Positions 1 to 32,000 of a stretch of 32,000 nucleotides of DNA are shown piece by piece. The DNA is taken from the NCBI GenBank assembly GCA_942493095.1, contig OW818675.1:1770001-1802000 (forward strand), in the 5' to 3' direction. Position 1 is the first letter of the stretch. Each line of letters opens with the position of its first letter. The translations under genes and the position numbers were made by a program. The notes beneath the pieces are model-generated. The model ran no database searches, had not been told where the DNA came from, and was given only the letters and a program-made list of their open reading frames with translations. Source of the DNA: Candidatus Electronema halotolerans (GTDB lineage Bacteria; Desulfobacterota; Desulfobulbia; Desulfobulbales; Desulfobulbaceae).

Positions 1-1344
1 AAAGCCTTTGCCGCTGCTGGCGTTCTTGATGCCCAAGATATAGACGCAGCAGCCCTGATTCAGTTCTGGTCGTATGGCTACAGTACCGGTGCCCGGACCA
101 TGTACAAGAAGGTGCGCCGGGTTCTGCCGGGCCATTACTTGGTCTGGAAGGATGGCGGCATTTCTCAGCATGAATACTGGGATGTCCGCTTTGGCCTTGA
201 TCCGGCTCCGCAGCGGACAATGGACGATCTGGCCGACGAGCTGGAGAGTCTGCTGACCGATGCGGTGCGCCTGCGCCTGATTGCTGATGTTCCAGTTGGA
301 GTCTTTCTGTCCGGCGGCATTGATTCCAGCCTGATTGCCGCCTTGGCCGCCAAGGTGACGCAGGGCGGCATCCGCTCCTTTTCCATCGGCTTTGCAGAGA
401 AGCAGTTTGATGAAACCCAGTATGCGCAAGCAGTTGCCGAGCATCTGGGCATTGACAACACCCTGCTCCGGGTCGAAGACAATCTTCAGTCTTTCTTCCG
501 GCCCATTGCCCTCCATTTTGATGAGCTGTTCGGTGATTCCTCAGCCATTCCAACGTGGTTTGTCAGTAAGTTGGCCAAAGAGCATGTCACGGTTGCATTG
601 ACAGGAGATGCCGGAGATGAGCTGTTTGCCGGTTATGACAGCTATGCCAAAGCATTGAGCATCTGGGGAACAAAAGAGCAGCGCAGACTCTTCAAAGGCC
701 GGGTCAGCAAGTTCCAGCAGCTTGTTGATTTTCTCCAGCTCCGCTTTGTCCCGAAAGAGCAGCGGCTTTTGGCTCTGGAACGAATCATGCCTGCAATCTT
801 CCTCAAAAAGGTCTTGCAAGAAGGTGTTCTCAACCCAGTCACTATCCAAGATGCTCTCCACGACAGGAAACAGTGGCAGGTGCGGGCTGCTGGAGCCGAC
901 CTGCTCAGTCAGCTCCAATATCTCAATCTAAAGAGCTATCTGCCAGATGATATTCTTGTTAAGGTTGACCGGATGAGCATGGCCCATGCCTTGGAGTGCC
1001 GCAGCCCCTTGCTTGACTACCGGGTTGTGGAGTTTGCCGCCCGACTCTCCTTTGCTCAGAAAATCAGCCCGGAAGGCAAAGGGAAATATCTGCTGCGTCA
1101 TCTCCTACAACGCTATCTGCCAGAGCAACTCATTGATCGGCCCAAGATGGGCTTTTCCGTTCCTTGGTCTGAGTGGTGCAAAGGGCCGCTGGGACAAGAG
1201 ATCAAGGAGCAATGGCGCAGCATGAACACGCCTTGGTTCCGCAGCGAGGCCGCAGACCTGCTCTTTCCTGAACGCAAGCTGGGCTGGCCTGCGCGGCAGT
1301 GGAATGCCTTCTGCATTGTTAACTTTTTTGGCAATCAGTATTGA
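1..1344 (+). CDS. asnB: Asparagine synthase (glutamine-hydrolysing), synthetase domain; 5' end lies outside the window
   Basis: Frame 1 is open from base 1 (KAFAAAGVLDAQDIDAAALIQFWSYGYSTGARTMYKKVRRVLPGHYL...), so the ORF-track Met at 100 is internal. It has the PP-loop VGVFLSGGIDSSLIAALAA, and LPDDILVKVDRMSMAHALECRSPLLD and RPKMGFSVP are typical AsnB-family blocks. Confidence 0.85.
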   Translation, partial: KAFAAAGVLDAQDIDAAALIQFWSYGYSTGARTMYKKVRRVLPGHYLVWKDGGISQHEYWDVRFGLDPAPQRTMDDLADELESLLTDAVRLRLIADVPVGVFLSGGIDSSLIAALAAKVTQGGIRSFSIGFAEKQFDETQYAQAVAEHLGIDNTLLRVEDNLQSFFRPIALHFDELFGDSSAIPTWFVSKLAKEHVTVALTGDAGDELFAGYDSYAKALSIWGTKEQRRLFKGRVSKFQQLVDFLQLRFVPKEQRLLALERIMPAIFLKKVLQEGVLNPVTIQDALHDRKQWQVRAAGADLLSQLQYLNLKSYLPDDILVKVDRMSMAHALECRSPLLDYRVVEFAARLSFAQKISPEGKGKYLLRHLLQRYLPEQLIDRPKMGFSVPWSEWCKGPLGQEIKEQWRSMNTPWFRSEAADLLFPERKLGWPARQWNAFCIVNFFGNQY

Positions 1345-1375
1345 TCAATATAAATAATTACAAGGTGATTATCGA

Positions 1376-2275
1376 ATGAAGCATGAAATATCAAATGATT
1401 TATGGAATATACTTATATGTAGTTACTGTGGATGTGAAATAGAATCACATGAAAATGGAGCTAAATGCTTTAAATGTAGTACTTATTATCCATGTACCGA
1501 CTATGGATCACTCGATCTTCGTTTAAAAAAGTGTAAAAAATATAGCCTCGAGTTTAACATAGGTAACGATCTGTTTCCAGATAAAAAAAATGATTTTAAA
1601 CCATTGCCTATAAATAAAGATAGTTGGATTGATTTTTCTAAAATCAATTATACAGGAAATCTTCAGAAGGAAATTATAAGTTTTTTTCCGAGACCAAAGA
1701 ATGATAAGAGCAAAATGCTTGACCTTGGTTGTGGTAAAGCTGTTCATAGAGAGATTTGTGAGCATGCAGGTTTTATTTGGACAGGTTTAGATTATTATTC
1801 AGATAACGCCTTAATATTAGCGGATGCTCATTCTCTACCTTTTAAGGATAATTCATTTGAATTTATCTTTTCATATGCAGTGCTTGAGCATATTAGATTT
1901 CCTTTTATAGTTATGCGTGAAGTTCATAGGGTCTTACAGCCTGGTGGAAAATTCATAGGTACAGTTGCATTTCTTGAGCCATTTCATGGCAATAGCTTTT
2001 ACCATCATACTCATTTAGGAATCTTCAATTCATTATCATATTGCGACCTTATTATAGAAAAGATAGCCCCAAGTGAAACATGGTCTGGTCTTACAGCTCA
2101 ATCTATTATGGGGCTTTTTCCAAAAATGCCTCAACCTATATCAAGAGCGATAGTTTTTCCTATCCAATTATTCAGTAAACTTTGGTGGAAAGCGCGTATA
2201 AAAAACAAATCATTTGATATTAGTATTAGAAATAATACAGGTGCATTCACCTTCATCGCAAGCAAGAAAAAATAG
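1376..2275 (+). CDS. Class I SAM-dependent methyltransferase with N-terminal Cys4 (Trm112-like) zinc ribbon
   Basis: SAM motif I is MLDLGCGKAVH. LPFKDNSFEFIFSYAVLEHI and LQPGGKF match the Methyltransf_11 pattern. The N-terminus has CSYCGC...CFKCS. G+C is far lower than in both neighbours (by eye). Confidence 0.8.
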   Translation: MKHEISNDLWNILICSYCGCEIESHENGAKCFKCSTYYPCTDYGSLDLRLKKCKKYSLEFNIGNDLFPDKKNDFKPLPINKDSWIDFSKINYTGNLQKEIISFFPRPKNDKSKMLDLGCGKAVHREICEHAGFIWTGLDYYSDNALILADAHSLPFKDNSFEFIFSYAVLEHIRFPFIVMREVHRVLQPGGKFIGTVAFLEPFHGNSFYHHTHLGIFNSLSYCDLIIEKIAPSETWSGLTAQSIMGLFPKMPQPISRAIVFPIQLFSKLWWKARIKNKSFDISIRNNTGAFTFIASKKK

Positions 2276-2371
2276 CCAAAAAAAGTCCATCCTTGCCCGG
2301 AAGACGGGGTGGCTGGACAGATCAGCTTGTCTTGAAGCAATTCCGAGCAAGGGCAAGTCGCAGTCACAACC

Positions 2372-4129
2372 ATGAAAAAGCTGTTCTGGAAGCTCTGCGC
2401 CTCGTACCTGCTTGCTGCCGGACTGACCTTGGCCATCAGTCTTGTCACGGCTCCGCTGCTCCTGAAGCAGGTTGTCTATGAACAGACAGAGGCGCAGCTT
2501 GCCGCGCAGGCCCGGCTGGTTCGGCACCATCTGGCCACAGTTCCAAGAGTCAGCAAGTCGGAGCTATACCGACTCTGCGCTGTGTTCAGCGAAGAGCTTG
2601 GCAGCCGGATCACCATCATTGCCGCTGCCGGGCAGGTGCTGGCTGATTCAGAAAAAAAGGTGGCGGACATGGACAATCATGGCGACCGCCCGGAAATTGA
2701 GGAGGCGTTGGCAGGACAGGCTGGCATTTCCCTGCGGCTCAGTCACACCCTGAACAAGGAGCTTCTTTATGCGGCAGTGCCGGTGCAGCGGAACGGCAGG
2801 ATTTGGGCCGTGGCGCGGGTCTCGCTGCCAGCCACAGAGATCGAGCAGCGATGGGCTGTCCTGCGCGGCAAACTGCTGACTGCCGCTCTGCCAGCCCTGC
2901 TTGCCGCCGCTCTTGTCAGTCTCCTGCTGGCCTTCCGCATCAACCAGCCTTTGCAGGAAATCGCCCAAGGTGTGCGCTGCTTCACCCAAGGCGAACTGGC
3001 CCATCGGATTCATGTTTCCGGGCCGCCGGAGATCACCAGCTTGGCCGAGTCCTGCAACCGCATGGCGGCCCAGCTTGACGAGCAGACTGTTGCGCTCAGG
3101 AAGCAGCTTGGTCTGCTGGAATCCACCTTCCGCAGCATGACCGAGGCCGTGCTGGTCACAGATCAGGACGGACGGCTGCTGCACTGCAACCAGGCCGCAG
3201 GCCGCTTGTTCGGTTTTGAGCCAGCCGCAGCCGGGCAGCGCGAAATCCAGGAGATCATTCGGCATGCTGATGTGCAGCAGTTTCTGGAGAAAACCTTGCA
3301 GAGCCGCAGCCCGCTTGAGGAAATCATTGCTGTCGGTGCTGGCCGGGAGAAGATTTGCAGCGCGCACGGCTGCCTGCTGCGCAGCGACAACAGACAGCGC
3401 AGTGGCGCGCTCGTGGTCTTTCATGACATCACCCGCCTCAAACGGCTGGAGACCATGCGCCGCGACTTTGCCGCCAATGTTTCCCATGAGTTGAAAACAC
3501 CGATCACCGCGATCAGCGGCTTTGTCGAGACCCTGCGCGACGGTGCCCTGCATGGGCCGGAGGCGGAACGTTTTTTGGAGATCATTGCCCGCAATGTCAA
3601 ACGGCTGCAAGCGATCATTGAAGACCTGCTCGCCTTGGCCCGGCTGGAGCAGGAAGAGCGGCAGGGCCGCATTGCCTTGGTGCGGCGGGATGTCAGGCCA
3701 GTGCTGGAGAATGCGGCGGCCCTCTGCCTCAGGGCGGCAGAGGAGAAGCGCATCGCCTTGGAGCTGATCTGCCCGGACCGGCTCCAAGCAGAGATCAACC
3801 CTGATCTGCTGGAGCAAGCCGTGGTCAATCTTCTGGACAACGCCATCAAATACAGCCAGCCGCAGAGCCGGGTCATCCTTGGGGCGGCACAGGACAAGGA
3901 CGAGCTGCTGCTCACGGTGCAGGATTTTGGCTGCGGCATCAGCAGCGAGCACCACGCCCGCCTTTTTGAACGCTTCTACCGAGTTGACAAGGCCCGGAGC
4001 TGCAAGCTGGGCGGCACCGGGCTGGGGTTGGCCATTGCCAAGCACATTGTCCAAGCCCATCATGGCACGATCAGGGTCGAAAGCGCGCCCGGACGCGGCA
4101 GCACCTTTGCCATCCGCCTGCCCGTCTGA
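2372..4129 (+). CDS. Sensor histidine kinase, PhoR-like architecture (2 TM, HAMP, PAS, HisKA, HATPase_c)
   Basis: An N-terminal TM (LLAAGLTLAISLVTAPLL) and a second TM (LLTAALPALLAAALVSLLLAF) are followed by a HAMP-like linker. H-box is FAANVSHELKTPITAISGF, N-box is LLDNAIKYS, and G-boxes are DFGCGI and GGTGLGLAIAKH. No response regulator lies adjacent. Confidence 0.85.
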   Translation: MKKLFWKLCASYLLAAGLTLAISLVTAPLLLKQVVYEQTEAQLAAQARLVRHHLATVPRVSKSELYRLCAVFSEELGSRITIIAAAGQVLADSEKKVADMDNHGDRPEIEEALAGQAGISLRLSHTLNKELLYAAVPVQRNGRIWAVARVSLPATEIEQRWAVLRGKLLTAALPALLAAALVSLLLAFRINQPLQEIAQGVRCFTQGELAHRIHVSGPPEITSLAESCNRMAAQLDEQTVALRKQLGLLESTFRSMTEAVLVTDQDGRLLHCNQAAGRLFGFEPAAAGQREIQEIIRHADVQQFLEKTLQSRSPLEEIIAVGAGREKICSAHGCLLRSDNRQRSGALVVFHDITRLKRLETMRRDFAANVSHELKTPITAISGFVETLRDGALHGPEAERFLEIIARNVKRLQAIIEDLLALARLEQEERQGRIALVRRDVRPVLENAAALCLRAAEEKRIALELICPDRLQAEINPDLLEQAVVNLLDNAIKYSQPQSRVILGAAQDKDELLLTVQDFGCGISSEHHARLFERFYRVDKARSCKLGGTGLGLAIAKHIVQAHHGTIRVESAPGRGSTFAIRLPV

Positions 4130-4264
4130 TCGATGGTGATGGTGAACTGGGAGTGACAGGTTGGAAAATTGAAATTATTTAATCAAGTTAATGATCAATC
4201 ATAGTTCGTCATCACCAACGGCTTGATTTTTTATTGCATCAGCCTCACTGTTTCAAATTTGACT

Positions 4265-5182
4265 ATGAACAAATTAGTTTCCGTCATCATCCCGGCCTAC
4301 AATCACGAGCGGTTCATCGGCCCAGCCATTGAATCTGTTCTCAAGCAGACGCACAGCGATTTGGAGCTGCTTGTCATTGATGACGGCTCCACAGACAAGA
4401 CCGGCGAAATCGCCCAAAACTATGACGATCCCCGCCTGAAATATTATCATCAGGAAAATCAGGATGCCTACAATACGATAAACCGGGGACTGGGGCTGGC
4501 GCAGGGTGAGTATATCGCCATTCTCAACTCGGACGACATCTACACCACAGACCGCTTGGCAAAGCTGCTGGCTATCCAGCAGGAGAGCAATGCCGCCTGT
4601 CTGTTCACTGATGTCATTCCCATCTCGGATGCGGGCGAGGAATTCACTGATCCAAACGTTGGCTGGAACCTCTGGCACAAGAAAAACCGGGACTGGTATT
4701 TCCAATGCAAGGACCTGTACACGGCCTTTCTGAAAGGCAACTTCATGGTCACGACCTCCAATCTCTTCATGACCGCTGAGGCTGTCCAGAAAGTCGGCAA
4801 ATTCTGTTCGCTGCGTTATCTGCACGACTATGACTATATTTTCCGCATGCTGCTGGCCTTTCCCGGTCAGGTGCGGTATCTTGATAATGAGAAGCTGCTC
4901 TATTACCGGATTCACAGCGGCAACACCCTGAGCGAGGCGGCCATCACCGGGCGGCTGCAAGACCTCGAAGTGATCCAAAAATACATGCTGGCCGCCCTGC
5001 CGGAGCAATGGCGCGGCCTTGCCGCTGCGGGCGCCGAGCGGCTGCTGGAGCTGCGCGACGAGCTGGAGCAGGTGCGGGCGGAGCTGGCCGGACAAACTGA
5101 ACCCAGCGTCCGCGAGCGGCTGCAACTGCTGCTGGCGGCAGTGCGCTTCAAGCTGCGGAAAAAATTGACTGGACGGCTCTGA
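4265..5182 (+). CDS. Family 2 glycosyltransferase
   Basis: VSVIIPAYNHERFIGPAIESVLKQTHSDLELLVIDDGSTDKTGEI plus ILNSDD (DxD region) is the classic GT2 N-terminus. I prefer the ATG at 4265 (MNKLVSVIIP) over the non-ATG track start at 4223. Confidence 0.85.
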   Translation: MNKLVSVIIPAYNHERFIGPAIESVLKQTHSDLELLVIDDGSTDKTGEIAQNYDDPRLKYYHQENQDAYNTINRGLGLAQGEYIAILNSDDIYTTDRLAKLLAIQQESNAACLFTDVIPISDAGEEFTDPNVGWNLWHKKNRDWYFQCKDLYTAFLKGNFMVTTSNLFMTAEAVQKVGKFCSLRYLHDYDYIFRMLLAFPGQVRYLDNEKLLYYRIHSGNTLSEAAITGRLQDLEVIQKYMLAALPEQWRGLAAAGAERLLELRDELEQVRAELAGQTEPSVRERLQLLLAAVRFKLRKKLTGRL

Positions 5183-5195
5183 GGCAGGAGAAAAA

Positions 5196-6878
5196 ATGAA
5201 CAGAAAAAAACACCTTCGCTATCTGGCCAAGCAGGAATTTGATCTGCTGGTGATTGGCGGCGGCATCAGCGGGGCCTGCATTGCCCATGACGCGGCCCAG
5301 CGCGGCCTGTCTGTGGCCCTGATTGAACGCCGGGACTTTGGCAGCTTCACTTCTGCCGCCTCCTCCAAGCTCCTGCACGGCGGCATCCGCTACCTGCCGC
5401 AGGGCCAAGTCTGGAAGGTGCGCGAATCAGGCTGCGAACAGCGCATTTTTCAGCATTTAGCCCCGCATCTGCTCCACTGGCTGCCCTTTCTCATTCCGAC
5501 TGAGAAAGGCTCTTTCATGAAAGGCGCGTTCGCCCTTAAGCTGGGCATGAAAGTCTGCGGCTTCTGTCATGCCGGGCTGCCAGACGGCCCGCCGCCCGGA
5601 CCGTTTCTTTCCGCTGCCAAGGCACTGGAACTGGCTCCGCAGCTTTCCGGCGTAGAGCGTCTCACTGGGGCGCAGGTCATGTATGAATCGCACATCCACA
5701 GCACCGAACGCATGACCTTGGCCTTTCTCAAAACAGCGGTCAGCAACGGGGCGGCCGTCGCCAATTATGCGGAAGCAGTCTCCTATCATGTTAGGCATGG
5801 CAAAGTGCGCGGTGTGCTTGCCCGCGACACGCTGACTGGCGAGGAATTCACGGTGGCGGCCCGCCTGACAGTCAACTCGGCAGGCCCAGCAGTGCAGGCC
5901 CTCAACCAAGCCGCACCTGCCTTGGAACTGCGCCTGCCCAAAAAGATCACCGGCTTTGCCAAAGGCGTGCATCTGGTAACCAGGCAGGTGCATCCTGAAT
6001 ACGCCTTGGCTTTGACCACCCGGAAAAAAATCGAAGGTTTTGTCACTCGCGGCGGACGGCATTTCTTCATCATCCCGTGGCGCAACCGCTCGCTGATTGG
6101 CACCACCAATGTTCCGTTTCAGGGTGATTTTGATCAGATGCGGGTCACAGAAGAGGAGGTGGCGGAATTTCTTGCTGACATCAACGAGGCACTGCCTGAC
6201 TTGGGCCTGAGCCGTGACGATGTCCGATACGCTTACACCGGCATTTATCCGCTCACTGTCCGCGAGATTGACCCGGAAAAATATCAGGCAGGCGGCGATT
6301 ATCAGCTTGTTGATCACCACCGCACTGACGGATTTCCCGGCCTGATCACCGCGCTGGGAGCAAAATACACCACGGCCCGCTATTTGGCCGAGAAAACGGT
6401 TGATTTGGCCGTGCGCAGGTTGGAATGCGAGACATTTCCCTGCCGCACCGCCACGATTCCGCTGCTGGAAGGCAGCATGGCCAATCTGGCCTCGTTCACT
6501 GCCCGCAAAAATAAGCAGTACAGCAATCTGCTTTCCAAAGAAAGTGTCGCGCATCTGATCCGCTATTACGGCACCGGCATAGACCGGGTCATGGAGCTGG
6601 CTGCCGGGAAGCGGGAACTGCTGCGGCCTCTCTCGCCTGCGGTCAGTGTCTGCGCGGCAGAAGTGCTGTATGCAGTGCGCAAGGAAATGGCCATGACTCT
6701 GGAGGACGTGGTCTTCCGGCGCAGCGGCATGGGTACAGTCGGCTGCCCGGATGAGGCGGCGTTACAGCGAACAATCGCCATCATGGCTGAAGAATTGGAC
6801 TGGACTGCGGCACAGCAGGCTGAGGAAAAACAAAAAGTGCTGTCGCGTTATGACTTTCACCAAGGCAGAGCAGCATGA
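5196..6878 (+). CDS. FAD-dependent glycerol-3-phosphate dehydrogenase/oxidase-like oxidoreductase (GlpD/GlpA family)
   Basis: The dinucleotide fold DLLVIGGGISGACIAHDAAQRGLSVALIERRDFGSFTSAASSKLLHGGIRYL is the GlpD-family N-terminal signature. Length (560 aa) and the C-terminal helical region fit. Confidence 0.75.
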   Translation: MNRKKHLRYLAKQEFDLLVIGGGISGACIAHDAAQRGLSVALIERRDFGSFTSAASSKLLHGGIRYLPQGQVWKVRESGCEQRIFQHLAPHLLHWLPFLIPTEKGSFMKGAFALKLGMKVCGFCHAGLPDGPPPGPFLSAAKALELAPQLSGVERLTGAQVMYESHIHSTERMTLAFLKTAVSNGAAVANYAEAVSYHVRHGKVRGVLARDTLTGEEFTVAARLTVNSAGPAVQALNQAAPALELRLPKKITGFAKGVHLVTRQVHPEYALALTTRKKIEGFVTRGGRHFFIIPWRNRSLIGTTNVPFQGDFDQMRVTEEEVAEFLADINEALPDLGLSRDDVRYAYTGIYPLTVREIDPEKYQAGGDYQLVDHHRTDGFPGLITALGAKYTTARYLAEKTVDLAVRRLECETFPCRTATIPLLEGSMANLASFTARKNKQYSNLLSKESVAHLIRYYGTGIDRVMELAAGKRELLRPLSPAVSVCAAEVLYAVRKEMAMTLEDVVFRRSGMGTVGCPDEAALQRTIAIMAEELDWTAAQQAEEKQKVLSRYDFHQGRAA

Positions 6879-8065
6879 GCAGCAGCAAAACTACTGTTGT
6901 TCATATTGCCCCTACCCCGTTTTTCGCTGACCGGGGCTGTCATATTAGAATCCGCAACGAAATTGAGTCGCTCCGTTACAGCCCCTATCGAATCATTCTC
7001 TGCACCTACCATCATGGCAGCCCGGTCAGCGGCATGGACATCCGCCGGATATGGCCAGTGCTGGGCTACACCAAGCTGACCGCAGGCTATTCGCCCTTCC
7101 GTTTCATCGCTGATCTGCTGCTTTTTTTTCTGGTGCTGAAAACAGTCTGGCAGGAGCGGCCCGCCCTGCTCCACGGTCATCTGCACGAAGGCGCACTGAT
7201 CGGCTGGGCGGTGAGCAAGTGCCTGTTCTGGCGCAGGCTGCCAGTGGTCATGGACATGCAGGGCAGTCTGTCTGGTGAGCTGGCCGCTTACAAAGCCTTC
7301 GGCTCCCTGTCTTTTCCTCTGCGCCTGTTCAAGGTGATTGAACGGCTCATAATTCGGATGCCGGACTGCTTTCTCTGCTCCTCCCGCCAGAGCATGAGCT
7401 GCCTGCACGAGGAATTCCACGTCCCTGCCGAGCGCATCCAGCTGCTGGAGGACATGGTCCCGGATTCTTTTTTTGCCCCTGCAACCGGTTCCGGGCAGGA
7501 AGAGCTGATTCCGACGGGCAAATCAGTGATCATCTACACCGGCTCACTGCTGCCGGGCAAGGGCGTGGAGCATCTTCTTCAAGCCATGCAGAGCCTTTGC
7601 GCGGAGCGGGATGACCTCCATTTTGTTTTGGTCGGATATCCCGAAGAAGAGGCCCGGCACTATGCGGCGGCGCATAATTTGGCAGACCGCTGTCTGCTGC
7701 CCGGTCAGATCAGGTATGCGGATTTGGTGAGCTGGCTTGCTCTGGGTGATATTGCTGTGGAACCCAAGGCGGCAGAGGCGGGCGAGGCCAGCGGCAAGCT
7801 GCTCCATTACATGGCTGCCGGACTGCCAGTGGTCTGTTTTGACACCCCAAACAATCGCAGCATGCTGGGCGCGGCTGGCTGCTATGCGCCAAGCCGGGAT
7901 GCGCAGGGGCTTTCCGCCGGAATCAGGGCTTCGCTGGCGGACATGGATGCGGCCCGGCGCAGAGGCAGGGAAGGCCGCAAATTAGTGCGCGAACGCTATT
8001 CCGCTGCCGCAGTTGGCCGAAGCCTTGACCGGTTATATCGTCGGCTTGCTTGCTCCTGCCGATAG
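6875..8065 (+). CDS. GT4-type (Glycos_transf_1) glycosyltransferase
   Basis: The C-terminal half reads IIYTGSLLPGKGVEHLL...FVLVGYPEEE...EASGKLLHYMAAGLPVVCFDTPNN, a retaining GT-B pattern. The ATG overlaps the upstream stop (ATGA at 6875-6878). Confidence 0.8.
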   Translation: MSSSKTTVVHIAPTPFFADRGCHIRIRNEIESLRYSPYRIILCTYHHGSPVSGMDIRRIWPVLGYTKLTAGYSPFRFIADLLLFFLVLKTVWQERPALLHGHLHEGALIGWAVSKCLFWRRLPVVMDMQGSLSGELAAYKAFGSLSFPLRLFKVIERLIIRMPDCFLCSSRQSMSCLHEEFHVPAERIQLLEDMVPDSFFAPATGSGQEELIPTGKSVIIYTGSLLPGKGVEHLLQAMQSLCAERDDLHFVLVGYPEEEARHYAAAHNLADRCLLPGQIRYADLVSWLALGDIAVEPKAAEAGEASGKLLHYMAAGLPVVCFDTPNNRSMLGAAGCYAPSRDAQGLSAGIRASLADMDAARRRGREGRKLVRERYSAAAVGRSLDRLYRRLACSCR

Positions 8066-8118
8066 CTATCTCCGCTCTGCCGCAGTAAAAGATATCAGGT
8101 GAATGGAAGTTCTGCTTC

Positions 8119-8917
8119 TTATTCCCCTGCCATTCTGCCATCGCGCAGCTCAACAATCCGGTGCGCGGTCTTGGCTAATTCCGGGTTATGGGTGACAAGA
8201 ATGATGGTCAGGCCGTCGCGCTGATTGAGTTCCTGCAAGACCTTGCTGATTTCCTCGCTCCGGGCCGAGTTAAGGTTGCCGGTGGGTTCATCGGCCAAGA
8301 GAATCTTCGGCCTGTTGATCAGCGAGCGGGCAATGGCCACCCGCTGCATCTCGCCGCCAGAGAGCTGGCCCGGCAGATGGCTCATCCGCTTTTCCAGTCC
8401 CAGCGATTTGAGCAGCTCAACAGCATAGTCATCCGAACCGGCCTCCTTTTGATAAAAGGTGCAGGGCAGGAGGACATTTTCAAGAACGTTCAGGGTTGGA
8501 ATCAGATAAAATTTCTGGAAGATGTAGCCGAACAGCTCCCGCCGCACCTTGGTCAGCTCCCGCTCGGAAACCGCCTTTGTTGGGATCAAAGATCGCCTGC
8601 ATGAGCATCGGCGTGGTTCTCTCAACCTCCTCATGTGCATCGACCTCTTCTTTGCCCCCTTCTTTCATATAGCGCAGACTGGTGCCGCCGCCCTTGAGCA
8701 TCAACGTGGCGGCCTCATAGGGACAGCCCTTGGCTGTGACCACCACCTGAAAGCCCATGTTGTCGATGTCGCGGTTGAGCGAGGCTTCGTAGCCCTTGTT
8801 GAAGCCCATCAGGCTGGCTAAAACCCAAGCGGACAGGCCCACGCCGATGATGGTCAGCGAGCTTCTGAGCTTTTTGCGGAGCAGATTTTTGTAGCAGACT
8901 TTGTAGATGGTCAGCAT
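8119..8917 (-). pseudogene. Remnant of a MacB/LolCDE-type ABC system: permease N-terminus fused out of frame to an ATPase lacking Walker A
   Basis: ORF 8480-8917 starts like an FtsX/MacB permease (KNLLRKKLRSSLTIIGVGLSAWVLASLMGFNKGYEASLNRDIDNMGFQVVV...) and loses similarity after ...IFDPNKGG. ORF 8119-8640 in another frame reads ...SERELTKVRRELFGYIFQKFYLIPTLNVLENV...[32 protein letters not shown]...ILVTHNPE. That covers the Q-loop, signature, Walker B and H-loop, but there is no Walker A. The junction is near 8570-8585. Confidence 0.65.
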
Positions 8918-9063
8918 TATGCCTCCTTTTTATGCTCTTTCACCATTTTTTGGCTTGCGGCAGGCGGTGAAATATGTTAAAAAAAATTTCTCTATACAAT
9001 AGAACGCAGTGTCAATACAGGCATTTGGCCTCTGATAAAAGCATTTCAGCAAAGGAGAAGAAC

Positions 9064-9561
9064 ATGTTTAGTTTTGCAAAAAAAAACATACAGTTAGGCT
9101 GTATAGCTCTTGTTTTGTTCTGTTCATCCGCTGTCTTTGCTCAACCATTCGGTCTTAACAATGCAAAAAGGCTTATTGAGTACAACGATAAAATGATAGC
9201 ATTTTTTGCTCATCCTACAGTTGATCACATTAGCTGTGAGTTTGATGGTTCAAAAGAAATGTCTTCAGGTTTCAAGGTTCGGTATACTTTCAACTGGAAA
9301 AAAGATAACGGAGAAAGGCATTACAATACTTTCGATTTTTATTTTGATGATAACGCAAAAATTGCCGCCATCGATCCAGTTGATCAATCAAACATCATTC
9401 CTCCTTTTGTTGCGTCTGGATTGATATCAATTGTTGCAGACGGTATTTTTAACGAAATGTTGAAAGATACAGACTACACAAGAAGTCAATTGAAATCAAT
9501 ACTTGAAGATGGCGATTCCAAAGAAATCTTAACAGTGATTCTCAGAGCAAAGCAAAGATGA
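9064..9561 (+). CDS. Small secreted protein of unknown function (AT-rich orphan)
   Basis: The ATG at 9064 is preceded by AAGGAGAAG. The signal-peptide-like N-terminus is MFSFAKKNIQLGCIALVLFCSSAVFA/QP. I recognise no motif. G+C is low. Confidence 0.55.
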   Translation: MFSFAKKNIQLGCIALVLFCSSAVFAQPFGLNNAKRLIEYNDKMIAFFAHPTVDHISCEFDGSKEMSSGFKVRYTFNWKKDNGERHYNTFDFYFDDNAKIAAIDPVDQSNIIPPFVASGLISIVADGIFNEMLKDTDYTRSQLKSILEDGDSKEILTVILRAKQR

Positions 9562-9596
9562 CTTTTTTTGTTCCAAACGTTCCTGCGTTGGAACAG

Positions 9597-9781
9597 GTGA
9601 ATTCAAGTTCCAAGTGCAACTTTTTTTGGTTGCAAGAAAAGGCAGTTGCAGGAGCACTATACTTTTATGCTCTTACTAACTGCAAGAAAATAATATAAAA
9701 ATTTACATAAGGATGTAAAACGCCATACAATTTATGCTTTTTGGATAACCAAAAAAAGTTGCACTTGCGAGTTGAATCCGC
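9597..9781. repeat. 185-bp inverted-repeat (MITE-like or structured) element
   Basis: The arms are perfect 21-bp repeats: 9611-9631 (CAAGTGCAACTTTTTTTGGTT) and 9747-9767 (AACCAAAAAAAGTTGCACTTG). An imperfect extension runs outward to about 9597 and 9781 (GAATTCAAGTTC vs GAGTTGAATCC). The internal direct repeat TGCAAGAAAA occurs at 9631-9640 and 9681-9690. Confidence 0.6.
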
Positions 9782-9814
9782 ATTTCTTGTCAAGCAACGA
9801 GCCGCCTTGTCGGC

Positions 9815-9849
9815 CTGAAAAAAAGAAAGGCGGACCATATCGGTCCGCC
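9815..9849 (-). terminator. Rho-independent terminator of the hdr operon
   Basis: On the minus strand, GGCGGACC-gatat-GGTCCGCC (9849-9829) is followed by TTTCTTTTTTT (9828-9817). It sits 29 nt after the hdrB stop. Confidence 0.75.
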
Positions 9850-9877
9850 CAAATTGGATATTAGCTGTGCAGCTGTC

Positions 9878-10762
9878 TCAGAAATGCCGCAGGATGCTGT
9901 CGCGGGGAATTTTGGAGATGGCCGCGACTTTGTGCCCTTCAAAGCCCATGCACAGAGCCAGAAGCTGATTGTAATCAAAGACCGGAATCTTATAGATATC
10001 CTTGCCCGCCTTCTTGTTCAGCTTCTCCTGAATGTTGTCCATGTACATCAGACAGGTGATGCAGGAGACCACAATGAATTCGGCCTTGGTTTCGTTGAGA
10101 ATCGCATCCAGCTTGCTCTGGGTGAAGGCATCCGCCTCTGCCGGAGAAGTCTTGGCAAAGCCGCCCGCCCCGCCGCAGCACTGATACTCCATGCTGAAGG
10201 CATCCACGGTCGCGCCCAAGGCCTCGGTCAGGCGGCGCAGGGCTACTGGTCTCCGGGGCGACTCCTCAAAACCGACCACCTCACTGGGAAAAAGGGTGTG
10301 ACAGGGATACTGAACAATCCCGTGCATCCCGGTCAGCTTCTTCTTGATCTTGGCCGCGATTTTCTCTGGCCCGACCTCATTGTACAAAACATCAATAATA
10401 TGCCTGACCTTGGTCGTGCAGTTCACCTGCCGCCCGCTCGGTTCAAGCAGCTCGTTCACTCTGGCCCGCAAGGCCTTGTCCTCATGCAGATGCTCCAACC
10501 CCATCTGCAGGGAGCTGTAGCAGGAGCCGCACTGGACCATGATGTCATGGCCCTGCTCTTCAGCCAAGGAGATGTTCCAGCCGCTGGCGGCAAAATGGGA
10601 TTCATTGTCCGTGGAAGGAAAGGCACCAAAGGCCGGGCAGCAGACATAGCCGGGCAGATCGTGAAGCGGCACGCCCAGCGCAGGCATGGTCAGCCGGATT
10701 GCGCTTTCCACGTCCGGGCGGATGGCCGGCATGTTGCAGCCGGGAAAAAAGCAGAATTCCAT
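9878..10762 (-). CDS. hdrB: Heterodisulfide reductase subunit B-like (two CCG domains)
   Basis: MEFCFFPGCNMPAIRPDVE...YVCCPAFG and ...YPCHTLF...YQCCGGAGGF are CCG-domain cysteine patterns. The start overlaps the hdrC stop by 1 nt (TAATG). Confidence 0.85.
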   Translation of the reverse strand: MEFCFFPGCNMPAIRPDVESAIRLTMPALGVPLHDLPGYVCCPAFGAFPSTDNESHFAASGWNISLAEEQGHDIMVQCGSCYSSLQMGLEHLHEDKALRARVNELLEPSGRQVNCTTKVRHIIDVLYNEVGPEKIAAKIKKKLTGMHGIVQYPCHTLFPSEVVGFEESPRRPVALRRLTEALGATVDAFSMEYQCCGGAGGFAKTSPAEADAFTQSKLDAILNETKAEFIVVSCITCLMYMDNIQEKLNKKAGKDIYKIPVFDYNQLLALCMGFEGHKVAAISKIPRDSILRHF

Positions 10763-11274
10763 TACTCATCCCCCATAAACATATAGTCGTTCTCGCTGAT
10801 GACCGGCGTTTTCATGAGCATCTCTCGGAACTGCCTCAGCATCTCCGGCCTGCTGGTGATGGTCGGCAGCTCGTGCAGGCCCAGCGATTCCCGCACTTCA
10901 GTGTTCACGCCCACCGGCTGGGAGTAGCCGCGATTGTAGATGTCAACCACGGCAGTGGGAATATAGGTCGGGTCGCTGGCTGACTGCCATTTGCGGATGG
11001 CAAGGATCAGCTCAAAGGGTTTGACATCCATCGGGCACATCTCCTCGCAGCGGGTGCAGGAGACGCAGGACCACGGCGTGGGATCGTCGAGCAGCTCCTC
11101 CTCCAAGCCCAGAATCACCATTCGGGCCAAATTCCTGACTAACAGGGGCGGATTGCCGTGCGAGGCTGGACAGCCGGTGATGCAGGTGCTGCAATTGAAG
11201 CAATGATGCAGGTCTTCATTGGGATATATTTCCTGCCACAAATCCTTTCGGGCAGCACTGAAATCTATTTCCAC
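10762..11274 (-). CDS. hdrC: Heterodisulfide reductase subunit C-like (2x[4Fe-4S] ferredoxin)
   Basis: Cluster motifs are CFNCSTCITGCP and CVSCTRCEEMCP. I prefer GTG at 11274, because AGGAGG at 11289-11284 lies 9 nt upstream and directly overlaps the hdrA TAG. The track start at 11331 would overlap hdrA by 44 nt. Confidence 0.8.
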   Translation of the reverse strand: MEIDFSAARKDLWQEIYPNEDLHHCFNCSTCITGCPASHGNPPLLVRNLARMVILGLEEELLDDPTPWSCVSCTRCEEMCPMDVKPFELILAIRKWQSASDPTYIPTAVVDIYNRGYSQPVGVNTEVRESLGLHELPTITSRPEMLRQFREMLMKTPVISENDYMFMGDE

Positions 11275-11287
11275 GACAGGTCGCCTC

Positions 11288-14200
11288 CTATGCGGTTGTC
11301 GGTATCCGGCAGTCCATGAACTGCGCGTCAATCATGGCCAGCATCTGCTTGTCATTCCAGCCCCGCACTTCTGCTGCCCCGTTCCGGCAGGTGGCGGCGC
11401 AGAGACCGCAGGCTTGGCAGGCTGCGCCATTGACCACGATCCGGTTGCTGTCCGCATCAAAAGAACGGGCATTGTATGGACAGACAGGAATGCACTGCTG
11501 ACAGCGGATGCAGAGGGAATCATGGACAGTCGAAACCTCGCGGGCCAAGGGAATTTCCTTGCCTGAGAGAAAGACTGAGGCCTTCTGGGCTGCCGCCTCC
11601 GCCTGCATGATGGCTTCGCGCAGGGTCATGGGCGCATTGGCCACGCCGACCGCATAGCAGCCTGATTTATGGAATTCAACTGGCCGCCATTTGGAATCAG
11701 CCTCGGCAAAAAAGCCGTCCTGATTGAGCGGCACGCCAAAGGTCTCGGCGAGCTTGTCGTTGCCCTCGTCCTTCTCAATACCGGTGGCCAAAATCAGCCA
11801 GTCCGCTGTAATTTCCAGCTCCGCATCCAAAATCGGATCCCGGAAGCTGACCACTGGCCTGCGGTTTTTCAGCTCCACCTGCGGCTTGTTGTCCAAGCTG
11901 TAGCTGACAAAGATCACCCCTTTGCGCCGGGCCTCAGTGTAGTAGCGTTCATACGGCCCATAGCTCATCATGTCGCGGTACAAGACAAAGACGCGGACTT
12001 CCGGCTTCTTCTCCTTGATCAGCAGGGCATTGTGGAGCGCGCCCATGCAGCAGATCCGGCTGCAATACTCCCGCGCCTCCTTGTCTCTGGAGTCAACGCA
12101 CTGGATCATGACCACCTCTTTCATCTTGCTGAGGTCGATATCATCGGCCCGGAGAGCCTTGCCGAATTCGGTCTGGGTCATGACTCTGTCCGACTCGTCA
12201 TAATGATAGGCCGTGGTCGGACTTTTCTGATTGCCGGTGGCCAAGATCGCGGCCCCGTGTTCCAGTGAAAGGATGCGACCGTCCTGCTCTCTGATCTGAG
12301 TCCGGTACTGCCCAGCCTGACCGCCGGAACTGAGGATTTCGCTGCCAAGATGAACCGTGATCCGGCCAGTGTCGGCAATTCGGTGGGCAAGGTCTTGGGC
12401 AATGCTGATCGGCTTGAGGCCGTCAAGCGTGGCACTGACCTGATTGCCTGCATAGCCGCCCAGCTTCTCAGCACGATCAATGAGATGCACAGCTGCCCCG
12501 CGTTCTGCCAAGGACAGGGCGGAATACATGCCGACGATGCCGCCGCCGACCACCAGCGCAGTCTGATTGGCCGGAAGGCTGTCAAACTGCAAGGCAGGAG
12601 TGAAGCGCAGCCGGTCAATATGAGCACGGGTTTCCTGAATCAGACGGGCAGTGAAGCTGTCTGGGCTGTCCTTTCTGCCCAAGGCCGCGCTGATGTCAAA
12701 GACCTTGACCAAGGAGGGATGAAAACCAGCCTGCTCGGCAATCTTCTGCAATTTCGTCTGGTAAAGGAAGGGCTTGGCCGCGCCGATCAAAAGGCGATTG
12801 CCTTCGGCCCGATTGACCAACTCGGCAAAGGCGGCCAGTCCCGCTTCGCTGTGGAGGCTTGCCAAGACATGCACCTTGGTCACGCTGTGATGAGCGGTCA
12901 GGGCTTTGGTCAGCAGGGCGGCATCCAACTGCTCGCCTTCCTTGTCCGTGAAGCCCTTGCTGAAAACAATCTCCAGCTTGGCTGCTTCGGTGTCCGCATT
13001 AGTGCTTTTGTTCGACAGCTCGGCCTCGTCATTCACTTTCAGCACGTCCAAGGATGCCAGCAGCTTGCTTGCCTCACCGGCTGCCGCAATGCCGCTGCTC
13101 ACAGCCTCGCTGATCTCGGTCAGGCCCATGAAGGAGCCGCATAAGAACACGCCCGGCTTGCGCAGCCGCACCTTGCTCAGTTCGTCGGTGGGCAGGAGCT
13201 TCTGCTCGTTGACTTCCAGATTCAGGATTTCCGCAAACCGCTGCTGCTCGGCAAAAGGTGCCTGGCCAGTTGAAAGCACAGTCAGGTCAAAGGTCTCGAC
13301 CTTGAACTCGTTGCTGTCCGGGTCAAAATAGCGGATTTGCAGGCTGCCGTCAGGATCAGCATAAACCTGCTGGACCCGGCAGCGGATCAGGCGCACGCCC
13401 TTGGCCACCGCCTTTTCAAAGTAGCGGTAATGATCCTTGCCAAAGGTGCGCATGTCCATGTAAAAAATGGTGGTCTCGGTGTCCGGGCCGCCTTTTTCCT
13501 TGGCCAGCACTGCCTCTTTGAGGGCGAACATGCAGCAGATCGATGAGCAATAATCCCGGCCCAACCGGCGGTTGCGGGAACCCATGCACTGAATCCAGGC
13601 AATCCGCTTGGCCGCCTTGCCATCCGAAGGCCGGTGAATCACGCCGTCATAGGTGCCGGAGGGACTGATCAGCCGTTCAAAGGCCAAGGCTGTGACCACA
13701 TCCGGGGACACGGCGTAGGACTTGGCATCTTCAACGTTTTCGTCCCAGAGCTTGGCTCCGGCAGCAAGAATGATCGCATGAACCTGCCGTGTCTCGCTCT
13801 GCTCTTCTTGAGTGAAATCAATAGCCCCATTCGGGCAGACTTCAAGACAGGGCTGCTCAGTGCAGCCGCTGCACGCATCCCGGTCAATCCGCAGCATGTT
13901 GGGGAGGTTGTGCGGCACCATCTGATAGACCGCCTTGCGCTTGGTCAGCTCATGGTTGAAGCCGTCCTCGACCTCCATCGGGCAGACCTTGATGCACTCG
14001 CCCATGCCGTTGCATTTGGCCGGATCAATGTAGGCCGGTTTCTTGCGCAGCTCGACGCTGAACTTGCCTGCATCGCCACTGACTGCTGTCACTTCGGTGA
14101 AGGGCAGGATTTCGATGTTGTCGTGATACAGACTCTTGCGCATGCAGAACTGCGAAGCATACTCCCGGCCAACAATCGGCAGCATCCGGCAGATGCCGCA

Positions 14201-14371
14201 GTGGTCTGTGGGAAACTGATGATCCAGCTTGGCGAGAATGCCGCCGATATGCGGCGAGGCATCTGCCAGCAGAACCTTGTAGCCGGTCTCAGCCAGCTCT
14301 AAGGCCGCCTTGATGCCGGAGATGCCGGCTCCAACCACCAGCACCCGGCCAATTTCTTTCTTTTCCGTCAT
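11288..14371 (-). CDS. hdrA: Large HdrA-like flavo-iron-sulfur protein containing two tandem HdrA cores
   Basis: There are two FAD folds (VLVVGAGISGIKAALELAETGYKVLLADASPHIGG and ALVVGGGIVGMYSALSLAERGAAVHLIDRAEKLGG). There are also two HdrA-type Cys blocks (DYCSSICCMFALKEAV and EYCSRICCMGALHNAL). Ferredoxin motifs are CIKVCPMEV, CLEVCPNGA, CIRCQQCIPVCP and CQACGLCAATC. Confidence 0.85.
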   Translation of the reverse strand: MTEKKEIGRVLVVGAGISGIKAALELAETGYKVLLADASPHIGGILAKLDHQFPTDHCGICRMLPIVGREYASQFCMRKSLYHDNIEILPFTEVTAVSGDAGKFSVELRKKPAYIDPAKCNGMGECIKVCPMEVEDGFNHELTKRKAVYQMVPHNLPNMLRIDRDACSGCTEQPCLEVCPNGAIDFTQEEQSETRQVHAIILAAGAKLWDENVEDAKSYAVSPDVVTALAFERLISPSGTYDGVIHRPSDGKAAKRIAWIQCMGSRNRRLGRDYCSSICCMFALKEAVLAKEKGGPDTETTIFYMDMRTFGKDHYRYFEKAVAKGVRLIRCRVQQVYADPDGSLQIRYFDPDSNEFKVETFDLTVLSTGQAPFAEQQRFAEILNLEVNEQKLLPTDELSKVRLRKPGVFLCGSFMGLTEISEAVSSGIAAAGEASKLLASLDVLKVNDEAELSNKSTNADTEAAKLEIVFSKGFTDKEGEQLDAALLTKALTAHHSVTKVHVLASLHSEAGLAAFAELVNRAEGNRLLIGAAKPFLYQTKLQKIAEQAGFHPSLVKVFDISAALGRKDSPDSFTARLIQETRAHIDRLRFTPALQFDSLPANQTALVVGGGIVGMYSALSLAERGAAVHLIDRAEKLGGYAGNQVSATLDGLKPISIAQDLAHRIADTGRITVHLGSEILSSGGQAGQYRTQIREQDGRILSLEHGAAILATGNQKSPTTAYHYDESDRVMTQTEFGKALRADDIDLSKMKEVVMIQCVDSRDKEAREYCSRICCMGALHNALLIKEKKPEVRVFVLYRDMMSYGPYERYYTEARRKGVIFVSYSLDNKPQVELKNRRPVVSFRDPILDAELEITADWLILATGIEKDEGNDKLAETFGVPLNQDGFFAEADSKWRPVEFHKSGCYAVGVANAPMTLREAIMQAEAAAQKASVFLSGKEIPLAREVSTVHDSLCIRCQQCIPVCPYNARSFDADSNRIVVNGAACQACGLCAATCRNGAAEVRGWNDKQMLAMIDAQFMDCRIPTTA

Positions 14372-14382
14372 GCCTTGCGCTC

Positions 14383-15513
14383 CTATTTCATCTGGCCGGT
14401 CACTTCAACCAGCTCGTCATGATGGAAAACCGTGAGCGGCTGGGCCTCGTCCACAGAGCGGCCCGCTTCATAGCCGAAACGCTCCTGCGAAACCTTGGCT
14501 GCCGCCTTAAAGGCCATAGTCAGGTTGATATCATTGGGGCAAGCACTGGTGCATTGGCCGCAGCCGACGCAGAAGTTGCCAATGTGGGTCATCCGGGTGA
14601 GATGGTAAAAGACCGTGTCCGTGGGCATTTTCAGGCTGCCCTTCTGCTGCGCCCAGCCGACGAACTGCTCGCTGTCGTGGCGGAAGGTGTCGGTGACAAA
14701 AACGCATTCCTTGCAGTAGCAGACTGGACAGGCCACCCGGCAGTTGTAGCAGTTGATGCACTTGGCCATGTTTTCTTCCAAGGCCTGGAAGCTGTTGATC
14801 TTCTCCCGGTACTCGTTCATCTTCTGCTTGAAGGCCTCCTGCCGGGCGGCAGTCAGGCTCTTCACCGCCTCAGCCCGCTTGCCGGGTGCGGTGCTGCTGG
14901 ACAGGCCCATGTCGCTGAATGCTTTTTCACCTTTGCCAGTGGCCGCTTCCACGGCAAAGGTTCCGGCATCTGCGCCGATCAGGCAGAGACGGATGTCCGC
15001 ATTGGCTGCAGTCGGGTGCTCGCAGGTGGCGCAGGCTTCGATGATATCCTGGTCCTTAGTCGCAGTTGTCCCGCCTTGCGCGGCCTTGATAAAGGATTCC
15101 GCAGTCAGCCCCTGCTCGCGCAGGCTGTAGAAATCTTGATTCTCAAAGCGGCCAAAGCAGTCTATGCCAATGAGCAGGGTGTCGTCCAAATTGGCCTGCT
15201 TGAGCTTGACTAACTCGATCAGGGCGCGGATTTCGCAGGGACGCATCACCAAGGCAATTTTTTTGCCTGACGGCTTGGCGGTCAGCGACGAGGCGATCTT
15301 GGCTGAACTGACCGGCGCAATCGGAGCAAAGGGATCAACCGCTGCGGTCTGGGCCGGGTCAGTGATCAGCGTCTGCATGATGGTGCCGTTGGCTTGGCGG
15401 CAGGGTGCCAGCACCGCGTCAACGGTCTTTTTCTCCAGCAGGGCGGCAAAGACTTTGGCCAGCTCCTTGTTCAGCTCGTTTTCCTTGTACGATATGGTCG
15501 TGAAGTTGGACAT
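14383..15513 (-). CDS. FrhB/FdhB-like iron-sulfur protein (F420-hydrogenase beta-like fold plus 2x[4Fe-4S])
   Basis: ALVMRPCEIRALIELVK...LIGIDCFGR resembles FrhB-family N and C domains. Cluster motifs are CINCYNCRVACPVCYC and CVGCGQCTSACP. It sits between mvhD and hdrA. The family assignment is less certain than for the other hdr genes. Confidence 0.6.
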   Translation of the reverse strand: MSNFTTISYKENELNKELAKVFAALLEKKTVDAVLAPCRQANGTIMQTLITDPAQTAAVDPFAPIAPVSSAKIASSLTAKPSGKKIALVMRPCEIRALIELVKLKQANLDDTLLIGIDCFGRFENQDFYSLREQGLTAESFIKAAQGGTTATKDQDIIEACATCEHPTAANADIRLCLIGADAGTFAVEAATGKGEKAFSDMGLSSSTAPGKRAEAVKSLTAARQEAFKQKMNEYREKINSFQALEENMAKCINCYNCRVACPVCYCKECVFVTDTFRHDSEQFVGWAQQKGSLKMPTDTVFYHLTRMTHIGNFCVGCGQCTSACPNDINLTMAFKAAAKVSQERFGYEAGRSVDEAQPLTVFHHDELVEVTGQMK

Positions 15514-15532
15514 GTGCGTTCTCTCTGTCGGT

Positions 15533-15961
15533 TCAGGCCGCTTCCTGCGCTGCCATCTTGATCGGGCTGGGGCCGAGGACTTTAATTTTATCCGTCATTT
15601 CTTGGGCGACCTTCTGAAGCATGATGCCGTCGCTGGCCGCAATCCAGCGCAGCCAGAAGCGGTCTTCGCCGATGCCGTATTGCTTGAGGATTTCGGTCAG
15701 ATGGGCAACCCTGCGTCTGGCCTTGAGATTGCCGTTGATGTAGTGGCAGTCGCCGGGCCAGCAGCCGCCGATCAGCACCCCGTCCGCGCCGTTGAGAAAG
15801 GCTTTGATCACGAATTTCGGGTCAACCATGCCGCTGCACATCACGCGGATGATTTTCACATTCGGCGGATAGGTCATCCGGGATGTGCCAGCCAAGTCGG
15901 CGGCAGTGAACGTGCACCAATTGCAGAAAAAGGCGACGATTTGCGGCTCAAAGTCAGTCAT
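15533..15961 (-). CDS. mvhD: Methyl-viologen-reducing hydrogenase delta subunit-like protein
   Basis: IVAFFCNWCTFTAADLAG...IRVMCSGMVDPKFVIKAFLNGADGVLIGGCWPGDCHY is the MvhD/FlpD signature. GGAGGA RBS lies upstream. Confidence 0.85.
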   Translation of the reverse strand: MTDFEPQIVAFFCNWCTFTAADLAGTSRMTYPPNVKIIRVMCSGMVDPKFVIKAFLNGADGVLIGGCWPGDCHYINGNLKARRRVAHLTEILKQYGIGEDRFWLRWIAASDGIMLQKVAQEMTDKIKVLGPSPIKMAAQEAA

Positions 15962-15983
15962 TGGGTGTCCTCCGGTTTAGATT

Positions 15984-15993
15984 GGGGGGGGGG
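15984..15993. repeat. Homopolymeric G10 (C10 on the coding strand) tract in the mvhD leader
   Basis: Ten consecutive G lie 23-32 nt upstream of the mvhD ATG, just 5' of its RBS on the minus strand. Confidence 0.9.
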
Positions 15994-16086
15994 CGGTCAA
16001 TATTTAATAAGAAAAACAATCTTTTTTAATTATGGAAATCTCGAAAAGTTAGTGTTTTTTGCAGTTGTTGCTTTGTAACTGCCTGA

Positions 16087-18156
16087 TTATTCGATCACGA
16101 TTTCGGCAAGATCGGTAGGTGTTTTTTCGAGTATCCCATTTTTCAAAAAATATTTCTCTTCCTTCCCGTCCTCTGGGTTAAAAGAAGTAAATTTTTTCAA
16201 TTCAACTTCTTTTAATATTTTTTCGTTTGCAATTTTTTTGCAACTACAGCTTTCAGATGATTTTTCATTATTACTATCATCTTCCATGAAGGAAAAATTA
16301 AACACAGCTTCTATGCAATACTTTTCGTTTCTAGATTCTTTCTCATGCTTAATTTCGTTTATTTTGAAAAAGAAATTTTCAATTTTTAAAAAATCATCTT
16401 CTTCGTTTATAAATTTTATTTCTTTATATTTTTTAATGCGTTTAGTTTCTTCTTGGTTTCTAGTTTCAATATTAACCCTCGATAGTATTCTGCTTAACTC
16501 AAAAGTTCCATACTTATGGAATCCAGACAGTAAAATTATATCACCTTTTATGTTTTCATCGACATATCTTCCACTGCATATTATAAGGAGAGCAGCATCT
16601 CTTATCACGTTTCCTTCTCCATTTTCTTCAGGATTTCCAACATGCTGCTCTTTTTTGTCATTAATGTAAAAAATACCTGTATTTTTTACATCACTATTAT
16701 CACTTTCTATATATTTCCAATATTTACTTCTCGATTTGTATTTATGCAATGTTCTAAACTCAAATCTTTCTTTATCAGGATAAAGTTTTCTCATAAGTTG
16801 TTCGGCCGCTGGATTTATGCAGCTTGATCCAATTATGATGTAATCATCATAATGATATTTTTTATCTACAGAAAAAATTCTTTCAAGTTTTTCTTCATCA
16901 AATTTCTGACATGTTAATTCTTCATCTCCATTTTTTATATAATCAATAAGTTCAAGCATATCTAATTTGTAATGAAAAGGAATTCTCTCCTCAATAAATA
17001 AAATTTGATAAATAATTCTATTAAAAGCTGTAAAATCTTGAATACTTGTCCTGCTTCTTGTCTTTTTTCCATCTTCTTCTGGAAGGAGACAATCTACAGC
17101 ACCAATTATAAATTTTGTTTTCAGAAGCTGAAAATTTTTCCAAAAATTAAATTTTTGTTTATTTGCATCATCAATTCTTGCAACTTCGATATTTTCTATT
17201 TCAAGTTTTACTTTTAAATTTAAATCTGCTATATCGTTATATTTTATAATTCTTGCTGCTATGACATCAAAAGGAAGCCCAGCGAAATCTTTATTAGTTA
17301 AATATAAACAAGTTAAATCTTTCTGCAATTCAACATAGTTATTAACACGAAGGCCATGTATAAATCCAAGCCAGTAAAAAACCTCTGTGTTATTTTTTTC
17401 TGAAATATCAATAATACAGTATCTTGCCCTGCTTATATTGTGTATAATATTGGTAAATTTTTCTGAAGACGCAACCATTGCATCTTCAATAATATCATGT
17501 ATATCTTTGCAACTTAATTCAATCAGGTCATCGCCTGGAAAATGTAAATCTTTTATCCCTTTTCTTACTCCAAACTTATAAATTTCAGAGTAAGTTATCT
17601 GCTTGCTTTCAGATTTTTTCTTTGGGAGAATGCATATTATTGAATAAGATTTAAATCTTTCTTTACCACTGACAGATGGAATGACAAATTTAGCAGATTC
17701 AAACGAAAATATACTCTTTAAATCTCTTATTTTCGAGTAAGACCTTATGTCGCTTCTGACCGAAAGAAATTTAAGCCTTTTTTCTACTTTCTCTTTTTTT
17801 GCTAAATTTGAATTATATATAATAATAGTTTTTTTACTAAGAGCATGGGCTATTCCAATCTCGTAATATACATTTGGATTTCTTTCTGTAAGATCAGCAA
17901 TAATTAATGATGACTTGCGTATTTCTTCACATATTTTACATATCACATATTCTCCTCCTAAAAAATGCGCTTCCGTTATATTTTTACATTTCTTTTTGAT
18001 AGAAGAAAAATATTCTTTTATTCCAAATTTATAATAATCAAAATAAGGATTTTTAAAAGGCATTGCAACAAAAACTTTATCTTCATCTTCCTTTATATCT
18101 TTACTGCATGACTTTCCTGTCATGAAACATACTATTTTTTCATTACCACTCATCAC
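16087..18156 (-). CDS. 689-aa cytoplasmic protein: tandem nucleoside 2-deoxyribosyltransferase/TIR-like modules plus an uncharacterised ~350-aa C-terminal region
   Basis: This is an uninterrupted ORF in a 20-30 % G+C region (by eye), with AAGGAG RBS and no TM segment. Module 1 is VFVAMPF...SSLIIADLTERNPNVYYEIGIAHALSKKTIIIY. Module 2 is a degenerate copy, ARYCIIDISEKNNTEVFYWLGFIHGL. The domain call is by motif memory only. Confidence 0.7.
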   Translation of the reverse strand: MMSGNEKIVCFMTGKSCSKDIKEDEDKVFVAMPFKNPYFDYYKFGIKEYFSSIKKKCKNITEAHFLGGEYVICKICEEIRKSSLIIADLTERNPNVYYEIGIAHALSKKTIIIYNSNLAKKEKVEKRLKFLSVRSDIRSYSKIRDLKSIFSFESAKFVIPSVSGKERFKSYSIICILPKKKSESKQITYSEIYKFGVRKGIKDLHFPGDDLIELSCKDIHDIIEDAMVASSEKFTNIIHNISRARYCIIDISEKNNTEVFYWLGFIHGLRVNNYVELQKDLTCLYLTNKDFAGLPFDVIAARIIKYNDIADLNLKVKLEIENIEVARIDDANKQKFNFWKNFQLLKTKFIIGAVDCLLPEEDGKKTRSRTSIQDFTAFNRIIYQILFIEERIPFHYKLDMLELIDYIKNGDEELTCQKFDEEKLERIFSVDKKYHYDDYIIIGSSCINPAAEQLMRKLYPDKERFEFRTLHKYKSRSKYWKYIESDNSDVKNTGIFYINDKKEQHVGNPEENGEGNVIRDAALLIICSGRYVDENIKGDIILLSGFHKYGTFELSRILSRVNIETRNQEETKRIKKYKEIKFINEEDDFLKIENFFFKINEIKHEKESRNEKYCIEAVFNFSFMEDDSNNEKSSESCSCKKIANEKILKEVELKKFTSFNPEDGKEEKYFLKNGILEKTPTDLAEIVIE

Positions 18157-18177
18157 AGTCTCCTTTTTGCTGTAATT

Positions 18178-18582
18178 TTATAAACAAATAAAACTAATGA
18201 CAATAGACAGTGTTATAGAAAATAATATAACCCCATGAAAAGCAATTATCGTTTTTGAAGTTGTCACAGACAACCAAGAGTCTATTCTCTCTCTATCGCA
18301 AGAGATTTTCATAGAGAAATCTATTTCTTCCTCGGACATCATGCGAACATGTTCATAAATTTTTCTAAATATTCTTTCTTCATACAAAAAATATCCATCA
18401 AGCCCCCAGAAAACTAACGCTGGAAAATAAGAAATAACTAAAAACGAATATTTGCCTCCTTTTGCAAAGGCAAATATTGCAGAAATGAGAACAATGCTCC
18501 ATCCCTTCAATAAAAAGGAATTGGTGGAAAGTCTGTTAATTACTCCTTGAATCATCTGTAAATGAGCTATTTTGTTTGACAT
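18178..18582 (-). CDS. 134-aa three-TM membrane protein, first gene of the AT-rich pair
   Basis: The ATG at 18582 is preceded by AGAGGA (MSNKIAHLQMIQGVINRLSTNSFLLKGW...). Hydrophobic helices are WSIVLISAIFAFA, FLVISYFPALVFWGLDGYFL and IIAFHGVILFSITLSIVISFICL. It lies 21 nt upstream of the 689-aa gene. Confidence 0.65.
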   Translation of the reverse strand: MSNKIAHLQMIQGVINRLSTNSFLLKGWSIVLISAIFAFAKGGKYSFLVISYFPALVFWGLDGYFLYEERIFRKIYEHVRMMSEEEIDFSMKISCDRERIDSWLSVTTSKTIIAFHGVILFSITLSIVISFICL

Positions 18583-18617
18583 GCAGCTATCCTCTTTTTG
18601 TGGTTGAATATTTAACG

Positions 18618-18646
18618 ATAATACCTCATTCATTGGCACTGCTCAA
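18618..18646 (-). promoter_or_regulatory. Sigma70-like promoter for the AT-rich two-gene module
   Basis: On the minus strand, TTGAGC (18646-18641) is followed by a 17-nt spacer and TATTAT (18623-18618). This is about 35 nt upstream of the 18582 ATG. Confidence 0.35.
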
Positions 18647-18676
18647 TACCTGCTTTGTATAAAATTTTGATTCATT

Positions 18677-18811
18677 TCAAAATTTAACATCATAGAGAAA
18701 AACCGGCCATCTTCGCAACTGCAATTTTTTACCCAGTTTAACACCTCTTTCCTGCAAAGCCTGATAAATTTGGTCAGGAATTTGTAAGTTTTTGCTGGAC
18801 GATATTTTCAC
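18677..18811 (-). CDS. Possible 44-aa ORF (RHH/antitoxin-like N-terminus) or gene remnant
   Basis: The GTG at 18811 overlaps the upstream TGA (GTGA). That is the same coupling style as the three preceding genes. Product is VKISSSKNLQIPDQIYQALQERGVKLGKKLQLRRWPVFLYDVKF. It has no ATG and no clear RBS, and it is short. Confidence 0.25.
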   Translation of the reverse strand: MKISSSKNLQIPDQIYQALQERGVKLGKKLQLRRWPVFLYDVKF

Positions 18812-19311
18812 TGCATCAGCTTCTTGGGTCTGAGAAATACCGCCAAGTCAGCAGCCCCTTCAGCAAGTTCCCGCCAGAGGCATTCTTTCTTAATGACAAG
18901 CTGCACATAGCCGCAAGTGGGAATATTGTTCACTGCGCTGCCGCTGAGTTGATTGCAGAAATCTGTCAAAGCCTGATTGTGCCCGACAAGCAGCGGCTCG
19001 TGTGTCGACTCATCAAGCACTCTGCACCAATCCCAGATTGCCTTGCTCTCAAAGGTGTAAAGCTGCTCCACAGTCTGCCACTGCACCGCCGCTCCCGGCA
19101 ACCTGCTGCTGAGAAGCTCTATGGTTGCCTGCGCCCTGACCGCCGGGCTGCAAAAGACCTGCGCAAAACAGCAGCAGCCTGCCTCAGCAATATGCTGGGC
19201 CATGAAACCGCAGGTCTTCCTGCCGCGCTCATTCAGCGGCCTGTCAATATCCGCCAGCGAGGCATCCTCCCAACTTGACTTGGCATGACGCAGCAGATGA
19301 ATTTTCTTCAT
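18808..19311 (-). CDS. Histidine phosphatase superfamily protein (SixA/PGAM branch)
   Basis: MKKIHLLRHAKSSWEDASLADIDRPLNERGRK carries the RHG-type motif, and ...LLVGHNQALTDF carries the second catalytic His. The ATG at 19311 overlaps the upstream stop (ATGA), so I prefer it to the track start at 19359. Confidence 0.75.
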   Translation of the reverse strand: MKKIHLLRHAKSSWEDASLADIDRPLNERGRKTCGFMAQHIAEAGCCCFAQVFCSPAVRAQATIELLSSRLPGAAVQWQTVEQLYTFESKAIWDWCRVLDESTHEPLLVGHNQALTDFCNQLSGSAVNNIPTCGYVQLVIKKECLWRELAEGAADLAVFLRPKKLMQ

Positions 19312-19652
19312 GAATGCACTTTTTCCTCCTCCAGTCCTTGGCTGGTGCGCACAAACCAAGGCCGGGCAACTGCGTCAATATGAGCACGGAGCGGCGGATA
19401 TTTGATGCTGGCATAACTTTGCACATCTACTGAAAAAGGCAGGCAGCTTTCCTGAAACAAAGTCCAAAGACGGTCACATACTGCCTCATCAGCACTACCA
19501 TAGAGCACCAAATCCAGATCAGAATTATGTCGCTGGCGGCCCTGCGCACGTGAACCGAACACCGCCACCTGTTCAATGCGATCTTTCGCTGTAAGCAGAA
19601 TCTCCCGAACCAGTGCCCGCTGTGCCTTATTCAGACCAAAAGCATCGCTCAT
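19308..19652 (-). CDS. Minimal nucleotidyltransferase (MNT) of a HEPN/MNT module
   Basis: VAVFGSRAQGRQRHNSDLDLVLYG is the Pol-beta-fold GS...DxD motif. It has an ATGA overlap with the HEPN gene. Confidence 0.8.
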   Translation of the reverse strand: MSDAFGLNKAQRALVREILLTAKDRIEQVAVFGSRAQGRQRHNSDLDLVLYGSADEAVCDRLWTLFQESCLPFSVDVQSYASIKYPPLRAHIDAVARPWFVRTSQGLEEEKVHS

Positions 19653-20074
19653 AGCTCGCCTACTTCAATGCGCCGCACCAGCAAAAACTCGTGCAATTCA
19701 GTAAAGGCTGCCAGATAACTGCTGCGAATATCAGCAATCACCCGTTCAAAGGTCTCAAAGCTGTAGGTGTGCGACATGCGATTGCGGGCATCCAAGGCGT
19801 TCTGCCATGCCTCGCCCTGCTGGATGATGCCTGCCTCGAATGCTTGACGGATTACCGTGCGCGGCGTGATCTGGTTAAACACCACATTCTCGCTTTCCAG
19901 ATAATCCTTCAAGGTTTTCCAAGCAAGCTCCATCGTGTATTCAAACCGCTGAATCACGCCTTCCTTTTCTAATTGCGTCAACGGCTTTTCTTGTTCAACT
20001 GCCTCGCGCAGCAACGTGAAAGCGCGGCTGTAATTGTCAAATCGATACTGCCAGCGAGGAGTCGGGTCGGTCAT
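19649..20074 (-). CDS. HI0074-family nucleotidyltransferase substrate-binding (HEPN) protein
   Basis: RWQYRFDNYSRAFTLLREAVE...IQRFEYTMELAWKTLKDYL...ARNRMSHTY contains the Rx4H HEPN motif. The start is uncertain: ATG at 20074, or TTG at 20101 as in the ORF track. Confidence 0.8.
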   Translation of the reverse strand: MTDPTPRWQYRFDNYSRAFTLLREAVEQEKPLTQLEKEGVIQRFEYTMELAWKTLKDYLESENVVFNQITPRTVIRQAFEAGIIQQGEAWQNALDARNRMSHTYSFETFERVIADIRSSYLAAFTELHEFLLVRRIEVGEL

Positions 20075-20108
20075 GGAATCTGCTAAATTTAAATGTTTCA
20101 AAAGGTAT

Positions 20109-20852
20109 TTAATATTCAGTTGTCTCAGGAGAGTGCGAAGATAAAGTTGGCAATTCTAAATTTTTTGGTTTCATTCCAGCCACATGTAAGGCAATCTGCG
20201 CCTTTACTACGCTACGAATCTTAACATCTTCAATAGAAGCTACAACTGTTTCCGCACGTTCCAACTGTCGGTCATTTCGTAACCTATCATATAATTCAGT
20301 TGCTCTTTGCCGTGTCTGTTCTGCTTGTTTAAAGAAAAGAAATGCAACTGCATCAATTACTGCGCCAGGCAGTATTTTTATATATTCAACAAAATTTTTA
20401 TGATCAATACCAAGAGAAAAAAACAGTATCAATGCAAAACCAATTGTTGCAGCAGTTACACTAAACCAAAACTGAAACTTTGCCTGCGAAAGTGCTTGGC
20501 TATGATAATTATTTACTAATTTTTCTGCAAAACCGTTATTCTCGTCTGCTAATTGATGTATATGGATACCTCCATGCACTCTCAAACTACTTTGAAATTT
20601 TTTTTCAAATTCTTTAATATCGAGACCGTCAGGTAGTTTTTTGGCAATTTCCTCCAGTGCTCGTAATTTGGCCTCTTCTGTTTGTAAAAATGCTGTTTTT
20701 GCAATTTTACTTATATTTTCTTTTTCTAAATTATCTTCCTTGGATTTCTTTTTCGCCAAAAAAGATAAAATGAATCCGGCAATTATGGATAAAATCCCTA
20801 ATAATAGACCTGAAGACAAACCTGATACTACTACTATTTCGTCTATTGACAT
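20109..20852 (-). CDS. 247-aa membrane protein: N-terminal TM, charged coiled-coil, C-terminal 2-TM hairpin plus helical tail
   Basis: It is AT-rich. TM1 is VVVSGLSSGLLLGILSIIAGFILSFL. A K/E-rich helix follows. The hairpin reads QAKFQFWFSVTAATIGFALILFFSLGI...ILPGAVIDAVAFLFFKQAEQTRQRATELYDRL. I recall a similar pattern in SLATT and TRADD-N-associated 2-TM modules (low certainty). Confidence 0.65.
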   Translation of the reverse strand: MSIDEIVVVSGLSSGLLLGILSIIAGFILSFLAKKKSKEDNLEKENISKIAKTAFLQTEEAKLRALEEIAKKLPDGLDIKEFEKKFQSSLRVHGGIHIHQLADENNGFAEKLVNNYHSQALSQAKFQFWFSVTAATIGFALILFFSLGIDHKNFVEYIKILPGAVIDAVAFLFFKQAEQTRQRATELYDRLRNDRQLERAETVVASIEDVKIRSVVKAQIALHVAGMKPKNLELPTLSSHSPETTEY

Positions 20853-20988
20853 TATTTATTTTTTCATGTACATCAGTGCATATCTGCTTCGCTTTTCAAA
20901 ATCTCAAGATCATCAAACGACAGACAATCCCACAGTATTTCATTGGTAATCTCCAATCCGTTAAGTATGAACAGATGAGTTGAAATAT

Positions 20989-21324
20989 TCATAATTCCGC
21001 AGATTGTCTCTCCCTCTTCATTCTGATAAACCGCATCTTCAGCTCATAGACTATCCGGCTGATCAGCTCCTGCTCCTCATTGTTGAGATTGCCCTTGGTT
21101 TTCTCCTCCAGCATGGCCAAGGTGTCAATCGAATGCCGGGCCAGCTCCATGTCCAGCACCTTCTGCCCGGTCTCAGGATGAGGAATGTCGCCAAGATGAA
21201 ACAGGGCGGTGGTGTTGAGCGAGAGGATGAAAGAAATAAAGGAAACCTCCGGCATGACGCACTCGCCCTTCCTGTTCCGCACCTGACCTTCAGGACATCC
21301 GCAATCGTTCTTCTGCTCGCTCAT
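20989..21324 (-). CDS. DUF1844 domain protein
   Basis: FISFILSLNTTALFHLGDIPHPETGQKVLDMELARHSIDTLAMLEEKTKGNLNNEEQELI matches the DUF1844 pattern as I recall it. The start is either ATG at 21324 or GTG at 21333. Confidence 0.7.
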   Translation of the reverse strand: MSEQKNDCGCPEGQVRNRKGECVMPEVSFISFILSLNTTALFHLGDIPHPETGQKVLDMELARHSIDTLAMLEEKTKGNLNNEEQELISRIVYELKMRFIRMKRERQSAEL

Positions 21325-21348
21325 TATGTTCACCGCCCTGTTTGTTGT

Positions 21349-22947
21349 TTAAGACTTGTACGCAGGCAGGCTCAGGGCCATTGCATTATCAACATGCTCC
21401 AGCTCCAGCACCTTAGTCAGCAGCTCTTTGTTCACCGGCTGATCCGTGTTGAGGAGAATGACATTCTGCTTGGAGCTTTCCTCGCGGCCCACCGTCATTC
21501 GCGAAATATTCACCCCTGCCGCGCCGATGGTTGTGCCCAGCGCGCCGATCACGCCGGGAATATCCTTGTTATAAACCAACAGCATCGGCCCGGCAAGCAG
21601 AGCTTCCAGACAGAAGGAGTTGAGGCGCACCAGACGCGGTTCCTTGGTGCCGAAGACCGTGCCTGCAAGCACATTCTCGCCTTCCGTGGTTTTGACCGTG
21701 ATCCGCACCAAGCTGGTGAAATCTGAGCTGCATGTGCTCTTGGACTCAATCACCTTGATGCCGCGTTCCTTGGCGATCAGCGGGGCATTGACAAAGTTGA
21801 CCGCATCCTGAAGAATCGGAGTGAACAGCCCTTTGAGAAAGGCCACAGTCACGGGGCTGACATGCTGCTCGGCAACATCGCCGCTGTATTCCAAGGCCAC
21901 TTCCTGCACCCCGCCCTTGGAAATCTGCATGTGCAGGGAGCCGAGCATCTCGCCCAAGGTGATGTAGGGGCCGATTTTGGCCAAAACCTCGTCGCTGACT
22001 GACGGCACATTGACCGCGTTGCGCACCGCGCCGGTGAGCAGGTAATCCGCCATCTGCTCGGCAATGGCCGCAGCCACGTTCTCCTGCGCCTCAGAGGTTG
22101 ATGCGCCCAGATGCGGGGTGCAGATGAAGTTGTGCAGGCCGATCAGCGGCGTGGTCTCCACGGTGGCAGGTTCCTTCTCAAACACATCCAAGGCTGCCCC
22201 GGCAATCCGGCCTTCCTTGAGGGCCGCATGGAGAGCCTCCTCATCCACAACCCCGCCACGGGCGCAGTCAATGAACATGGCCTCCTTTTTCATGGCCCCG
22301 AAAAACTCAGTCGAGAGCATGTGCCGGTTGTCCTTGGTCAGCGGCGTGTGCACGGAGATGAAGTCAGCCCGCTTGGCCAGCTCCAGCAGCTCAACCCGCT
22401 CCACGCCCAGCTGCTCGACCAATTCCTCCGGCATGAAGGGATCAAAGGCAATGACCTTCATCTTCAGGCCCTGCGCCCGGCTGGCGACAATTGAGCCGAT
22501 CCGGCCTATGCCGACAATGCCTAGGGTCTTGCCGGTCAGTTCCCGGCCCATGAAGCTCTTCTTCTCCCACTTGCCCGCCTTCATCGAGGCAGTGGCTTGG
22601 GGAATGTTGCGGGCCAAGGAGGTCATCATGGCAATGGCGTGCTCGGCAGCAGTGACCGCATTGCCGTCCGGCGCGTTCATGACCACAATGCCCTTGGCGC
22701 TGGCTGCCGGAATATCGACATTATCCAGGCCGATGCCCGCCCTGCCGATCACCTTGAGCTTGGTGCCCGCCTCAATGATGTCGGCCCGCGCCTTGGTCGC
22801 GCTGCGGATCACCAGACCGTCATAATCGGCGATAATTGCTTTCAATTCCTCCGGCGGCAGGCCGGTTTTCACATCCACTTCCAGCCCCGCCTCCCTGAGT
22901 ATCTTTTCTCCAACAGAAGCGAGATTGTCGCTGATCAGCACTTTCAT
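21349..22947 (-). CDS. serA: D-3-phosphoglycerate dehydrogenase (long form with ASB/ACT domains)
   Basis: MKVLISDNLASVGEKIL..., the NAD fold GKTLGIVGIGRIGSIVA, catalytic ...CARGGVVDE...TPHLGAST, and a C-terminal ACT-like segment are all present. The ATG at 22947 gives the canonical N-terminus; the track start at 23010 adds 21 atypical residues. Confidence 0.9.
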   Translation of the reverse strand: MKVLISDNLASVGEKILREAGLEVDVKTGLPPEELKAIIADYDGLVIRSATKARADIIEAGTKLKVIGRAGIGLDNVDIPAASAKGIVVMNAPDGNAVTAAEHAIAMMTSLARNIPQATASMKAGKWEKKSFMGRELTGKTLGIVGIGRIGSIVASRAQGLKMKVIAFDPFMPEELVEQLGVERVELLELAKRADFISVHTPLTKDNRHMLSTEFFGAMKKEAMFIDCARGGVVDEEALHAALKEGRIAGAALDVFEKEPATVETTPLIGLHNFICTPHLGASTSEAQENVAAAIAEQMADYLLTGAVRNAVNVPSVSDEVLAKIGPYITLGEMLGSLHMQISKGGVQEVALEYSGDVAEQHVSPVTVAFLKGLFTPILQDAVNFVNAPLIAKERGIKVIESKSTCSSDFTSLVRITVKTTEGENVLAGTVFGTKEPRLVRLNSFCLEALLAGPMLLVYNKDIPGVIGALGTTIGAAGVNISRMTVGREESSKQNVILLNTDQPVNKELLTKVLELEHVDNAMALSLPAYKS

Positions 22948-23131
22948 GATTTTCCTCTTTCCAGTTCGTTCTATTCGGGACAGTATGTAAAACTGTTGAT
23001 TTTTCCTCACAAAGCAAGCACTATAACGGGATTCGCCCCTGCCGACAACTGCAAAAATGTATGACAGGGCTTTTCAGCGCATGAAGCATGTCAGAGCTTA
23101 TTCCTACAGCGTGGGGGCTGCCGGAAGCCGC

Positions 23132-23971
23132 TCAGGCAGTCAGCCTGCTGAAGCCCAGACTGAGCAGATAGACAGCCGTGGCCAGCAGGATGATTACGGA
23201 GCCACTGGGCAGGTTGAGGTAAAAGCTTACCCCCAGCCCGACCGTGATGCAGACCGCGCAGACTGCAGTGGCCAGCAGCATCATCTGGCGGATGCTGGCG
23301 GCAAAGCTGCCTGCAATCGCCGCTGGCAGGGTCAGCAGGGCAATGACCATGATGATGCCGACAATCCGAATCAGGAGGACAATGGTCAGAGCGGTAAGGC
23401 AGAGCAGGAGCAGATGCAGCCACTGGGTGCGCACCCCGCGAAGCTGGGCATATTCCTCGTCAAAGCAGAGGGCGAGCAGCTTGTTGTAAAAGATGACGAC
23501 CACGGCCAGAATCACTGCGTCCAGCCCGGCGACAAAATAAATATCCTGCCTGCTGATCAGGAGGATGTTGCCGAACAGATAGGACATCGGGTCAAAATAG
23601 CCCGGTGTTTTGGCGATGAAGAGATAGCCGAGCGACATGCCGCCCGCCCAGAGCGCGCCGATGATCGAGTCTTCCCGCTGCCCGGCATGGCGGCTGACCT
23701 GGGCGAGAATCACCGCTGAAAGCAGGGCCACGATCACTGCTCCGTGCATGGGCGTGAACCAGGAAATTCCTGTCACAGTTTGCAGATACAGGCCTAAACC
23801 GATGCCTGCCAGAATGCAGTGGGAGATGGCCCCGGCCAAGTAGCTGATCCGCCGCACCACGACAAAGGTGCCGATAATGCCAAAGGAAATTGAGGAGAGC
23901 AGGCCGACCAGCAGGCCGTAGCGGAGAAAGGGCAGGTCAGGGTCGGTCAGGGCGGCAAGCAGCTCAGTCAT
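23132..23971 (-). CDS. znuB: Zinc/manganese ABC transporter permease
   Basis: It is a multi-TM ABC-3 family pattern (LLVGLLSSISFGIIGTFVVVRRISYLAGAISHCILAGIGLG...). It overlaps znuC by 8 nt. Confidence 0.85.
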   Translation of the reverse strand: MTELLAALTDPDLPFLRYGLLVGLLSSISFGIIGTFVVVRRISYLAGAISHCILAGIGLGLYLQTVTGISWFTPMHGAVIVALLSAVILAQVSRHAGQREDSIIGALWAGGMSLGYLFIAKTPGYFDPMSYLFGNILLISRQDIYFVAGLDAVILAVVVIFYNKLLALCFDEEYAQLRGVRTQWLHLLLLCLTALTIVLLIRIVGIIMVIALLTLPAAIAGSFAASIRQMMLLATAVCAVCITVGLGVSFYLNLPSGSVIILLATAVYLLSLGFSRLTA

Positions 23972-24722
23972 GTTCGTGGCCCTCAGGGCAGCAGCGGTGG
24001 TCGTGCCGGATCATGCGCAGCTCGCCGCCGTACATCTCTTGGATCAGCTCACCGGTCAGCTCGCTGGTCGGATGGACATAGACCTTGTTGTTGACGCAGA
24101 TAATCCGCTTGAAAAAAGTTGAGGAAAAGCCGACTTCGTGCGTCACCATCAGAACAATCATCTTCTGGTTCAGCTCGGCCAGCAGGGTGAGAAGCTGCTG
24201 CTCAGACTCGCGGTCCAAGCTGGCAGTGGGTTCATCAAGAATGAGGATGTCGCCGCCCGAAGCCAAGGCGCGGGCAATCAGCACCCGCTGCCGCTGCCCG
24301 CCGGACAGGGCGGCAAAGGGCCGCTTGGCCAAGTCAGCCAGCCGCACTGAGGCCAGCGCATCAAGGGACAGCTGCCTGTCTTCCTTGCTGTATCTGCCGC
24401 TGAAGCTGCGGCCAAGCCGGGCCATGCAGACCACGTCCAAGGCTGAGATGGGAAAGCAGGCATCGTAACGGGCATATTGGGGCACATAGCCGATCCGGGT
24501 CCGTGCCTCTGCCGGTGCTCGGCCAAAAACGCGGATGCTGCCGCTGCTCGGACTGAGCAGGCCGAGAATCAGCTTGACCAGCGTGGTCTTGCCGCCGCCA
24601 TTCGGCCCGACAATGCAGGCTGAATCCAAAGGCCAGACCGTCAGGCAGACATCAGTCAGCACCGGCATGTCGCTGCTGTAGGCAAAGCTGAGGCCCTCTA
24701 TTTCGATGGCCGCTTCTTTCAC
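23964..24722 (-). CDS. znuC: Zinc ABC transporter ATP-binding protein
   Basis: Walker A is GPNGGGKTT, signature is LSGGQRQRVLIARAL, and Walker B is ILILDEP. GTG at 24722 forms a GTGA overlap with the upstream Uma2 stop and gives the usual ~250-aa length. The track start at 24815 would overlap Uma2 by about 100 nt. Confidence 0.85.
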   Translation of the reverse strand: MKEAAIEIEGLSFAYSSDMPVLTDVCLTVWPLDSACIVGPNGGGKTTLVKLILGLLSPSSGSIRVFGRAPAEARTRIGYVPQYARYDACFPISALDVVCMARLGRSFSGRYSKEDRQLSLDALASVRLADLAKRPFAALSGGQRQRVLIARALASGGDILILDEPTASLDRESEQQLLTLLAELNQKMIVLMVTHEVGFSSTFFKRIICVNNKVYVHPTSELTGELIQEMYGGELRMIRHDHRCCPEGHEHD

Positions 24723-25195
24723 AACTGAATCTGCGGCGGAAAATCCGGCACCAAAGACGAGGCTGGCTGCTCGCCCCGTGCCGTGAAGAAGCGCAGCCCG
24801 CCCTGTTCCGAGCAAATCCAGACTTCCTTGGCCCCCTGTTCAAAGTAGAGCTTTCGTTTCTCCCGCATCTCCTCGTCCGTGTTGCTGGCCGAAACAACCT
24901 CAATGCAGATTTCCGGGCAGACAGAGCAGGCGGCCTCATGCTTGATCTTGGCAAAGATTGCGTCAGAGACCCAGACCACATCCGCCACCCGCACCCCTTT
25001 GCCTGTTTGAATGGCGCATTCCGGCAGGGTCTTGCCTGTGCGCAGCAGCGTGCGAAGGAGAAATTCCACTTCCCCCTGCAAGGCGGCATGATAAATTTTC
25101 ACCGGAGTCATGAGCACCTTTCCCTCTTCATTCAGCTCGATTTTGAACGGCAAATCTTGCAGACTTGGATGTTCGCACACTTCCTGCCAGTTCAT
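24719..25195 (-). CDS. Uma2 (DUF820) family putative endonuclease
   Basis: LPFKIELNEEGKVLMTP...ADVVWVS...PEICIEVVSASNTDEEMREKRKLYFEQGAKEVWICS is the PD-(D/E)xK-type Uma2 pattern. GGTGA RBS lies upstream. Confidence 0.75.
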   Translation of the reverse strand: MNWQEVCEHPSLQDLPFKIELNEEGKVLMTPVKIYHAALQGEVEFLLRTLLRTGKTLPECAIQTGKGVRVADVVWVSDAIFAKIKHEAACSVCPEICIEVVSASNTDEEMREKRKLYFEQGAKEVWICSEQGGLRFFTARGEQPASSLVPDFPPQIQL

Positions 25196-25209
25196 GGTTC
25201 ACCTTCAGT

Positions 25210-26076
25210 TCAATTGCCGCCCAAGGCCGAGCTGATCTGTTCGGCCATGAGGCGCAGGTTTTCCGGCACATTTTCCGCCAAGGGATCAAGCGCAGCTGCC
25301 TTGCCGCCAATGGCTTGGGCAATGGTCTCCGCGTTTTTACGATCAAACTGCGGCTGAACAAAGATCACCTTGACTTTTTCTTTTTTTGCCTTGGCGATCA
25401 GGGCGTAAAGCTGTCTGGGCGCAGGCGATTTTCCTTCGATTTCCACCGCCTCCTGGCGCAGGCCGTAAGCATGGGCAAAATAGCCGAAGGCCGGGTGGAA
25501 GACGAGAAAGCTCTGGCCCTTGAACGGAGCCAGCTTCTTGCTGATTGCTTCATGCAACGCCCGCAGCTCTTTTGAGACCGCTTGCAGATTCTCCTGATAC
25601 ACAGCCGCATTGGCCGGGTCAGCGGCTGCCAAGGCCTCTGCCATGACAGCCGCCATTTTTTGCAGATTCTGCGGATCAAGCCAGACATGCGGATCAAGGC
25701 CGCCGTGCTCATGCTCGTGGTCATGATCCGCATGGTCGGTCATGGGAATTTTCCTGATGCCAGCCGCAGTGTTCACAATCTGCACATTGCTTTCAGCCTG
25801 TTCCACTTTGGCTAACAGGCCGCGCTCAAACTCCAGGCCAATGGCAAAATAGAGCCGGGCGCGAAACAGGGCAGTGACCTGCTCCGGGGTCGGCTCCATG
25901 CCGTGCGGCTCCTGGCCTTTGTCCAACAGAGCAGTGACATGAACCCTGTCACCGCCGACCTGCTCGGCCAGCCATTTCTGCGGCAGGATGGAGACTAACA
26001 CAGGCAGAGGTTCAGCACAGGCCGCAGGCGCGGCCAGCATGGTGAGCAGAAAAACGGCAAACAGTTTTTGGAGCAT
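25210..26076 (-). CDS. znuA: Zinc ABC transporter substrate-binding protein with His-rich loop
   Basis: The ATG at 26076 has a GGAGG RBS. Signal peptide is MLQKLFAVFLLTMLAAPAACA. The His-rich loop MTDHADHDHEHEHGGLDPHVW is typical of Zn-specific cluster-9 SBPs. Confidence 0.85.
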   Translation of the reverse strand: MLQKLFAVFLLTMLAAPAACAEPLPVLVSILPQKWLAEQVGGDRVHVTALLDKGQEPHGMEPTPEQVTALFRARLYFAIGLEFERGLLAKVEQAESNVQIVNTAAGIRKIPMTDHADHDHEHEHGGLDPHVWLDPQNLQKMAAVMAEALAAADPANAAVYQENLQAVSKELRALHEAISKKLAPFKGQSFLVFHPAFGYFAHAYGLRQEAVEIEGKSPAPRQLYALIAKAKKEKVKVIFVQPQFDRKNAETIAQAIGGKAAALDPLAENVPENLRLMAEQISSALGGN

Positions 26077-26105
26077 TTTTTCCTCCGGCGTTCTTGGTGC
26101 AAGTT

Positions 26106-26145
26106 TGTTTACAGATTTTGTACAGAAATTGCCAACAACTTGCAA
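26106..26145 (-). promoter_or_regulatory. Putative znuA promoter with overlapping TGTACA/TGTAAACA operator-like repeat
   Basis: On the minus strand, TTGCAA (26145-26140) is followed by 17 nt and TACAAA (26122-26117). TGTACAAAATCTGTAAACA (26124-26106) overlaps the -10 and could be a Zur-type site. It does not match any consensus I can recall exactly. Confidence 0.3.
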
Positions 26146-26159
26146 CCATTACTTTCCCG

Positions 26160-28313
26160 TCAGCCCGCCTCTTTGGGCAAGGTGATGGCAAAAATCACCC
26201 CGGTTCTGCCGTCTTCCAGATTGCGGACACTGACCCGGCCTCCGTGATGTTCCATGATGGTGCGGACTATGTACAGCCCCAGTCCCATGTGCGGGCGGTC
26301 GTCCTTGACAGGCCGGGTCGAGACCATGGAGTTGAAAATCTGCTGCTGCAAGACCGGGTCAATTGGCGGCCCTTGATTGATGACCTGCAAGGAGACAGTG
26401 TCAGCCTGCTGCTCCAGCCGCAGCTCAACCGGCGTTTCCGGGGCATGAAAAGAAACCGCGTTTTCGACTAATTTGTCAAGGGCCTGATGCAGGCGGACTG
26501 GATCGCCCTTGACCAGCACCTCCTGCTCTGGTGGCTGATAGACAAATTTTGTCTCGCTGAAGGTGAGCTGCCAGCCGTGCTCCAGCCACACAGACACAGC
26601 CCGGCCCAGATCAACTGGCTCCATGCTGTCCAAGAGCAGGGCGTTCTTGAGACTGGCCGCCTCGCGAATCGAAGTCAGCAGGCTTTCCAAACGTTCCACG
26701 TCCCGCTCGGCCCAGCGGATGTATTCTGTGACCTGCTTGCTGGGACTCTCCTGCTGCCGCATCTGCTCCTGCTTGAGATTTTTCAGCGAGGCCGCCACCC
26801 CGGCCAGCGGCGTGCGCATCTCGTGCTCCAGATTGTCAGCCATTTTCTCCCGGTGCTCAATCTGCTGGCGGAGCTGGTCCAGCATCGAGTCCAAGGTCCG
26901 GCCCAAATCGCCGATTTCGTCCCCGGACCGGTCTGCTTTGACCTCGCTGCGGATATGGCCGTCCGGCGTGATGGCTGAGGCGGCCTGATTGCGAAGCCGC
27001 CGGATCCTGTTTGAGAGCCGGAAGGCGAAGAGGAAGAAGATGCCGCCGCCAAAGAAAAAGGCCAGCACTGACAGGGATATGGTCTCTTCAATCATCCGGT
27101 TGCTCAGGGCAAGGATGGAGTTGGTGGTCTGCTCCACCACCACAGCGGCCAGCACCTTGTCGCCTTCATAGACCGGCACAATGGCAGCCAAAACTTCCAC
27201 CTGATCATCTTTGTTGAGAAAATAGCTTGTCAGAGAATGGCGGCCAGCCAAGCCCTCCCGGATGCCTTTCAAATCCAACTCAGTGGGCTGCGAGACCTGC
27301 TCCTCAATATCAGCATTGAAGGAGGTGGTGAAAAAGCGGTACAATGGATGGAGCAGCTCGCTGGCCCGCCGCATGAGCCGGGCCAGGGCATCCGCATCCG
27401 CAGGCAGCGGCTCCTGTTTGCGCAGACTGCCGACTTGGGCGCGGATGCGCTTGTTCTGATCAACGACCCGGATGCGGGCGTAGGGCCGGTCCAAGGAGCG
27501 GAGTATCTCCTCAATCGGCTCTGAGGTGCCCAGCAGCCAGCCCGGCTCATGGTTCTCAGCCAGATTGGCGGTGCCGATCATGGCCTGCACGTCCCGCTTG
27601 TCCTCATCATCCACATCAGCGACCAGAAAGGCTAATTTGCTGCCCAGCAGCTCCAGCGGGATGCGCAGCTCCAGAATGTAGCCAGTCCGGGTCTGCCGCC
27701 ACGCTCCTTGAATGCGCTGCTCGCTGACTGGAAATTTGATCGGATTGCTGGGCATGAGAAAGCCGTTGACCCAGCCCGGCTCATGCGGGGCGACCAGATA
27801 AGTGCGCTGGCCGAAATTATCTTCAATGACAATCTGAAGATGATCAGAGCGGTCAAGGCGGAGGGAGGTGCGGCTGCGGTAAATGACGTGATCATCCTGC
27901 ACATCAAAAAAGGCGTACAAGTACTTGTCCTGCTTGCCTGCCAAATGACGGAAGCTGAGGGTCAGCGGCCCTGCCGGATCCGCCTTGCTGATCAGATGCT
28001 CTTTGCCGAACTGCTCGGCCAAGGTCAGCTCCGGCTGCCAGTCCTCCAAGCTGCCGTCCAATTTGATGCTGTTGGAGAGCTGGAACAGGTAGAGATCACG
28101 ATGCTGATCAAGGGCGTGAAACTGCTCCCGGTCAAAGAGGTCGCTCCGGTTGGTCAGGGCGGCGGACACTGCTTGGGCGGTGAAATTGAGCGTGTCCCGC
28201 TGGCTGACGATCAGGCTGTCTTTCAGAGTGCGGTTCAGCCGCATGCCCAGCAGCGGGAAAAGCAGGAGCAGCAGTGAGAGCAGAACGAGCTTGAACCGGA
28301 GAGAGCAGCGCAT
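26160..28313 (-). CDS. Sensor histidine kinase with large (~400 aa) extracytoplasmic domain, HAMP, HisKA, HATPase_c
   Basis: N-terminal TM is FKLVLLSLLLLLFPLL. The long periplasmic region contains DGSLEDW (like a CBM9/DOMON-type carbohydrate-binding fold). The second TM is LSVLAFFFGGGIFFLFAF. H-box is NLEHEMRTPLAGV. The C-terminus reads GLGLYIVRTIMEHHGGRVSV. Confidence 0.8.
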   Translation of the reverse strand: MRCSLRFKLVLLSLLLLLFPLLGMRLNRTLKDSLIVSQRDTLNFTAQAVSAALTNRSDLFDREQFHALDQHRDLYLFQLSNSIKLDGSLEDWQPELTLAEQFGKEHLISKADPAGPLTLSFRHLAGKQDKYLYAFFDVQDDHVIYRSRTSLRLDRSDHLQIVIEDNFGQRTYLVAPHEPGWVNGFLMPSNPIKFPVSEQRIQGAWRQTRTGYILELRIPLELLGSKLAFLVADVDDEDKRDVQAMIGTANLAENHEPGWLLGTSEPIEEILRSLDRPYARIRVVDQNKRIRAQVGSLRKQEPLPADADALARLMRRASELLHPLYRFFTTSFNADIEEQVSQPTELDLKGIREGLAGRHSLTSYFLNKDDQVEVLAAIVPVYEGDKVLAAVVVEQTTNSILALSNRMIEETISLSVLAFFFGGGIFFLFAFRLSNRIRRLRNQAASAITPDGHIRSEVKADRSGDEIGDLGRTLDSMLDQLRQQIEHREKMADNLEHEMRTPLAGVAASLKNLKQEQMRQQESPSKQVTEYIRWAERDVERLESLLTSIREAASLKNALLLDSMEPVDLGRAVSVWLEHGWQLTFSETKFVYQPPEQEVLVKGDPVRLHQALDKLVENAVSFHAPETPVELRLEQQADTVSLQVINQGPPIDPVLQQQIFNSMVSTRPVKDDRPHMGLGLYIVRTIMEHHGGRVSVRNLEDGRTGVIFAITLPKEAG

Positions 28314-28466
28314 GGTCAGCAGGCAAAGATGAAAAAAGGTTGCTGAAAAAATCTGGAACTGCTTGATATATACTGTGCTGCTGCTAAGGTGTAAACACGC
28401 ATCTGCGCAAGGAGGCGGCCGGCAGGGCCGGGCCGGAACTGATCACTATCAACAACGAGGCATGAA

Positions 28467-29168
28467 ATGGCAAAAGATTGGAGCCATACAGGAGAACGGA
28501 TTGTCAACTCTTCGGCTGATTTTATCAGCGGAGTCGGTTCCGCCTTCAAAGGGGTGGGCAACCGCTTCAAGCGCAGCAAGTTTGCGCCCTTTGTCGAGGC
28601 GCTGTGCGCAGTGGTCGGCGATGTGGCCTCGCAGAATGGCCGCCTGCAAAAACAGGAGATCGAGGAGTTCCGAAAATTTTTATTGCAAAATTGCCGCGAC
28701 ACTCCTATGTTGGAACTGTTCAGCTTGGACGAGCTGGCCAAGAAATTGGAGCAGTATGCGGTGGCGGCTTTTCTCTGCGATGACGAGGCCGTGCTCATGG
28801 CGGTCAAGAAAATTGAGGATCCTGAGCTGGCCCGGCTGATCATTCTGTCCGCCTTGGCAGTTGCAGCGGCTGACGGCGACTGCGATGCCAAGGAGCGGGC
28901 CTGCATTGAACAGCACGCAGCCACGCTGCAAGTCAACATGGCTGCGCTGGCTGATCAGTTTCAGCTCAATCTCAACAAACCGCAGAACATTCCCTCGACC
29001 ACGTCAGCTCCGCCGCAGCTGCCGCCAGCACCAAGTCCAAGTCCGACGCATGGACAGCAGCCCTCCCCTGCTCCTGCCGCAGATGATCTCTGCCTGATGT
29101 GCAAGGGCGCGGGCGGCAGCTGCGTGTTCTGCAAAGGCACGGGCAGAAGGCTTGACCGCAGGAATTGA
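28467..29168 (+). CDS. TerB-domain protein with Pro-rich linker and C-terminal DnaJ-type CxxCxGxG x2 zinc knuckle
   Basis: TerB-like paired helices are FVEALCAVVGDVASQNGRLQKQEIEEFRKFL and LIILSALAVAAADGDCDAKERACIEQHAATL. The linker is PPQLPPAPSPSPTHGQQPSPAPA. The tail is DDLCLMCKGAGGSCVFCKGTGRRLDRRN. GAGG RBS lies upstream. Confidence 0.75.
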   Translation: MAKDWSHTGERIVNSSADFISGVGSAFKGVGNRFKRSKFAPFVEALCAVVGDVASQNGRLQKQEIEEFRKFLLQNCRDTPMLELFSLDELAKKLEQYAVAAFLCDDEAVLMAVKKIEDPELARLIILSALAVAAADGDCDAKERACIEQHAATLQVNMAALADQFQLNLNKPQNIPSTTSAPPQLPPAPSPSPTHGQQPSPAPAADDLCLMCKGAGGSCVFCKGTGRRLDRRN

Positions 29169-29797
29169 ACATTCAACTCATTCACTGAAACAGGAGAGCA
29201 AGATGGGCGTTTCATTAAGCAAAGGCGGCAATGTTTCTTTGAGCAAAGAGGCTCCGGGCTTGGAGGCCATCAAGATCGGCTGCGGCTGGGATGCGCAGGC
29301 CCTGAAAGGCGCGGCCTTTGACCTTGATGCCTCCGTGTTTCTCTGCGGCGCGGACGGCAAAGTCACCAAAGAGAACGACTTTATTTATTACAACAACTTG
29401 CAGGGCGCGAACGGCGCAGTGGTTCATGCTGGCGACAACCGCACCGGCGAAGGAGAGGGCGACGATGAAATGATCATGATGTCGCTCAAGGACATGCCGC
29501 CGGAACTGGTCAAAGCCGCTGTTGCGGTCACCATTCATGAGGCGGACAGCCGGGGTCAGAACTTCGGCATGGTGGAAAACGCCTTCATCCGCATTGTCAA
29601 TGCGGCCAATGATGTCGAGATTGCCCGCTACGACCTGACAGAGGATTTTTCCAGCGAGACAGCGGTGATTTTCGGCGAGGTCTATCAGAAAAACGGTGAA
29701 TGGAAATTCAAGGCGGTCGGGCAAGGCTCAAACGAGGGCTTGGCTCATATCTGCGCCAAGTTCGGCGTGAACGCGTCCTGAGTGTCGTTTTTTTCAG
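29071..29797 (+). repeat. Direct repeat copy A (linker end + zinc knuckle + intergenic + terD)
   Basis: It aligns base-for-base at a constant offset of 1581 nt with 30652-31378. Only scattered substitutions and no indels were seen by eye. Confidence 0.85.
29203..29781 (+). CDS. terD: TerD-family protein, copy 1
   Basis: MGVSLSKGGNVSLSKEAPGL...FDLDASVFLC...DFIYYNNL...GDNRTGEGEGDDEMIMMSL shows TerD Ca-binding motifs. The ATG at 29203 has AGGAGA RBS. The track start at 29152 is a non-ATG extension overlapping the upstream gene. Confidence 0.9.
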   Translation: MGVSLSKGGNVSLSKEAPGLEAIKIGCGWDAQALKGAAFDLDASVFLCGADGKVTKENDFIYYNNLQGANGAVVHAGDNRTGEGEGDDEMIMMSLKDMPPELVKAAVAVTIHEADSRGQNFGMVENAFIRIVNAANDVEIARYDLTEDFSSETAVIFGEVYQKNGEWKFKAVGQGSNEGLAHICAKFGVNAS

Positions 29798-29810
29798 GAG
29801 GAGAAACAGT

Positions 29811-30749
29811 ATGGCTGTGAAGCTGAGAAAACAGGAGGAGGTGGCGGCCAGAACCATTGATCTCCGTAAAAAAGTTTCGTTAGCCAAAGAGCGGGCCGGG
29901 CTGCTGGCTCAAGCGGCGCAGGTTGAGTTTGTCCTCGATATTTCCGGCTCTTTTGCAGGACGTTATCGCGACAACACCATTCAGGACATTGTTGAGCGGC
30001 TGGCTCCGATTGCCTTGGAATTTGATGCTGACGGCGCCATGCCAGTCACCCTTTTTGGCGTGGATGCGCATGAGGCGCCGCCAATCACCCAAGCCAACCT
30101 TTGCGAATACGTCAACCGCGAAGTTGTCAAGCACTATCCTTTTGAGGGCGGAACTAAGTATGCCAAGCCGCTCTGGCATATTGTCCAACGGCATTGCAGT
30201 GCGGCAGTTCAAGAGGTGACGGTTGCGCAGGGCGGCTGGTTCAAAAAGAAGAAAACCGAGAGGAAAATTGTCCAGCAGTCTCCTGCCCCTGTTCCTATTT
30301 TTGTCCAATTCATAACTGACGGCGACAATCAGGACCGTGAAGAGACAGAGAAGCTGCTGCGCATGATGGAGGTGCTGCCGATCTTCATCCAGTTTGTCGG
30401 CGCAGGAACAGCTTCTTTTGCCTTTCTCCGCAAACTTGACGAGATGCGACGGGACTTCATCGACAATGCCAGTTTTTTTCAAGTGACAGATATCGTCAAC
30501 ACCTCTGATGAGCAGCTTTACAAAGACATGCTGCATGAATTTCCTGCTTGGCTGAATAAGGCCAAAGACAAGGGACTGGTCCATCAGCACAACATCAACA
30601 AACCGAGCAGTCCTCCGCCAAGTTCGGCAGGAGCAGCCCCGCAGCAGACTCCTCCTGCCGCAGATGATCTCTGCCTGATGTGCAAGGGCGCGGGCGGCAG
30701 CTGCATGTTCTGCAAAGGCACGGGCAGAAGGCTTGACCGCAGGAACTGA
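29811..30749 (+). CDS. vWA (TerF-C-terminal-like) protein with Pro-rich linker and the same C-terminal CxxCxGxG x2 zinc knuckle
   Basis: FVLDISGSFAGRY (MIDAS DxSxS)...LEFDADGAMPVTLFG...EGGTKYAKP...IFVQFITDGDN...PIFIQFVGAG...FLRKLDEM...DNASFFQV...LYKDMLHEFPAWL fits the vWA-TerF-like family. The tail is DDLCLMCKGAGGSCMFCKGTGRRLDRRN. The ATG at 29811 has GGAGGAGA RBS. Confidence 0.8.
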   Translation: MAVKLRKQEEVAARTIDLRKKVSLAKERAGLLAQAAQVEFVLDISGSFAGRYRDNTIQDIVERLAPIALEFDADGAMPVTLFGVDAHEAPPITQANLCEYVNREVVKHYPFEGGTKYAKPLWHIVQRHCSAAVQEVTVAQGGWFKKKKTERKIVQQSPAPVPIFVQFITDGDNQDREETEKLLRMMEVLPIFIQFVGAGTASFAFLRKLDEMRRDFIDNASFFQVTDIVNTSDEQLYKDMLHEFPAWLNKAKDKGLVHQHNINKPSSPPPSSAGAAPQQTPPAADDLCLMCKGAGGSCMFCKGTGRRLDRRN

Positions 30750-31378
30750 ACATTCAACTCATTCACTGGAAAAGGAGAGCAAGATGAGCGTTTCATTAAG
30801 CAAAGGCAGCAATGTTTCTTTGAGCAAAGAGGCTCCGGGCTTGGAGGCCATCAAGATCGGCTGCGGCTGGGATGCGCAGGCCCTGAGCGGCGCGGCCTTT
30901 GACCTTGATGCCTCCGTGTTTCTTTGCGGCGAGGACGGCAAAGTCACCAAAGAGAACGACTTTATTTATTACAAGAACTTGCAGGGCGCGAACGGCGCAG
31001 TGGTTCATGCTGGCGACAGCCGCACCGGCGAGGGCGATGGCGACGACGAAATGATCATGATGTCGCTCAAGGACATGCCGCCGGAACTGGTCAAAGCCGC
31101 TGTTGTGGTCACCATTCACGAGGCGGTCAGCCGAGGCCAGAACTTCGGCATGGTGGAAAACGCCTTCATCCGCATTGTCAATGCGGCCAATGATGTGGAG
31201 ATTGCCCGCTACGATCTGACAGAGGATTTTTCCGGGGAAACCGCTGTAATTTTCGGCGAGGTCTATTCAAAAAACGGTGAATGGAAATTCAAGGCGGTCG
31301 GCCAAGGCTCAACCGAGGGGCTGGCCCAGATATGCGCCAAGTTCGGCGTGAGCGCGTCCTGAGCGTCGTTTCTTTCAA
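30652..31378 (+). repeat. Direct repeat copy B (linker end + zinc knuckle + intergenic + terD)
   Basis: See copy A. Similarity begins at CTCCTGCCGCAGATGATCTCTGCCTGATGTGCAAGGGC and decays about 15 nt after the terD stop. Confidence 0.85.
30784..31362 (+). CDS. terD: TerD-family protein, copy 2
   Basis: It differs from copy 1 at 14 of 192 residues by my count. The RBS context is the same (AGGAGA). Confidence 0.9.
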   Translation: MSVSLSKGSNVSLSKEAPGLEAIKIGCGWDAQALSGAAFDLDASVFLCGEDGKVTKENDFIYYKNLQGANGAVVHAGDSRTGEGDGDDEMIMMSLKDMPPELVKAAVVVTIHEAVSRGQNFGMVENAFIRIVNAANDVEIARYDLTEDFSGETAVIFGEVYSKNGEWKFKAVGQGSTEGLAQICAKFGVSAS

Positions 31379-31394
31379 TCGGTTCAGCAAAGAC

Positions 31395-31426
31395 GGCAGG
31401 GAGGCAGTGCCCTGCCTATTTTTTTG
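31395..31426 (+). terminator. Rho-independent terminator after terD copy 2
   Basis: GGCAGGG (31395-31401), an 8-nt loop and CCCTGCC (31410-31416) are followed by TATTTTTTT. Confidence 0.7.
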
Positions 31427-31614
31427 CTTGCTTTTCAGAAGTAAATCTGCTTAAAAAGAAAAGGTTCCTTGAAAAATGCTGTTTTTGTCGAAAGCGTGAT
31501 CAAGCGAATCCAATTGCTTGCAGAGCAATAACTGGCGAAAACAGCAAATTTTCAAGACTTCCAACAAGATGATGGATGTTCAACAACGTACTTCTCAAAG
31601 TAAAGAGGTGGAAA

Positions 31615-32000
31615 ATGAAAGAAGCAGGAAAACAGGTGTGCCGGAGCTTGCTGACCGGCATGGTGCTGCTGGCGGGACTGACGTTTTTGTTAGTGTCGTC
31701 AAGCTACGCATCGGTGCCGCCAGCAGAGCAGTTTGGCAAAATTGCGACAGTGGAACACATACTGCACCAAACGCAATCCAGCATTTGGCAGCAGCTCCAT
31801 TCACAGGAGGTAGATGCTCTTGTGTCGCAACTGCGTATGGCTGAAAAGGCGGGCCGTGATGATCAGGCCGGACAGCTACGGCGGCAGTTGAATCAGTTGG
31901 AGAAACGTCTGCTGGGCGATGCGCCCCCGGCAGATGCTGAACTGGCCCGGCTGGTGCAGAAGAAAAAAATGCTGCTTGATGAACTGGCCCGACTGGGCGG
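31615..32000 (+). CDS. Secreted coiled-coil protein, 3' end outside the window
   Basis: The ATG at 31615 follows AGAGGTGG. Product begins MKEAGKQVCRSLLTGMVLLAGLTFLLVSSSYA/SVPP (signal peptide), then turns heptad-like (QLRMAEKAGRDDQAGQLRRQLNQLEKRLLG...). The frame stays open to the window end. It is not in the ORF track because it has no stop. Confidence 0.5.
   Translation, partial: MKEAGKQVCRSLLTGMVLLAGLTFLLVSSSYASVPPAEQFGKIATVEHILHQTQSSIWQQLHSQEVDALVSQLRMAEKAGRDDQAGQLRRQLNQLEKRLLGDAPPADAELARLVQKKKMLLDELARLG

What the first reader, a model, noticed from the sequence alone, without database searches (positions are those of the whole stretch)
16087..18646. AT-rich two-gene module: 3-TM protein plus a 689-aa protein with tandem NDT/TIR-like domains; candidate undescribed defence system
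Seen:
- Two co-oriented minus-strand genes lie 21 nt apart, with AAGGAG before the second gene. TTGAGC-N17-TATTAT precedes the pair.
- Sampled 60-nt lines in this region run 18-25 % G+C, against more than 50 % in the adjacent hdr operon.
- The 134-aa product has three hydrophobic helices.
- The 689-aa product has no TM segment. Its residues ~25-115 read VFVAMPF...SSLIIADLTERNPNVYYEIGIAHALSKKTIIIY.
- Residues ~165-300 repeat that pattern in degenerate form (ARYCIIDISEKNNTEVFYWLGFIHGL), with Trp where the first copy has Glu.
- I could place no motif in the last ~350 aa.

Established: a strand-MPF ... ADxT..N.NV.YE.G pattern with a conserved Glu is characteristic of nucleoside 2-deoxyribosyltransferase-like and TIR-like Rossmannoid domains. 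Relatives of these domains cleave or modify NAD+ and nucleotides in Thoeris, CBASS and Pycsar-type immunity. Those systems often pair them with small membrane effectors.

Inference: this is an active plus inactive tandem head, an unknown sensor-like C-terminus and a membrane partner. Together they would form an abortive-infection-type module. I cannot match it to any named system.
Basis: partly seen in the sequence, partly recalled or inferred. Interest (0 to 1): 0.8.

Follow-up and report, generated by a model that had tools for sequence, protein, structure and literature searches.

The report
Thoeris-like membrane-plus-glycosidase defence cassette
An AT-rich two-gene insert in a cable-bacterium genome pairs a small membrane protein that normally partners with TIR immune enzymes with a very rare 689-aa protein carrying one active-looking and one inactive nucleoside-glycosidase-type domain plus an orphan domain, so it is most likely an undescribed variant of Thoeris-type anti-phage signalling.

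Summary
Two co-oriented minus-strand genes (134/153 aa and 689 aa) lie 21 nt apart in a 28.9% G+C block flanked by 54-58% G+C DNA of Candidatus Electronema halotolerans.

The 689-aa protein has a tandem duplication of an NDT/DNPH1-fold domain (profile-profile probability 96%). Glu99 is invariant and aligns with the YELG glutamate of DNPH1. Trp262 replaces it in the second copy. The 350-aa C-terminal domain has a confident model, no fold match, and occurs nowhere else among 1.84 billion representative proteins.

The small protein belongs to the PADLOC candidate family PDC-M50A (E 8e-45). In 80 other genomes its same-strand downstream neighbour hits ThsB-type TIR (48) or TIR_2 (9) among 66 such neighbours. 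Here the big protein occupies that slot.

Homologues of the big protein (about 20 known) follow PDC-M50A, 8xMP, a DUF4231/SLATT protein or a SIR2-STALD ThsA-like effector. Four have no partner.

Best reading: a Thoeris-like abortive-infection cassette in which a non-TIR glycosidase-fold protein replaces ThsB. This is a new variant of a known kind, supported by context and fold only. No function has been tested.

The parts
18618..18646 (-). Promoter-like site TTGAGC-N17-TATTAT ahead of the pair
   Evidence: 9 of 12 match. Promoter-like sites in the region are not above shuffled expectation, so this is a candidate only. Its position favours the ATG at 18582 as the start of the small gene.
18591..18596 (-). 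AAGAGG ribosome-binding site, 8 nt before the ATG of the small gene
   Evidence: Read directly from the sequence.
18178..18582 (-). Small membrane protein, 134 aa, PDC-M50A family; predicted effector
   Evidence: PADLOC PDC-M50A E 8e-45, with the profile starting at aa 20 of the 153-aa ORF. No Pfam or NCBIfam hit. More than 2,171 relatives, present in at least 512 species genomes. Hydrophobic segments at aa 22-40, 43-61 (weak) and 111-129. Invariant family motif N-R...S-F-L-K-G-W and F-W-L-D-G-F-L.
18160..18165 (-). AAGGAG ribosome-binding site of the large gene
   Evidence: It lies 3 nt from the GTG at 18156 and 6 nt from the ATG at 18153. Database copies are 688 aa.
16087..18156 (-). Large protein, 689 aa (688 from the ATG): Cys cluster, tandem NDT/DNPH1-fold head, orphan C-terminal domain
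   Evidence: 13 relatives among 5.8 billion clusters. None in 185,579 species genomes. Annotated only as a hypothetical protein of Ca. Electronema halotolerans. AlphaFold2 model pLDDT 71, pTM 0.67.
17677..18156 (-). aa 1-160: N-terminal CX6C (C10, C17) plus CxxC (C73, C76), and domain 1 with the invariant Y97-Y98-E99-x-G101 motif
   Evidence: Foldseek to DNPH1/Rcl and NDT. Family profile 'aDlsekNpNvyYElGlAHalgk' aligns to Rcl 'AEVTQPSLGVGYELGRAVALGK'. Pfam Nuc_deoxyrib_tr is below threshold in 8 of 12 members, best E 1.2e-4. PADLOC 'TIR effector' PDLC00733 E 3e-4. Residue conservation.
17221..17655 (-). aa 168-312: domain 2, a duplicated copy lacking the Glu (Trp262); the most conserved part of the family
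   Evidence: hhalign domain 1 versus domain 2: probability 95.9%, E 6.3e-9, 110 columns. Invariant Y246, W262, G264, F265, H267, G268, Y285, P295, F296, D297.
16090..17139 (-). aa 340-689: orphan alpha/beta C-terminal domain; proposed infection sensor
   Evidence: Model pLDDT 74.7, pTM 0.82. Best PDB match E 0.36 with TM below 0.25. Best viral-library match E 0.28. No Pfam hit. Exhaustive HMMER over 1.84 billion representatives gave 24 hits, all in the same architecture or fragments of it.

Best explanation
This is a horizontally acquired two-gene anti-phage cassette of the Thoeris kind, meaning an enzyme that senses infection paired with a small membrane killer.

Gene 1 encodes a PDC-M50A membrane protein with roughly three TM helices. 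In most genomes that protein is followed by a ThsB-type TIR gene. Gene 2 sits in that slot here.

Proposed mechanism:
1. The orphan C-terminal domain of the 689-aa protein recognises an infection cue. (Inferred.)
2. This activates the tandem head, a built-in pseudo-dimer. Domain 1 supplies the nucleophilic Glu99, and the Glu-less but highly conserved domain 2 completes or regulates the pocket. (Inferred, by analogy with the composite active sites of dimeric NDT/DNPH1 enzymes, which is my own knowledge of that family.)
3. The head cleaves the N-glycosidic bond of NAD+ or another nucleotide and produces a small-molecule signal. (Inferred.)
4. The signal makes the membrane protein oligomerise or open, collapsing the membrane and aborting the infection. 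(Inferred.)

Shown here: the gene pair, its composition, the fold, the duplication, residue conservation, and the positional equivalence to ThsB. Inferred: the substrate, the signal, the sensing step, the membrane killing, and defence itself.
For: - Small protein is PDC-M50A (E 8e-45).
- In 80 genomes with PDC-M50A, 66 have a same-strand downstream gene. Of these, 48 hit ThsB_TIR and 9 hit TIR_2. Upstream neighbours include 10 TIR_2 plus restriction-modification genes (examples).
- The ThsB beside PDC-M50A in L009 is 40% identical (E 4e-31) to a TIR listed with '3TM' effectors in Table S1 of Yirmiya et al. 2025 (10.64898/2025.12.03.692087).
- That paper validates TIR plus small oligomeric membrane effectors: type V with the 3-TM DUF2270 protein, and type VII with SLATT.
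- The big protein has an NDT/DNPH1 fold. Glu99 is invariant and lies on the DNPH1 YELG glutamate.
- Effectors are swapped around a constant big protein: PDC-M50A (window, L007), 8xMP (L003, L004), DUF4231/SLATT at E 1e-20 (L006), a 3-TM ORF (L002), and SIR2-STALD ThsA plus ThsB_TIR (L001).
- The module is about 30% G+C inside about 55% G+C hosts in several lineages, and sits at a different chromosomal site in L007.
- Neighbouring defence-type genes occur in L012, L011 and the window itself.
Against: - No experiment exists on any family member.
- The head is not demonstrably a TIR. It gives no Pfam TIR hit, and hhalign against PDC-M50-associated ThsB gives probability 0.1%. Signal production by an NDT-fold enzyme is therefore unprecedented in what I could find.
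- In type VIII Thoeris the NDT-fold 'CMP hydrolase' is the effector and not the signal maker.
- Four of about twelve loci (L005, L012, L013, L014) have no adjacent membrane or effector gene. The big protein may therefore act alone.
- All sequence hits to NDT or TIR-like families are below curated thresholds.
- Contigs are short and the family is tiny, so the partner statistics are weak.
Confidence: 0.5

Rival explanations
1. Self-contained depleting effector. The 689-aa protein both senses infection (C-terminal domain) and kills by hydrolysing NAD+ or a nucleotide pool through Glu99, in the manner of Cap12/PycTIR, DUF4062 'Swarozyc' NADases or ThsI/DNPH1-type hydrolases. The membrane protein would be an optional second effector, an anchor or a regulator, not a signal receiver.
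For: Four loci lack any membrane or effector partner. The NDT-fold 'CMP hydrolase' is an effector in type VIII Thoeris. PADLOC's only hit for the head is the CBASS 'TIR effector' model (E 3e-4 here, down to 1e-12 in P0013). Pfam gives weak CAP12-PCTIR_TIR hits. Stand-alone TIR-like NADases that sense phage proteins directly are described in 10.64898/2026.05.01.722283.
Against: The gene directly upstream is a membrane protein from three unrelated families, or a ThsA-like signal-activated effector, in 7-8 of about 12 loci. Stop and start codons overlap or lie 21 nt apart. PDC-M50A and SLATT are otherwise partners of signal-producing ThsB TIRs.
Confidence: 0.3
2. Ligand-sensing head. The tandem NDT-like head binds a nucleotide signal made elsewhere, as SLOG or SAVED domains do. 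The C-terminal domain or the membrane protein would then be the output.
For: P0013 joins the same tandem head to a CHAT protease and a receiver domain, an architecture reminiscent of sensor-protease effectors. Domain 2 is Glu-less yet the most conserved region. In L001 the protein sits within a locus that already has two TIR-type genes.
Against: The nucleophile-type Glu99 and its YYE.G motif are invariant down to 29% identity, which argues for catalysis. No signal-producing enzyme is adjacent in the window.
Confidence: 0.1
3. Not an immune module. The two genes are an unrelated adjacency, or a housekeeping nucleotide-salvage or membrane function that happens to be AT-rich.
For: No functional data exist. 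The flanking genes are metabolic (hdr/flpD operon and a histidine phosphatase). The promoter match is not above chance.
Against: The pair is conserved with coupled spacing across 36% protein divergence and at a different chromosomal site. It shows foreign composition in several hosts. Distribution of the big protein is patchy and extremely sparse. The small protein's family is strongly linked to TIR genes and restriction-modification neighbourhoods. A further conflict-type 2-TM gene and an NTase/HEPN-like pair lie 1-2 kb away.
Confidence: 0.07

Closest known systems
PADLOC candidate system PDC-M50, probably the untested '3TM' Thoeris configuration of Yirmiya et al. 2025
   Same: The first gene is a clear PDC-M50A member (E 8e-45). 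Gene order is the same, with the membrane gene followed by the enzyme gene on the same strand at tight spacing.
   Different: The second gene is not a roughly 150-aa ThsB-type TIR. It is a 689-aa protein with a tandem NDT/DNPH1-fold head and an orphan domain. It gives no PADLOC hit to any PDC-M50 component and no Pfam TIR hit.
Thoeris types V and VII (ThsB TIR with ThsF DUF2270 3-TM, or with ThsH SLATT)
   Same: A two-gene logic of enzyme plus small oligomerising membrane effector. One homologue of the big protein (L006) is paired with a genuine DUF4231/SLATT protein. Another (L001) lies beside SIR2-STALD ThsA and ThsB.
   Different: The window's membrane protein is neither DUF2270 nor SLATT by Pfam. 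The enzyme is not a recognisable TIR. No signal molecule is known.
Type VIII Thoeris effector ThsI ('CMP hydrolase and TPR') and DNPH1/Rcl or nucleoside 2-deoxyribosyltransferases
   Same: Same Rossmannoid glycosidase fold, with a glutamate in a Y-E-x-G motif at the equivalent position.
   Different: Here the domain is duplicated in tandem with one Glu-less copy. It is fused to a 4-Cys element and an orphan domain, falls below the Pfam threshold, and sits in the position of the signal maker and not the effector.
CBASS Cap12 / Pycsar PycTIR TIR-like NADase effectors (PF10137; PADLOC PDLC00733)
   Same: Weak but repeated sequence similarity around the '...NPNV.YE.G.A.ALGK' motif.
   Different: No cyclase gene is adjacent. 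Hits are below threshold. The overall architecture is different.

Membership tests
PADLOC PDC-M50 (candidate two-gene system) | Component A: small membrane protein matching the PDC-M50A profiles | tested here: met
   E 8e-45 to PDLC04686, with three further PDC-M50A profiles also hit.
PADLOC PDC-M50 (candidate two-gene system) | Partner gene of the kind normally found next to component A (ThsB-type TIR, about 150 aa) | tested here: not met
   Of 66 downstream neighbours elsewhere, 48 hit ThsB_TIR and 9 hit TIR_2. The window's neighbour has no TIR or ThsB Pfam hit, and hhalign against those ThsB proteins gives probability 0.1%. I did not see the PDC-M50B profile itself. The big protein hit no PDC-M50 profile at E below 1.
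Thoeris (TIR-based signalling defence) | A TIR-domain protein (ThsB) as signal producer | tested here: not met
   No TIR, TIR_2 or ThsB_TIR hit in 12 family members. Only a below-threshold 'TIR effector' PADLOC hit. Structural matches are to DNPH1/NDT, and the one TIR-NLR hit has TM 0.14-0.17.
Thoeris (TIR-based signalling defence) | An adjacent effector of a class that responds to TIR-made signals | tested here: inconclusive
   PDC-M50A is TIR-associated but has not been experimentally validated. Homologues of the big protein pair with SLATT (a validated class) and with SIR2-STALD.
Thoeris (TIR-based signalling defence) | Phage-triggered production of an ADPR-derived signal, and protection from phage | not testable with these tools
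   Needs cloning, phage challenge and LC-MS.
NDT/DNPH1 superfamily (Pfam PF05014 and relatives) | Rossmannoid NDT fold | tested here: met
   Foldseek probability 1.0 to many DNPH1/Rcl and NDT structures, target-normalised TM 0.5-0.71, E 2e-3 to 3e-2.
NDT/DNPH1 superfamily (Pfam PF05014 and relatives) | Nucleophilic Glu in the conserved Y-E-x-G position | tested here: met
   Glu99 is invariant in 12 full-length members and aligns with 'GYELG' of Rcl. The catalytic role of that Glu in DNPH1 is from my own knowledge. Domain 2 has Trp at this position.
NDT/DNPH1 superfamily (Pfam PF05014 and relatives) | Score above the Pfam gathering threshold | tested here: not met
   16 bits against a cut-off of 28.8. 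Best family member E 1.2e-4.
CBASS / Pycsar TIR-like effector (PF10137 CAP12-PCTIR_TIR) | Significant match to the family, and an adjacent nucleotide cyclase | tested here: not met
   2 of 12 members hit at E of about 0.09. The adjacent genes are PDC-M50A, flpD/hdr and a histidine phosphatase, with no cyclase.
SLATT / DUF4231 and 8xMP (PF24838) membrane families | The window's small protein matches the family profile | tested here: not met
   No Pfam hit even at E 10. hhalign of PDC-M50A against 8xMP gives probability 2%. These families do occupy the same position next to other homologues of the big protein.

The most novel reading that the evidence does not exclude
A nucleoside-glycosidase-fold (NDT/DNPH1-type) enzyme that is not a TIR domain, built as an intramolecular active/inactive pseudo-dimer and coupled to an orphan-fold sensor domain, acts as the infection-triggered signal generator for Thoeris-type effectors (PDC-M50A, 8xMP, SLATT, SIR2-STALD). 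Immune nucleotide signalling would then have been invented on a second glycosidase scaffold, possibly with a new signal molecule.
Probability: 0.3. Interest if true: 0.8.

Novelty: new variant of a known kind. Interest (0 to 1): 0.6.

Why it matters
Thoeris-type immunity is currently defined by TIR domains as the signal makers. If this cassette works as proposed, three things follow.

1. The same effectors (small oligomeric membrane proteins, SLATT, SIR2-SLOG) can be driven by a different glycosidase fold. That widens the search space for immune signalling enzymes and signals.
2. It gives a first functional handle on PDC-M50A, a membrane family present in at least 512 species genomes that has only 'candidate' status.
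3. It provides an orphan 350-aa domain that may be a new kind of infection sensor.

It would also be one of the first specific immune modules pointed out in cable bacteria. I found no paper on this in two literature searches.

If the rival holds and the big protein is a self-contained NADase or nucleotidase, it is a new but more ordinary abortive-infection effector.

Tried and rejected
- **NCBIfam:** no hits for either protein.
- **Representative genomes (GTDB):** no relative of the big protein.
- **Phage records and viral contigs:** no full-length relative of the big protein.
- **Plasmids:** only single-domain matches to the head.
- **C-terminal domain:** unrelated to domains 1 and 2 and to the CHAT domain of P0013. 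No PDB or viral fold match. A PDB sequence-profile hit to serine palmitoyltransferase (E 0.11) was dismissed as chance.
- **PDC-M50A versus 8xMP:** homology not demonstrable (probability 2%).
- **Head versus ThsB_TIR:** homology not demonstrable.
- **Insertion scars:** no flanking direct or inverted repeats bound the module; only short AT-rich chance repeats were found. No tRNA search was made.
- **Empty-site comparison in sister genomes:** only a 1.3-kb contig carries the identical flpD gene.
- **Literature:** searches for '8xMP', 'PF24838' and 'PDC-M50' found nothing relevant.
- **Intrinsic terminator:** the only candidate after the big gene is on the wrong strand.
Full report
**1. What is in the sequence**

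The window comes from Candidatus Electronema halotolerans, a cable bacterium. Its flanking HdrA-like and formate-dehydrogenase-like proteins are exact matches to that genome. The large protein is deposited there only as 'hypothetical protein GCAAIG_07865'.

Two co-oriented minus-strand ORFs are present:
- 18178..18639, which is 153 aa from a GTG or 134 aa from the ATG at 18582.
- 16087..18156, which is 689 aa.

They are 21 nt apart, with AAGGAG at 18160-18165. The ATG at 18582 has its own AAGAGG site. It also matches the start of the family profile and the usual family length of 132-139 aa, so the 134-aa form is the likely product.

For the large gene, AAGGAG is better spaced for the ATG at 18153. 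Database copies are 688 aa. I keep the numbering of the 689-aa ORF throughout.

The module is 28.9% G+C, against 58.4% in the hdr operon and 54% on the other side. The low-GC block runs from about 16000 to 18750.

The TTGAGC-N17-TATTAT site exists. However, promoter-like matches in this AT-rich stretch are no more frequent than in shuffled sequence.

**2. The large protein**

Pfam, NCBIfam and PADLOC give only below-threshold hits, all on residues of about 74-117: Nuc_deoxyrib_tr (E 0.014) and the PADLOC 'TIR effector' (E 3e-4). Across the family, 8 of 12 members give the same NDT hit and 2 give CAP12/PycTIR.

An AlphaFold2 model built on the family alignment (pLDDT 71, pTM 0.67) matches DNPH1/Rcl and nucleoside 2-deoxyribosyltransferases. 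Foldseek probability is 1.0 and target-normalised TM is 0.5-0.71.

A profile of the family aligns '...aDlsekNpNvyYElGlAHalgk...' to Rcl '...AEVTQPSLGVGYELGRAVALGK...'. This puts Glu99 on the glutamate that I know as the catalytic nucleophile of that family.

Profile-profile comparison of residues 24-160 with residues 168-312 gives probability 95.9% and E 6e-9 over 110 columns, with Glu99 opposite Trp262. The head is therefore a true tandem duplication, with one nucleophile-bearing copy and one copy without it.

In 12 full-length members, down to 29% identity, these residues are invariant:
- Y97, Y98, E99 and G101 in domain 1.
- Y246, W262, G264, F265, H267, G268, Y285, P295, F296 and D297 in domain 2.

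The Glu-less copy is the best conserved part of the protein, which argues that it has a function of its own. Four cysteines (C10 and C17 as CX6C; C73 and C76 as CxxC) are conserved and may bind a metal. That is an inference.

**3. The C-terminal half (aa 340-689)**

Modelled alone, it gives a confident alpha/beta structure (pLDDT 74.7, pTM 0.82). It has no credible match:
- In the PDB, the best E is 0.36 and TM is below 0.25.
- In the viral structure library, the best E is 0.28.
- In Pfam there is no hit.

It is unrelated by sequence to either head domain and to the CHAT domain of P0013.

An exhaustive HMMER search with its profile over 1.84 billion representative proteins found 24 proteins. 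All were roughly 700-aa proteins carrying it at the same position, or fragments of such proteins. The domain is exclusive to this family.

**4. How rare the family is, and where it sits**

- 13 relatives among 5.8 billion clusters.
- None in 185,579 species-representative genomes.
- Two in metagenome contigs.
- None in phage records or viral contigs.

Named sources are Ca. Electrothrix sp. AR1, Ca. Magnetobacterium bavaricum and a Peribacteraceae MAG.

In several hosts the gene or pair is about 30% G+C within 50-58% G+C flanks: L006, L007, L012 and L013. In L007 the pair lies after gyrB and not beside hdr. It behaves as a mobile cassette. No flanking repeats were found here.

**5. The partner gene**

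The small protein is a strong member of the PADLOC 'phage defence candidate' family PDC-M50A (E 8e-45) and has no Pfam or NCBIfam hit. The family is large, with more than 2,171 clusters and relatives in at least 512 species genomes across many phyla. Eight viral contigs also carry it.

I surveyed the 80 best genomic loci:
- 66 have a same-strand gene starting just downstream. Of these, 48 hit ThsB_TIR and 9 hit TIR_2.
- Upstream neighbours include 10 TIR_2 proteins and many restriction-modification genes.
- L008 and L009 are typical examples.

The canonical operon is therefore PDC-M50A followed by a ThsB-type TIR. In the window the 689-aa protein stands exactly where ThsB normally stands.

Yirmiya et al. 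2025 (bioRxiv 10.64898/2025.12.03.692087) list about 29 Thoeris configurations. The validated ones include TIR plus the 3-TM DUF2270 protein (type V) and TIR plus SLATT (type VII). Their Table S1 also has an untested '3TM' class. The ThsB next to PDC-M50A in L009 is 40% identical (E 4e-31) to one of their '3TM'-associated TIRs. PDC-M50A is therefore plausibly that class. I could not compare the effector sequences themselves.

**6. What accompanies homologues of the large protein**

| Locus | Gene directly upstream or beside the homologue |
|---|---|
| L007 | PDC-M50A, 89% identical, stop and start overlapping; big protein 64% identical |
| JGI contig with P0001/P0014 | PDC-M50A |
| L003, L004 | Pfam 8xMP 'octameric membrane protein' (E 1e-39) |
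| L006 | DUF4231/SLATT (E 1e-20) |
| L002 | 109-aa 3-TM ORF; the big gene is split into three ORFs |
| L001 | TIR-like gene, ThsB_TIR gene, then a SIR2-STALD (ThsA-like) gene |
| L005, L012, L013, L014 | No partner |
| L011 | Cut by the contig end |

PDC-M50A and 8xMP are not demonstrably related.

An enzyme kept constant while the adjacent effector is exchanged among unrelated membrane proteins and a ThsA-type NADase is the pattern seen in signalling defence systems. The four solitary cases are the main reason to keep the self-contained-effector rival alive.

**7. The head as a portable module**

P0013 carries the same active-plus-Glu-less tandem head between a receiver domain and a CHAT protease.

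A single-copy version of the domain has both 'NPNVFYE.GIAHALGK' and the 'PFDLR' motif that domain 2 retains. It occurs in plasmid 'hypothetical proteins' of Serratia, Acidithiobacillus and Bacillus. In B. albus it follows a TM helix and is preceded by an overlapping 4-TM gene.

**8. Mechanism**

The best-supported model is stated in the Best explanation section. Only anatomy, fold, conservation and context are shown. Catalysis, substrate, signal, sensing and killing are inferred.

The head fails the tests for TIR membership and falls below the Pfam cut-off for NDT. I therefore file it as 'works like a ThsB-position enzyme with an NDT/DNPH1-type fold', not as a member of either family.

**9. 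Verdict**

- It is wrong that nothing named matches, because half of the pair is PDC-M50A and the logic is Thoeris-like.
- Novelty: a new variant of a known kind.
- Interest is moderate to high. The family is tiny and untested, but it would extend Thoeris-type signalling beyond TIR, and it contains an orphan domain.

Noticed in passing
window 20109-20852 (-), with 19308-19652 and 19649-20101 (-): A second low-GC patch (32-40% G+C) encodes a 247-aa protein with a 'Cyanobacterial TRADD-N associated 2-TM' domain (E 7e-12). Next to it lies a nucleotidyltransferase and NTase-substrate-binding (HEPN-like) pair. Together with the finding, 16-21 kb looks like a small conflict-gene island between the hdr operon and a serA-like gene.
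   Followed up: partly
window 1501-2000 and 9001-10000: Two further low-GC patches (33% and 36-42% G+C). The first lies inside a methyltransferase ORF (1376-2275). The second holds a 195-aa ORF (8974-9561) with no Pfam hit.
   Followed up: partly
window ~15985-15995: A run of about ten C between the end of the AT-rich block and the start of flpD/mvhD (15961). It marks the composition boundary. Its significance is unknown.
   Followed up: no
window 18447-18478 (-): A 13-pair hairpin followed by a T-rich tail lies inside the coding region of the small gene (terminator-like scan hit). This could be chance in AT-rich DNA.
   Followed up: no
window 18151-18165: The AAGGAG spacing and the 688-aa database copies suggest that the large gene starts at the ATG at 18153 and not at the GTG at 18156.
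   Followed up: yes
L001:176-5704: A homologue of the large protein lies in one same-strand array after a 348-aa weakly TIR/NDT-like gene, a ThsB_TIR gene and a SIR2-STALD (ThsA-like) gene. This is a Thoeris type I-like locus with an extra, unusual enzyme.
   Followed up: partly
L002:5923-8657: The large gene is split into three consecutive ORFs (112, 392 and 301 aa). This is either a decaying copy or assembly error. A 109-aa 3-TM ORF lies upstream.
   Followed up: partly
L011:2711-4677 and L012:3201-5056: In two unrelated contigs an AAA_15/AAA_21 ATPase gene followed by a roughly 200-aa gene lies beside the homologue of the large protein. L012 also has a STAND-type NTPase downstream. This may be an independent defence system or a recurrent companion.
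   Followed up: no
L097:3199-4402 (Bacillus albus plasmid); L095; L096: A single-copy version of the head domain (MPF ... NPNV[FY]YE.GIAHALGK ... PFDL) occurs in plasmid 'hypothetical proteins'. In B. albus it is fused to a TM helix and coiled coil and is preceded by an overlapping 4-TM gene. A. caldus plasmid p1 carries two near-identical copies.
   Followed up: partly
L098-L105 (IMG/VR contigs): PDC-M50A relatives occur on eight viral contigs. The large protein occurs on none.
   Followed up: no
L007:4229-7207: The gyrB gene upstream of the related cassette carries an intein.
   Followed up: no

Follow-up and report, generated by a model that had tools for sequence, protein, structure and literature searches.

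A TerB/TerD/vWA locus of Candidatus Electronema halotolerans with a duplicated, putative zinc-knuckle tail

The Ter neighbourhoods surveyed by Anantharaman, Iyer & Aravind in 2012 are said to bring together TerB, TerD paralogues, TerF-type vWA proteins and PRTase/HAD modules; ideas about the assembly and signalling of Ter proteins are still drawn mainly from genome context. Small cysteine-rich modules of the CxxCxGxG type are known from the DnaJ cysteine-rich domain (PF00684; E. coli 1EXK), in which four repeats form two zinc centres, and from the small stand-alone proteins of the Anti-TRAP (PF15777) and PF17302/DUF5351 families; Anti-TRAP-type knuckle modules serve protein–protein contact. 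DjlA combines a membrane anchor, a TerB-like domain and a J domain. The Ter stress-response neighbourhoods, with their TerB, TerD, TerF-type vWA and PRTase/HAD components, have been summarized (PMC7824862), and in the TerY-P triad of a vWA protein, a PP2C phosphatase and a Ser/Thr kinase, the C-terminal zinc ribbons of the kinases are suspected to bind nucleic acid (PMC11090510).

On sequence grounds, the locus described here is a cable-bacterial version of the TerB/TerD/vWA (split-TerF) Ter-type module. As in the Ter neighbourhoods, TerB, TerD and a vWA-TerF-like protein are encoded in a single operon, and the cable-bacterial relatives have adjoining PRTase_2, StiP and two HAD genes; it differs in that the TerD and vWA parts of TerF are encoded by two genes, in that TerC, TerA, TerZ, TerE and TelA were not found among the scanned open reading frames (ORFs) of the window, and in the C-terminal Cys4 knuckle on both TerB and vWA, for which there is no curated model. 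It shares with the TerY-P triad a Ter-type vWA system with a component ending in a small zinc module (PMC11090510), but neither a PP2C phosphatase nor a Ser/Thr kinase gene lies in the cluster, the vWA is TerF-type, and the putative zinc module is carried by TerB and vWA rather than by a kinase. As in DjlA, a TerB-like domain is joined by a linker to a DnaJ-type piece, although the protein has neither a transmembrane anchor nor a J domain and the appended module is a putative zinc knuckle. The tail has the CxxCxGxG motif of DnaJ, but only two repeats of it with 0–7 residues between them, so that at most one zinc centre is possible, and the tail proteins lack both the J domain and the C-terminal substrate-binding domains of DnaJ. 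The Anti-TRAP-type proteins are likewise small Cys4 CxxCxGxG modules, but stand alone, whereas here the module is a tethered tail.

Layout of the locus

Four forward-strand genes form one tightly packed operon at positions 28467–31362 of the window, the 32-kb stretch of the Ca. Electronema halotolerans genome that was analysed: TerB-tail (28467..29168, 233 aa), a first TerD (29203..29781, 192 aa), vWA(TerF-like)-tail (29811..30749, 312 aa from the ATG of MAVKLRK) and a second TerD (30784..31362, 192 aa), in the order and places given by the initial annotation. The TerB-tail protein is 100 % identical to Ca. Electronema halotolerans GCAAIG_07935 and consists of a conserved Gly-rich N-terminal helix (residues 1–35), a TerB helical domain (45–161; Pfam TerB E 8.4e-9, 36.2 bits with the cut-off at 24.4), a Pro/Ser-rich linker (about 166–203) and the Cys4 knuckle (204–233). 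In its AF2 model the core has a pLDDT of ~90, the linker <50 and the tail ~84, and a fold search of the PDB puts the TerB-like entries 2h5n and 2ou3 at the top. Both TerD proteins match Pfam TerD (E 4.4e-78, over the full length, and 2.1e-76), and both have the acidic loop, as GDNRTGEGEGDDE in the first copy and GDSRTGEGDGDDE in the second; we take these motifs to be putative Ca2+-binding loops, since they match the TerD consensus, which reportedly comes from a structure paper on Klebsiella TerD. The vWA protein (Pfam vWA-TerF-like E 8.5e-51, residues 36–257) is of the TerF type and has a MIDAS motif, DISGS (DxSxS), together with TDGDN; the linker and tail follow the domain. It is encoded separately from the first TerD, 29 nt downstream, and not as the single polypeptide with N-terminal TerD that defines a fused TerF.

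Upstream and in the opposite orientation lies a gene for a 717-aa sensor histidine kinase (26160..28313, reverse strand), with a periplasmic CBM9-like region and HAMP, HisKA and HATPase_c domains matched by Pfam; its orthologues in Electronema species and Electrothrix YB6, at 71–87 % identity, have the same divergent placement. The 153-nt intergenic region (28314..28466) is presumed to hold the promoters for kinase and Ter operon, and the sigma-70-like matches found in it are weak. The second TerD is followed on the forward strand by an intrinsic-terminator-like hairpin (31395..31426), GGCAGGG-N8-CCCTGCC then TATTTTTTTG, with a 7 bp stem containing 6 GC pairs and a T-run; terminator and divergent kinase had both been noted initially and both are present. 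In the window, znuA-znuC-znuB come after the kinase on the same strand, an adjacency that is missing in Electronema sp. KV.

A Pfam scan of large ORFs of the window, ~25 of them across the 28 kb upstream of the operon, gave no match for TerC, TerA, TerZ, a Ser/Thr kinase or a phosphatase, in agreement with what had been said of the cluster; TerE and TelA were likewise not seen among the window ORFs scanned, and TerC was not found within ±8 kb of the locus in Electronema sp. KV either. PADLOC returned no match for the Ter proteins, and assignment to a defence system by this means was dropped. The cluster contains no DNA-processing genes, and neither a J domain nor a DnaK gene was found nearby. 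PRTase/HAD genes are also absent from the window, which stops 640 nt past the second TerD; in cable-bacterial relatives two HAD genes, StiP, PRTase_2 and a response regulator are immediately downstream, with PRTase/HAD genes directly downstream in Electronema sp. KV, Electrothrix YB6 and E. aarhusensis, and other TerB-tail loci have PRTase_3 and multiple TerD genes. Because of these adjoining genes in relatives, the initial proposal of a compact, TerC-independent module is not established.

The cysteine-rich tail and its relatives

The putative zinc-knuckle tails occupy 29076..29165 on TerB (Cys motif CLMCKGAGGSCVFCKG at 29091–29138) and 30657..30746 on vWA (Cys motif CLMCKGAGGSCMFCKG at 30672–30719), both on the forward strand. 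Each comes after a Pro/Ser-rich linker, has two CxxCxGxG repeats, as first described, and ends in AADDLCLMCKGAGGSC(V/M)FCKGTGRRLDRRN; on TerB the Cys motif is followed by the basic C-terminus TGRRLDRRN. Across 34 homologues of 38–89 % identity the C, C, G, C, F, C and K residues are invariant, which bears out that the tail is a genuine module, conserved and of the DnaJ CxxCxGxG type, and the C-terminal ends beyond it are basic throughout (RRLDRRN, GRK, GKRK, VKQKG, QKQK). Six-frame translation of the window and of 20 related loci shows the CxxCxG...CxxCxG motif to be almost exclusive to these C-termini, the sole other match being of differing sequence and non-C-terminal, in a 71-residue minus-strand ORF of locus L005.

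No Pfam or NCBIfam model annotates the tail, and the tail of the window itself gave zero Pfam matches. A homologous tail (P0029) reached E 0.026 and 15.2 bits with Pfam DnaJ_CXXCXGXG, below the gathering threshold of 32.7 bits; matches to Anti-TRAP (E 0.14–0.6) were also sub-threshold, as was the top PDB sequence match of the tail profile, the DnaJ cysteine-rich structure 1exk (E 0.008). The AF2 knuckle is compact, with a pLDDT of 84–91 and ~18 ordered residues, on a disordered, Pro-rich tether, and a fold search with the tail alone gave nothing beyond non-significant matches to UvrA zinc modules. Searching with a 49-aa tail profile returned only short stand-alone knuckle proteins, many of them of 40–86 aa with PF15777 or PF17302/DUF5351; one (P0353) has three tandem knuckles of the same kind. 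That the tail was undescribed on Ter proteins thus holds as far as Pfam and NCBIfam models go, but it may have been described in the 2012 Ter survey: full-text literature searches found nothing relevant on TerB with CXXCXGXG, with that comparative-genomics paper outside their coverage.

TerB with the CxxCxGxG-CxxCxGxG tail is a conserved but rare TerB subfamily, with ~14 clusters among 1.84 billion representatives, occurring in every cable-bacterial locus examined and in a few other lineages. The pairing of TerB-tail with TerD is conserved in seven cable-bacterial species (GTDB scan) and on unrelated contigs, and of six independent lineages, five have TerD beside TerB-tail or close to it; in the remaining lineage (L014/L015) TerB-tail occurs with vWA and there is no TerD within 4–7 kb. 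In some homologues (P0035, P0038, P0040) an N-terminal TerB is fused to a C-terminal TerD where the tail would be, and among the vWA homologues a TerD(N)-vWA(C) fusion is frequent (e.g. P0090, P0092, P0094). On vWA the tail is also rare, being found in 2 of 121 homologues, those of E. halotolerans and the related metagenomic contig L003.

Segmental duplication

The DNA contains a direct repeat of ~0.8 kb, both copies on the forward strand. Copy 1 (28961..29796) comprises linker, tail, spacer, TerD and ~15 nt more, and copy 2 (30584..31377) is in frame with the 3' end of vWA; ~730 nt align well at ~95 % identity, and the linker part has diverged through indels. The left junctions are TerB ...ADQF|QLNLNKP for copy 1 and vWA ...KDKGLV|HQHNINKP for copy 2, and the same vWA-tail junction occurs on L003, an independent metagenome (JGI) contig. 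Since tail, spacer and TerD together make up a DNA repeat, the two tail/TerD couplets are paralogous copies of one unit, and the comparison indicates a recent, lineage-specific duplication of ~0.8 kb that yielded both the vWA-knuckle fusion and the second TerD. The portability ascribed to the tail is borne out in this sense, repeat and junction marking it as copied from TerB onto vWA. As a distinct class of Ter module the two-couplet layout does not stand, for it is lineage-specific and the nearest orthologous vWA proteins, of Electronema sp. KV, E. aureum and E. nielsenii, are tail-less, at 255–258 aa, and stop at about residue 258 (...KGLLR*); the same observation rules it out as the ancestral architecture. 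The simplest and most parsimonious route would be one tandem duplication of the stretch that begins in the TerB linker and reaches the vWA 3' end, with the distal vWA copy then lost. A gene-conversion gradient within the repeat was considered and rejected, the contrast between 4/135 and 36/579 differences not being significant.

The substitution patterns indicate purifying selection on both TerD copies and on the vWA-borne knuckle. The TerD copies are 93.8 % identical in nucleotide and 92.7 % in amino acid sequence, with a dN/dS of 0.22 at a dS of 0.17; between orthologues dN/dS is lower, at 0.02–0.06. In the window the two tails share a 31-residue stretch, AADD...RRN plus stop, over which two changes separate them, a non-synonymous one (V>M) and a synonymous one. 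The TerB- and vWA-borne knuckles of L003 differ by nine synonymous and no non-synonymous changes, from which selection on the vWA-borne tail follows; over 53 codons the tail copies there have 13 synonymous differences as against one non-synonymous codon. The vWA proteins of E. halotolerans and L003 are ~21 % different, and both reading frames are intact in both lineages. L003 stops 37 nt past the vWA-tail stop codon, and its final 27 nt correspond to an internal part of TerD; its second TerD may be truncated, or the assembly may break at the repeat, and the provision of each tail with its own TerD may therefore not be conserved. A metagenome scan for further vWA-tail loci found only L003 and one contig ending inside vWA.

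That the repeat is an assembly artefact has next to no probability: the genome is a metagenome-assembled one, but is reported closed and circular (PMC10030654), the copies differ at ~6 % of positions and their linkers by indels, and the independent JGI contig has the same junction. We reject chance or artefact as its source on account of the divergence of the copies and the independent observation of the fusion. It is also quite improbable that the vWA-tail fusion and second TerD are neutral by-products of recent duplication with no added function. Their restriction to one shallow lineage, the 94–96 % identity still seen between the copies and a dN/dS higher between paralogues than between orthologues would all agree with neutrality, but dN/dS is well under 1, the L003 knuckles differ only synonymously, and the frames have stayed intact in two lineages that far apart at the vWA protein level.

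Possible role of the tail

Overall, the reading we find somewhat the more probable is a lineage-specific duplication of tether, knuckle and TerD in which the knuckle would serve as a zinc docking peg on a tether. It is predicted to bind one Zn2+ and to hold its carrier to TerD, or to a partner common to TerB and vWA. Once duplicated, the unit would let the vWA protein dock as TerB does, with a second TerD at hand. Such an assembly would sense Ca2+/metal or a ligand, as has been proposed for complexes of Ter systems, and in relatives it adjoins the conserved histidine kinase and the PRTase/StiP/HAD module. That the initial annotation's docking tail binds TerD itself is plausible: TerD is near TerB-tail in five of six lineages and a fused TerD replaces the tail in some homologues, and counting against it is the lineage with TerB-tail and vWA but no TerD nearby. 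The gene order TerB>TerD>vWA mirrors the TerB-TerD and TerD-vWA fusions and so places TerD between the two carriers. Joint duplication of tail and TerD is no independent sign of a functional link, as adjacency on the DNA alone predicts it.

It is possible, though unlikely, that the basic knuckle instead binds a target other than TerD, such as nucleic acid, an anionic membrane lipid or, in parallel with DjlA, the DnaK system. The consistently basic C-termini, the TerD-less L014 context, the suspected nucleic-acid binding by TerY-P kinase zinc ribbons (PMC11090510) and the weak match of the TerB part to the NCBIfam DjlA model (E 1.6e-4, 21 bits, far under the cut-off of 162 bits) fit such a target; the small size of the tail, with ~18 ordered residues, the lack of a J domain or DnaK gene nearby and a cluster devoid of DNA-processing genes do not. 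We think a sensing role rather improbable, with the Cys4 knuckle acting, like Hsp33 or RsrA, as a zinc-thiolate switch for redox state or soft metals; release of its zinc by oxidants, by oxyanions of the tellurite kind or by thiophilic metals would then shift the state of both carrier proteins, TerB and vWA. The four cysteines are invariant, tellurite, to which Ter systems are linked, attacks thiols, and znuA-znuC-znuB lie beside the kinase in the window; but the znu adjacency is missing in Electronema sp. KV, the zinc sites of CxxCxGxG knuckles generally have a structural role, and the TerD domain found in place of the tail in homologues fits tethering better than sensing. A full-text literature search found nothing relevant on cable bacteria with tellurite.

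A stronger form of the docking-peg reading, which we hold to be doubtful, would make the knuckle a dedicated Ter adaptor that, like an effector-associated domain, plugs TerB or vWA into a TerD scaffold and defines an unrecognized soluble, TerC-less TerB/TerD/vWA sensing complex. Were it true, the duplication in E. halotolerans would be a natural experiment in which the adaptor was moved to a new carrier with a spare TerD.

In summary, the novelty of this locus is modest, the knuckle tail on TerB and its transplanted copy on vWA being a twist on a known Ter system, and its scope is narrow, the family being rare, the vWA fusion confined to one shallow lineage and the roles predicted. Within that scope, the portable knuckle, the fused TerD that replaces it and the copy transplanted onto vWA provide a testable handle on TerB-TerD-vWA contacts, and the locus offers a clean case of domain accretion through in-frame segmental duplication.

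The Ter operon and its tails

The four plus-strand genes proposed in the initial annotation were recovered from the ORF listing and Pfam scans: those for the TerB-tail protein (28467-29168, 233 aa; Pfam TerB, E 8.4e-9), a first TerD (TerD1, 29203-29781; E 4.4e-78), a vWA-TerF-like-tail protein (29811-30749, from the ATG of MAVKLRK; E 8.5e-51) and a second TerD (TerD2, 30784-31362; E 2.1e-76), separated in that order by 34, 29 and 34 nt. The terminator and divergent kinase described with them are also present, as a hairpin plus T-run (31395-31426) after TerD2 and a 717 aa HAMP/HisKA/HATPase kinase (26160-28313). As claimed, the C-terminus of both the TerB-tail and the vWA-tail protein is AADDLCLMCKGAGGSC(V/M)FCKGTGRRLDRRN, preceded by a Pro/Ser-rich linker. 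The double CxxCxG motif, sought in all six reading frames of the window and of 20 related loci, is nearly confined to these C-termini; the sole exception is a different, non-terminal sequence on the minus strand of locus L005. A protein of Candidatus Electronema halotolerans, a cable bacterium whose description rests on a closed MAG (PMC10030654), matches the TerB-tail protein at 100% identity and is encoded on a 3.2-Mb contig. The observation on this operon is thus confirmed, while its interpretation is partly supported.

The description of the tail as a DnaJ-type zinc knuckle holds for the CxxCxGxG pair and fails for the DnaJ cysteine-rich (CR) domain. Two such motifs can provide at most one Cys4 zinc site, so the tail has a DnaJ-type motif without being a CR domain. 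The scores are sub-threshold: none of the Pfam and NCBIfam models passes its cut-off on the tail, the window tail itself has zero Pfam matches, and a homologous tail (P0029) matches DnaJ_CXXCXGXG at E 0.026 and 15 bits (cut-off 32.7), with weak matches of homologous tails to Anti-TRAP and DUF5351 as well. A tail profile weakly matches 1EXK (E. coli DnaJ CR domain, E 0.008), 2CTT (DNAJA3) and 3LCZ (anti-TRAP) in the PDB, and recovers many stand-alone proteins of 40-86 aa with DnaJ_CXXCXGXG/Anti-TRAP/DUF5351-type Pfam annotation. An AF2 model of the TerB-tail protein, built from a 34-sequence alignment, is confident for the helical TerB core (pLDDT about 90) and for a compact tail (about 84), while the linker between them (residues 170-203) falls below 50 and is predicted to be disordered; the knuckle reaches 84-91 in a tail-only model. 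The best PDB fold matches of the whole model are the TerB-like 2h5n and 2ou3, and the fold search with the tail-only model was non-significant.

At the other end of the TerB-tail protein, residues 1-35 (window 28467-28571) form a strongly conserved, Gly-rich segment (W5, G9, V13, N14, D18, F19, G22, G24, A26, F27, G29, G31 and R33-R36 in the conserved stretch) that is common to tail-bearing proteins and TerB-TerD fusions and is annotated by no model. AF2 predicts a helix with low confidence, which may be amphipathic or contact the membrane.

Duplication of the linker-tail-TerD unit

The initial annotation read the operon as two couplets; both are present, but rather than separate units they are one duplicated unit of linker, tail, spacer, TerD and ~15 nt, forming a direct repeat (28961-29796 and 30584-31377). 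The copies are ~95% identical across a well-aligned ~730 nt, with indels separating their linker parts. The left repeat junction is precise (vWA ...KDKGLV/HQHNINKP versus TerB ...ADQF/QLNLNKP, the slash marking the junction), and in Electronema sp. KV the vWA orthologue stops (...AKAKGLLR-stop) exactly at this point. At 255-258 aa, the nearest vWA orthologues (those of Electronema sp. KV, E. aureum and E. nielsenii F5) are tail-less, and only two of 121 vWA-TerF-like homologues carry the tail: the window protein and P0041, 79% identical to it, on a JGI metagenome contig (L003, Ga0316588_1008540; sample 3300033528). These comparisons show movement of the knuckle onto vWA by segmental duplication, and the earlier proposal that the tail is portable is borne out to this extent. 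Since the vWA/tail junction of L003 lies at the identical position, a single ancestral event is suggested for both fusions. The structure would arise in one step if a tandem duplication had spanned the TerB linker through the vWA 3' end and the distal vWA copy had then been lost. Just 37 nt of L003 follow its vWA-tail stop (2074-2110): a stretch of 10 nt, then one of 27 nt that recurs exactly inside the TerD gene of this contig (position 924). Here either the second TerD is truncated or the repeat has caused the contig to break.

TerD1 and TerD2 share 93.8% nucleotide and 92.7% amino acid identity (dS 0.17; dN/dS 0.22), with dS of about 0.30 between the L003 TerD and each window copy and about 1.3 for the KV TerD. 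Between the TerB-borne and vWA-borne linker and tail of L003 there are 13 synonymous substitutions and one non-synonymous codon (53 codons), and in the knuckle proper nine synonymous to none non-synonymous. These substitution patterns show purifying selection on the duplication product, and the vWA-borne knuckle is itself maintained by selection; the 9:0 pattern counts against the disfavoured alternative that vWA-tail and TerD2 are a neutral by-product. The copies are closer to each other in the window than in L003, a hint that the window lineage homogenised them later; we do not press this point because tail plus spacer (4/135 differences) are not significantly more similar than TerD (36/579) between the window copies.

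Range and neighbourhoods of the TerB-tail family

The TerB-tail family is rare but dispersed: when 1.84 billion cluster representatives were searched exhaustively with its profile, only 14 clusters scored at E<1e-30, and 21 scored at E<1e-10. The tethered Cys4 knuckle is conserved on this rare TerB subfamily, with all four cysteines kept as spacing and flanks vary. A more classical TerB (P0308) also bears a knuckle, a stand-alone protein (P0353) has three in tandem, and three homologues (P0032, P0033 and P0275) have a Cys-rich end of a different type.

TerD is adjacent to or near TerB-tail in five of six independent lineages. In the genome scan TerD directly follows TerB-tail in 7/7 cable-bacterial species; Electronema spp. 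have an additional tail-less vWA and Electrothrix spp. have no vWA. Convergent HAD (in part two), StiP and PRTase_2 genes follow the Ter genes in Electronema sp. KV, Electrothrix YB6 and E. aarhusensis, joined in KV by an OmpR-type response regulator; none of these has a counterpart in the window. Elsewhere, Patescibacteria-like contigs carry TerB-tail, three TerD genes and PRTase_3, one of them with a Na/Ca exchanger and vWA; a phage-like contig (L013) has vWA, TerB-tail and TerD; another non-cable contig has TerD one gene away; and one context (L014) comprises a Na/Ca exchanger, HAD, TerB-tail and vWA without TerD. Na_Ca_ex genes thus adjoin TerB-tail clusters in two unrelated lineages (L011, 15010-16146; L014, 2132-3277), an adjacency that fits a calcium link for the TerD-containing modules. 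L013 (Logan SRR31654895, 54.7 kb), in which the Ter genes lie among Thy1, a 5'-3' exonuclease, LRR proteins and many small unannotated ORFs, may be a phage or symbiont-like genome.

Downstream of TerD2 in the window, a plus-strand ORF (31616-32000, extending past the window end) begins with the signal-peptide-like MKEAGKQVCRSLLTGMVLLAGLTFLLVSSSYASVPP; it is unrelated to Ter and has no counterpart at related Ter loci, and synteny is therefore broken here. Upstream, on the minus strand (23132-26145), znuA (with a His-rich loop), a Uma2 endonuclease-like gene, znuC and znuB begin 15 nt after the histidine kinase on the same strand, so this zinc/manganese uptake operon may be co-transcribed with the kinase facing the Ter operon; the kinase-znu adjacency is absent in Electronema sp. 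KV. Further away, a minus-strand island (16087-20852) of 28-35% GC (genome about 58%; low-GC patches also at 1001-2000 and 9001-10000) is probably a horizontally acquired defence island. It encodes a 153 aa protein matching PDC-M50A, a candidate defence family in PADLOC (E 8e-45), a CyanoTRADDas_TM-domain protein, and a 689 aa protein that has no Pfam match and only weakly resembles a TIR effector (E 3e-4).

A possible docking role for the knuckle

We favour a role for the knuckle as a docking peg, by which the protein carrying it would be held to TerD or to a partner common to TerB and vWA. Disordered tethers with tiny folded modules are typical of recruitment devices, and the tail has this form. 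The proximity of TerD in most lineages points the same way, as do homologues in which a fused TerD domain occupies the tail position, TerB(N)-TerD(C) (P0035, P0038 and P0040). Fusions of the form TerD(N)-vWA(C) are frequent among the vWA homologues, so that the gene order TerB, TerD, vWA mirrors both fusions with TerD central. Against docking stand the L014 context without TerD and the fact that adjacency alone explains the co-duplication of tail and TerD. Rival readings are that the knuckle is a zinc-thiolate redox or metal switch, or that, being basic, it binds nucleic acid, lipid or DnaK.

By its TerB, TerD and vWA-TerF-like domains the cluster is a Ter-type module. In a summary from the Aravind laboratory (PMC7824862), TerB and TerD are seen as sensors that bind ligands or metals, the vWA of TerF as forming structures beneath the membrane, and the PRTase/HAD genes as synthesising a signal. 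The cluster differs from known Ter systems in having no TerC or TelA nearby, in the splitting of TerF over two genes, in the knuckle, and in the duplication of the knuckle-TerD unit in the E. halotolerans genome. Small zinc modules have been seen before in Ter-type systems, TerY-P kinases carrying a zinc ribbon (PMC11090510); unlike TerY-P, this cluster has no kinase/phosphatase triad, and the absence of both the triad and TerC from the cluster agrees with the initial annotation. A mention of TerB with a zinc module in the 2012 primary analysis is possible; what is new here is a domain architecture that has no Pfam or NCBIfam model, together with its lineage-specific in-frame duplication.
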